NCBI RefSeq assembly: GCF_001194135.2
Contig: NC_069010.1
Location: 8,304,618 to 8,368,617 of the forward strand
DNA length: 64,000 nucleotides
Reading direction: 5' to 3'
Source of the DNA: Octopus bimaculoides
Lineage: Eukaryota
Part shown: in pieces, positions 1 to 64,000 of the stretch
How positions within the stretch are numbered: the first letter of the stretch is position 1
Layout of the letters: every line of letters begins with the position of its first letter
The notes under the pieces: generated by a model
What the model was told of the DNA's origin: nothing
What the model saw: the letters and a program-made list of their open reading frames with translations, nothing else
Databases searched by the model: none
Translations under genes and position numbers: made by a program

Positions 1-410
1 GATAAGCAAAGTTTACCTCAGTGGAATTTGAGCCCTATAAAGGGTCACGGCAATTCCTTTCCTTTCTGACTAAAACATTAAAAAGAAAATCCAAAAATGG
101 TATTTCAGGCAGCGACCAGTACACATAAGACAGTAGATGTGGTTTAAGGGTTATATGGCTGCTATTTCTAACCAGCTTGTCCAACCATGTCAGTTCAGGT
201 GAAGGTATTCTTACAGTCAACACCAGTTTTCTTGAATGCTTCTTAGTGTAACCCTGGGTGAACGGGCATTCATATTGATCTAAGGTCAATCCCATGCATG
301 TAATTTTAACAGATGTCCATGACAACAACACAATGTCCATTAGTCATGTAATTTATTGTGATTCACTTCCCAAAATGGTTGTGGTGTGTCGTAGATAATA
401 AATTAATTTC

Positions 411-1138
411 TTAACCCTGTTTTATACTAACCTGCTTTAGACTGCCACTAGTTTTGTGATACAAACTTTTTTTGAAGTGATTCAAATAAAAGCCTATTTA
501 TTTTTCCAAGCATCAGCTTAATAACAACACAGTTAATGTTTTAAATTCTTGGTTATTTTCAAAATTAATTGAAACAAAGCTAATGATATATCCACTGACA
601 TCTTAATCATATGATTAAGCTTATAAATCTTTGTCCCGTTTGTCTTAACCATGTAGCAATTAAACCAGCTTTATTCAGCCAAAATATTGTATTCGTTTGA
701 TGTTCAAACTGGCCAAATCTGGTCTCTCACACTTCCCCTACAATGTCATACTAAAACTAAACCGTCACATCATCAAAATCTCAGCGCTAAAAGATGATGC
801 AGGATGGACTCAAAACAATGTGAAGAAACAAGCATTACATTTGACGAGCAATTTGAAAGCTAAAGGGATAAACCTTTTTGATATCAACCCATTTGAGACC
901 ACCTCTCCTGGTTCTGGGACACAGATTTCCTTAATAAAATAATTTATTAAGCTGGTGTGTGGGACATGAAATTAACATGAAATATTAATTGAAGGATTTT
1001 TGATCACCATAAGTCCCGGGTTTGGATCAAAAAGATTAATCTATGTTCCAAACACTCTTATTTTACTAAATCCATTATAAACATTAACTGAAAGAACAAC
1101 GGCATAATACAACAGAAATACAGTAATAAAAGGGTTAA
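411..1138. mobile_element. Cluster of TTAA-ended MITEs: F-like 411-600, E(-) 645-871, F 868-1138
   Basis: TTAACCC starts at 411 and 645 (TTAACCAT), AAAGGGTTAA ends at 1138. Family F also occurs at 26800-27000. Confidence 0.6.
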
Positions 1139-2899
1139 ATTAACTAATAACCGTTTTATAGCTAAATGTTGCTTTCTGTTTTTTTTTTTGTTTGTTTTTT
1201 TTTTCCTTTTGGATTCATGCCAATATGACTACTGATGCTACACATGTTGATATTAGAGTTACACAAAGATGAAGCAAAATGGACACCTAGGTGAAGGTAG
1301 AGAATGTTGAATGTGTTGTAAACAGGAAGTTACTTCGTTAACTGATACAATCTAATGACAACAAGAGCACTCAGAGAGCACAAACCTCTGCCATGGCAAC
1401 ACCAACGTCCTCTCCTCTCAACGATTAGCCGGAGATGATGTTTAAAATGAGAATATCTGAAATAAACTTGACTGCTCTCACAAACAAGAACACTAAAAAT
1501 GAACCTGACTGCCCTCAAAAATTAAGTTTAAAAAAAAAAAAACAGGAAAAATAATCCAGAATCCCTGTCTGGTACCGGATCGATCCCTAAATCTAATCCG
1601 TTTGTGCCAATCGCGAGGCCAAACATCCCCGAAAGTTTTATCTCAATCCATCCAGCGGTTCTTAAAATATCTTGTCCACGGACAAACAAACAAATGTAAC
1701 TGAAAACAATACAGTAGAAATTGATAGAATCCCCCCTAATTCCGTCATCATATACTCCCAATTAATAGTTCCATAATAGTAATTAATTATAAAATAATAT
1801 ATTACATTACCTACCATTAATTACAATATTCATTTTCATATCAATACATAATTACATTGAAAGTAATTGGCTGCCAATTAATCAGTTATTTGTCGATAAA
1901 GCATCACTGATTAATCGTTAATCAGCCATTTTGCTTATCAGTACTGCATCCTTAGAGTCATTAAACGAGATCTTTTAGCGACCAGCAACACTGATGTTTC
2001 TCACACTTGTTAAACCCGACCCAGTTCCCCTGCCCACACCATACATCCCACCCTCATGTCTTCAAGTCTCTTTTTGTTTTTGAAAAACGCAGTTTCCTCT
2101 TTGTTTACATCACATATTTTGCATTCCTCTTTGATCAGAATACAGTGTGTGTGTGTGTATTTGTGCATTTCTTATGTGAATTTGTGTGCTTTTAGATATT
2201 TGCATATGTTTGTGTGTGTACATGTTTATGCACATTTATATGAGTATATTTTATCTGCATCTCTTTTCTCTCCCTCTGTGTGTATGTTTATATATGTATG
2301 TATATATATATATATAGAGAGAGAGAGAGCCAAGCGTATTTAGGCTGAACAACAACTGTGAGTAGGAAACCGGATTGTTTCTAATCAGTAGGTAGCTGTG
2401 AGCTAATAAACCTTGTTGTTTATACAGTGGCCTTCCTTCCTTCCTTAATATATATTTAATCTCCCCGTGTAGTATTATTATTATTATTATTATTAATAGT
2501 CGTTGTTGTTGTTGTTTTTAATGAGCAACAGATTGGCATAAACAGTAGTGTCAGAGAAAACTTGCCTTGTAGCATTTAATTCTGAATCTTAAAACCCCAC
2601 CGCCACCATCGTAATCATTGTCATCACATCTTATTCCATGCTGGCATGGGTGGGACGAGGTTTACTGAGGAAGCATTCTGCAGTCAGATAGCCTTCCTGT
2701 CAGTAACTCTTGTTTTTCAAATAAGGGGATTTGTTAGGGTTTTCAAACCACAGGAGAATTGTTTGTAGGAGAAGTGAAGTGTTTACTGGGCTTGAATCGG
2801 TGTAAAAACATTGAATGGTTATGGGGGTCAATCTGAATGAAATAGTAATCGAAGGGGTTCATAGATAAAAAAAATTTTTTAATGTTTGAGAACCCCTGG

Positions 2900-3340
2900 G
2901 TTAAATGGTGGAAAGAGGCAGGAATTTGATGATGTGATTGGAATGAAGTGTAGCTAGTGAGGAAGGTGATTGGTATGAGCTCATTAGGGAGAAAGATAGT
3001 TGCTGCAAGGGATGGCATAAATATGAAGGGTTATTTTTCATAGGAGTGACTTTCTTGCTGTGAGATATGGCATGAGGCACAAGGGAGCGAGATAGTTGAT
3101 GTAGGGGACAGCATACTTTGAGGTTGATTGGGGAGAGGTAGTTGGCATAAGAGGCAGCATAAGGTATGAGGGGCAAGATGTGAAACTGCAGTATGGGTTT
3201 TTTCTCTTTTTTTGGAGGGGTCAGGAGCAATGTGGTGGTATGAGTTTTGGTGATAGGGAGGTGGGTGGTATGAAGGGTAGCATATCGTATAATCTTTTTA
3301 GGGAGAGAGATAGTTTCTGTGAGACATGGTCAGTGGAAAA
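2900..3340 (-). mobile_element. Possible decayed Penelope-like element fragment
   Basis: Weak match: LIPITFLTSY..HHQIPASFHHL resembles the Penelope RT-endonuclease linker (IPLVxTYHP..FHxL). Confidence 0.28.
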
Positions 3341-3574
3341 CCTGGCAGTGTAGTTTATATTAACCATTTACTTCCAGCTTTGGCAATCTGATAACCACTC
3401 TGTTCACACTTTATTATGAAAACAAATGATTAATTCACAGCATCCATGTTTATAATTTGTTTTTAAAAATATCCTCCATTCTTGCCCTTGTGGCAAAAAT
3501 ATTGTTTTTGTTATTTAGTTGTGATTGTGTGTGTATTATATTCTATTTTCTGTTTTTTTTTTTCTTCTTCACAG

Positions 3575-3622
3575 ATGGAGGGGATCTCCACAAAATGATT
3601 CATGGGGTTTGCCCCCTCCAAG
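3575..3622 (+). CDS. ATXN2: Ataxin-2 candidate N-terminal exon (WRGSPQNDSWGLPPP-R), phase 2-2
   Basis: Long T-rich acceptor ending cttcacag, donor AG|gtattt, 48 nt, open in the frame required by the next exon. No recognisable homology. Confidence 0.6.
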
Positions 3623-4831
3623 GTATTTATCCAAAACATTTAATTTTCTATCTACTCTTGTGTGCATCTCTTGAGAATCTTTCCAGTTAATCTCTGTTCT
3701 TGCATGTGGCCATCCACTACAATGGTATTTGCTATAGTATGTGTGTGTGTTAGTTTCTCTTGCTTGATGCGATTCCTATGCTGTAGCTGACAGTAGAGCT
3801 TGGTACAGTCTTCTGACTCACCAGCTCCTGTCAAACTGTCCAACCCATGCCAGCATGGAAAAGCAGGCCTTAAATGATATGTGTGTGTGTGTAGTTTTTT
3901 GTTTTAAGCTATGCTTAATGAGTATTTATAACGCATTTCTGTGTTTAGTATTCATTACATTGAGAGTGTGTGTGTGTATGTATGAGTGTGTATGAGTATG
4001 TACAAATGTGTGTACAAATGTGTGTATGTATGAGTATGTACAAATGTGTGTGTATGAGTATGTACAAGTGTGTGTGTATGGGTGTATGTACAAGTGTGTA
4101 TGGGTGTATGTACAAATGTGTGTATGTATGAGTATGTACAAGTGTGTGTGTGTGTACAAATTGTGTGCATGTACAAATGTGTGAGTGCATGTGCAAATGT
4201 GTGTGTGTGTGTATGCATATATACACACATGCACGCACGCACCCTAGTAAACATCATGGTTAGCTGTTGCTTCTATGTTCACATAAAAGACCCGATTCCT
4301 TTGTCTGCTATACACGTATGCAGATGTGCAGTGCACAGTGGTTTTCCATTTGAAACTGTTCACAGCACAGAAGAAACTCTATATTGTGGACCGTTACACC
4401 AGATGTTATATAAATACAAAAATAAAATGGTTTGTTTACTGAATGCCTATTACTAATGTTTAATAAGATTAATTAGCCAGAACTTGTCTTTGACAAGGTG
4501 CAGGGTTTTCCCTTGTTTTATTTATTGAATTTCTAACGATCTATAATTGTTTTGTTCGATATTTATGTCAACACTGTGATTAGTTAAATATTTTCAATCT
4601 CCAGACGTGATGGGGGGGGGGGGTATTTGGAGGTGTGTTCACCATACCTGGCTAGATTCGCATCAGAGACCTTTGTTTCTCACCTAATTCTGAATAATAG
4701 TGTCCTTATCTATTAATAGCAGCTCCCTCCTACCCTTATATTACTGTTTTTTTGCCGTCCTCTATTTTTAACCCTTTTCATACCATGTTTCTGTTTGAAT
4801 AAACTGCCTTTCTTTCAATTTATTATATTCA

Positions 4832-4876
<45 letters not shown>

Positions 4877-5086
4877 GGCAGTGAGCTGGCAGAATCATTA
4901 GCATACTGGCGAAACGCTTAGCGGTATTTCACCTATTGCTACGTTCTGAGTTCAAATTCCGCTGAAGTCAACTCTGCCTTTTATCCTTTTGGGCGTCGAT
5001 AAATTAAGTACCAGTGAAACACTGGGGGTCAATGTAATCAACTAGTCCCCTCCCCCAAAATTTCGGGCCTTGTTCCTTTAGAAAAG

Positions 5087-5128
<42 letters not shown>

Positions 5129-6618
5129 GCAGTAGCAAGCTGGCAGAATTGTTAGTTATACTAGGCAAAATGCTTAGCAGAATTTTATATCTTTACATTC
5201 TGAGTTCAAATTTCACTGGGGTTGACTTTGCCTTTCATCTTTTCAGGGGTCAATATATTAAGTATCAGTGAAACGCTGGGAGTCGATGTAATCAACTCCT
5301 CCCCAAATTACTGTCCTTGTGGAAAACTTTGAAACCATTATTATTATTACTAAGGCGGTGAGGTGGCTGAATCATTAGTTTGCCAGGCAAAGTGCGGTTG
5401 CTAGTCATGGCACTTCTTCATTTTCTGTTTTGTCAAAGAGACAAATCCGTGTGTGTATACACAAACACACACATTTACATGCTGTAGGCTTCAATGCAGT
5501 TTCTGTCTACCAATTCCACTCAGAAGATGGTGTGTTGTAGCCAATTCAGAGAGAGACAACAAGCTTCACTACATGACCGGTGCTTTATTTTGTTGACCTT
5601 GGCAGGTTTTGAACTCAGAACACAATTTAGCCAAATTACTTTTTTAATCAAAACACTAATTAGATGTAACTATAGTAAATAAAAATAAAAAAAAACTTAT
5701 TTGATGCATGGTGTAGATGTTAAATAGTCACATGTTTTTGGGTGGCTGTTGTTTTTTTAATTATGAAAAGATAGATTGTTTATTAAATGTCTAAAAATAT
5801 CTTGAGTTGAATTTGTTAATTAGATTACAACCATTTTGGCTAATTAAACTCCCACCATCTGTAGGAGTGAAACCATTGAATCCATCAAAACATTTAGATG
5901 TAGATATGTTATATTATAATCAGTTATCTGACTCCAGGAAGGCATTTGAGCTATATTTGTTGAGGTTTAGGTCAGACCTGGTACTCAGTAGCCTCATCAC
6001 ACACACACATACACACGACTGTGTGGTTTACAAGTTCACTTCTCACCTACATGGTTTCAGTCCTACTGCACGGCACCTTGAGAAAGTACTTTCTACCATA
6101 GCACCGGGCCAACCAAAGCCTTGTGAGTGGATTTGGTAGGCTATAATTAATCAAAAGCACCCACTACACTCTCTGAGTGGTTGGCGTTAGGAAGGGCATC
6201 CAGCTGTAGAAACTCTGCCAGATCAGATTGGAGCCTGGTGTAGCCATCCGGTTTCACCAGTCCTCAGTCAAATCGCAACCCATACTAGCATAGAAAGCGG
6301 ACGTTAAACGATTGTGCCGGTGGCACGTGTAAAGACATCCGAGCGAGATCGTTGCCAGTGCCACTGGACTGGCTCTTGTGCGGGTGGCGCATAAAATACA
6401 CCATTTTGAGTGTGGCCGTTGCCAGTACTGCCTGACTGGCCTCCGTGCGGGTGACACGTAAAAGCACCCACTACACTCTCTGAGTGGTTGGCGTTAGGAA
6501 GGGCACCCAGCTGTAGAGACTCTGCCAGATCAGATTGGAGCCTGGTGCAGCCATCTGGTTTCACCAGTCCTCAGTCAAATCGTCCAACCCATGCTAGCAT
6601 GGAAAGAAGACGTTAAAC

Positions 6619-6653
<35 letters not shown>

Positions 6654-9600
6654 GAGGTACTAATATTTTTTGTATTTGGTTTAAGAACCTGAGACTAGTT
6701 CCAATGTCAAGGGCTAAATCATCTGGTGAAGGGACCATCCCCTGCAGCCAGGTCAAGTGGAGACCTACCTATGTACCACCGACATAGATATGTTGGCTGA
6801 GGCTTTGGCCTGGTGGAAATAGATCATTGACAGCTGAATGGAACATTGTTAGTGTCTTGAGTGGTGTTTGCATTGAGGTGACCTTTTGACATTTGACAAC
6901 ACCCTTGACAAACTGAGATATGTTCCAGGAATGTCATAGTCTTTTCTCACTGGCTATGTATAAACTATAGGTGTTTATATAGCACTTTATATAGTCTTGG
7001 GCCAATTAAAAAAGCCTTGTGAGTTCACTTGATAGGAAACTGAAAGAAGTGTGTGTGTGTGTGTTTGGCTGTGTCCTTCTCTTTAAACCTTAAAGTTGCA
7101 AGTGGTGGTCATTTCGTGTCCACAAATTTTCTAATGGCTTTGCACCTTCATATGCCCCTAAAATAAGGCATCCCTTATTTGAAAAGTGGGTAAGGCTTTG
7201 CTACCAGATATTCAACTCTGTGTGTGTGTGTGTCGAAGTTGATTAAAAATCACAATCAGTTTTAGTTTACAGAACTGGATAGTGAGTTAGGAGTAATTAA
7301 AATTTGTTTACATTTTATTGGCTGAGTTTAATTGCATATAAACAGGTCTGTGTTAGTATATTCACACACATGCACTCTCACACTCATACACACACACACA
7401 CTCTCATACACACTCAATCTCTCTCATACACACACACTCTCTCTCTCTCACATACACACACTCATATGCACAGCCCTATAATTAATTACTACATCATCTA
7501 TTTACTTGCCAAATATGTTCCTCAACAACTCCAATGCCAATGTCAGTCACAATTATTTACCATTCACAACAGTTGTATCTTTGTTAGCAACTCTTGTAGC
7601 CAATATCACCACTCAACCCTAGCAACAACAACAACACGAACCAAGCCAGCCAGAAGGCCTCTGTCTTTCTATGATACTGTTTAACTTGTTAGAAATAGCA
7701 GCCAATACCCCTTTCATTTCATGCTCTACCTACCTATATATATATNNNNNNNNNNNNNNNNNNNNNNNNNNNNNNNNNNNNNNNNNNNNNNNNNNNNNAT
7801 AATTAATAATTTTTACCAAGCCCTTCGGTATGTGGTGAAGCAACCTGTTGCTGAACCCTTAATTTTGTTTATAAATATATATATATATCCATATCCATAT
7901 CCACTGGCAGTGTCCCAGCATGGCCACAGCCTTTGGGCTGAGACATAACTTTGTAGTCTAAGTTACACCAAGGTCGACTTTGCCTTTCATCCTTTCAGGG
8001 TCAATTAAATAAGTACCAGTTACGCACTGGAGGTCGATGTGATCGACTTAATCCCTTTCTCTGTCCATGTTTGTCCCCTCTATGTTTAGCCCCGTGTGGG
8101 CAATAAAGAATTAAATATCTCTAGACAAAAAGAAGGGCGGCGGTTGTCAGTGTCGGAAACTGACGATTATAGATCAACCTGGTCAGAACTGTCCTGGGGT
8201 TAAACAACAATGGCGTGACAAACCAATAAATGGTGGCGTTGAACATGGTGGTTCAACTTGCTAGAAATAGAAGTCAAAATCTTTAAATTCTATCCCAACA
8301 TTCTTAAAACATAGAAGGCAGGAAAGGGGTGGTATTAGATAGAGGTAGACTTAGTTTGTACAATGTCTGCCCATTGGTTAGTCGTGGTTGGGGTGTCTTT
8401 GATCATGAGTAAACAGCCTATCTACTGGTATTTGACCTAGTTAGGTTTTGGACTTTGATATAATGTAGCCACTGGGAGTGGTTAATCTCTCCACCACCCC
8501 CTCTCTCTCTCTCTCTCCACCAGCTGTTAATGAATGGTTGAGGTGGCAGTCACCGTTTGCACTCAGTTGAACTCACTCGGAAATATCTCCTCTGTGGAGC
8601 ACGCAGATTAATTTCTTAAAATGAATCGCATTTCTGATGAAATGGCAGTCTTTAAACTCTTTGGCATTCAGATTATTCTATCAAAATGTAATGCTTATCT
8701 ATTCACATTGCTTGGCATTAACTATACATCATCTCACAAACATCAAGGTCTCAGTGGCGTTTTATTTTCATTGTTTTTTTAGAATGACATTGTAGGGTAG
8801 GTGTGAGAGGTTTGGATCTGGTCGGTTTGAACATAAAATAGGCAATATTTGGGCCAGAGATGACCGGATTAAATGCTGAAGGGTTAAGTGTCAACATAGC
8901 TCTGTAGTTAAGGAACTTGCTTCCCAACCACATGACACCTTGTGAGTGGATTTGGTAGGTGGAAACTGAAAGAAGCCTGGTATCTATGCAAATGTGTGTG
9001 TGTTGTGTTCATCATCATTTAGCGTCTGCTTTCCATGTTGGCATGGGTTCGACAATTTGACTGTAACTGGTAAGCTGGAGGGCTGCACCAGGTACAAATC
9101 TGATTTGGCATGATTTGTTACAGCTGGATGCTCTTCCAAACGCCAGTCACTTTACAATGTGGACTGGATGCCTTTTACATGGTATAGTTGGATTGGGAAA
9201 ATCTTTAGTTTTGGTCAGTATCAACATCATCATCCAACCTTTCAGTTGTTACACTGGCCAGATCTGGCCTCTCAAACATACTCTGCAATGTCATTTAAAA
9301 AATAAACAATCACATTATCAAACATGTTGAAGCCATGAGATAATTCCTGACTAATTCAAAACAATGTGAATAATAAATAAGCATTCCATTTGACAGTCCA
9401 CTGTGTGGAGTGGTCGGTGTGAGGAAGGGCCCTGGCCGTAAAACCATGCCAAAACAGACACAAACGTCTGGTGCAGTCTTCTACCTGGCCAGCTCCTGTC
9501 AAACTGTCCAACCCATGCTGGCATGGAAGGTAGACGTTAAGTGATGATGATGGATGCTAAAGGGTTAATGTCAGTTTTCTAGGCTGGCATGGGTTGGATG

Positions 9601-10098
9601 GCTTGATATGAACTGAAAATCTGCAGGGCTACATTCAGCTCCCCCATCATTTCTGCAGCCGGACAATCTTCCTAACACTAAATAGTTTACAGCTTATACT
9701 GGGTGCTGTTGATTTGGTAACACGGGAAGGGCTACTCTGTCATTTGGGTAACATGGACTTACTATCCAGATGGCTGGTTCGGTTATTGTGATCGGGTTTC
9801 CCTTGCCCTGTATTGAAATTATTCTTCAACCTTTGTGTTTTCCAGAGGAAATCCTGCTTCCAACCCGTCAAGAAATCCTGTCGTAAGTAGTGTCTTCTGT
9901 TTTTTCTTTTATTTTCTTTGCAATGTATTGGATTGTTCGAAGATTAAATTTTGGGCTGTTTATCTACCGTAATATCCCACTCATTATCACAAGCAGCCCG
10001 ATCATTAATTTACAATGATTCCAGGCACCAAAGTGTTCTGAAGCTCCAAATATCATGATCATGAGAGAGTTGCCAAGTGGTGGCAGGACACACACACG

Positions 10099-10132
<34 letters not shown>

Positions 10133-10838
10133 TAATCTGGTCCTCACTGAGGAAATGATGAAGGGCTGGGAGTTGTGGCGATTTGCTTGTACTTGATAAG
10201 ACACGTCCGGCTGAGTAAGATCACTGTTTATCCACACGTACAGGAGTGGCCTTTCAGGTGCCAGTGCCACTCAAAAAGCACCCTGTGCACTCGACCAAAC
10301 AATGTTGTTGTTAGATTGGCAAAAGAGATCAACGGGACAAGTACCAGCCTTAAACATAAAGTGCTACAGTCAATTTCTTTGACTAAATCCTCCAAGCTGG
10401 TGACCAAGCATAGCCATTAATCTAATGGCCAAAACTGAAACCGGTCGAAATAAAAGATCAGCTTGTGGGTGTGTATGTTTATATACACACTTTAACATAT
10501 GATATATAAATGCATGTCTGCATACATTTGTTTTTACGGATACATTAAGTCTTATCTATGGATGTGTGTATCGATGTAAGTATTTGCATTTCTGTCGTTG
10601 TATATTAATGTGTTTATATATATTAATGTACGTTTGTATGTGTGTATTTTATTTTTATTTCCTCTTTGGTTTTTAGGATTCATTGAAGTTTGGTAAAATG
10701 AGGCTATCTCCTGATGTGAGTATATTTCCCATCAATTCAACTGCGGCTTCTACCTTCCACATCCCATCGTTTTTCAGTCTATGTAACAATTGGCTTATTT
10801 CTTGAGAAGTAGGAAAAGAAAACTTGGAGCAGCTTGTG

Positions 10839-10869
<31 letters not shown>

Positions 10870-13800
10870 ATTGGTTCCTTGTTATGACATTGCATAATGG
10901 CCCAGTGGTTAGGGCAGCGGATTCGCGGTCATAGGATTGCGGTTTCGATTCCCAGACCGGGCGTTGTGAGTGTTTATTGAGCAAAAAACACCTAAAAGCT
11001 CCACGAGGCTCCGGCAGGGGATGGTGGTGGCGAACCCTGCTGTACTCTTCCACCACAATTTTCTCTCACTCTTTCTTCCTGTTTCTGTTGTGCCTGTAAT
11101 TCAAAGGGGTCAGCCTTGTCACGCTGAATCTTTCCCCCCGAGAACTACGTTAAGGGTACACGTGTCTGCAGAGTGCTCAGCCACTTGCACGTTAATTTCA
11201 CGAGCAGCAGGCTGTTCCGTTGATCGGATCAACTGGAAACCCTCGACGTCGTAAGCGACGGAGTGCCAACAACAACAACATGACATTGCATGATAGACGT
11301 GAATGAGTGTCACTGCCAGCCAGTGATATCCTTCCTTTTCAGTCTTCCATAAAAAAAACATTGCGTGGTCGTTGGAAAATGTTACCTTGGTAACGGAAAC
11401 CGGAGATCTCCAGCCATAGAAAATCTGCCTCGACAAATTCCATTATGCATTTAATGTGGATGAACTATTTCTTGCTACTCCCAAGTTTTTTCTACTTCCT
11501 GCATTTTGCCTATCTCTTCTACTATGGACCATTTTAACATGTAATAAATGTATTCTGTTATCTTTCAGAACGAAGGCGTGTACAATAACAGCCGGTTTAT
11601 TTATGTTGGAGTTTGTTTACTAGTAAGTATACCTTTGTTTGCTAAATAGACCTGTCAGCCTGCTAGAAATAGCAACTAAACTTCTTTCAAATTCCTGTTC
11701 TACTTACCCCCTCCTTTTCATATTACCCATGTGCTCCAACCCATCCCAGGCCCCACCCTAAGCACTATGTATCACTTGTTCCTTCCTTCTGGAATTCCCT
11801 TCCAGTTATGACCATCATGTCTTTTATCCAGACAGCTGGAAATAGCAGCTAACTGTCCCTCAAATCACACCCTGCCATCTTCAATGTATTGTTTATTTTT
11901 TTAGGGTAATCCTGTTAGTATCCAAGTGAAGAATGGAAATGTGTATGAAGGTATTCTACTCACCTTTTCGTATAAGGTAAGTTAATTACTGTTGTTGAAA
12001 TCTGATGGGACAGATTCTGTATATCACTTTTGTTTGCCCAATTTCCTTTCTATACTGTGTATGGAGAGTAGCAGCTTTCGTACTGTGGCCCATCATATTT
12101 CCAAGGTGTATCGCATTTTTCAGAGTAAGTCTGTCACATTTTCACAGGGTCAGATGACGGCCCCTTTTGTAGGGTAACATGGTGGCTGCATTTCGTTCGG
12201 TATGAAGGACAGTGGCATTTCATTATTGTAAGGGTGACACTTAACATCAAGGAGTACCATTTCATTATTGTCGAGTATCATTTAACACCAGAAAGTAACA
12301 TATTTCTTTATTATGGAATATTAAGACTGTTGTTATACCTGTGTACATCCACATATATATATATATATATATCATCATCATCATCGTTTAACGTCCGCTT
12401 TCCATGCTAGCATGGGTTGGACGATTTGACTGAGGACTGGTGAAACCAGATGGCTACACCAGGCTCCAATCTGATTTGGCAGAGTTTCTACAGCTGGATG
12501 CCCTTCCTAACGCCAACCACTCTGAGAGTGTAGCGGATGCTTTTACTTGCCACTCGCACGAAGGCCAGTCAGGCGGTACTGGCAACGGCCATGCTAAAAT
12601 GGTGTATTTTATGTGCCACCTGCACAAGAGCCAGTCCAGGGGCACTGGCAACGATCTCGCTCGAAAGTCCAATATATATATATATAATCTACTTTTGTTT
12701 CTCTCTCCCTCTCTCCATAGACACTATAGCATTGATATCACTTGTATACATATATCTATATAAGCTTACGTGATATACTACACACTCATGTATTTAATTT
12801 CTCTCTCTCTCTCTCTCTCCAGATGGACATTGTGTTGTCAATGGCACATAAAGTTGATGATCGGGTGGCTCCTAACTGTAATTCCGTTATTCCAAATAAG
12901 GAAAACATCATCGATAATCTTATAATAAAGTCTTCAGAAATTGTCAAATTAGAAGCCAAAAATGTAGATTTGGAGTATGCAGTAAAAGGTAAGGCAGTTT
13001 ATCATTCTCTTTTACCTCCTTCTCCTCGGCCTCTCTCGTTAGCCTGATTGTTCATTTAGGCATTTCTTTATTTTCTTTTGCCTAAAACCAGGAATTTTTC
13101 AGCACCACCACCCCTCTCGTATATATATATGCTTGCCTTGCTCCTTCCCTGTTACTCTCAACCACATTTATTTTCATGTGAGTAGCCATGAAGTTCCTCT
13201 ATAGCAAAACAAAAAAAACCTCCTCTGTTCCGGATTCTTCTTTTATACTTTTTTTATCACCTAACATAAAGTCACTTCCCATTTGCACAAGGGCCCACAC
13301 TCACTCGAAAGGGATTGTAGCCTTCTGAGCTGCACAGCAAGCTCCCTGCTGTTAATACCATGTAATAAATTTTACAAAGAACGCTGTAAAGTAGTTGGCA
13401 TCAGGAAAAGTGCCCAACCATAGAAACTATTGGGTCATCCCATAAATAATGCGGCTTTTTTTCAACTAAAGGGCTGAACCTTCTGATCCGTTCTTGGATT
13501 AAAAGCTGATGACATGTGTGTGGATATTTTTCTTTGGTTGTTTTATATATATATATTTTTTTTTTTTTCTGTCTCTTTCCAGATAATTATTCTGAATCTT
13601 CTTCCCGATTTAATGGCCAGTTAGGTGATAAAGACTTGACCCCATGGGAAGGGGACTTAGAAGACGGAAAAATGACCAGTCTCGATAGTGATGCATCTGT
13701 AAGTATTTTTCATGGTTTAAACAATCTGTCTCTGCCTTTGGTGTTCAGAAGTAGTGTATCTAGGACTACACTATCTGTGTTGTTCTCTTCTTTGGTTGGC

Positions 13801-13982
13801 CTTAGGTCAGATCCTGATCCAGCAGACCCATACTCATAATCAAAGGTGGTCCAGCTGTGACCATCCTGTCTTTAGACATCGTATATCATGGACAATAGTA
13901 TCTAATGTGCCCGTACTTGTTGCAATTGCTGTCGAAGAAGCCAGCCTTTGATCAAAACTATTCCAACCATGACCCTCCCATT

Positions 13983-14013
<31 letters not shown>

Positions 14014-17000
14014 CAGAATGGTTGGGATCCTTCCGACATGTTCAGAACTAATTATGAGCAATTCAATGTGATATCTACATATGATGAAAACTTATCACAA
14101 TACACGTGAGTTCTCCACTGGCTTTCTTTCTCTCTGTCCCCGTGTCCGGTCGTCCGTCTCTGTCTGTATTTCTCATTCTTGTTCCGTTTTAGTTTTAGTT
14201 TGTTTCTTTTCATACGTGTCCTCGCCCCACTCCACTGTCTCTTCCTCTGTCGCAGGACTCCATTAGAAAGACGTGATACTAAGGAATATAAAGAACGAGA
14301 AGAAGCTGCTGCCAAACTGGCTGACGAAATCGAGAGAAGTGACAGTTACAAACACAGGATATCGTTGGAGAATGGCGAGGGGGAAGACGAGGAGAAATTT
14401 GCAGCCGTCGTCAAACCAGAGCAACAGCAACAGCAGCAGCAACAACAAAGTAGTAACGCCCCTGGAAGGTAGGCTAAAACGGTTTTATATGATTTTAAAC
14501 TTGTCGTCGTCATTCTTTTTAGTCCTAACCCGTTGTGTTCACAGCAGTATGCCTGTATCGATGTTGATTTTGTGAATCCCCTATATACATTCAGCCAGTC
14601 AGGTATCCAAGTCCTGGGGTCGATTTATTCGACTAAAAGGTGGTACTCCAGCAGGGCTGCAGTCAAATGACTGAAACAAGTAAAAGAGTATATATCATCA
14701 TCATCATCATCGTCATCATCCTTTAACGTCCGCTGTCCAAGTTGGCATGGGTTGGACAGTTTGACCAGAGCTGGCAAGCCACAGCTCCAGTCTAATTTGG
14801 CATAGTTTCCATGGCTGGATGCCCTTGCTAATGCTAACCACTTTACAGTGTGTTGGGTTCCTTTATGTGGCACTTTATACGTGGCACCAGGACAGGATTC
14901 GCCCATGCCAATCCTCTTCCCCAGGGGGGCACTGGCCTTAACACTTCTGCTGTGTGGGACGTGTCTTCTTGAGTACAGTAAGGTGCCTTCAGTATCTCAT
15001 CTGAAAGGCTCAGCATCCTGAGGCTGTTGTTCAGTACTTCATCCTATGTCTTCCTGGGCCTCCCCTTCTTCCACGTGCTCCATCTGCTTTGAGAGATGGG
15101 CACTTTGTGGACCTGTTGGCATCCATCTGCATTACATGACCAAACCAACAGAATCTTGTTCCCTTGCACACAGCATCTAATTCCTCGTATGCCCTTTGTC
15201 AAACATGTACACTTACATTACACATCCAGCAGAGCATACTAGCCTCATTCCTCTCTAACTTTCGCACGCCTTTGGTATTATTCAGGGCCTACACCTCACC
15301 CCTATCTAGAATTGTTGTTTGTATACATGTGTGGAGGCGCAATGGCCCAGTGGTTAGGGCAGCGGACTCGCGGTCATAGGATCGCGGTATCGATTCCCAG
15401 ACCAGGCGTTGTGAGTGTTTATTGAGCGAAAACACCTAAAAGCTCCATGAGGCTCCGGCAGGGGATGGTGGTGAACCCTGCTGTACTCTTTCACCACAAC
15501 TTTCTCTCACTCTTACTTCCTGTTTCTGTTGTACCTGTAATTCAAAGGGGCCAGCCTTGTCACACTCTGTGTCACGCTGAATATCCCCGAGAACTGCGTT
15601 AAGGGTACACATGTCTGTGGAGTGCTCAGCCACTTGCACGTTAATTTCACGAGCAGGCTGATCGGATCAACTGGAACCCTCGACGTCGTAAGCGACGGAG
15701 TGCCAACACAACAACATGTGTCATACAAACTTTCACTCTGGTTAGCCACAGAATCTGAATCTTCTTGGGTGTTGTTTTTAAATGACTGTTCGGGGGTTTG
15801 GCTGCTGTTTCTAGCTTTTCATTGAATGCATTGTGGTTTTTTGTTGCTGTTTATTTCTGTCTCTTGTTTTGGTTTTCCAGAAATGCAGTCCCCCTGCGTA
15901 AAGTCCCCAGTCGAGGCGGAATGGTAGGCACCGGTAGTACGGGTGTCCGTGGGAGCAGCCTGTCTCCGAACAACATGAGTACTAGTCAAGCACTGAGCAA
16001 CAGTAGTAGTAGTAGTATTAGCAGCAGCAGCAACAGTAACAGCAGCAACAGCGTTAGCAGCAGTAACAACACCACCAACAACAACACCACTACTACTACT
16101 ACTACTACTACAACTAACAGCAACAACANNNNNNNNNNCATGACCCACCATCACCAGCAGCAGCAGCAGCAGCAGCCGCCGGCCACGGCCACCGTCGCCG
16201 ACCCGAGCCCGCAGCCGTCTATTGTTGCCCAGCAGATAACCTCAATGTTGCCACCGCAACTTCAACAGAATCACAGTAATTACAACCCTTCTCGAGAAGC
16301 GCTGCCCTCACAGCCACAGTCCCTGCCCCTACAAACGCAAATCACAAAGAGTCACGACTCCCCTTCCGATTCATCAAATATGGAACAACTCAAAGTGAAT
16401 GGATGTGAGTTTGGTCAAATTCTTTATTCACTCTTTAATTGTGCGTCTTTTATTCTCTTGCTTGTTTCAGTCACGCGACTGTGACCGTGACCGTGCTGGG
16501 GCACCGCCTTGAAGGGCTTTAAGTCGAACAGTGGCACCCATGCCGGTGACGCGTAAAAAGCACCATTCAAGCGTGGTCGATGCCAGTGGCACGTAAAAAG
16601 TACCCACTACAGTCTCGGAGTGGTTGGCCTTAGGAAGGGCATCCAGCTGTAGAAACCTTGCCACCTCAGATTGGAGCCTGGTGCAGCCTCCTGGCTTGCC
16701 AGTCCTCAGTCAAACTGTCCAACCCATGCCAGCATGGAAAGCGGATGTTAAGCAATGATCATGATGAGGAAATCTACCCAAGGACTTATATCTTAAGCCT
16801 TGTACTTACTTCATCATACTCTTTTGCCAACTGAATGAACTGGTGCAACATGAAATAAAGTGTCTTGCTCAAGGACACAACACGTCGCCAGGAATCAGTC
16901 TCAATCTTAGAATTGTGAACCAGATATCCTAACCATGATAAAATGCATGTCCATGTATTTAGGTGTGAGTGTGTATGTGTGTGTAAAATTATGTAATATA

Positions 17001-20000
17001 TATATATATGTGTGTATATTTTGTAGCTTCTGAGAAGGAAGACAAAGAAATCCTCAGCAACCGGTCTCATATTGTGCCTGCCGATAACAGAGAAATTGTA
17101 CCTGCTTCTCCTTTATCAGGCCTCGATGAATCAAGAAGGAATTCAAATTCAAAAGGTTATTATTATTGTTGTTGTTGTTCTTGTTATTATTAGGCTATTA
17201 CATGCTATATTAGTTAAAAGATGTTGTCTTGAGGTTTGGTGACAAGAAGTTTCCTCAAATCTTAAGAATTTTTCATAGGATTTTTTTTTTTTTTTCTTAA
17301 AATATAAGATGATGTGGCTCCTGTGCAGGTGACACGTAAAATACACCATTTCGAGTGTGGCTGTTGCCAATAAGACATTCGAGCGAGATCGTTGCCGGTG
17401 ACCCTGGACTGGCTCTTGTGCGGGTGGCATGTAAAATACACCATTTTGAGCATGGCCGTTGCCAGTACCGCCTGACTGACCCTCGTGCCAGTGGCACATA
17501 AAAGCACCCACTATACTCTCGGAGTGGTTGGCGTTAGGAAGGGCATCCAGCTGTAGAAACTCTGCCAAATCACATTGAGGCCTGGTGTTGCCTCCTGGTT
17601 CACCAGTCCTCAGTTAAATAGTCCAACCCATGCTAGCATGGAAAGCGGACGTTAAACGACGACGATGACAGTATTCTGAAGGTCAACAGTGCATATCTCA
17701 GTTCCCGTATCCTTCAGCCTCTTAGACAGCTGTCAACTAACTGCTCGTGGCAGTTCACACACTTCTTTACTTATTGAAATCCGTTAGTCCACCTTCAGTC
17801 ACGTGGTGGGTGTAAAGGATTCTCCCTAGCTGCATTGCTTCCAACCCCATCACATTTTGCCAAGGCCAGCTTTGCCCTCCATCCTTGCCAGGATCAATAA
17901 ACTATGTAAACTGTTGAGCACTGGGCTTGATGTAACCAACTTAGCCATGCCCCTAAAAGTGCTGGCCTTAAGCCAAATATTGCAACCATTAGTAGTAGTA
18001 GTAGCAATAGTAATGTATACCTGTCACTACTTCCCGACTTATTCCCATATCTTATCTATTCATGCTTACATATCTTAAGACATACATTTGTGTATATATC
18101 TTATCTTCAGGTGCATTTTTGTGTTTGCCCATAAATGCATGTACACAAGTTATTATCTCATATTACAAGATAACTTCATGTGAACATAATTAATATGGAA
18201 GCAATTACAGTTGCCAGCAAAATTTTGTGAGTGGTGAAGGGTGGTTTTGAATGAGACTTTTCTTTTTTCTTTTTCTTAACATTTTTATTTTAAAGAGGTG
18301 TTTTTTTTATATATATTAAACATGGAACTATACATAGTTGTCATACAACCTTATTTATTTCTTTCCCTCTCAACAGATCGAGCTTCCGAAATAGAAGCCT
18401 ACAAAACATTTAGTTCACATATTAAGGTAAGTTGGTTTTGATTCTTCTGCAGTTGTCTATTTCAAAGTGTTTCTATTTGAAGGAAGGGCATCCAGCTGTA
18501 AAAACCATGCCACAACAGACAACCGGAGTCTGGGCAGCTGCTCAACTGGCCAGGCCCTGTCAAACCATCAGAACATCACCCCTCTGCTACAATTATATTT
18601 TCAACTTTCCTCTACCTTCAGCTAACATTTTTAACCACATAATAAGTGTTACATTCCCCCTACCTCACGTCATGGACGCTTCTCTTTCCCTCTTGTTCTT
18701 TCTCCCTCTTTCTGTTTCCCTCTTCGCCTTATCCTCTTTTTGTCTTCTTTCTCCTCTCTTTCCCTTCAACTAATCACATGAATACATTACAGTTACATTC
18801 CATCTACCTCACGCCATAAACGCTTCTCTTTCCCTCTTTTTCTCTCTCGCTCCCTCTCTTTTTCTAATCCCGTGAAAGCGTTACCAATGTGCTAAGTTAA
18901 TGCAACGACAAGCAGAATTATTATAAGAAGAATATATCTTATGCATATGCGTGTGTACGCACCTGAATGTATAGATCTATATGTATGTGTATATTACATG
19001 TGTATTTAAAAGAAAGTTAGTCATCTTCGGTTGGTTGTTTTTTCCTCGCATTCGGTACTAAATGTGGTTATTTTGGGAAGTCCAGTGTGTGGCATTATTT
19101 TACTGTAGTAATGCCCATTATATAAATATAAACAAATAATTATATTCTTGGGAATAGAAATTTCCCTTATGAATTTTTTTTACACACTGGCTTCTTGATA
19201 AAATTCTTGTAAAAAGAGTTTTATCCCTTTTTCGAATTTATTAATCAAATATATATATATATATATATATATATANNNNNNNNNNNNNNNNNNNNNNNNN
19301 NNNNNNNNNNNNNNNNNNNNNNNNNNNNNNNNNNNNNNNNNNNNNNNNNNNNNNNNNNNNNNNNNNNNNNNNNNNNNNNNNNNNNNNNNNNNNNNNNNNN
19401 NNNNNNNNNNNNNNNNNNNNNNNNNNNNNNNNNNNNNNNNNNNNNNNNNNNNNNNNNNNNNNNNNNNNNNNNNNNNNNNNNNNNNNNNNNNNNNNNNNNN
19501 NNNNNNNNNNNNNNNNNNNNNNNNNNNNNNNNNNNNNNNNNNNNNNNNNNNNNNNNNNNNNNNNNNNNNNNNNNNNNNNNNNNNNNNNNNNNNNNNNNNN
19601 NNNNNNNNNNNNNNNNNCTCTGTCTCTTTTGAATATGAAAATTTAAAAGTTTAAAAACCTTATAATATATATATATATATATATATTATAAGGATTTTAA
19701 CTTTTAAATTTTCATATTCAAAAGTTACTGGATAAGTTTGGCACAGAAATGTTAACATAGAGTGGTGAATAAATCGATATATCGAGTTTGAAATCTCTGT
19801 CTCTTTTGAATATGAAAATTTAAAAGTTCAAAAACCTTATAATATAAATATAAACTGTGAGAACGACCCTTAAGGAATCTAGTTAATGATCTCCTAAGGT
19901 AAGTTCTTATGCTATATTGGTAACGGTTGCTACATCCTCTGGAAAAATTATTATATATATATATTTGTATATACCTCTGTGTATACATAGAATATTTAGA

Positions 20001-23000
20001 TGAATGTATGTTACGTACGTGTGTATGTATAACGTTTTTATATATATATATATCTATATACATATTTCAGTTAACTGGAAGTTATAAAGACAAAGAAAAA
20101 GGAGAGAAAGGTGAGCGTCAGGAGAAATCAGAAGAGCGGAAAGATTTGGAGAAGAGCAAAGAATTTGAGAAAACTGATAAGCTATCACAGTGAGTACTGC
20201 TCCATGGTGATCATCATCATCTTGATTGAATATATTCCACTTGCGACCATCCTGACTTTTTATTCAGGCACAAGTGTATTGAGGACTGCATTGTCTAATG
20301 TATAGGTTTTTCAACGGGCTCCGTTTGGAACTCGAGGAGGGGTGGGGGTGCGTTTTGAAAGAGCCACTCTTTCGATAGACGACACATTGATCTCACAAGT
20401 GTCCCATGGTGGGAGTAAATGCAATTACCAAACTTTCAATTTGTCCATCTGTACTCCCGACTACATAGAAGCGCATATGTAAAACTACGTCCTTTATGTT
20501 TTTTAATCATTATCTGCTGATATCAAAAGAAGTAGTATATCGAAGAATAAAAATATTTTCTAGGGGGGGGGGGGNNNNNNNNNNNCTTTTGGCCGAAATG
20601 GGTTCAGAACGCAGTGGGACTGAACCCGGAACCATGTAGTTGGTAAGCAAGCTACTTTACCACACAGCCACTCCTGCGCCTATAAAAGATGAAAATATTT
20701 TGTGTGTTGGTGGAAGTATAACCAACATAATTTAAACAGCAAAATCTTACGTAGACCCTCAAGGGTCATATGGCCACTGGTTTAGAACCACTTTTTTCCT
20801 AGGAAGAGAAAAATCATGGGCGCAGCCATCTCTCCTTACTAAGACATAAAACAGCAGCCAGTACACTGCAAGGTGTGTAGCATTAGGAAGGGTATCAAGC
20901 ATTAAGGACCTTGCTGAAGCAGACAGTGGGTTTTGGTGCAGTCCTCTGGGCATCTCTGAAACCGTCCATCACCTGCCAGCATGGAGAATGAATGTTAACC
21001 CTTTAACATTCAAACTGGCCAGATCTGGACTCTTGCACCTGTCGTACAATATCTTTCTAAAACTAAGCAATCTCACCTCATGAGAATATCGTGGCCGGTG
21101 GCACGTAAAAAGGCACCCACTACACTCTCAGAGTGGTTGGCGTTAGGAAGGGCATCCAGCTGTAGAAACTTTGCCAGATCAGATTGGAGCCTGGTGTAGC
21201 CATCCGGTTTTCGCCAGTCCTCAGTCAAATCGTCCAACCCATGCTAGCATGGAAAGCAGACGTTAAACGACGACGATGATGATGATGAAGAAGATAATTC
21301 AAAACAATGTGAATACTAATGGTTTACATGATGATGATAATGCTTGTAATTCCACTTAATGTTCTTTATTTTTCTTTCAGAAAAGTCAAAAATTCTACCT
21401 TAAACCCGAATGCAAAGGAATTTAATCCCAAGAGTTACCCACAGGTATGTTTTAATTTTGTTTTTATTTATTTTTTTCACTTCCTATTGTTAATTCCTTC
21501 CCTACACACTCCTTTGTACAAGCTATAAAGATGCTAGCAAACTAGTTGTTGTTGTCGGCACTCCGTCGCTTGCGACGTCGAGGGTTCCAGTTGATCCGAT
21601 CAACGGAACAGCCTGCTCGTGAAATTAACGTGCAAGTCGCTGAGCACTCCACAGACACGTGTACCCTTAACGTAGTTCTCGGGGGATATTCAGCGTGACA
21701 CAGTGTGTGACAAGGCTGACCCTTTGAATTACAGGCACAACAGAAACAGGAAGTAAGAGTGAGAGAAAGTTGTGGTGGAAGAGTACAGCAGGGTTCACCA
21801 CCATCCCCTGCCGGAGCCTCGTGGAGCTTTAGGTGTTTTCGCTCAATAAACACTCACAGCACCCGGTCTGGGAATCAAAACCGCGAGTCCGCTACCTTAA
21901 CCACTGGGCCATTGCGTCTCCACTAGCAAACTAGACGTAGACAGCATATCGGGTATTATTGACCTGCTCTTTCTCTCTCCCCCCCCCCACAAAATTACTG
22001 GCCTTGTGCCAAAATTAGAATTATTATTGGTTTATTTATGTAATTTGTTTGTTTGATTTTTCTTGTTTTCAGAAACACTGTGTGCAGACCCCAACGCCAC
22101 CACGGCCTCAAACTCAAAGTCCTGTGCCGTTACCTTCGATGCCATCAGCTATGCAAGGGCAACAGCTCTACACCCAGTACATTGTACCCAGTGTTATGTC
22201 CATGCCTACTGCCACACCGCAGCAGGCTACCAACCAGAATAACAGGTTCAACGCAGCAAAACGTGGTAATTCCTTCCTTGAATTTTGATTTAAATGTGCG
22301 ACTTGGTCTGTTGATAGTCTGTGTGTGTAAATGTTACTTCTGTTTATGATTCTCTGCTTCTCCCTGCCTCACCTCATTCTCAGATTATGAAGAGAAACCG
22401 TTCCCTTTCATCGCCATCATCATTTAGTGTCTGCCTTCCATGCTGGTATGATTTGGACGGTTTGACAGGGGCCAGGCAGGTAGAAGACTACACCGCGCTA
22501 CTGCGCTTGTTTGGGCGTGGTTTTTACAGCTGGATGCCCCTCTTAACTCCAACCATCCTGTAGAGTGGACTCAGTGCTTTTTACGTGGCACCAGAACAGG
22601 TGAGGTCAGTTCTGGCATGGTTTTTACAGCTGGATGCCCTTCCACATGCCAACCACTTCACAGTGTGAACTGGATGCTTTTTATGTGGCACTGACATGGT
22701 CACCAAGTAACTTAAAAGACAAGGAATTTTGGGAGAGGAGGTAATCTTGTGTCATGATGAAAGATTATAGTGAGTCAGAGAGACAGAACCAGGTGTCTTG
22801 CTATAGAGGTGGGGATCTTGTGTCACATGATGATAGATTATAGTGTGACAGAGAGGCAGAAACAGGTGAACGAGTTGTCTTGTTGTTGTTGTTGTCAAGA
22901 TATTTACCCCCTCTTTTTCTTTCTTTTTCAGCGATCGTGCCTGTTCCTCGGCATGACTATACTGCTCAGGCCGCAGCCGCCGCTGCCACGGGGCCCCCAC

Positions 23001-24875
23001 TTCTGGCTCAAACCAACATCCCCGCACCGTATTTCCCTTACTACCAACTTCCGCAGCCCACGCACACGCCGTACACTCAGGTAGGTATACATTTATACAC
23101 GTATTTTTTTTTTGTTTATATATGCACATATTTAATACTTTGGTTTTGGGCGATAAGGCCGAACACAAAAAAAGGCTAAATTTCAGATAAGACAAAGTGC
23201 AACAGGCCACGATTATGGCTGTCAGGCACAGGTCGACAGGCCACAACTGTGGCCCAGATAGATGCATTTAATTTATGGGCGTTTGCTGGGGGTCTTATGT
23301 CACTCAAACGCTCCAGTATCCACCAGAATGCAAGAGGACTAATTGTTCAACTAATGACTTTTCAGATGATGTAAAACTTGCCACCATTATATACTGAGAA
23401 GATATTTTAACTATTCTTTGTGTTTTTATGTGTGCATGGCAGTCTCGTTTTCATAAAATGTGCTCAGCAGTCCATGCTATGTAAGTGCAAATCCCAGCAC
23501 TTCATGGGTTAAACCCAGGAAGACATGGGACAAGGTGGTGAACCGTGATCATCGAACTTTAGGCCTCACAGAGGCAAGGACTAGTGACCAAGGCCTTTGG
23601 CGATATGTTGTGCTTGACCACCGAGATCAACTTTGCCTTTCATCCTTTCAGGATTGAATAAATTAAATACTATTGCATACTGGGGGTCGATCTAATCAAC
23701 TGCCCCCTCCCCCCTCCCCATAAATTTCAAGCCTTGTGCCTAGAGTAGAAAAAGAATCTGTCGTGCTTGAGAAAACCCGACAAGTATTTGAGTTTGGAAT
23801 GGAAGTCTTTAAATGGAAGAGTGATATGTTGTTAGATTCTGAAATAGCATTTCATGCACGTTTGTATTTAAACGGGAAATTAACCAGTTTAGTATTCAAA
23901 CTGGCCATAACCGGCCAAAATATTCCAACTGTTTTATGTTCCTTCCAACCAACCAACCAGATCCAGCTTCTCACACCTTCCGTACAATGTCATTCTAAAT
24001 ATAAACAACCACTTCATGAAAATCTCAGTGTTACAAGGCAATACCTGATTAACTGAAAGCAATGGGAATAAATAAGGATTACATTTGACAGGGTTTATCT
24101 GAATGTTGAATGGTAAAAGGTCCGATAATGATTAGCTTTGAAATGGAAGTTTAAACACACTTCTTAGCATTTAATCTGGCCTCATCCAGCCCAAATGTTG
24201 TTTGTTTTGCATTTAAACTGACCACTTCCAGCCTCTGACACCAAATTCAAAACCATTTGAATAAAATAAGCTTAAACAATCTGAATGGTGAAGGGTTAAA
24301 TATACTTGATTCTGAAATGGGGTGTTTAAATACACATAGGCATTTAGAGGCTTGTAATGGCAGCTGAAACACTTAGCGAATATTGAACAGAAGAAAAATA
24401 ACCCCCTTAGCTGGATACAAATAGATCAGCAAAATTCTAGTTTTGTATTAACAGCAGATATTTTAACTCTTAAATGCCTGGACCACAACAACTGTTCCTG
24501 AGTCTTGAACCATGCATAACCACATTTCAAATAGTGTTGTTTAAGGGTGATAAAACAGGAACTAAGAATTCTTTTCAATGAGAAATAAAGTTTAGCTTTT
24601 GTTTTAGTTTTTTTTTTTCCAAAAGACTTCGTGTTTGTTTGTTTGTTGTTGTTTATTCAATGAACTTGGATTTTTCTCTTGTCTCCGTTTTTTTTTGTTT
24701 TTTTTTTTGAGCTCCGTAGTGGGTATAACCGTGGGTGGTGAGTTAGAATTTGGTGGTGTTATGATGGTGCAGGCCCCTGGCTGTATGGTTGAGAAGCTTG
24801 CTTTCCAGTCCCACCTTAGGGGCCCAAAGAAAGCCTTGTGAGTGGGTTTGGTGAAACTGGAATTGAAAGAAACCT

Positions 24876-24914
<39 letters not shown>

Positions 24915-24947
24915 GTTTGTATATGTGTGTGTGTATGTATATCTGTA

Positions 24948-24992
<45 letters not shown>

Positions 24993-27900
24993 ATGTGTAT
25001 ATATGTATATCTATATGTGTATATATATATATATGTATATGTGTGTGTATATATGTACGTGTGTGTGTGTATTACTGTTGTTTGTAAGGAGCTTATGGTG
25101 CTACTGTGTGAAAGGAGGCTGGTATTGTGGGGAGATCGTATTAGGGCAGATATTGCTCTAGTGTTTGTCTGAGGCAGTGGAGGAGTAATTACAAATATTC
25201 TCTCTCAAACCTTCGTTAGTTAGCAATTCTTAAAATCATTAACAGAATTGATTACCACTAACTAGAAATAGCAAGAACTTCACCGTAGATGATATATTTA
25301 AGAAAACAAAGAATATATATATTTCCTGTGTATGGAGTCTTTGCATCTTTTCATATTCCTTGATTTCAATTTCATATTTCTTAATTGAGGAGATCGTTAT
25401 CTCCCATCAAATTAACGGCCAACCAGAGGGTGTGTTACGCATGCGCTAATAGACTGGCTTTACTAAAACATATACTTCATGCATGCTTCATTACATTTTT
25501 ATTATTATTTCTTTTATTTTGCGTGTGAATTTTTTATTGTTAAAAACTTTTTTGCTTTGTTTTTTTATTTATTTTAAATTTTTATTTATTTCTATTGTTT
25601 GGTTTTTAGTCTGTTTTGTCTGTGCTTTGTCTGTCTCGGGTAGCAACTGGGTGGGAAATGTAAAGTTGCCAGCGAAAATATGGTATACAATCTTTTTTTT
25701 TTTTTTCTTTCTTTGGATTTGCATATTTGGCAAAGTAACTTGTGAGATGTCAACATTTTCATAACACCACTGCGTCCTTTTTGACATAAACCAAACATGG
25801 CTGTGTGGTTAAGAAGTTGGCTTTACAACCACATGGACTCGGGTTCAGTCCTTCTGCTTTGCATCTTTCAGTTTCCATCTACCAAATCTACTCACAAGGC
25901 TTTGGTCAGCCCGAAGCTATAGAAGAAAGACACTTGCCCAAGATGCCATGCAGTGGAACTGTCATGCTGAATCTCCTTGAGTACTACGTTAGGGGTACAC
26001 GTATCTGTGGAGTGCTCAGCCACTTGCACGCTAATTTCACGAGCAGGCTGTTCCGTTGATCAGATCAGCTGAGACCCTTGTTGTCGTAACCGACGGAGTG
26101 CTCCTATATATTATATTATGTATGTGTGCAAGTATACATGTGTCTGTGTGTGTGTGTGTGCATTTTTCAGAATCATCTTTTTATATTAAGGAAGTTGAAT
26201 TTTTTTTTTTTTTTTTTTTTAAGTCCCCTCTTGAAAGGGGTCAGCATGATTTTGTTCGGGTTTGTGCTTTAAGCTTACATTTAATTGTAACATCCAGCTG
26301 TAGAAACTCTGCCTAATCAGATTGGAGCCTGGTGTTGCCATCTGGTTTCACCAGTCCTCAGTCAAATCATCCAACCCATGCTAGCATGGAAAGCGGACGT
26401 TAAACGATGATGATGATGATGATTTGTGTGTGTGTGATGGAAGAAGCTGCAGATGGTGGAAATAACATTTGTAAAGCCAGATTAATAAAGCTTTTCCATT
26501 TTAAAGAGAGATTAACCCCAACAAAAAGCAATTGTACCTTGTTTAAAAAGTTGTTCTCGACCACTTTTTACCTACAGACCCCTTTCATTCTTATTTTACT
26601 CCAATGGTCCTTTATAACAATTTGATACTTAGAAAATCTTATATGCTTATAAATAAATATCATTAGAGGAATTGCATTAAAAAAAATAAAGATTCTTTGT
26701 GTCTTGTAGAATTATAACCAATTTATTGCGCACAAATTTTGACAACAATCTTATATGAAGCCCCAAGGGTCATGTGGCCCCCAGTTAGGAACCATTGGTT
26801 TAACCCTTTTGATACCAACCCAGCTGAAACCAGCTCTGGATCTATAGTAGAAATGTTTTGTTTTCTTAAGTTCAGAATTCAAATCTTCCGCCAAACTTTA
26901 GTCACAATTTATGTTCCTAACACTGGCTAATAACTAAGTTATTTTACTAAATTCTTTGTAATATTTAAAATTAATTGAAAGAAGCACAGAACATCTCAAC
27001 GAGCATTTCATTCTGGGTTCAAGTTCTGCTGTGGTCAACTTTGCCGTTCACCCTTTCAAGGTTGATGAAATAAGTACCAGTTATGCACTGGGATCAATAT
27101 GATCAACTTTACCCCTTCCCCCCAAATTTCAGGCCTTGTGCCAATGATAGAAAGGATTACTACTACTACTACTCTTCTATGTACTCAATGCCTACTAATA
27201 TTATTTCTTGTGTTGTGTGTTTATGTAAACCCTGTATTTTTTCTGCATGTGTTCTAATCATTCCCTAAGCACCACTTAATATAGGGACTGTTGCCAGTTT
27301 CCAATCCCTGCTTTCTGGTTACCTCCATTTCCAGATCTTTATATTTAGATAATTTTCTCCATTGGTTTTAGAGATACATTATCATCTATTGAGATTGATA
27401 TGTCAGTTAGGAATTATTTCTCTTCTTGGTGATCCTTGATAACAATATCTGGTCGATTGTTATCATTCTCTCCCTGTCTCTGTGTGTAGTATATCCCAGA
27501 GTATGGTTGCTTTGCCATTCTCTCTCTGACTTTTCCTGACATATATATCTTTATCTTTCCCTGTTGGTATTTCATAATGCTGCCATAGCTTCCAGTGTAA
27601 GTCCCAACCCTGCCAGGTCTGTAGATTGTATTCTTGGTTAAAACTAGGCAGCCAAAGTCAGCAATGTGGTTTACTGTTTATTCATTTCAACTTCTTCCGC
27701 AGTTAATGTATTTTGTTTCATTTACATACTTTCGGTGCTTTGTGATGTGGAGGCTTTGATCCTATACTGCAATCAAGAATGCTTCCATCTCAGTCAGTGT
27801 TATGAATTTCCTGTGTCCCCTTTGCCCTTTATCTGTCCCTTTCATACATCTGCCTTGTAGAGGTCTTTTCTTAATATTGTCACAACATTCTGCGACCCCA

Positions 27901-30900
27901 GTTTTAAGCCTTTTCACAATTTCTTTGTCTCTGTTTTCTTTACAACTCTCATATCATATATCAGCCTTTTGTTTTCTTTTGTTTTGGTCTTGTTTCCCTA
28001 GCAATTCTTCTAGTCGGTCCTACAGTGGATAATTTATAATACTACTTTGTCAGTCCCCTCAAGAGCTATTTCAAGATTTGTATGGGATTGGTCGTTTAAC
28101 CCCATACAGTAATTTCTCGTCTCTCTCTTTTATTCACAGGCCTTAATAGTATCAATCAACGAATATTTATTATATACATTGATTCATAATATCCTGTACC
28201 ACTTTCACAATATTGATTTACTGGGTGCACATCTCTGAGTTCAGTGGAAACTCAGACAAGTCTAGGTGTGGTTATTTTCAAAACACACGGCCTAACTGAC
28301 AATGAGAACAACTAGTGAAGAAGGTAGGACCACAAATTACACTGTGTTGCAATATTTAATCCAGCTTCTGGTTGCTTTGACTTCAAAATGCCACCAAGGT
28401 CAGCTCTGACCTTTCATTCCTTCTCAAATTGATAAAGTACCTGCTGTTGGATGGCAGACTGGTAAAATTGCAAGAGCATCAGACAGGGTGTTTCATGGCA
28501 TTCGTTTCAGCTCTTTGTGTGTTCTGAGTTCAAACCCCACTGTTTCCTGCTCGGGCAGTGATTGTAATCCATCGACCTGGTTTGATAAGCATTACCATCA
28601 CTCCCGCTCTGCTGCATGATCTCAAGCCAGGTTCCTAGTTCTTCCCAACCACCAATTTTGGAGCCCCCTTTAAGGCTCAAGGGCACTACCTTCTATCCTG
28701 ATGAAACAAGTACTTAAACAAAAAGAAATCTTGAATGTACCCCATGTAAAGAAAATATGCTTCAAGTGTCCCTGGTATATATTGTAACTTTGTCATAGCT
28801 TTGACGTTTTCTTTTTTTCTCATTTTGTTTTTCTTTTTTTGTGAAGCTAAAAAAAAAAATATCAATTTAGCTTCTTTTTTTTGTGTTTTCATATTTGTGT
28901 GTTGTTTATTAACGATGCTAATGATGATTATTATTATTATTAAGATGGTGAGCCACCAGAATCATTAGCTTGTCAGACAAAATGCTTAGCGGCATTTCCT
29001 CTGGCCCTTTCAAAACTCCAGGTCTTGCACCAAAATTTGAAACCATTCTTAATATTATCAAGGCGGTGAACTGACAGAATCGTTCGTGTATCAGACAAAA
29101 TGCTTAGAAGCATTTCCTCTGGGCCCCGTGCTCAACTGGTACTTGTTTTATCAACCCCCCCACCGAAAAGATGAAGCGCAAAGTCAACCTCAGCAATATT
29201 TGAACTTTGCCTTTCATCTTTTTTGTGGGGTCACTGAAGTGAGTAGCAGTCAAGTACTGGAGTAAATGTATTTAAATTTTTCTCTCCCCCTTCAAGATTG
29301 CTGGCCCTTATACAAAAATTAGAATTATTATTATTATTATTATTAAGGCGGTGAGCTGACAGAATCNNNNNNNNNNNNNNNNNNNNNNNNNNNNNNNNNN
29401 NNNNNNNNNNNNNNNNNNNNNNNNNNNNNNNNNNNNNNNNNNNNNNNNNNNNNNNNNNNNNNNNNNNNNNNNNNNNNNNNNNNNNNNNNNNNNNNNNNNN
29501 NNNNNNNNNNNNNNNNNNNNNNNNNNNNNNNNNNNNNNNNNNNNNNNNNNNNNNNNNNNNNNNNNNNNNNNNNNNNNNNNNNNNNNNNNNNNNNNNNNNN
29601 NNNNNNNNNNNNNNNNNNNNNNNNNNNNNNNNNNNNNNNNNNNNNNNNNNNNNNNNNNNNNNNNNNNNNNNNNNNNNNNNNNNNNNNNNNNNNNNNNNNN
29701 NNNNNNNNNNNNNNNNNNNNNNNNNNNNNNNNNNNNNNNNNNNNNNNNNNNNNNNNNNNNNNNNNNNNNNNNNNNNNNNNNNNNNNNNNNNNNNNNNNNN
29801 NNNNNNNNNNNNNNNNNNNNNNNNNNNNNNNNNNNNNNNNNNNNNNNNNNNNNNNNNNNNNNNNNNNNNNNNNNNNNNNNNNNNNNNNNNNNNNNNNNNN
29901 NNNNNNNNNNNNNNNNNNNNNNNNNNNNNNNNNNNNNNNNNNNNNNNNNNNNNNNNNNNNNNNNNNNNNNNNNNNNNNNNNNNNNNNNNNNNNNNNNNNN
30001 NNNNNNNNNNNNNNNNNNNNNNNNNNNNNNNNNNNNNNNNNNNNNNNNNNNNNNNNNNNNNNNNNNNNNNNNNNNNNNNNNNNNNNNNNNNNNNNNNNNN
30101 NNNNNNNNNNNNNNNNNNNNNNNNNNNNNNNNNNNNNNNNNNNNNNNNNNNNNNNNNNNNNNNNNNNNNNNNNNNNNNNNNNNNNNNNNNNNNNNNNNNN
30201 NNNNNNNNNNNNNNNNNNNNNNNNNNNNNNNNNNNNNNNNNNNNNNNNNNNNNNNNNNNNNTTCCATCGGTTGGCTTCTTGTTTCTATTTCTTTCGTTTT
30301 TACTCTCTTTATTTTTGGTTGGTTCCCCCCCCCACTTCTCTTTTTATTTTCTGTTAGTTTTTTTTGGCAATAACATTTACTCTCGTTTTAATATTTTAAT
30401 ACTTCCCACTAGCTCCAGTATTCTACAGCTCCAGCCTGTTTCTGTACATATATCGTTTATGTCTTCAGCATGAGGTAACAAGAAAGAAAAGTAGATAGTG
30501 TTTTTTTTATTTCTATTCGTCATCGTTTTTTAACGTCCACTTTTCCGTGCTTGCATGGAACTGATGGAATTTATTGAGATAGAATTTCTACGAGATACCT
30601 TTCCTGTTGCCAACCTTTGCCCGTTTCCAAGCATGGTAATATCTCCCCATGGCCAGACATGTTTTTGCAGAACATTGGAACTGAATGGCATTTGTTTACA
30701 GCAATCAAGCAATTGTCAAGACAAGAAGGCACAAACACGCATAAATATATTCTCTCTCACATACATACATACACATGGTGGGTTTCTTTCAGTTTCCATC
30801 TACTCAAGCCATTCACAAGGCTTTGGTCCACCCAATGTTATAGTAATAGACACTTGCCCAAAGTGCCATGAAGTGGGACTGAACCCGGAACCATACAGTT

Positions 30901-32645
30901 GCATGCTTGTAATTTGTCTTCATTTTTTTTTTCTAATTGGTGGTGGGGGTGGGAGAAGACTGTAGAAGAAAAGAAGAAAAAACTTCATTCAATGTGCCTT
31001 ATTTATTTTCTTTTTCTTCCAGGCCTAAAACCATCTTGGTTCAAATTCAAATGTGCTTTTAGACATTTTCCATGATAAACTTTGTCTTTCCAATAACATT
31101 CATACTTCATGCCATCTTTTTTTTTTTTTTTTTTTAAGTCAGAATGAAAGGTTGCCTGTGACCTTTTACAGGGGTCCCTGGACCAGTGGGACAGAGATAG
31201 GAAGGGCTCCTTGAAATGGAAACCTGACCCAAATCTTTACAGCAGAGTGATGCTGTTGAGTCAGTCAACAGATTAAATTTGCCACCAAAGTAAACCCTAG
31301 CAGGATTTGAACTCAGAACATAGAATAGATACCACAAACCACAAAGCATCATTCTGCCCGACCCCCTAACAGTTCCACTGATTTCTTTTTCTTTTTTTTT
31401 TTTTTATTGATCTGGAAAGGATGTATGGCAAAGTTGATCTTAGTGAGATTTGAACTCAGACACTAATTGTCAGAATATTATGTTCTGACAGGCTGTCTGC
31501 AATTATGTGTACATTCCAAAGAGAGGCAAGTGTGTGGTGTTTCGGTGCTGCTTCTATCCAGACGTCTGTTACTACTTCCTGCAAGTCTAAACCCCTCACT
31601 GTAGTTGTTCATGCTATATATTCCTACCTCGGTACTACAGACCAAAGTGGGGAGAACATCGGTCCGATGAAGCCGATTGTCCGCAGGTACCGACACTAAG
31701 GTTAGGTTACGTTAGGAGTGGCTAATATCATTACAAAGGGAAGGAATAAATAGAGTACTGTACTTTTAATCAAGCACACAATCCAATCTGACAGTGTAAA
31801 ATACCTGTACACCAGTGGTTCCCAAGGTGGGCTGTATTGCATATGCTTTATGAGGTATGTAGACCACAACCTCTTTATTACATAAAGAGGAGTCTGAGGT
31901 GCCAATAGTAGAGGAGTCAGATGTTAATGTTATTTATACACTTAGCATTTAAACCAGCCACAACTGGCCCAAACATTCTACCTGTTTTATGTTCAGACCA
32001 GACGTATCTGGTTTGTTACATGTGCTGTACATTGACATTCTAAAAATTAACGATCACATCGTTAGTATCTTGAAGCTACAAGATAATGAATGATGGATTT
32101 AAAACAATGTGAAAAAAAATAAGTATTACATTTGACAAAGTCATCTGAATGCCAATGGGTTAATTAATGCATTGTTCTCGTGCCATATCTGTAGACTGAT
32201 CTGTTTCTGTATACTGTGGCTCATCAGTGCAAAGAATTGGGAACGGAAGATAAGTCGGTTGTGGTGTCCAACTTTGTTTTAAATCAGAGCAAGGCTAATG
32301 ATGGAAAATTTCCTTACCACTTTTGAATTCGATCCTCAGTACATGACTGGTACTTAGATCCTTTCACTCCTGGAAAGATAAATGTCTAAAAGCTGACCTC
32401 CGCAAGAACAAATACCACAAAGCATTTTGTCTAACCTATCAACTGCCGTCAATAATAATAATAATAATAATAATAATTTCAGATTTTGGCTCAAGGCCAG
32501 CAATTTTAGCGGGGAGGGGAAATCAGTTACATCAACCCCCGTGGTCAGATCATATTTATTTTATTGAGCCTGAAAGGGTGAAAGGCAAAATGGACATCAG
32601 TGAAATTTGAGCTTGGAACATAAAGAGGCAGAAGAAATGATAATG

Positions 32646-32681
<36 letters not shown>

Positions 32682-33491
32682 GTTTCTGGTATAGACACGA
32701 GGCTGGTAAACTTGGGGGGAGAAGCAAGTTGATGCTTTGCCCCTTCACCTTCTGGGGTGGGTGGGGTGATAAAACAAAGTGGAACTTGGCAGGACTTCAG
32801 CTCTGGAACACACTGCATTTTCTCATGCTCCCTTATCACCACCCNNNNNNNNNNNNNNNNNNNNNNNNNNNNNNNNNNNNNNNNNNNNNNNNNNNNNNNN
32901 NNNNNNNNNNNNNNNNNNNNNNNNNNNNNNNNNNNNNNNNNNNNNNNNNNNNNNNNNNNNNNNNNNNNNNNNNNNNNNNNNNNNNNNNNNNNNNNNNNNN
33001 NNNNNNNNNNNNNNNNNNNNNNNNNNNNNNNNNNNNNNNNNNNNATTTGTTGGAGGTAGATTCAGTTTTTATAATGATAATAATAATATGCATTTCATTT
33101 CAACAAATGAATTTATTAATGATAATAACTTTAACATCTTCATCTTAATATATTAATTATAGATTTCTAATTTAGTTTCCGTTTTGATAACATAGACATG
33201 ATATCAGAAAACAGTAACAAAATTGATTTTAATTAAAAACTTTTAATTTTTGTTGTGTGTATGCGTGGTCATGTGGTTAAGATGTTTGCTTCCCATCCAC
33301 TTGGTTTTTGAGTTCAGTCCCACAGCATGGCACTTTGGCTTTGGGCCCACCAAAGTCTTGAGTGTGGACTTGGTACATTGAAAGTGAAAGAAAGCCATCT
33401 GTGGGCACGCATTTGTGTCTCCTTGTTTTGGTATTACTCAGAATCAAGAGATTAGAAAGGGAACTTCTTAACTACAGAGCAATGCCTACAC

Positions 33492-33549
<58 letters not shown>

Positions 33550-36500
33550 ATATGCAAGTCGTGTATTTGTATGTGAGTATATACCTGTGTGTGTATTGAT
33601 ATTTTTTTATAAGTGATCACTGTGTATTGACTAGCTAATAAAAAATATTGTTTACAGAATACTAAAACTCGGCACCACTTATATTAGACCTTGTAAAGGT
33701 CTAATATACATATATATATATATATGTCAAACTGTCCAACCCATGCCAGTAAGGAAAATGAACATTAAATGAGGAGGATTTTATATATCAGCATCATCAT
33801 TTAACATCCATTGTCCTTGCTGGCATGGGTTGGATGGTTTGACTGGGGCTGGTAAGCTGAAAGGCTACACTAGATTCCAATCTGATTTGGCATGGTTTTG
33901 TTTACGGCTGGATGCCCTTCCTAATGCCAACCACTCTGAGAGTGTAATGGGTGCTTTTACATGCCACCAGCACAGGTGCTGTTTGTGTGGTACCAGTATC
34001 TGCCACGACTGCGATTTTGCTTCGCTGTCACTTGTGCTGGTGGCACATGAAAAGCACCTTTTAGAATGTTGTGCCTCAAGGAGGCAATGACAAATGACCA
34101 AGACCTTTGGCATTATACCATGCTTCAGAAGACCCATCAAGCCAAGTGAAATCGCAGTCGTGGCAGATACTGATTTCACACAAATGGCACTCGTGCTGGT
34201 GGCATGTAAAAGCACCCATTTCACTCACAGAGGGATTGGCGTTAGGAAGGGCATCCAGCTGTAGAAAACCATGCCAAATCAGTCTTAAGTCTGTTGCAGC
34301 CCCTCAGCTTACCAGCCCTGATCAAACCGTCAAACCCGTGCCAGCATGGACAACAGACATTAAATGATGATGATGAAATGTTTGACCATATGTTCAAAAT
34401 AGTGACCAAATTGAAAGTGTTTGAGCTGAGGAAGATTTGGCTGCTATTTTACTATTTATTTCAAATGAAGGACTATGCAGAGCAGCAATGCCTTATAAGT
34501 GAAAATTGGTAGCCATAGACTATATAGAAACTCTTGCATGTACGTGTGTCTGTATATGTAGCTTAACCCTTTAGCATCCAGATTATCCTGTCAAATGTAT
34601 TGCTTATTTGTCCACATTGTTTTGAATTGATCATGCATTATCTCACAGCTCTGAGATTTCAATGATGTGATTGTTTAATTTTTCGTATGACATTGTAGGG
34701 TAAGTGTGAGAGGTTGGTGGCAGCCAGTTTGACCATAAAACATCTAGAATATTTCAAGCTGGGTTTGGCTGGTTTAAATGCTAAATGGTTAAATCTTTTA
34801 GCGTTCAGGTTCCTCTCTCAAATGTATTGCTTATTTATTCACATTGTTTTGAATTAATCATGCTTTAGCTTTTCTGTGCTGAGATTTCAATGATGTGCTT
34901 GTTTATTTTTATATGATATTGTAGGGTAGGTGTAAGAGGCCAGATCTGGCCGGTTTGAACATAAAACAGGTAAAATATTTTGGCCAGGTATGGCTGGTTC
35001 TACATGCTAAATGGTTAAACCTTTTAATATTCAGATTCCTCTGTCGAATGTATTGCCTATTTATTCACATTGTTTTGAATTAATCATGCATTATCTTGTA
35101 GCTTTGGGATTTCAATGGTGTGTTTCTATATATTTATAGAATGACATTGCAGGGTAGGTGCGAGATCTGGCTGGTTTCAACTCAAACAGGCTGAATATTC
35201 AGGTTGGAACAAGGCCAGTTTAAATGCCAAAGGAAAGAAATTAAACTATGTACTTGGAGCCAATGATTGATGAAGCATGCTTCTGCATGGCCATGGTCCA
35301 GTGACTGAACCTAATAATAATATGAAAAGCTTGAAGACCTATGGGTCAGCTAAAATTAGTTGAGGTAGATTTCCTATGGCTGGGTGCCTTTCCTGTCACT
35401 AACCCCTCACCTGTTTCCAAATAAGGTAATAATATTTTTCCATGGAAAACTGGAAACGAATTAAGCTTGTTTACAATGATGCCAAGACAAAAGATGAGGC
35501 TGGGGATATACACATGATGGGCCTTTTGTTCCCAACTACCAAACTACACTTACAACATTGGTCAACTCATGGCTATCTTAGAAGTCGGTGTCCATGTAAT
35601 AGAAGCAAACAGTAAACCCTGCAATTCCAAAGCAAAATCAAAAAGCCCAATTGTTATCCTTGTACATCTGGAGGAGGTTTAGCCTTTATCTTTCTCCCTT
35701 ACACAGGTAAACTAATGTTAATTATATTTTAATTATGTCTCCTTTCTTTTGTTTCATGAACCAAAGCACCTCATGCCCATGGCCCAGGGGACGAGGTTGA
35801 TGACTCAAACGACAGTCCCAATAGTTCCGACTTCTCATCCTGGCAACATGGAACAGACTGGTAACCCTCAGCATTCAGCGCCGTTATATGGTGAGCTAAC
35901 ATTCAAGTACTGCTTCTTTGGTTTTGTATTTATTCTGTGTGTGTGTGTGTGTTCAGATAATTTTTGGGGAAAGATGGAAGTCCACAGGTGCTAAATCTGA
36001 TGAGTAGGGCAGGTGCGGAAGAAGCAATACCATGTTGTTTTTGGCAAAAAAAAACAAACTCACAAGTAAAGAGAACTCTGTGATGCGGTGCATTGTCATC
36101 GTGAAAGAATCCAATCCCTTAACACGTCTGAGAGATTCAATGCCTGTTCAGATTACAGGTACAATTCCATTTTTGCCAGCTCAGTGAACAGCTGGAGCAA
36201 CAGGAAATAAAGTGTCTTGCTCAAGAGCACAGTGTACCACCTGGAATTGAACTAGTGTCCTTACAATCATGAACTGAGTACCCCTAACCACCAAGTCACA
36301 TGCCTACACTAGAAATGGCTCATGAATGCAGGGGCAGTGACAAGCTGTGGTCCAGGTGGGGGTGGAGAGCAATCATAACTAGTTTTGTCTGGTTCTGTCT
36401 CTATCGTTTATTCCCCTTTTTTTATGTTTTGAATGTTTTTTAATCGTCTTTTTCTCTTTTTTTTTGTCATTTAAGTTCCGACGCCGCATGTACAACATCA

Positions 36501-37180
36501 CCCCAACCATCCTCCGTTGCCTCATCCGACACAGACACACATGGGCCACCATCCAGGAGGTGGTCACTCTCAAGGCAACCAAATGAACACTCAGGGAAGC
36601 GGTCATCCAGCCCCTAGTCCAGTCCAAACTCAAGGGCCGTCGTCTCAGCAGGGCCAGCACCCACAGCATCCACCAAGCTCTGGGACGCCACAACCACCAC
36701 AGCCACCCATGAACTTCCAAACGATGAGTATCCAGGGACACCCGCCGCTGCAGGGAAGCCCCCACAACCCGACATCCCCGCCCAGTGTCCACCCGGCGTC
36801 GCTGTCGTACCCTATAACCCCGCACTCGCATATGCAGGCGACCGGTGCTCAAAACCTTGTGCCCGCCAGTGCGCAGGGGCACCCACAGACTTCGGTTACG
36901 CACTCACAGATGCATANNNNNNNNNNCAACCTTTAGTTATGATGCCCCCAACAGCACACCCTCACACAACTCAACATATGCAGCCTCAACAAGTACAGCC
37001 TGGACATCATTTTCAGGGACATCCCATGCACGGTGAGTATTATCATTATTATTGGCCGAGGTCGACTTTGCCTTTCATCCTTCTGGGGTCGATAAATTAA
37101 GTACCAGTTACGCACTGGGGTCGATGTAATTGACTATCATCCTCCTCTAAATTTCACACCTTATGCCTATAATAGAAAGG

Positions 37181-37225
<45 letters not shown>

Positions 37226-38948
37226 GGTAATTATGGGCAGTGAGCTGGTGGGATCATTAACATCCTGGTCGAAATGCTTGGCGTCATTTCGTCTGCCACT
37301 ATGTTCTGAGTTCAAATCCCGCCGATGTCGACTTTGCCTTTCATCCTACTGGGATCGATGTAATCGACTTGTCCCCTCCCCAAAATTTCAGGCCTTGTGC
37401 CTATAATAGAAAGGATTATTATTGTTATTATTATCATTATTATTATTATTGATTTCATTTCGTCCATCTTCACATTTTAAGTTTAAATTCTACGAAGGTC
37501 AACTTTGCCTTTCATCCTTTTGGGTCGATAAAGTACCAGTTAACTACTGAGGTCAATGTAATCGATTATCCCCCTCCCCCAAGATTCCTGCCTTGTGCCT
37601 ATATTAGAAAGGATTATTATTATTTTTTATAATAATATATCTTTGTTATATGTTTGGTGTTATGTTTATTATAAAATTATGGCAGCGAGATGGTAGACTT
37701 GTTAGCACATTGGGCAAAATGCTTGGCGGTATATTGCCAGTAACTGCGTTCTGAGTTCAAATTCTGCCGGGGTCGACTTTACCTTTCATCCTTTCGGGGG
37801 TCGGTTAAATAAGTACCAGTTATGCGCTGGAGTCAATGTAATCAACTTAATCCCTTTGTCTGTCCCCTCTGTGTATAGCCCCCCGTGTGGACAATAAAAA
37901 AATAAATATAAGTAGTTGGCATTTGGAAGGGCATCCAGCTGTAAAACCCATGCTAACCTAACCTCACCTGCACCGGTGCCATGTAAAAAGCACTTGGTCC
38001 AATCTACAGGGTGGTTGGTGTTCGGAAAGGCATTGAGCTGTAACAACCCTGCCAAAACAGACACCGAAGCCTGGGGCAGTCTTCTGCCCAGCCAGTCCCA
38101 GTCAAGCCATCCAACCCATGCCAGCATGGAAAGTGGACATTAAATGATGATGATGATGATAATAATTCTCACTGGTAAAAACAAAGCTTCTGAAAATGGA
38201 TGGAGAAAATTCGAAATGTTTACAGAAGATGTGGGTTCAACTCCCACCAAAACCTTGTCTTTTGTTTCTTTACTCATCGAAGGTGGGGGTGTCCCAAGAG
38301 GTTTTTATTTTTCCCCCCGCCCCCTTTAATAATATTTTTCACATTATAGCTTTATTTACTTTGAGTTCCACTGTTAAAACAACTTTTCATATCTGTTGAA
38401 GTTTCTAAATTCTCATATAAAAATCTCGCAATTTTCACTGATAAGAACAACAAAGCACCTAAAAAAAAAAAATTGGAGAGAATATAAAGGATTGCTTTGA
38501 TCTAATGGTAGAATGTCGTATTCTCATATTCACAGATGTAGGTTCAAGTTCTACAGACAGCCTTCAGCTATTTCTTCCCTCCAAGTTTTTTTTAACCCAA
38601 TACAACAACCATATGTGCTGTTATCTCCACCCATGTTCCTCCTGTTTGATTAATAATTCTATGGTATAATGGTAGGATATCTGTCATATTCGCAGAAGAT
38701 ATTGGTTCGAGTTCCACAGGTAGCCTTCAACTATTTCTTCCATTCAAGTTTTTTTTTTTTTTTTTTTAACCCAGCCATGCTCCTTAATAGATTAATAATT
38801 CTATGTGCATGTACTACTTTGACTTTGTCAGGTTCACACGTCCATCCCTCTAATCACCATATGATGGCATCCCAGGCTGCTGCTGCTGCTATCCCAGTTT
38901 CAACACCATCATCCGTTCATCCATCAGTACATTTTATTCCTCATGGTG

Positions 38949-38983
<35 letters not shown>

Positions 38984-41944
38984 GCCAGTGAGCTGGCAGA
39001 ATCATTAGCACACTGGGCGAAATGCTTAGCGGTATTTCATCCACCACTATGTTCTAAGTGGTGGCCCAGTGGTTAGGGCAGCGGACTTGCGGTCATAGGA
39101 TCGCGGTTTCGATTCCCAGACCGTGCATTGTGAGGGTTTATTGAGCGAAAACACCTAAAAGCTCCACGAGGCTCCGGCAGGGGGTGGTGGCGAACCCTGC
39201 TGTACTCTTTCACCACAACTTTCTCTCACTCTTACTTCCTGTTTCTGTTGTGCCTGTAATGCAAAAGGGTCAGCCTTGTCACACTGTGTCACGCTGAATA
39301 TCCCCCCCGAGAACTACGTTAAGGGTACACGTCTCTGTGGAGTGCTCAGCCACTTGCACGTTAATTTCACGAGCAGGCTGTTCCGTTGATCGGATCAACT
39401 GGAACCCTCTCGTCGTCGTAAGCGACGGAGTGCCAACAACATGTTCTAAGTTCAAATTTTGCTGAGGTCAACTTTACCTTTCATCCTTTTTGGGGTTAAT
39501 AAATTAAGTACCAGTTACACACTGGGGTCAGTGTAATCAACTCATCCCCTCCCAACAAATTTCAGGCCTTGTGCCTTTTGTAGAAAGCATTATTATTATT
39601 TTTTTACACAGTTTCTACTCTGTAGGTTGATTTGTTTTTTTTCTTTCCCCTGTGGCTGGCTCAATCACATGTGGTTAGAGCCATACTGAAGTTTCATTTT
39701 GGACACATGTAGGTCTTAGGTGCAGTCCCACACCATGGCACTGTGGGCAGTTCTGCTACAGTCCGGAGCTAACCAAAGTCTTGTTAGTAGATTTGGCTAA
39801 CTGAAAGGAGCCTATCGTTTGTCTGTTGGTTTATTTACTTCCCTGTAACTTAGTAACTTGGTGAATATCCAGTTTAAAAATAAATATCAGGGTTGATTTG
39901 TTTTTGCAGTTCTGGGTTTGAATCAAATCACAGCTAATAAGTACTGCACTGTGGCACCTGGGTAGGGTTTGCTAGACAGAAATTGTGAATCTCATTGTAG
40001 TCACTTCCTCATCATCATTTAACATCCATTGTCCATGCTATTGTCTCAGAAACTGAAAGAAGCCCATTGTGTGTTTCTGTCTGCATTTATCCTCCCCCAT
40101 GCCACTTGACAACCAGTGTTGGTGTGTTTATGTCCCCGTAACTTAGCAGTTCGGCAAAAGGAGACCAATAGAATAAATACTAGGCTTAAAAAGAAAAGTC
40201 CTGAGGTCAGTTTGTTCGGCTAAAAACTCTCCATGGCCAAACGACTGAAACAAGTGAACGACAAAAAAAGATGTAAGCGGATCTCTATGTATCCGTACTG
40301 ACTCGTTAGTGTTTTCATGAATTGTTGTGTTGTGCCATCATTGTCAATTGTGAGTGTTGTACAGTATCGCTTTTCTCCTTTCCAGTCTCCAGCTATTCCG
40401 CTTCTAACCCCTGCATCTTCAAAGGTAGATTAAAAAGACCGTGTTGCTCTCATTACCATATATAATAATAATTATAATAATTATAAAAATAATTAATTTT
40501 GTCTTTTGTTTGTAACTTCATCTGTCTTTTACTAATCAAGAATCTAATTTTAATTTTGACGTCTTGATAATTCATTATTAATATATTAAGGTTAATAACT
40601 TTTTTCTTTTTTTTTCTTTTTTGTGGACGAGGCGAGACAATTTGCCTCGTCTTTTGGAATGGAACTTTTTATTTTTATTTTATTTTCACAACCAAAGCAG
40701 CAGTCTTTGGTTTTTTTTTTTAGTTTTTTTATCTCCAGCTGTTATCATCAGGTGTGTTTTTTTTTTTGTTTTGTTTTGTGTTTCTTTTTTCCTTAAATGT
40801 GTAACTACATAGAAGACTAGCTTGGACCGGAACTAGGACAGTCTGGTCAGACCAAGCAGAATAACATTCTTAACCAATAAAATGTTTCCACGCTCTGGGA
40901 TAGGCAGCTGATGACTTATCACAGATCAAACTGATTGAAACATAGTATAGCTAGAAATATTGTAAAAATACAGTGTTAAGATGACTAGTTTTAATCCAGT
41001 CTTTGATACTGTGTACAGATCTAGGAATAAGATGACAGGTTCTAATCCAGCCTGGTACTATATACATTCCTGGGTATATATATGTGTGTGTGAGTGTGTA
41101 TATATATATATATATATATAATAAGCGCAGGTGTGGCTGTTTGGTAAGAAGATTGCTTTCCTGCCACATGGGTCTGTGTTCAGTCCCATTACATGGCACC
41201 TTGGGCAAGTGACTTCTATAGCTTTGGACCAACCAAATCCTTGTGAATGGATTTGGTAGATGGAAACTGAATGAAGCCCATCGTACATATATGTGTGTCT
41301 GTCTGTGTTTATTTCCCAGTAACTTAGCAGTTCAGCAAAAGAGATTGATAGAATAATTACTAGGCTTACAAAAAATAAGTCCTATGGTCAATTTCTTTGC
41401 CTTAAACCCTTTAAGGCGGTGCTCCAACATGGCCACAATCACATGACTAAAACATCTGAAAGAATGTGCCTGTCTGTCTCTCTGTATTTTCCCCTACCAC
41501 TGCTTGATAACCGGTGTTACAGTGTTTACATCCCTGTAACTTAGCAGTTCAGTGAAAGAGACCAATAGAATAAGTTCTGCTGTTTTGCTCAACTAAAATT
41601 CAAGCCAATCACCCAGCATGGCCACAGTCTAATGATGAAACGAGTAAAAGCTGCAGGGCAGTGAAACTGAACTCTAAACCACAAGGTTGCAAAACTACCT
41701 TCCTTACCACCCGGCCATACTGACGGGGAGAGAGTGGGGTACCTTCATGAAATAACTTGCAAAAAAAACTCTTTGGGGTATCGCGCCAACACGACTATCA
41801 CACTCCAGTGACGAGTGTGTGTGTCTGTGTGTGCATGTATAATGTTTGATGCTAATGATTATATCTTAATTAACTTTAATTATATTTTATTTTCCAGTAC
41901 AATCCCAAGGTGCTCCTGTCCCAACGTACCAACAGAGTCAGTAA
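3575..41944 (+). CDS. ATXN2: Ataxin-2 gene, 5'-partial, 20 coding exons in window
   Basis: Exons 3575-3622, 9846-9882, 10677-10715, 11569-11622, 11905-11976, 12823-12988, 13583-13698, 14017-14105, 14256-14468, 15881-16404, 17027-17155, 18377-18426, 20071-20189, 21381-21444, 22073-22265, 22932-23080, 35767-35890, 36476-37032, 38832-38945, 41898-41944 all have AG/GT ends and chain with compatible phases. The translation contains the LSm domain (EGVYNNSRF..GNPVSIQVKNGNVYEGIL), LsmAD (NGWDPSDMF..STYDENLSQYT..LENGEGEDEEKFAAV), PAM2 (STLNPNAKEFNP) and HPAPSPVQ. Confidence 0.95.
3960..4240. repeat. Compound (GT)-rich minisatellite
   Basis: Reiterated GAGTATGTACAA(A/G)TGTGTGT units. Confidence 0.85.
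4874..5400 (+). mobile_element. SINE family B tandem cluster (2 full + 1 partial) separated by (ATT)n
   Basis: Repeated AAGGCGGTGAGCTGGCAGAATC...GTTCTGAGTTCAAATT...GTCGATAAATTAAGTACCAG...CAGGCCTTGTGCC...GAAAGGATTATT. Confidence 0.85.
6153..6652 (+). mobile_element. Family D (RTE-type 3' tail element), two tandem copies
   Basis: GGTTGGCGTTAGGAAGGGCATCCAGCTGTAGAAACTCTGCCAGATCAGATTGGAGCC...CCCATGCTAGCATGGAAAG.GGACGTTAAACG(ATG)n occurs twice. Confidence 0.85.
8652..8887 (+). mobile_element. Family E MITE, single copy
   Basis: Same internal sequence (GACATTGTAGGGTAGGTGTGAGAGG) with TTAA at both ends. Other copies lie at 23879-24118(-), 31940-32163(-) and 9255-9400(-, partial). Confidence 0.75.
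9846..9882 (+). CDS. ATXN2: Ataxin-2 37-nt exon (R-GNPASNPSRNPV), phase 2-0
   Basis: tttccag acceptor and gtaagt donor. Size and phases match the short pre-LSm exon of vertebrate ATXN2 as I recall it (not verified). Confidence 0.8.
10677..10715 (+). CDS. ATXN2: Ataxin-2 candidate 39-nt symmetric exon (DSLKFGKMRLSPD), phase 0-0
   Basis: tttttag acceptor, gtgagt donor, in frame with both neighbouring exons. Confidence 0.6.
10896..11279 (+). mobile_element. tRNA-derived SINE family A, near full length, with TSD
   Basis: A box TGGCCCAGTGG, B box GGTTTCGATTCC, (CAA)n tail; 12-bp TSD ATGACATTGCAT at 10884-10895 and 11280-11291. Confidence 0.9.
11569..11622 (+). CDS. ATXN2: Ataxin-2 LSm exon 1 (NEGVYNNSRFIYVGVCLL)
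   Basis: tttcag acceptor, gtaagt donor; matches the ATXN2/ATXN2L motif EGVYNNSRM. Confidence 0.93.
11905..11976 (+). CDS. ATXN2: Ataxin-2 LSm exon 2 (GNPVSIQVKNGNVYEGILLTFSYK)
   Basis: 72 nt, ttttag/gtaagt; LSm motif VQVKNGxxYEG. Confidence 0.95.
12372..12670 (-). mobile_element. Family D copy inserted in (TA)n
   Basis: Reverse complement of the D consensus, with (TA)n on both sides. Confidence 0.85.
12823..12988 (+). CDS. ATXN2: Ataxin-2 LSm exon 3 (MDIVLSMAHK...VDLEYAVK)
   Basis: ctccag/gtaagg, phase 0-1; inside ORF 12742-13047. Confidence 0.93.
13583..13698 (+). CDS. ATXN2: Ataxin-2 exon (DNYSESSSRFNGQLGDKDLTPWEG...DSDAS)
   Basis: ttccag/gtaagt, phase 1-0; NG..KDLxPW motif. Confidence 0.92.
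14017..14105 (+). CDS. ATXN2: Ataxin-2 LsmAD exon 1 (NGWDPSDMFRTNYEQFNVISTYDENLSQYT)
   Basis: poly-T cag acceptor, gtgagt donor; diagnostic GWDPxDMF and STYD motifs. Confidence 0.96.
14256..14468 (+). CDS. ATXN2: Ataxin-2 LsmAD exon 2 plus Q9 tract
   Basis: cgcag/gtaggc, phase 2-2; PLERRDTKEYKEREEAAAKLADEIE...EEKFAAVVKPE followed by Q9. Confidence 0.96.
14693..15300 (-). mobile_element. RTE-clade LINE 3' fragment ending in a family D tail
   Basis: Minus strand reads LERNEASMLCWMCNV..WFGHVMQMD..GRPRKT*DEV (decayed RT C-terminus), continuing into the D-type 3' UTR and (GAT)n. Confidence 0.75.
15333..15713 (+). mobile_element. SINE family A, full length, with TSD
   Basis: Near-identical to the 10896 copy; 8-bp TSD ACATGTGT at 15325-15332 and 15714-15721. 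Confidence 0.9.
15881..16404 (+). CDS. ATXN2: Ataxin-2 low-complexity exon (S/N/T runs, HHH-Q7); contains a 10-N gap
   Basis: ttccag/gtgagt, phase 2-1; ORF 15798-16484 stays open across the gap 16129-16138. Confidence 0.85.
16482..16768 (+). mobile_element. Family D copy
   Basis: D consensus tail with repeated GTGCCRGTGGCACGTAAAAAG head units. Confidence 0.8.
17027..17155 (+). CDS. ATXN2: Ataxin-2 exon (SSEKEDKEILSNRSHIVP...RRNSNSK)
   Basis: ttgtag acceptor, weaker donor AAG|gttatt; phase 1-1 fits both neighbours. Confidence 0.7.
17317..17669 (+). mobile_element. Family D copy with three head units
   Basis: D consensus with an (ACG/ATG)n tail. Confidence 0.85.
18377..18426 (+). CDS. ATXN2: Ataxin-2 exon (DRASEIEAYKTFSSHIK)
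   Basis: caacag/gtaagt, phase 1-0; resembles the ATXN2 IDDLKKFxxDFRL helix. Confidence 0.85.
20071..20189 (+). CDS. ATXN2: Ataxin-2 charged K/E-rich exon
   Basis: tttcag/gtgagt, phase 0-2; LTGSYKDKEKGEKGERQEKSEE... Confidence 0.88.
21087..21292 (+). mobile_element. Family D copy inserted in a family E MITE
   Basis: D consensus flanked by E(-) sequence at 20997-21085 and 21293-21320. Further D pieces lie near 3790, 9010(-), 9410, 22410(-), 26290 and 37910. Confidence 0.8.
21381..21444 (+). CDS. ATXN2: Ataxin-2 PAM2 exon (KVKNSTLNPNAKEFNPKSYPQ)
   Basis: tttcag/gtatgt; canonical PABP-interacting PAM2 motif LNPNAKEFNP. Confidence 0.97.
21546..21922 (-). mobile_element. SINE family A, full length, with TSD
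   Basis: Reverse complement of the other A copies; 12-bp TSD CTAGCAAACTAG at 21534-21545 and 21923-21934. Confidence 0.9.
22073..22265 (+). CDS. ATXN2: Ataxin-2 exon (KHCVQTPTPPRPQTQSP...AAKR)
   Basis: tttcag/gtaatt, phase 0-1; conserved TPTxPRPQ motif after PAM2. Confidence 0.92.
22932..23080 (+). CDS. ATXN2: Ataxin-2 exon (AIVPVPRHDYTAQAAAAAATGPPLLAQT...PYTQ)
   Basis: tttcag/gtaggt, phase 1-0; AAGPP-like motif. Confidence 0.9.
24878..25070. repeat. Compound (GT)n/(AT)n microsatellite, representative of many in the window
   Basis: Directly visible. Similar tracts at 7365-7450, 33495, 43160-43640, 51950-52215 (with (TAGA)n), 54060, 56660-57040, 60110-60345 (with (TATC)n), 63935-64000, and (GTAG)n at 42865-42907. 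Confidence 0.95.
25800..26103. mobile_element. Composite of family C head (+), inverted family C segment (-) and family A 3' half (+)
   Basis: Segments match the C consensus in both orientations, then GAGTGCTCAGCCACTTGCACG...GACGGAGTGC of family A. Confidence 0.65.
26546..26797. mobile_element. hAT(Charlie)-like MITE relic
   Basis: Ends resemble CAGTGGTTCTCAACC...GGTTAAGAACCACTG; related ends lie at 2750-2899 and 20760-20792. Confidence 0.4.
27270..28310 (-). mobile_element. Decayed RLE-type (R4/Dong-like) non-LTR retrotransposon
   Basis: Minus strand, with frameshifts and stops: RVGTY.HWKLWQHYEIP, ENGKATILWD, NRPDIVIKDHQEEK*FLTDISIS, SKYKDLEMEVTR, i.e. the PD..D restriction-like endonuclease region. 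Confidence 0.72.
28940..29366 (+). mobile_element. SINE family B cluster running into an assembly gap
   Basis: Three B heads, two directly after (ATT)n runs. Confidence 0.75.
29367..30261. other. Assembly gap (largest of ten)
   Basis: N runs at 7746-7798, 16129-16138, 19276-19617, 20575-20585, 29367-30261, 32845-33044, 36917-36926, 48949-49700, 56866-56968 and 58076-58753. Confidence 0.99.
33790..34380. mobile_element. Two head-to-head RTE/D 3' ends forming an inverted repeat
   Basis: 33790-34020 (-) and 34081-34380 (+); a 24-bp perfect reverse-complement match at 33994-34017 and 34149-34172. Confidence 0.82.
34563..35233 (+). mobile_element. Three head-to-tail piggyBac-like MITEs (family E) sharing TTAA junctions
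   Basis: About 226-bp unit with ends TTAACCCTTTAGCAT...ATGCTAAA(G/T)GGTTAA; TTAA at 34563, 34789 and 35015. Confidence 0.78.
35767..35890 (+). CDS. ATXN2: Ataxin-2 exon (HLMPMAQGTRLMTQTT...HSAPLY)
   Basis: Pyrimidine tract then AAG acceptor (atypical, so the 5' end is uncertain), gtgagc donor; phase 0-1 bridges the 12.7-kb intron. Confidence 0.78.
36476..37032 (+). CDS. ATXN2: Ataxin-2 H/P/Q-rich exon (HPAPSPVQ); contains a frame-breaking 10-N gap
   Basis: ttaag/gtgagt. Before the gap it reads VPTPHVQHHP...SQMH; after the gap QPLVMMPPTAHPH...HPMH in a shifted frame. Confidence 0.85.
37053..37910 (+). mobile_element. SINE family B head-to-tail array (about 4 copies)
   Basis: Four successive B segments; the first three end in GAAAGGATTATT(ATT)n, the last has the variant tail also seen at 7964-8110. 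Confidence 0.85.
38832..38945 (+). CDS. ATXN2: Ataxin-2 penultimate exon (GSHVHPSNHHMMASQAAAAAIPVST...HFIPH)
   Basis: tgtcag/gtgagt, phase 1-1; IPVST..HF resembles the vertebrate ATXN2 C-terminus. Confidence 0.88.
38980..39595 (+). mobile_element. SINE family B interrupted by a family A insertion
   Basis: B head at 38980-39059 and B remainder at 39441-39595. Confidence 0.85.
39060..39440 (+). mobile_element. SINE family A nested inside a family B SINE
   Basis: 11-bp TSD ATGTTCTAAGT at 39049-39059 and 39441-39451; family B sequence resumes after it. Confidence 0.9.
41123..41650 (+). mobile_element. SINE family C, older copy plus duplicated 3' half
   Basis: Diverged C consensus at 41123-41462, 3' half repeated at about 41490-41650. 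Other partial C copies lie near 6050, 6950, 8940, 14570, 20590(-), 24780, 30780(-), 33260, 39660 and 40045. Confidence 0.75.
41898..41944 (+). CDS. ATXN2: Ataxin-2 terminal coding exon (VQSQGAPVPTYQQSQ-stop)
   Basis: ttttccag acceptor, phase 1, TAA at 41942-41944; a short VQ...QQ-stop ending as in vertebrate ATXN2. Confidence 0.8.
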
Positions 41945-42295
41945 GAAAATAGTTGCCAATTTTGAAAATGTAAGTTTATTTGGTGTTTAGCTCCATGTCC
42001 TTTGTCACCCAACTAATTTATGATGATCAGAAGCATTCCAACTATGGCCATCCTGTTTTTTTTGTTTTTTTTTTATTCCGAGAGGATTTTAGAATTATCC
42101 AGATGTGTGTGCTTATGTGCATGTACATAAATAAGCATGTGTGTGTGCGTGTGTATCAATGAGGGTGCATGGCCCTAGTGGTCTGGATGTTGCACTTGTG
42201 ATCTAGCCGTCATGATTTCAATTCCTAGGCTGGGTGATGCATTGTCTTTGAAAGTGAAGGATTACTGGAAGATTTCCAAATTTAATGTTAACGAC

Positions 42296-42655
42296 CAGGA
42301 GTGGCTCCATGGTAAGTAGCTAGCTCACCAACCACATGGTTCCGGGTTCATCCCCACTGCGTGGCACCTTGGGCAAGTGTCTTCTACCATAGCCTCGGGT
42401 CGACCAAAGCCTTGTGAGTGGATTTGATAGACGGAAACTGAAAGAAGCCCGTCGTATATATGTATGTATATATATATGTATGTGTGTGTATATGTTTGTC
42501 GCGCCAACATCGCTTGACAACTGATGGTGGTGTGTTTACGTCCCCGTAACTTAGCGGTTCGGCAAAAGAGAGACCGATAGAATAAGTACTAGGTTTCCAA
42601 AGAATGTCCTGGGGTCGATTTGCTCGACTGAAGGCGGTGCTCCAGCATGGCCGCA
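42296..42655 (+). mobile_element. tRNA-like SINE family C
   Basis: GGTAAGTAGCT..CAACCACATGGTTCCGGGTTCA.TCCCACTGCGTGGCACCTTGGGCAAGTGTC...GGAAACTGAAAGAAGCCCGTCG, internal (TA)/(TG) run, tail GCGGTGCTCCAGCATGGCCGCAG. Confidence 0.88.
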
Positions 42656-43163
42656 GGTCGATGTATCCCCTTCTCACTTAAAATTATTTCAGACCTAGTA
42701 GAAAAAAAAAAAAAAAACTTTAAGGGCCGGAAGATATGCTGCTAAGCAGTTTGACTGATGCGCTAAGGATTCAGCAGTGGAAACGGAAATGCTCAAGGGA
42801 ATTTTGTCTACATGGTGGACGATGAATGGGTAACTAGACAGGAAAGTAGATAGGCATATTGGTAAGTAGGTAGGTAGGTAGGTAGGTAGGTAGGTAGGTA
42901 GGTAGGTAATAGCTAGCAAGCTACTAGATAGCTGCTTGCTACCTTGTATCAATTATTGCAATCTGTTTTTGTTGTTGTTGTTACCTTTTAGTGTAAGGAC
43001 AGGTCAGAAGGTCTTGTCAAGGGCAATATTTGCTTCAGCGATAGGAGACAGATCAGTAGTGACTGGCTCAAGGCAGCAAGTTTTCTTTAGATCAAATTAC
43101 AGTCAGCGACGAGCGAGATATTTCACTTCACCTTTAACTACATCTGTGCGTTGTTGTGGGCTC

Positions 43164-43217
<54 letters not shown>

Positions 43218-43423
43218 CACGTGTTATTCACTTGTCAAAGACACATGTTTTCTCTCTCTCTCCCTCTTTGTGTGTGTGTATATATGTATATTTGTTTATA
43301 TAATGTGTATACATGTTTGTATATATACATTATTTTGTTATAGGTACATATGTTTGTATATACATATATATATATATATATACTCATGTATATAAAAACA
43401 TATACATATGAGTATATATACAT

Positions 43424-43465
<42 letters not shown>

Positions 43466-43865
43466 ATGTATATACATGTGCGTAAGTGTGTGTATCTACA
43501 CGCAGATACACAAACACATACATACAGATATCTGTGTATGTGTGTGCGTGCGTAAATAAATGTATGCATAAATGTGAGTGTGTGTGTGTGTGCGCGCGTG
43601 TGTATACACTGTAAAGTTGAACACACACACACACACACAGGCACATGAAATGTCTGAGACATGTTTATTTGGAAACTGGGACTTGCTTAGTTTACTTTCT
43701 CGAGACTGTGCTGATAAAAAAATCACTGTAATGGCGATTATTAATGATAACATAGTTGAAACCAGCGTTTACCATCGCCGCCACCACCACCACCACTACT
43801 ACTACTATTGGTGGTGGTGGTGGTTTTGTAGTAATAATGTTACTAGTACTACCACTGAAACAAAA

Positions 43866-44238
43866 GCAGCGAGTTGGCAGAAACGTTAGCACGCCGGGCG
43901 GAATGCTTAGCGGTATTTCGTCTGCTGCTACGTTCTGAGTTCAAATTCCGCCGAGGTCGTTTTTGCCTTTCGTCATCCTTTCGCGGTCGATAAATTAAGT
44001 ACCTGTTGCGTACTGGGGGTCTATCTAATCGACTGGCCCCCTCCCCGAAAATTTCGGGCCTTGTGCCTAGAGTAGAAAAGAAACGTTAGCACGCCGGACG
44101 AAATGCTTAGCGGTATTTCCTCCGCCTTTACGTTTTGCGTTCAAATTTCGCCGATGTCGACTTTGCCTTCCAATCTTTCGGGGCCGATAAATTAAGAACC
44201 AACTTTCAGGCCTTGTCCCTATGACAGAAAGGATTATT
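43866..44238 (+). mobile_element. SINE family B, two tandem CpG-rich copies
   Basis: GCAGAAACGTTAGCACGCCGG...TTCAAATT..GCCGA occurs twice. Confidence 0.88.
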
Positions 44239-44484
44239 TCTATATCGATTGGGGAAGAAAATCTGATACATCTCGGTGGAGCGATGAACAAACTGCGAAG
44301 CGGTCAGTCAGGAGACTCACCTCATCTTTTTCAGTACATCGAAAGTATAGAATGGATGTGATTGCATTCATATAAATAATCTCGCTTTCTTATATTTAAA
44401 TTTATTGCAGTCCTTCTGATTCCTGCTGTGCTCACAATATATGTATGTAAATTTCTGAAACAAGACAGGCGTGCCTGCGCCTAT

Positions 44485-44528
<44 letters not shown>

Positions 44529-44752
44529 CAAATAATATATGAGTATATGCATATATACGTACATGTATGTACATACCTACATCTACATGTATATATAGAT
44601 GCATATCTGGGTGCAGGACGTTGCAAAAAAAACGTGGACAAAATGATAAACAGAGTACAGAAAACACACAGGCCACATAGAGAACATTTTCCTTCATCAG
44701 CTACACACACGTGTATGTGTGTGTTTGCATACACACATATTCTTTTCTACTC

Positions 44753-44962
44753 TAGGCACAAGGTCCGAAATTTTGGGGGAGGGGTGGGGCAATCGATTAG
44801 ATCGACACCAGTACGCAACTGGTACTTAATTTATCGCCCCCACCCACAAAGGATGAAAGACAAAGTCGGCCTCGGTGGAACTTGAACTCAGAACGTAACG
44901 GCAGACGAAATACCGCTAGGCATTTCGCCCGGCGTGCTTAACGTTTCTGCCAGCTCGCCGCC
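44753..44962 (-). mobile_element. SINE family B, inverted, just upstream of the MMP exon
   Basis: Reverse complement matches the B consensus. Confidence 0.88.
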
Positions 44963-45106
44963 TTTGCACACACACATATTATATTACTAGCTCTTTGTAT
45001 CATGTTGAGAAACATTATTTATTTAATCTGTGATATTTATCTATTTTCGTCGCAATAATGTACATTTCCTTCGTCGTTATTTAAATAGCATTTGTTTTAT
45101 TTGCAG

Positions 45107-46909
45107 GCATATATGATGCGGTACGGATATCTAAAATGCAAGCAACATAAACATTCTCCGTACCGTTCACGCTCAAACAGACAGCATGGTCGGCCAGGCA
45201 GTGTACAGCATCAACAGATATTATATAATTGTAATAAAACGAAGGTTATGTTGGCAATCAGCCAGTACCAGAAAAGTTATCACTTGTCCGTGACAGGTAA
45301 GTTAAACCAGGAGACCAAAGAACTGATGTCTGCTTCTCGTTGTGGTAATAAAGACAAAGATGATGGTGTGTACAGGGAGGAACACTTTAATTCAAAAAGG
45401 AAGCACCCTCGTCGACAAGATCTAAGACATGGCCGCGGAAACAGGGCCAATCGACGAATAGATATGAACAAACGACACAATAGAAAAAATATGAACCCGA
45501 TGAGAAAACGCTCAAAACGGGAAGCATTTCACAGATCCCGTTCAAAAATCAAAACGACCACCACAGGGGAGAAGTTTTTAGCGAGGGACAAACGATCCGT
45601 CTCGTCAAATTTATCCCCATTGCTATCTTCTAATTTACCTTTGACTTCCAAGCTGGCTTCTCTCTTGGTGGCGACTTTCTCAAAATTTCGAGCCACTAGA
45701 GGTCGCTGGAAACGGAATACGGCAAATGGTTATTCGACCGTATCCCTGACTGAACACAATAACAATACGGTATCAAATAATACCAAAACGATCGCTAATG
45801 ACACGTTATTAGCCCGTGAGATACTAAACCGTGTTATTGCTGAATCAAATACATCATCATCTAAGACCACAGCGACAAAAGAAACAGTTTCAGAGGGCGG
45901 AGTACGGACTAGTAAAACTGCAAGGCAACACACGGCAAAAGACTTAGCGCCGTCAAAGTTAAATACAATTAGCTCAGAAAACACAACTTCAACATCATCG
46001 CAATCATCACAAACACCCAAACCAATTTCTAATACATCTACTCATACTTCTAATGTAACAAGCACCACAACAACTATAAATAATAATAATAATAATGCAC
46101 GTAAATATGTACAGTTTCAAAACTCACAAACAAAACAAAAATTAAAAACAACAGCAGCAGCAACACCAACAGCAAAATCAATATCAACAAGTAGCAATAC
46201 ATGGCTAGAATATTCTGATGACCATGTACGGACGTTGAGTGACGAGCAGCCATGGAATGAGTCTTGGCTGGAGGAAGCGGTTTCGAATGGTGAAGTTGAA
46301 CGCAAAGGCAGTGAAGGTAGACAAGAGCAGCGGCCATATTTTCACTCGTTCGCTTCTCAATCATCGTCGTCGTCATCGTCATCTTCATCATCATCATCGT
46401 CGTCGTCTACAGCGTACATGTCTTCGTCACGGTCATCTCTTTCGCCAACTTTTACGGCAGTGTCTTCTTCTTCTTCTTCTTCTTCTTCTTCTTCATCGTC
46501 ATCTGAATTTCGGACGAACCCGGACGACAGCAGTGGTTCTGCTGTCCGTGGTTCCACCGATGGTGACCAAATTAGCAAGCGTAGTGTGATCAACTTCAAT
46601 AGTGCCACACGCATTGTAAATAACAACAACAACAACAGCACACACACCAACCACCAACAAAACAATAACATTAACCATAACAATAACAGTAATAACTACA
46701 CAAACAACAGCAACAACGATACAACCACCATTTCTACACATCTTACTACTGCTGCTACTAATGCTACTACGTTTAAAGAATTTCAGTTGGATAGTAGTAG
46801 TAGTAGTAGTAAGTCTAATACAGATGAGATTCTCGAACACGTTTGTAATGGTAAGGAGAGATGTTTTAGTAACCCAAGCACTAGCAACAACAATTGTAAA
46901 TGTAACCTT

Positions 46910-46944
<35 letters not shown>

Positions 46945-48626
46945 CAAACGAGATAGAAGTAGCGAGAGAGGTAGCGCGAGTAATAGCAGTAACTTATGTA
47001 AGTGCATCGCTATTAACGACGCCAAAGTAAACAACAGCAACACTGTAAGTAGCAGCAGTAGCAGTAGTAGTAGCAGCAGTGTTAAGGGTAACAAAGATAT
47101 TGCAAGCGGGCTGGACTTCGAAACAGGTGTTTATACGACAAAAACGGTTCGAACGAGACCGTTGCGAAGGGGTACGCTGACTAGAAGCTACAGTCAAAGA
47201 CAGAGAGGAAGCACCAGCTCGATTGCTGTAAATAGTAGTAGTAGTAGTGGTGGTGGTGGTGGTGGTAGTAGTAAGGGGAACAGTAGGGATAGCAATAGTA
47301 ATTACTCTAAGTCAATAGCCAATAATAATAATAATTATAATAATAACGAGAAAGATCATGTCAAGGGCGAGACAGAGCTGACATCAAACCCTAAACAAGA
47401 ACCTGTAGGGGCGAGATTAGGCTCTTCTTTGCCGTCATTGCATTCATCATCATCATCGACGTCATCATCATCATCGTCGTCATCATCATCTTCATCCTCA
47501 GAATCATCATCGTCATATATAAGAACTTTTGCTTCATCCTCAACAACAATTGATACGTCATCATCATCATCATCACCAATCACAACACCACCTTCATCTT
47601 CAACACGTGAAAAACTGGCTTTCACATCGGTGCCTCACCTCACATCCGACACAGCTCTTTCGACGACGGCCACCGTGGCCACAGGTAAAAAAACGACTCA
47701 GTCAGAATCGACGACGAAGACAACGACGGCAACAACTCTAACGACAGACGAAGACAGAAGACCCCCCATCGCTACATTAGCGACACCAGTTTTGGGTACA
47801 AACGACCAAGACGTGAATGACGTCATATACTCAGACAGTGACATTAACAATAATAATTATATTAATAATAATAATAATAACAATAATAATAATAATGATA
47901 ACCGAAACTTAAGGTCTTCTCTACCTTTACGTTACACCGAAACCGTTCCAGCTGGGATAAAGTTGGGAGCCATTTCAAAACTTGAAGAATTAACCTCATA
48001 TAATACTAACCAAAATGACAAAAACTATTTAAATGATGGCGAATATAATGTAATTCACCTGAAGAAACTTTTTATCAAATTGCTCAGTCAATCAGAAACG
48101 GCGACACAATCGTCGCCGAAGTTGCCAACAGTGACTTACTCACCGTTTTCTTTCACGACAAAACCAAATATCCAATGGACAGAGCGTCCGCAACCCCCCA
48201 AAACGTCGGCGCCTCATTCCAGGTGGTGGAACCAACCGCATACGATTTCCTATATGCTGTCGGTAATCAAATTCGGACTCAGACCGAAAGAGCTGCAGCA
48301 TCGTACGCGGCAAAATTACCTGCGGGAGACGGCGCGCCGCTTGAAAGAGACTGATCCTCTAATGTACAACGACTCGCCGGTGCATCAACGTAAACGCCGC
48401 TCGCCCGTGGTTAACAAGGTGAACGGGTGGGGACAAATGTTTAAAAAGAAATTGATACGCTGGCGTTTGTTAGATTCGGGATACAGCAACCGCATCCCTG
48501 TGGAAGAGCAGAGAGCTACTCTTACACTCGCCTTCCGGATGTGGAACGAAGTGATTCCCTTAAACTTTGTGGAGGATATTACCAGTCACGTGAAGGATGT
48601 CGATATACATATTGCGTTTGGTCAAG
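45107..48626 (+). CDS. MMP21: MMP21-like matrix metalloproteinase, giant internal exon (prodomain + about 1010-aa insertion + start of catalytic domain)
   Basis: ttgcag acceptor, CAAG|gtaggt donor, 1173 open codons. Motifs: YMMRYGYL, PG-binding-like AISQYQKSYHLSVTGKLNQETKELM, cysteine switch SRCGNKD (45335-45355), furin RKRR (48389-48400), then FKKKLIRWRLLDSGYS..QRATLTLAFRMWNEVIPLNFVED..DIHIAFGQG. That last segment closely resembles vertebrate MMP21 (WRLLGE..LAFRMWSEVTPLDFRED..DIKLGFGRG, recalled from memory). MMP family is certain; the MMP21 orthology is inferred. Confidence 0.88.
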
Positions 48627-50786
48627 GTAGGTTCCTTTTAATATTACTAAGAAATTTTCTCCATTCATCTTCGTTATATATTTTCTTATTTTTTTCTTAT
48701 AACGGCTTTTTCTGTACATCTACAAACGAGGCTCCAAGTCGTAATTAGAACGCCGAATCAATTTTATTCATAGGGGAATTAATTCAATATTTTTATGCAA
48801 AGCTGAATAGCATAGCATCCGGGATAGCAAATTAACCACATGGTTATTACAATTTCCATTCTTACTCACAGCAGTACTTTAATATACTATATGACCATAA
48901 TAAGTTTTAAACCTTTTCAAGATAATTATTTAAAAAAATAATAATTATNNNNNNNNNNNNNNNNNNNNNNNNNNNNNNNNNNNNNNNNNNNNNNNNNNNN
49001 NNNNNNNNNNNNNNNNNNNNNNNNNNNNNNNNNNNNNNNNNNNNNNNNNNNNNNNNNNNNNNNNNNNNNNNNNNNNNNNNNNNNNNNNNNNNNNNNNNNN
49101 NNNNNNNNNNNNNNNNNNNNNNNNNNNNNNNNNNNNNNNNNNNNNNNNNNNNNNNNNNNNNNNNNNNNNNNNNNNNNNNNNNNNNNNNNNNNNNNNNNNN
49201 NNNNNNNNNNNNNNNNNNNNNNNNNNNNNNNNNNNNNNNNNNNNNNNNNNNNNNNNNNNNNNNNNNNNNNNNNNNNNNNNNNNNNNNNNNNNNNNNNNNN
49301 NNNNNNNNNNNNNNNNNNNNNNNNNNNNNNNNNNNNNNNNNNNNNNNNNNNNNNNNNNNNNNNNNNNNNNNNNNNNNNNNNNNNNNNNNNNNNNNNNNNN
49401 NNNNNNNNNNNNNNNNNNNNNNNNNNNNNNNNNNNNNNNNNNNNNNNNNNNNNNNNNNNNNNNNNNNNNNNNNNNNNNNNNNNNNNNNNNNNNNNNNNNN
49501 NNNNNNNNNNNNNNNNNNNNNNNNNNNNNNNNNNNNNNNNNNNNNNNNNNNNNNNNNNNNNNNNNNNNNNNNNNNNNNNNNNNNNNNNNNNNNNNNNNNN
49601 NNNNNNNNNNNNNNNNNNNNNNNNNNNNNNNNNNNNNNNNNNNNNNNNNNNNNNNNNNNNNNNNNNNNNNNNNNNNNNNNNNNNNNNNNNNNNNNNNNNN
49701 GAATGATGGGTATGCCACAATTTCATACTAGAACCATTCTAACTATCTGGTGAACCTTGCAAAAATCCGAATCAATAAATTAATGAATTTGTATCATTAA
49801 GCATTAGAGCGGCTGGGGGTGGGGTCGTAGAAATGATAGAACTGTAGGAGTGGGGTGGGTGGGGTGGACTAAATATCATGTAACATTTAGTTGCATACAT
49901 GTCTTTACCTTATGGCTTCAAATCTCACAACGGTTGACTTTGACTTTCAACTAATGAAGGGCTCAGAAACTAATTACCATTTATGTTTTAAGATAGTCAT
50001 TTGACTATGTTTCTTGTATACAAATATGAGAACTCGTGTCAAGATACATAGTACTACTGTTGAACACATGCTAGAATAATCAGGTTCTGTACATATTGTG
50101 TGTGAAGTGTCATCCGTCTTCATGTCTTATGGAACCGAAAAGCCCCAAACTTCGCTACAGTATTATTTGGGCAGATAAAATGAGATCTCTTGGTTACCTG
50201 TAATACCTCTTGCTAGTTTCACAAGAATTTTATAAAAATTGAGCTCAATACATCAATCAATTTCATACCGCTCTTTGCTTGTCAAGAAGTACCAATGAAT
50301 AGCTAAGGTCAACTGAGCCATTGATAACGTAGCGTCTAAAATTGAAACTCGAAACTTTGTTTCTAATAAACAAATATCAATCATTCACTTTCAGTCTCTC
50401 TCTCTCATTAATCATTCACTTATCGTTATGTTGATCTGAGTTTCAAAATAAATGAGGTTAGCGACATATCCACAAGCGTTTGATATTACTATTCACATCA
50501 TTTGTTTCTTGATCACAGAAACGAACTCAAACTTCTGGGATTGATTTACTTTTCTTTCTGAAGGACTTTATGGAAATGTTTCTGCGATCTGATGATGCTC
50601 TTTTTTGGCAAAATAGACAGTTAACTGTCCACTCGTATTTCGTGACTTCTTATTCACTACAGGAGACGAAATGTCTGTGAGCAAGACACAATTCTATTTT
50701 GCTTCATCTCATAGACTTTTCAGAAATTGTTTCGTTTTAAAAAGCACTCACATTTAGTTACCGTTGTACAAACATCTAGTTACCGT

Positions 50787-51150
50787 TACAGTAATTCCTC
50801 GACTATCGCGTGTGTTACGTTCCAAAATCCTCCGCGATAGGTGAAAATCCGCGAAGCAGAAACAGTACTGTATATATTTTTTATTATTTTTATAATTTGT
50901 ATATATTTATTTTATTATAAATGCAAAACAACACCACACACTCGCATCGAGAGAGTAACTCAGATGGAATGACAGACCTGTTTCAAACATATATATCCTA
51001 CATGAATTGATTCCTCTCTTTTCTTTGTAGCACGTAAGAATATATTTATACAGGCGAAGAAAGCTGTCAAGCTTCTCCTTGTAAAAATGTCAAACTTCTT
51101 GTAAAAATTGAATGAATATGTTCTGTATCGAAAAGTGTTGAGTAATCATA
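50787..51150 (+). mobile_element. Tigger/pogo-like DNA transposon end
   Basis: TA followed by CAGTAATTCCTCGACTATCGCG..CCGCGATAGGTGAAAATCCGCGAAG; partner TIR not seen. Confidence 0.55.
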
Positions 51151-51972
51151 CAATTTAAACTTAAGTTCTTATTATGTGAATTAGCAAGAAGGCGAACACA
51201 CGCACACACAAACACATATATGTATTTGCCTTCATGTTATATATACATATACACGTACAAAGAAAGAGAAAGTAGAGAGATAGACAGGCAGAAATTCAGA
51301 TAGATAGATAGATATATGGTGAGTGTGGGTTGAAATTTTATGAATTCCTCGACACCTAATATGATGAGAAAAAAGAAAGTAATCTAGAATGAACACTACT
51401 CATGTATGTATATATATATATATATATATATATAGGAAAAGAGAGACGGGGTGGAGAGAGAATTGTGTGTGTGTAAACATTTCACACCAATGTATAAGAA
51501 TCGTTACTGATATCTAAGACATATGCCTATGTGTCTGTAGATGAACGTCGACTAGATTACCTTACAGCATTGGTAGCATGCAGTTCTGAGAACTGTCACT
51601 AATGTTAGACAAACCAGAAAACATGCATGCCATCAGCCGGATTCCGCCTCCATAAAAATGTCTTGTTCTAGCATTAATTATCGCTGTTAGAGCCGAGCCG
51701 TGTATATTGTAAAAGAGAGCGAGAAATATGCAGGAGGATGGGTCGAAGAGGTTGCCAATTACAGGTAGACTACGGAGCAACGTTTACGAACGGTGAGGGT
51801 GAAGTCGACACAGAGTAGAGGTGGGAGGGGATGAATCGGTGGGGGTGGGGATGGAAATTCCACTACGAAGAAAACGTAAGAAATTAAAATGAAAAACAAC
51901 GAACAAAAACATAAATGTATTAAAATTAATAAGTATGACTTGTTTGCCTCATATATATATATATATATATAT

Positions 51973-52007
<35 letters not shown>

Positions 52008-52133
52008 TGCAGAATCCGTACACACCTACAGTACAAAGGTGTTTATTGCGTTACATATACACACACAGGTGCGCACACACGTGTTGGGAAAGATAAGTTA
52101 TTTACAATTTTCGCCATGGTGCCTTATCCAACT

Positions 52134-52220
<87 letters not shown>

Positions 52221-52959
52221 TTTTCAAAGTATACAAATAACAACGGAAAAAATAAATAAATAGTTACCAGGGTAGCAAAAATTCACGTAAGTGCCAAAGA
52301 TGTTACAGCCTACTTATAAAGCAAGAAATTCCAGGGTTTAGTATAATATTTTTTGTATAACATAGACAAATTAAGAAATGGAGTTAAACTCAGGTATTAT
52401 TTAAATCTTTATACTTCCGACATATGTTTCGAAGAAAGCATTGATATTACTCCGAAGGGAATAATATAATATAATAATATAACCGGTTTGCAGCCGTTTG
52501 CTCAATATGAGGAAATTTAACACATAGAATTTTTGCCAAAGGGCTGACTAAGCGTTTTTAATATCTAGGTAGTATATTTGTTAGGCTTCATGCAAAACTT
52601 GTTGCAGGGACCTTAATTCAGGAGCCATTGTTAAAACATCAGACCCTTTCTTTAAAAAAAAAAAAAGCTACAAAATTTGTTTGCTAATTGACTTTTTATG
52701 ACCGTCACCTGCATAAGTTACGTAAGTAACTTTAGGTAAGAAGGATTCATCGTTAGCACTTATTAAACTTCGATAAATGCAATGCACGGTTCTCCAGTCA
52801 CTAAAACCGAGTACAAAAATATAAACGCTCTAAAAATTGTATTTCCTGTTTGCCCCACCAAACATATCCGTGTGTGTGTGTGTGTGTGTGTTATTTTTAC
52901 TGTTTTCAGCCTGGGGCCGTAGTTATTCTGGGGCAACGCCATTAGTGTAATTGCTAGTT

Positions 52960-53340
52960 ATTTCAACACATTTCCCCGGCCCACTTCAGGTTTTGCTTTG
53001 GGGTAGCAGTGAGCTGGACAAAATTTACTCGTATCAAGGTTTCTTGCTGTGGTCTGGCTTTATCTGGTCTCTCCTTTATAAATTTGTCTAAATGCTCTTT
53101 GAACTGATCCACGTCTGTTTCGTAAATCTCTGAAGTTTTTAGCATTTTCTTGAAAAGCTATGTGCCTTTGAATTCTAAGCTCTTGCAGTGATGTGACTAT
53201 ATACTAGAAGAGTGAGATCTTTGGTGCTATGATGTGACATAGAGATAGGAGGTTCGCATAGCTTTTAATCACAAAGTTAGGAGCTAGGCCCTGCAGAATC
53301 TTCCATAAATATCACTGCATATCTTTTGCACCTTCTCTGT
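52960..53340 (-). mobile_element. CR1-like LINE 3' fragment
   Basis: Minus strand reads YLWKILQGLAPNF and DVDQFKEHLDKFIKERPD, typical CR1/L2-group C-terminal motifs. Confidence 0.6.
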
Positions 53341-54056
53341 CTGTCTCTCCCTTCCTCTCTCTCTCTCAGTAACTGATATATGTATAAAATATGATACCAA
53401 TCATATAACGAAGTCTATATATATCTGACACACCGCTTCCCATTGTTGACCTTGTAAATATGTAATTAAGTATTATAACTACAGCTTTTGTTGGTCGTAC
53501 TCACCTTTAGTGATTCAGCTAGTTTTTTCTCTTTGGTGCGGATGGTAGTTGTGATGGTGGTGGTGGTGGTGGTGGTGGTGGTGGTACTTTGAAAATATTT
53601 GGAATAGTTTTTAGAAATATTTGGATATATAGCTCTCAAATTATAGGAAGTACCCAGCGAAGGATAACGGTATACCATTACAATTTACACACACACACAC
53701 ACACATACATACTAGGAGAGAAATCTGTAATGAAATCTGGTGCAGTAACTAGACTATTTATGAAATTGTTTATGTATTAGGTTTTGTAAGGGAGAAAATT
53801 GCTTAGAATACACACATACACACAGTGTGCAGAGAAAACAAGCTATTGAAACGTACATAATGAAATTTTTCGAAATATCACTAACTGGTTTTCTGGTTTA
53901 GTTCAACTTTTTGTAACTCTTCATATCAAATTATAGCCAAACTCTGTATTTTTGCCATTTTATATTACATCGCTATGAGAGTTTAACACGGCTTCTATAT
54001 CAAGCCCAAGACGTATGGTAATTTGTTATGCATTTTAGCACATCTAACCATCACAG

Positions 54057-54103
<47 letters not shown>

Positions 54104-54149
54104 ATCTTCTTTGCTGCTATTCTTGGGAGAGTTGCAAGTGGGGAAAGAA

Positions 54150-54430
54150 TTTTCAAACACCTCCTCCGTAGGATCCATCAGAAACGAACATCATTAGAGT
54201 TTCCTACTAGATTCCGAAGCATGACCAATTGAAACTATGGATGTTATCCAACCATTCCGATCATGGCTACCCCTAGATCTCCAGTCTATTGGCTCGGCTT
54301 CAAGAATCCGTATTACGATTCTTTCTTACGACATCATAACCACGTGTCTGTAGTGTAGGAATATTCCCAGTACGGCACTTAGAAAACCATAGTTTAAATG
54401 AGTACTCACTGCACGTCTGAGTAGAGTGGC
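54150..54430 (-). mobile_element. Decayed second copy of the same RTE fragment
   Basis: 54240-54350 aligns by eye with 61017-61130 (TATCCAACCAT..CTACCCCTAGATCTCC..TCGGCTT.AAGAATCCGT). Confidence 0.65.
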
Positions 54431-54661
54431 TACGTCTATTTTTGAGCGAAAGTCTCCACAGAGAAAGTCTCCAGTAATAATGGTCGAAAGTGCATCTTCA
54501 AAGAAAAATTGCTATTACTGTACATATTAAGTACGCATGCTCATATTTTAGTTTATTCGGATTTGCCCAACGCGACATATAACAGTTAGTGTGTGCGTGT
54601 ACATGCGCGTATGTATCTATGTATATATATGTGTATGCATGCGTTAGTTTGCGTGAATTTT

Positions 54662-54710
<49 letters not shown>

Positions 54711-54862
54711 TAGATATTTATGAGCATCAAATAACCATAATCATTGTATGTATACCATATTTGCCAATATTAATTATGGTAATAATTGTATTTATATATG
54801 TCCGTCATTGTATGTATACGCGTCATCAAAACGTCCCGATATATACATATATATATATATAT

Positions 54863-55018
54863 ATGCGGCTGTGTGGTAAGTAGCTTGATTACCAACCACA
54901 TGCTTCCGGGTTCAGTCCCACTGCGTGGCATCTTGGGCAAGTGTCTTCTACTATAGTCTCGGGCCGACCAAAGCCTTGTGAGTGGATATGGTAGACGGAA
55001 ACTGAAAGAAGCCCGTCG

Positions 55019-55057
<39 letters not shown>

Positions 55058-55275
55058 CTGTGTGTGTGTTTGTGGGTCTGTGTTTGTACCCCTACCATCG
55101 CTTGACAACCGATGTTGGTGTGTTTACGTCCCCGTACATTTGCGGTTCGGCAAAAGAGAGCGATAGAATAAATACTAAGCTTACAAAGAATAAGTCCTGG
55201 GGTCGATTTGTTTGACTAAAGCTGGTGCTCCAGCATGGCCGCAGTCAAATAACTGAAACAAATATAAAAAGAATA
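54863..55275 (+). mobile_element. SINE family C, full length
   Basis: Near-identical to the 42296 copy; preceded by (TA)n. Confidence 0.88.
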
Positions 55276-55715
55276 AAAGAAATATATACATATACATGCA
55301 TACATATGTATATATATGCGCGCGCGTGAGTGACTGTATCTATGATCATGGGAATCGGAGTATTTTTCTATCGTCTTCTAAAAATGGAGGAAGTAAAAAC
55401 CTCTTTTAAAACACTCCTACGTTACCATTGCACGCATTCGTGCCCATCTGACTCCGAGAGCGGTGGCAATCCCGAAGAATGTTCTATTCTTGAGAAAGCT
55501 TCTCCTCTATCTTCTGTCTGCGGCATCTGTGCGAACATATTTCGCCCGACCCATCTTTTGAACTCTTCAAACGCTGCAATGCATCCATGCTTTATTTCCC
55601 GCCTACCTTTGGTCATGCATTCTTGTGCTCGCTTGTTTTTCTGTTCACCAGGGTTTATATCTCTCTAAGTTTTCTTGTCACTCTAATACTATTACCCTCT
55701 CTTTCTCTCTCTCTT

Positions 55716-55753
<38 letters not shown>

Positions 55754-56683
55754 AAATATCTACATGGTGAGGGATTTCCGTTATGCGACGATCAGGATTC
55801 AGCTGTTCAATCAACTAGATTATCTTGCTCTTGTGATAATCCACCTGTGAGTGGCTAGACATTATACCCTAAACGTAATTCGCGGGTTTACCGTAATGTT
55901 GTTCACAGCCAGATTCAGCACGGCACATTGTGTGAGAAAACAGTACTTACACAAATTACACAGTCTGCTAAACTAAACGGGCTTCTATGCAGTTTCCCTC
56001 TACCTAATTTCACTCACAAGATATGACAATTTACATATAAGAAATTTACAATCAAGCATGACGAATGCGTATTTCCTTCATCGACTGCCAAACGGATATC
56101 ATTATGGTTTCGACACTCGGGCAGTATATTCATATACATATGTGTGTGTGTTTAGTTATAATAAAATCAATTTTAACATTTGCTTGAATGGGGACTCCAT
56201 ACTTTTGTAGCGTACAAATTTATTCTTCTCCAACAAGAATAGTGACTTCGAAGTTTCGGTCAGCTAAGCTACCATCAGGCTCGCACGCACATATACACAC
56301 ACGCGCGCGGATTTTGTATGTATGTAGGTACAGGCATACTTTAATTACGTCATTTCGGATAACGTCATTTTCGACTTTGCGTCGTATTTTTTTAAAAGAA
56401 ATTAATGAGCAAAAATAGACCCCAACATCAGCAGATTTTTCCGACTGTACGTTGGTTTCAGCAAGTATACTTAAAACATAAAAGTTATAAAATCTCCGAA
56501 AGTGTAAAATCAAATGAAATAGATGTGAAAATTAATACAAATCATTTATTAAACCGATTTAGGCGACTAAATTTTTTCAAAATATTTTTCGTGTGATGTT
56601 TATTGTCGAGTCGAATCGCATGTCTTGAAGCCAGTTACCGACGCAAGTTGAGTTATGCCTTTATGTGTGTGTGTGTGTGTGTA

Positions 56684-56773
<90 letters not shown>

Positions 56774-56968
56774 CCAAACACCTTGCAGTATTGCTTTTCA
56801 GTATTTCTGCATTGTAATATATAAAATCAGGTGAGTGCACGTGATGTGTGTGTGTGTCCAGAAACNNNNNNNNNNNNNNNNNNNNNNNNNNNNNNNNNNN
56901 NNNNNNNNNNNNNNNNNNNNNNNNNNNNNNNNNNNNNNNNNNNNNNNNNNNNNNNNNNNNNNNNNNNN

Positions 56969-57020
<52 letters not shown>

Positions 57021-58977
57021 ACACACACACACACAACTGAAATAGATAGATACAATTATCAGACGATACACTCTATTACATAACCAGATGGAAAGAACAG
57101 GCGATATATCACGCGACTAACAAAGAAGAGGGGAAAAGACAATATTATTTTTGCCTGTTACTTATGCTTTTATGGTATGTCATGGTTGTAATTTCATTTT
57201 CATGTCAGATACGCTTTAAACAAATGTAAGAAAAATACCGAAAAAGAAAAAGTAAATAGTGTCGGCCCATTGTTTTCAGGGACAAGTAGTGACCCGCTAA
57301 GTTTAGTTCTAACAGAAAAATCAACGTTATTCCATCAATATTCCCAGAAAAATCACTTCAACAGAAGCAACTCAATGTCACGAGAAGGAATTGATGCATA
57401 AAATGGTTTAGTATCATATTAGTAATAATAATTACGATTTGGTACATTAACACAAAGCTTCAAATTTTGTAGATGGTTGCTATTGATGTTATTTAACCCT
57501 AAATCAGCATAGATTAAGGAGATATATGACAAAGGTGTTCCGTTTTGGGGTTAATGTTTTGTTTGTTTTTCAGAGTATATGTTTAGCAATACATTTGCGG
57601 ATACGTCTTTTTGTTTGTTTTTCTTCTTGTTAATGACCGCAGGGATTGATTGAAGAGCTCTTTGTCTGTTGTATCGCTACTAAGACCCTGTGATTAATTT
57701 ATGCAGGAAAAAGTTATCCATTGCACAAGATTGGTTTGAATTCAGAAAATAGAAAGTAAATACAGCAACGCATTTAGCGTAGCGCCCAGCCATCTTGGCC
57801 ACTGCACACCTTTAATAAAACTTATATAGTTGTGGTCGTCGTTGTCACCATTCGGCCGGGCGACTTGTCCACTCTATTGCAAGCATTCAGATCAGGTCGC
57901 CAGTCCCAACATACCTTTTTCCCTTCTTCCCACCGATCATGAAGACCCTAAAAAGGGTCAAGGGTATTTCCTTCACTTCTGGTTAAACCCCACCCCCCAC
58001 CCCCCAAAAAAAGAAGAAACTATAAATAAATATTTTGAATTTTTTGATATTATTATTATTATTATTATTATTATTNNNNNNNNNNNNNNNNNNNNNNNNN
58101 NNNNNNNNNNNNNNNNNNNNNNNNNNNNNNNNNNNNNNNNNNNNNNNNNNNNNNNNNNNNNNNNNNNNNNNNNNNNNNNNNNNNNNNNNNNNNNNNNNNN
58201 NNNNNNNNNNNNNNNNNNNNNNNNNNNNNNNNNNNNNNNNNNNNNNNNNNNNNNNNNNNNNNNNNNNNNNNNNNNNNNNNNNNNNNNNNNNNNNNNNNNN
58301 NNNNNNNNNNNNNNNNNNNNNNNNNNNNNNNNNNNNNNNNNNNNNNNNNNNNNNNNNNNNNNNNNNNNNNNNNNNNNNNNNNNNNNNNNNNNNNNNNNNN
58401 NNNNNNNNNNNNNNNNNNNNNNNNNNNNNNNNNNNNNNNNNNNNNNNNNNNNNNNNNNNNNNNNNNNNNNNNNNNNNNNNNNNNNNNNNNNNNNNNNNNN
58501 NNNNNNNNNNNNNNNNNNNNNNNNNNNNNNNNNNNNNNNNNNNNNNNNNNNNNNNNNNNNNNNNNNNNNNNNNNNNNNNNNNNNNNNNNNNNNNNNNNNN
58601 NNNNNNNNNNNNNNNNNNNNNNNNNNNNNNNNNNNNNNNNNNNNNNNNNNNNNNNNNNNNNNNNNNNNNNNNNNNNNNNNNNNNNNNNNNNNNNNNNNNN
58701 NNNNNNNNNNNNNNNNNNNNNNNNNNNNNNNNNNNNNNNNNNNNNNNNNNNNNTATATATATATATATATATATATACATAGTTTTATAAATTTTTAATG
58801 TAATTAAACCTCTGTAACCACAACTGAAAGGATTTTATAATATACACACACGCATATATATATTTATTTATTTATTTATTTATTTATGGGTTTCACAAAG
58901 AATCTCGGCATAGTAAGATTGTGGCGTTTAACATTCTCCAAACTGTCCTATGCTTGAATGTTCACAAAGTAGATGCT

Positions 58978-59021
<44 letters not shown>

Positions 59022-59357
59022 ATATATATATGCACACTGACATGTACAGTGTTCATTTCACCTTGTAACGTGTCTGTAAGCTTGATATTTTATCTATGTA
59101 GCATAACATGACAGACAGACAGATATAATATATACACAGTAATTCTCAGGATATTCGCTATGTTAAGTCTCTTGGATAGCTCAATCAGACGATCATATTT
59201 CGAAATTATACCAGTCTTTCTACACATTTTTTGCTGGCATTTCTTGTAAATCCGGCTTATCTTTCAAATCGTTTACATCATTTACCCCGTAAAGAAGAAG
59301 CTGATGCTTTTAAGCCTTCTCATCTATATAAGCTCATTTCTGACAAGTGACTACATA

Positions 59358-59392
59358 TATTAGGTTGGTGCATAATTATTGCGGCTTTTTTT
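59358..59392 (+). mobile_element. Mariner TIR (Hsmar1/MADE1-like), solo end
   Basis: TA + TTAGGTTGGTGCATAATTATTGCGGC versus the recalled MADE1 TIR TTAGGTTGGTGCAAAAGTAATTGCGG. Confidence 0.6.
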
Positions 59393-59697
59393 TTTTTCAA
59401 CAAATTTTATTTAACAAAAGCAATAACAACATGCAACAAAAACATCTTTAAATGATTAGGATCTTTTTTAAAACGGGGGCCACATTTTTCATTAACGAAA
59501 CACTTTGAAAATTGGAACACTGGTAGTATGTGTCATATAAAACATCTTTTTCTCTTAGTCTTCTTTAAAAAAAAAAGAAATCCATAAATTATTCCATGTT
59601 AAAGTTGTCGTATTTCTGTAATTTCAACCAATCACTGACGTCCATTCAGCCGATATACATTAAGTGCCGACTACATAAACAAACGATTCTGAAACAA

Positions 59698-59737
59698 TTA
59701 ACCCTAACCCTAACCCTAGGGTTAGGGTTAGGGTTAA
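59698..59737. repeat. Perfect 40-bp palindrome of telomeric hexamers
   Basis: TTAACCCTAACCCTAACCCTAGGGTTAGGGTTAGGGTTAA is its own reverse complement. Confidence 0.95.
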
Positions 59738-60169
59738 AGCAAATTTAAAATGAAAAAAGCAAATAAAACGAAGGTATGGAGATTAAATACGCTTTACATC
59801 GCTTAATGAGCCAAAGGAGTAAATGTAAACAACTGATAAAAAGTTTTTGTTGAAGAAACAACGATTGAATAAATTCGCATTTATCAGCATGATGTAAAAT
59901 TAACCAACGTAATTCTAATTATAATCTTCAATTAAACTGCAGAAATATATAACTGCACTTTTATAATTGAGTGAAAAAACACAAAGGCACCTGCAGCTTG
60001 CTAATATATATCACGCAAATAAACACTCGGTGTCAGTTGTGATCTTATAATCGATTGTGAATTATTAGCAACCAAATTCATTCTGACAATACAGTCTCTT
60101 GCGTGCTGTTATCTATCTATCTATCTATCCATCCATCTGTCGTCTGCCTTTCTGTCTGTCGTCTGTTTT

Positions 60170-60220
<51 letters not shown>

Positions 60221-60298
60221 GTGTGGATGTGCATATATATGTATGTAGGCATATAGATATATAGGAATACCTATATGTATATCTTTAAATGCATGTGT

Positions 60299-60339
<41 letters not shown>

Positions 60340-60854
60340 ATGTATATATATGAGGGTGTTTCTATATCTATCGTGGAGCTATAAAATAACGTATACTAAC
60401 AACCAACATTCAATTCGCATAGTACTTACTACCATACTACCACATAACTATAAGCCTACCATATACGTAATGCACACACACACACCTATATATATATATA
60501 TTGTAAGTATACTTATGTATGAGCAGAGCAGATTATTCGTCGAATAACAAAACATAGTTTACTATTTTTTCCACTATCTTCTTCTTTTATACCTACCCAT
60601 TGTGATTTTTCAGGAATTCTCATAAATTGTTAGTGATGCTTCCGAATAACAATTTGGCACTCTTGACTTTTCGAGTGCTTTTCAACCATTCCAATTCTTT
60701 TCTAGTTTTATTGTATCTGCTTCGTGTTTCTGTGTGTGTGTTGTGTATGTTTTTGCTTGAACGTGTATGTATGAATGCGTATGGCGTGTAAGTTCGCTTG
60801 CGTAAAAGTACGGGAAGTAAAATATAAGAAGATAGTTATGTATTTAGATTACCT

Positions 60855-61500
60855 GATCCATCCATGTAACCATCGATCTTCTCCACCCACAATTCGTAGG
60901 CACCTCTTCTCGGGTACCTCTTCTAGAAGGTAGAAGCAACCGTCATTACACATTTTGGTTGGATTCTCAAGTGTGACCAGCTGAGATTATAGATATCCAG
61001 CCATCCCATTCTTATAGATATCCAACCATCTCATTCTTGCTCTACCCCTAGATCTCCCGCCAACTGGTTCGGCTTGAAGAATCCGTCTTGCGACTCTTTC
61101 GGGCGAAATTCTAATCACATGTCTGTAGCACCAGAGCTGTGACCTTTTAATGCGGAGAAGTAGCGGTTGGACCTGGTGAAAGTCCTTGATCTCCAAGCTA
61201 TGCAACTTGCTGGGTGACGTTACTCTAGAGATTCTTTGGAGAAAACCCGTTTCGGCCGCTTGTGTTCGTGATCGTATTCTTTCGGTCATTATCCGATGTT
61301 CATGACTTTGGATGAAGTTAAACACGAAAACTGAATCGAAGAGAGTGAGTTTGATTTCTTTACTGATTTCTCCTCTTATGCGGATCGAATGCTCGAATTG
61401 GCGCATTTCTGTGCCAGCAATCGCAACCCTAGCGTCCGATTCAGCCCCCTGATTCCCCTCACGAATGAACACAGCTCGAGGAACTTCATTTGTCGCAATG
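60855..61500 (-). mobile_element. RTE-clade (Rex3/Expander-like) LINE 3' fragment
   Basis: ORF 60987-61472 reads RSRTQAAETGFLQRISRV..VQPLLLRIKRSQLW..HVIRI..GGRSRGRARMRWLD, a typical RTE post-RT C-terminus. Confidence 0.85.
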
Positions 61501-61569
61501 CAGAAGATTACTTGATTTCAAAGTTTAGCAGAAGACCGCTAATTTCAGAAGAGAGAATAAGCCGATTAT

Positions 61570-61799
61570 ATCGACCCAGTACTCAACTGGTACTTATTTA
61601 TCGATTCCGAAAGTTTGAAAGGCAAAGTTAACCCCGGGCAGCATTTAAACCTAGGATGTAAAGACGGACGAAATGCCGCTAAGCAATTTGTCCGGCGTGC
61701 TAACGATTCTGCCAGCTTGTCGCCTTTAGATGTAATCGACCATTCCTCTCCCCCCCCCCAAATTTCAGGCCTTGTGCCTATAATAGAAAGGATTATTTT
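61570..61799. mobile_element. SINE family B rearranged copy (5' part on -, 3' part on +)
   Basis: 61570-61727 is an inverted B head and body; 61729-61799 is a B tail on +. Confidence 0.7.
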
Positions 61800-63931
61800 C
61801 TCATTCTTTTTGCAATCTGTACTTTGGTGTTTGAGCAACCTGCAAATACATTTAGCTGGACTTGTTCAGAATCAGAAAGTTCTTCATTACCGAATAAGGT
61901 GACCTATTCATATGTCGGAAACGGAGTAACTGCTACATACATATGCAAGCATTTTAACGTGTTTTCCGGCATACATGTCGGGATGGTATATTGTGTAAAC
62001 AGGTGGTGTAAATACGTTGTGCAAACATTTAAGAATTGTCACTATTTTTTCAAATCCTGCAGCATTTCACATGGAATGTTCTGTCCTTCAAAGGTTTTTT
62101 GGTGTATAAGTCGACCTACCTTTTTTTTGGTGGGGGTTTGTAAATTTTGGCCTTGTACATCGGTAAAGGCAGTAGACCGCCTTCAAAAGATTCCACCTTA
62201 TAGATTAGCAAATCTTTGCTCATCGATGCGTTGCAACCACAAGTCCTCTGAAGTACTACGGTCTTTCGTTTATCTCTCCTATTGATACTACAACAGTTCA
62301 AGTTTCTCTGAACTAACTAATTACGTACCAACTCCTCTTTTACTCTCAGTCATCAATCCTAACTGTGTCTCACTCGACAAATGTCACATTAAGAGTGTTT
62401 ATTAGAAGGAAACGACAATGGAGTCTAACTTCATATGTTGCTTTCAAGTTCTTGTCTTGTCAACAAAGCTTGTTTCACTTACCAGTCTTTTATGACTCAA
62501 TAAATTAATTGCCATACCCATTGATTTATAGCATCTGCTGTCGAACATTTGACTCTTACGTGTAGCCCGCCTACTTATAGGTTATAAAATAAATATCGGT
62601 AATATAGTGCAATGAGCAGGGTAATGTCAAAGGTTAGAAACAACATACACTCCTAACCTCAACAAGAAAATCAAGACGAAAATGATACCATAAGTAAACT
62701 ACAACTTGTCTGCGTGGTGGAGAAGACAGATCTCTCTTTCTCTCTCTCTCTCTTTATATATTATTTTCTTTTTTTTTTTACTCACTATCTAATAACGAAT
62801 GTTACGCGACTGAAAAAAAAGTTCAACCAACGGAGAAAAGCCTCGGGAATATATTTCTATTTTTAATAAGAACATTACAGTCTATCTTACAATTCTTCTC
62901 ACAGTTAGCTAGTAAATATGCCAAGAAATATATATTTCGTTCTATATTACTTTGAACTTAGGAAGAGATTCAAGTTATTACTATGAAGCCATTGTTGTGT
63001 CAATGAATTAGAGATTTTAATAAGTTTGGCCAGAACTGGGAGATTATTAGATCGGCTTGTATTTAGAGACAAATTAGTCATTTTTCTAAGAAGGCAAAAA
63101 CTGTTTCATTATTTCTTTTAAATGTATAAGTAACTTTACATTTAATTATATTCTAATAAATCGTTTATATAATACACTTTAACTCAAATAATGTTTAAGC
63201 TATAATGAATGAATTTTCTGTAGATTCTGTAATTATTAGTGACTGTCTGTCTACCAGTAATTAATCCTGTAGATTTCTTGGGAATGGATAAATTGGGATT
63301 TATGTCAGTAATATATTTTTCTAGGACAATAGTGACGTAAGTAAATTAAAATGGCTACGTGCGAGAATAGAAATCTAGTCGCTGCATTGACTGAACGAGA
63401 GTCTGTTTCTACGGCCCTCATCATAATTTTAATCGTATTTCCATTCAGTTTTAGATCTGAATAATTTTAACGAAACACTTTATAAACTGTCTAGTTTGTT
63501 TACAGACATAGGATGTGTCTATTTGTAGTCCGTCTTTATAAGTGTCGAGGAACGTTCTGAGTTTAAATTCCGTCGAGGTCGACTTTCCCTTTCATCATTT
63601 CGGGGTGATCCTGAATCTCTCAAAACCAGAGACCCTTAATTAGGTTTTGTCCTTGCATAATAAGATTATCAAGACAATCATGCAAAACCTTCATAAATCA
63701 CGAACATTTTAACAAATTCAACCTACGTATGTTTATATGGGTATATGTGTATGTGTGTGTCTCCGTTTGTTTATATATGTGTAAACACACATACATATTC
63801 ACACACAAAACAAGTATTGAGCAGAGTCATGCCATGTTACTAACAGATTCAGAAAAATGGCGCTTAGATTGCTTAAATTCATTTACCATCAGAATTGACT
63901 GACTTCACTCAATGTGCAATCTACTTTGGGC

Positions 63932-64000
<69 letters not shown>

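What the first reader, a model, noticed from the sequence alone, without database searches (positions are those of the whole stretch)
45356..48388. MMP21-like protease with an approximately 1010-aa low-complexity insertion between cysteine switch and activation site
Seen: SRCGNKD ends at 45355 and RKRR starts at 48389, leaving 3033 nt (1011 codons) of stop-free sequence rich in S, T and N. Three features argue it is coding rather than an unspliced intron. It has no stop in 3 kb of AT-rich DNA. Every (AAT)n and (AGT)n run sits in a phase that avoids TAA/TAG. It lacks the dinucleotide microsatellites and SINEs that fill all flanking introns. Established: MMP prodomains are about 80-100 aa, and vertebrate MMP21 carries only a short insert at this same position. 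Inference: this is a mucin-like, probably O-glycosylated and disordered giant prodomain. It could act as a spacer, tether or secretion/latency regulator and may be cephalopod-specific.
Basis: partly seen in the sequence, partly recalled or inferred. Interest (0 to 1): 0.85.

Follow-up and report, generated by a model that had tools for sequence, protein, structure and literature searches.

The report
Giant disordered propeptide linker in octopus MMP21
One 3.5-kb exon of the octopus MMP21 protease gene really does encode about 1,000 extra serine-, threonine- and asparagine-rich amino acids between the latency motif and the activation site; this is an extreme, squid-and-octopus version of a linker that also varies widely in length in other animals.

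Summary
SRCGNKD ends at 45355 and RKRR starts at 48389. The 1011 codons between them have no stop, inside a 3657-nt open stretch; the next longest in the window is 579 nt. The block is one exon, 45107-48626, of the Octopus bimaculoides MMP21 orthologue.

It is coding, not an intron:
- Argonauta hians and an unnamed, probably decapodiform cephalopod have the same exon with the same splice sites. The exons are 3520, 3988 and 3310 nt, all 1 mod 3, with no stops.
- Octopus-Argonauta DNA similarity is colinear inside the exon and stops at its borders.
- All 26 tandem repeats in the exon have periods divisible by 3, against 77 of 216 outside.
- A spliced transcript contig from another cephalopod carries at least 300 in-frame linker codons joined to the catalytic and hemopexin domains.

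It is the known MMP21 insertion, reported as 20-44 aa in the vertebrates compared, hugely expanded. Gastropods have about 110, so sizes of 930-1170 aa look coleoid-specific among the taxa sampled.

The interior is proline-poor, lacks PTS repeats and is unconserved between octopods and the third cephalopod. "Mucin-like" and any function remain untested. It is most likely a disordered spacer removed at the furin site.

The parts
45107..48626 (+). One internal exon (3520 nt, ending in codon phase 1) of the MMP21 orthologue. It is the only exon of the gene found in the window.
   Evidence: Acceptor ttgcag|GCA and donor CAAG|gtaggt. Homologous exons with the same splice sites occur in Argonauta (L001 55150-59137, 3988 nt) and in a third cephalopod (L003 10031-13340, 3310 nt). 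tblastn with the orthologues finds no other exon in the window.
45107..45334 (+). C-terminal part of the prodomain (PG_binding_1-like helices)
   Evidence: Pfam PG_binding_1 at exon aa 48-74, E=0.0016, below the curated cut-off. It is 86% identical to Argonauta with dN/dS 0.07.
45335..45355 (+). Cysteine-switch motif SRCGNKD, a variant of PRCGxPD
   Evidence: The same SRCGNKD occurs in Argonauta and in Biomphalaria MMP21-like; RCGN.D occurs in other protostome relatives.
45356..48388 (+). The 1011-codon insert: the expanded MMP21 propeptide linker
   Evidence: No stops. No Pfam domain. S 20.9%, T 11.8%, N 11.2%, P 3.8%; 22 N-x-S/T sequons; net charge +43.
45356..45751 (+). Basic segment at the start of the insert, conserved between the two octopods. 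It contains RSKR (45509-45520), RDKR (45584-45595), a predicted helix SKLASLLVATFSKF, and RWKR (45704-45715).
   Evidence: 57% identical to Argonauta, dN/dS 0.25. The colinear blastn match 45091-45718 ends here. Helix 182-198 in the model. RSKR and RWKR are kept in Argonauta but not in the third cephalopod.
45752..48121 (+). Low-complexity S/T/N core with short octopod-conserved islands. These include the Cys motif at 46838-46906, TTKTVRTRPLRRGTLTR at 47135-47185 and REKLAFTSVPHLTSDT... at 47606-47689.
   Evidence: Poly-Ser, poly-Asn and poly-Gly runs of 5 or more residues make up 12% of the insert. Only repeats with periods divisible by 3 occur. Colinear blastn islands match Argonauta. There is no recognisable conservation with the third cephalopod. 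No secondary structure is predicted for aa 244-982.
48122..48388 (+). Conserved pre-furin module, containing PHSRWWNQP (48212-48238) and RQNYLRETARRLKETDP (48308-48358)
   Evidence: 73% identical to Argonauta, dN/dS 0.12. Conserved in both non-octopod cephalopod sequences. Alignable with the R-P-W-K-R ... R..YL..I..LK.EDP module of other lophotrochozoan MMP21 linkers. Predicted helices 1045-1056 and 1060-1082.
48389..48400 (+). Furin-type activation site RKRR (cleavage expected before Ser at 48401)
   Evidence: The position is shared with R-x-K/R-R sites of all MMP21 relatives examined.
48401..48626 (+). N-terminal ~75 residues of the mature catalytic domain
   Evidence: Pfam Peptidase_M10 at exon aa 1113-1172, profile positions 3-57 of 159, E=5.4e-5, 23.6 bits against a cut-off of 24. 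It is 96% identical to Argonauta with dN/dS 0.04.

Best explanation
Window 45107-48626 is a single coding exon of the Octopus bimaculoides orthologue of matrix metalloproteinase-21. The exon encodes, in order:
- the end of the prodomain with the cysteine switch (SRCGNKD);
- a 1011-residue Ser/Thr/Asn-rich linker, probably intrinsically disordered;
- a conserved, largely helical pre-furin module of roughly 60-90 residues;
- the proprotein-convertase site RKRR;
- the first ~75 residues of the mature catalytic domain.

The linker is the MMP21-specific propeptide insertion, expanded in coleoid cephalopods to about 930-1170 residues. The expansion lies in the variable segment between the cysteine switch and the conserved pre-furin module. 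It grew and keeps changing through in-frame trinucleotide-repeat slippage and in-frame insertions and deletions.

Shown: it is exonic, kept open in three cephalopod lineages, and carried (at least its last ~300 codons) in a spliced mRNA of a relative.

Inferred: it is translated as part of the zymogen. Because it lies upstream of RKRR, it is cut off together with the prodomain by a furin-like convertase in the secretory pathway, so the mature enzyme lacks it. Selection acts mainly on reading frame, hydrophilic composition and a few short islands. The linker is probably a tolerated, possibly glycosylated spacer rather than a folded domain.
For: - Open frame: 3657 nt against a next-best 579 nt in the window; the other five frames of the insert carry 26-133 stops.
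- The flanks match PG_binding_1 and Peptidase_M10.
- The nearest database proteins are Argonauta hians "matrix metalloproteinase-21-like" and an adjacent "hypothetical protein". These turn out to be the two ends of one uninterrupted 4395-nt open frame in the Argonauta genome.
- A third cephalopod genomic contig (P0013/L003) has the same exon with a 928-aa linker.
- Splice sites are homologous, and the exon lengths of 3520, 3988 and 3310 nt are all 1 mod 3 with no stops.
- blastn between the window and the Argonauta locus gives colinear unique matches only inside the exon, ending at 45091 and 48629. The introns share only dispersed repeats.
- dS is about 0.9-1.4, so neutral sequence would be scrambled. 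dN/dS is 0.04-0.07 in the flanks and about 0.3 in the alignable insert columns.
- Tandem repeats in the exon have periods divisible by 3 in 26 of 26 cases, against 77 of 216 outside.
- Logan contig L002 is spliced: catalytic and hemopexin domains are contiguous. It is open in frame from its first bases through about 300 linker codons and starts in poly-Ser.
- The literature describes the insertion (20-44 aa) between PRCGXPD and RXKR as a hallmark of MMP21 (PMC2656525).
- The AlphaFold model has pLDDT below 50 and no secondary structure across aa 244-982, with helices only in the conserved islands.
Against: - No RNA evidence from O. bimaculoides itself could be obtained. The protein databases returned no Octopus-genus proteins at all.
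- The transcript evidence covers only the last ~300 codons of the linker, in a different and unnamed species.
- An alternatively spliced in-frame "exitron" inside the linker cannot be excluded.
- The AlphaFold run had little power. The alignment held 5 sequences, and the truncated folded flanks also scored 56 or less.
- The dN/dS estimate of about 0.3 is biased downward, because columns were chosen for alignability, and two islands gave 0.8-0.9.
- Similar lengths (930-1170 aa) in lineages that diverged long ago hint at selection for length, which a purely neutral spacer model does not predict.
- Furin cleavage, secretion and glycosylation are inferred from the family, not shown here.
Confidence: 0.85

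Rival explanations
1. The linker is a functional module selected in its own right. It would be a heavily glycosylated, extended domain that tethers or spaces the zymogen, controls its secretion or latency, or is released as a separate product.
For: - A length of about 930-1170 aa is retained in three cephalopod lineages.
- The composition (S/T/N-rich, hydrophilic) is retained.
- Several short islands, including a C-x5-C-x10/11-C-K-C motif, are conserved between Octopus and Argonauta with overall dN/dS about 0.3.
- There are 22 N-x-S/T sequons and 33% S+T.
- RSKR and RWKR sites near the start of the insert are conserved between the two octopods. Together with RKRR they could release the core as a fragment of about 890 aa.
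- Long inserts arose independently at the same site in salmonids, cyclostomes, a skate and a tunicate.
Against: - The interior shows no recognisable conservation between octopods and the third cephalopod.
- Proline is only 3.8% and there are no PTS tandem repeats, unlike true mucin domains.
- Frame preservation is explained by the need to translate the downstream catalytic domain.
- Gastropods, a nemertean, a horseshoe crab and tetrapods manage with 20-143 aa.
- Nothing here tests glycosylation or function.
Confidence: 0.3
2. All or most of the 3 kb is an intron or retained intron that is removed from the mature mRNA, so the long open frame is not translated.
For: - No O. bimaculoides transcript was available.
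- Donor-like GTAAGG and GTAAGT motifs exist at 46851 and 46998.
- The Argonauta annotation did not join the two ends into one model.
Against: - With dS about 1, an unconstrained 3-kb stretch would carry about 59 stops per 1011 codons. None is seen in any of three species, and exon lengths stay 1 mod 3.
- Repeats have only periods divisible by 3.
- DNA conservation is colinear inside the exon and absent from the true introns.
- Donor-like motifs occur at chance frequency (7 seen, about 6 expected), and there are only 2 in the Argonauta exon and 1 in the third cephalopod's. An equally strong CAG|GTAAGT sits inside the conserved prodomain coding sequence at 45297.
- The spliced transcript L002 retains about 300 linker codons.
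Confidence: 0.05
3. An in-frame part of the linker is alternatively spliced (an exitron), giving long and short zymogen isoforms.
For: Nothing direct. Long low-complexity exons are a common setting for exitrons, and GT...AG pairs are abundant in 3 kb.
Against: No candidate splice site is conserved between species. Every segment stays open in all three lineages, which would not be required of a constitutively removed part.
Confidence: 0.1
4. The insert is an assembly artefact, with low-complexity sequence wrongly joined between two exons.
For: The window has ten N-gaps, one of them 320 nt downstream of the exon.
Against: There are no gaps inside 45089-48745. Two further, separately deposited assemblies, from other cephalopods, show the same continuous exon.
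Confidence: 0.01

Closest known systems
Vertebrate MMP21 (Xenopus XMMP, human MMP21): a furin-activated secreted matrixin with a propeptide insertion
   Same: Same order of parts: prodomain with cysteine switch, insertion, R-x-K/R-R site, catalytic domain. The start of the catalytic domain is recognisably similar (…KKK.IRWRLL…LAFRMWNEVIPLNFVED…). The orthologues from Argonauta and a third cephalopod have HEIGHVLGLNH, the extra Cys in the catalytic domain, no hinge, and hemopexin repeats. The insertion is described as a family hallmark (PMC2656525). In Xenopus the propeptide is also encoded in exon 2 (bioRxiv 10.1101/2024.10.13.618030).
   Different: The insertion is 1011 aa here against 20-44 aa in the vertebrates compared in that paper. 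The switch motif is SRCGNKD rather than PRCGVPD. The composition is S/T/N-rich rather than proline-rich.
Gastropod and other lophotrochozoan MMP21-like proteins (Biomphalaria glabrata XP_055878666.1, Nucella lapillus KAL8587048.1, Tubulanus polymorphus XP_074641352.1)
   Same: The Biomphalaria sequence has the same SRCGNKD switch; the Nucella and Tubulanus motifs are close variants (LRCGNAD, KRCGNKD). They share the conserved pre-furin module (R.W.. … R..YL..I..LK.EDP … R.KR|S) and the same catalytic start.
   Different: Their switch-to-furin distance is 79-112 aa. In cephalopods the variable segment ahead of the pre-furin module is expanded about ten-fold or more, and the dibasic R-P-W-K-R of that module has become S-R-W-W-N.
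MMP21 with long repeat inserts in salmonids, cyclostomes and a skate (Oncorhynchus kisutch XP_031671681.1; Myxine glutinosa UPI00358E6322; Rhinoraja longicauda XP_078264411.1; Lampetra fluviatilis CAM9637948.1)
   Same: Large low-complexity expansions (278-530 aa) at the same position, between the cysteine switch and the furin site.
   Different: Those inserts are built from clear tandem peptide repeats: TTATDRPHQSPPP in salmon, GPLDGIGEVEATPSDD in hagfish, GQLDQS.TNK in the skate. They are half as long or less. The cephalopod insert has no long-period repeats, only homopolymer or microsatellite runs between unique stretches.
Mucin-type PTS domains
   Same: High Ser+Thr (33%), hydrophilic, no predicted structure, in a secretory-pathway protein.
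   Different: Proline is only 3.8%, asparagine 11%, and there is no tandem PTS repeat unit. O-glycosylation was not tested.

Membership tests
MMP21 (matrixin family M10A, furin-activated secreted type) | Prodomain with a cysteine-switch motif (PRCGxPD or a variant) | tested here: met
   SRCGNKD at 45335-45355, preceded by a weak PG_binding_1 match, E=0.0016. The same variant motif occurs in proteins annotated as MMP21-like from Biomphalaria, with close RCGN.D variants in Tubulanus and others.
MMP21 (matrixin family M10A, furin-activated secreted type) | Insertion between the cysteine switch and the furin site | tested here: met
   A 1011-aa insertion. The literature gives 20-44 aa for the vertebrates compared (PMC2656525). 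Family members surveyed here range from 19 to 530 aa outside cephalopods.
MMP21 (matrixin family M10A, furin-activated secreted type) | R-x-K/R-R proprotein-convertase site directly before the catalytic domain | tested here: met
   RKRR at 48389-48400, aligned with R.KR of all relatives. Actual cleavage was not tested.
MMP21 (matrixin family M10A, furin-activated secreted type) | Peptidase_M10 catalytic domain with HExxHxxGxxH | tested here: inconclusive
   Only the first ~60 residues of the domain are in the window (Pfam E=5.4e-5, 23.6 bits, cut-off 24). The zinc-binding exon lies outside the window. The Argonauta protein, 96% identical over the shared part, and the L002 transcript have HEIGHVLGLNH.
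MMP21 (matrixin family M10A, furin-activated secreted type) | Unique extra cysteine in the catalytic domain, no hinge, C-terminal hemopexin repeats | not testable with these tools
   These parts lie outside the window. In the orthologues P0001 and P0003 they are present: AHQNC…, YGVC directly followed by the hemopexin domain, and PF00045. The features are as listed in PMC2656525.
MMP21 (matrixin family M10A, furin-activated secreted type) | Signal peptide | not testable with these tools
   Exon 1 is not in the window. In Argonauta it lies 45 kb upstream and encodes a hydrophobic N-terminus, MGLAKFFLIYSSLCTVCFLPF.
MMP21 (matrixin family M10A, furin-activated secreted type) | Closest relatives are MMP21 rather than other MMPs | tested here: met
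   Every named top hit checked carries an MMP21 or MMP21-like annotation: Argonauta, Biomphalaria, Tubulanus, Tachypleus, Palaemon, Styela, Oncorhynchus and Myxine.
Mucin-like (PTS) domain | Pro/Thr/Ser-rich tandem repeats | tested here: not met
   P 3.8%, S+T 33%, N 11%. TRF finds only microsatellite-type repeats with periods of 3-21 nt.
Mucin-like (PTS) domain | Dense O-glycosylation | not testable with these tools
   No predictor or experiment was available. Only counts can be given: 22 N-x-S/T sequons and 33% S+T.

The most novel reading that the evidence does not exclude
The linker would be a selected, functional part of the zymogen. It would be a highly glycosylated extended chain of about 100 kDa, either excised as a separate product (octopod-conserved RSKR/RWKR upstream and RKRR downstream) or anchoring pro-MMP21 so as to limit where it is activated. 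This is relevant because vertebrate MMP21 is proposed to act as a flow-transported laterality signal (bioRxiv 10.1101/2024.10.13.618030). Repeated independent expansions at this one site in cephalopods, salmonids, cyclostomes, a skate and a tunicate would then reflect recurrent tuning of the range or timing of MMP21 release.
Probability: 0.15. Interest if true: 0.65.

Novelty: new variant of a known kind. Interest (0 to 1): 0.4.

Why it matters
The comparison also shows something more general. The MMP21 segment between the cysteine switch and the furin site is a recurrent site of low-complexity expansion across animals, ranging from 19 to about 1,170 aa.

That matters in two practical ways. 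First, gene models are easily broken there: the Argonauta annotation splits the gene in two. Second, it bears on how MMP latency works, because the cysteine switch would have to hold the active site shut across a 1,000-residue flexible tether. The finding opens no long-standing question by itself, and the likeliest reading is a tolerated disordered spacer that is discarded on activation.

Tried and rejected
- A homologue search with the whole exon returned nothing. The 8000-candidate word filter was swamped by low-complexity words. Repeating it with the flanks only worked.
- A third homologue search, using the linker of the third cephalopod with homopolymers trimmed, aimed to find more transcript fragments. 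It found only the query itself.
Argonauta was used instead.
- tblastn for the other MMP21 exons in the window was negative, even at E=50. The gene extends beyond both ends of the window or into gaps.
- A nucleotide-level test of whether indels are multiples of 3 was ambiguous. Of 25 gaps in blastn matches, 15 were multiples of 3, and the 1-2-nt gaps fall in repeat runs where alignment is arbitrary. The test was dropped in favour of total exon length and stop counts.
- I first thought the octopod RGRWKRN corresponded to the lophotrochozoan R-P-W-K-R island. The alignment shows that island corresponds instead to PHSRWWN in the pre-furin module, so I rejected the first idea.
- AlphaFold, used as a disorder test, was weakly informative. 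Mean pLDDT was 35 and the flanks were also low.
- Pfam scans of eight other long open frames in the window gave nothing meaningful, and no tRNA genes were found.
- Paper searches for SRR9970008 and for MMP21 in octopus or cephalopods found nothing. The species of L002 and L003 therefore remain unnamed, and "decapodiform" is my inference from their similarity.
Full report
**1.

The open stretch is 45089-48745 (3657 nt). The next longest stop-free stretch in any frame of the window is 579 nt.

The other five frames of the same 3033 nt have 26-133 stops. From base composition the chance of an open frame of this length is about 3e-27. A canonical acceptor (ttgcag|GCA, exon start 45107) and donor (CAAG|gtaggt, exon end 48626) bound the block.

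Pfam recognises only the two ends: PG_binding_1 at exon aa 48-74 and the first 55 positions of Peptidase_M10 at aa 1113-1172. Both fall just below the curated cut-offs because the domains are truncated by the exon borders. An exact-sequence look-up places the window on GCA_001194135.2, CM046630.1. I recognise that accession as the Octopus bimaculoides chromosome assembly; that is my own knowledge, not a tool result.

**2. It is coding sequence, not an intron**

*Other cephalopods.* The nearest database proteins are two adjacent Argonauta hians models. One is a 308-aa "hypothetical protein, partial" matching the N-terminal part of the exon. The other is a 587-aa "matrix metalloproteinase-21-like" matching the C-terminal part. 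In the Argonauta genome (L001) these are the two ends of one uninterrupted 4395-nt open frame. That exon has the same acceptor and donor (55150-59137, 3988 nt) and a 1167-aa insert.

All three exon lengths are 1 mod 3 and none has a stop.

*Conservation pattern.* Synonymous divergence between Octopus and Argonauta is about 0.9-1.4, so unconstrained sequence should be unrecognisable. Accordingly, blastn between the window and the Argonauta locus finds only dispersed SINE-like repeats outside the exon. Inside it there are seven colinear unique matches, and they stop at 45091 and 48629. An unconstrained stretch of this size and composition would hold about 59 stops.

*Repeat periods.* All 26 tandem-repeat rows in the exon have periods divisible by 3, against 77 of 216 elsewhere in the window. 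Argonauta shows the same pattern in 39 of 40 rows and the third cephalopod in 4 of 4.

*Repeat phase.* All seven (TAA)n/(TAG)n runs are in the one phase that reads Asn or Ser.

*Transcript evidence.* A 2236-nt Logan contig (L002, run SRR9970008, found in 5 contigs) is clearly spliced, because the catalytic and hemopexin domains are contiguous. It is open in frame from its first bases, through about 300 linker codons homologous to those of P0013, and it begins in poly-Ser, where the assembly evidently broke.

However, GTRAG motifs are at chance frequency (7 seen, about 6 expected), and the Argonauta and third-cephalopod exons hold only 2 and 1. The site at 46851 has no counterpart in the Argonauta sequence, and 46998 is just the codons of a Cys-Lys-Cys motif. 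An equally good CAG|GTAAGT sits in the conserved prodomain coding sequence at 45297.

**3. Anatomy of the insert**

The composition is S 20.9%, T 11.8%, N 11.2% and P 3.8%. Net charge is +43, there are 22 N-x-S/T sequons, and 12% of residues lie in homopolymer runs of 5 or more.

Between Octopus and Argonauta there are conserved islands:
- A basic start segment (aa 84-215) with RSKR, RWKR and a predicted helix SKLASLLVATFSKF.
- A C-x5-C-x10/11-C-K-C motif (46838-46906).
- TTKTVRTRPLRR (from 47135).
- REKLAFTSVPHLTSDT (from 47606).
- A strongly conserved pre-furin module (48122-48388), 73% identical with dN/dS 0.12.

dN/dS is 0.04-0.07 in the flanks and about 0.3 over 400 confidently aligned insert columns. 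Two islands give 0.8-0.9. The insert estimate is biased downward because columns were chosen for alignability.

Against the third cephalopod, only the prodomain, the pre-furin module and the catalytic start are conserved. The interior shares composition but no recognisable sequence.

An alignment with linkers of gastropods, a nemertean and seven unnamed single-exon fragments shows how the expansion arose. In these relatives the linker is a short variable acidic or S/T-rich segment followed by a conserved module (R-P-W-K-R … L..L … R..YL..I..LK.EDP … R.KR|S). In cephalopods that module is intact next to RKRR, and the expansion lies in the variable segment.

AlphaFold on the exon, with a 5-sequence alignment, gives mean pLDDT 35. 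It predicts no secondary structure for aa 244-982 and helices only in the conserved islands. Because the truncated flanks also score low, this is consistent with disorder but not proof of it.

**4. Comparison with the family**

An exhaustive profile-free search with the transcript-derived protein found 68 representatives at E<1e-30. I measured the switch-to-furin distance in those carrying both motifs and looked up their names:

| Organism | Switch-to-furin distance (aa) |
|---|---|
| Tubulanus | 79 |
| Tachypleus | 98 |
| Biomphalaria | 107 |
| Nucella | 112 |
| Palaemon | 143 |
| Styela | 251 |
| Lampetra | 278 |
| Oncorhynchus nerka | 280 |
| Rhinoraja | 383 |
| Myxine | 524 |
| O. kisutch | 530 |
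| Third cephalopod (P0013) | 928 |
| Octopus | 1011 |
| Argonauta | 1167 |

The O. kisutch insert is made of 13-aa TTATDRPHQSPPP repeats. [quoted passage not shown] It also lists the furin site and an extra catalytic-domain cysteine (PMC2656525). In Xenopus the propeptide is targeted in exon 2 and is removed to give a 49.8-kDa mature enzyme (bioRxiv 10.1101/2024.10.13.618030).

So the site of the insert is a known family trait. Its length here is the largest found, about twice the next. Within molluscs the two gastropods have about 110 aa, so the ~1000-aa state looks coleoid-specific among the taxa sampled. Nautilus was not available.

**5. Mechanism**

*Shown:* the block is exonic, kept in frame, transcribed in a relative, and placed between the cysteine switch and RKRR.

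*Inferred from what is known of furin-activated MMPs:* the zymogen is made with the linker, and a convertase cuts after RKRR in the secretory pathway. The prodomain and linker are then discarded, so the mature enzyme is an ordinary protease of catalytic and hemopexin domains.

Because the linker lies upstream of the catalytic domain in one exon, selection on the enzyme alone enforces an open frame. Frame conservation therefore proves translation but not a function for the linker. I judge a tolerated, disordered, probably glycosylated spacer most likely. It would have grown by trinucleotide slippage, since the Ser runs use TCN in some runs and AGY in others.

A selected role such as tether, secretion control or released fragment remains possible at about 0.3 for any selected role. 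The retained length and the octopod-conserved islands and dibasic sites are the arguments for it.

**6. Verdict**

The "mucin-like" label, the functional claims and the short-vertebrate-insert premise are not supported.

It is a new variant of a known kind. No paper in the searched library mentions it. Interest is moderate, at 0.4.

Noticed in passing
L001 10001-65890 (Argonauta hians BAAFZT010000037.1): The deposited annotation splits the MMP21 orthologue into two genes: a 308-aa "hypothetical protein Ahia01_000677500, partial" and a 587-aa "matrix metalloproteinase-21-like". The genome has one uninterrupted exon (55150-59137) joining them, so the low-complexity linker seems to have broken the gene model. 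Exon 1 lies 45 kb upstream.
   Followed up: yes
window 6053-6139, 25861-25956, 30761-30894, 41133-41298, 42301-42470, 54874-55065: Copies of a dispersed SINE-like repeat of about 110-190 nt, often followed by a (TA)/(GTAT) microsatellite. The same element is multi-copy in the Argonauta locus. None lies in the exon. ARAGORN finds no tRNA gene in the window.
   Followed up: partly
P0016, P0047, P0018, P0025, P0057, P0035 (Oncorhynchus kisutch, O. nerka, Myxine, Rhinoraja, Lampetra, Styela): Independent expansions of 250-530 aa occur at the same MMP21 propeptide site, each built from a different peptide repeat (TTATDRPHQSPPP; GPLDGIGEVEATPSDD; GQLDQS.TNK; Thr-rich). The site appears to be a recurrent hotspot for low-complexity growth across animals.
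   Followed up: partly
window 46838-46906 and 46991-47008: A small cysteine motif, C-x5-C-x10-C-K-C, lies inside the otherwise low-complexity insert, followed in Octopus by a second CKC. Argonauta has C-x5-C-x11-C-K-C. It is not seen in the third cephalopod. Its significance is unknown.
   Followed up: partly
window 45509-45520 (RSKR), 45584-45595 (RDKR), 45704-45715 (RWKR): Three further R-x-K/R-R motifs lie near the start of the insert. RSKR and RWKR are conserved in Argonauta but not in the third cephalopod. If used, they would separate the cysteine-switch prodomain from the linker.
   Followed up: partly
window 7746-7798, 16129-16138, 19276-19617, 20575-20585, 29367-30261, 32845-33044, 36917-36926, 48949-49700, 56866-56968, 58076-58753: Ten assembly gaps (runs of N). 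They explain the very low G+C bins and several spurious long "ORFs" in the mechanical list. One gap starts 322 nt after the exon's donor site.
   Followed up: no
window 48212-48238 compared with other lophotrochozoan linkers: The dibasic R-P-W-K-R (a furin-like motif) found in seven of ten non-cephalopod linkers in the alignment is replaced by S-R-W-W-N (R-R-W-W-N in P0013) in all cephalopod sequences. A possible second cleavage site of the ancestral linker therefore seems to have been lost.
   Followed up: partly
P0010 (1156 aa, source not looked up): An MMP21-like representative carries a repeat array of about 400 aa (…DTSTHDPxSL…) upstream of the prodomain, in addition to a 175-aa linker. 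A low-complexity expansion has thus also arisen at a second position, ahead of the prodomain, in this one MMP21-type protein.
   Followed up: no
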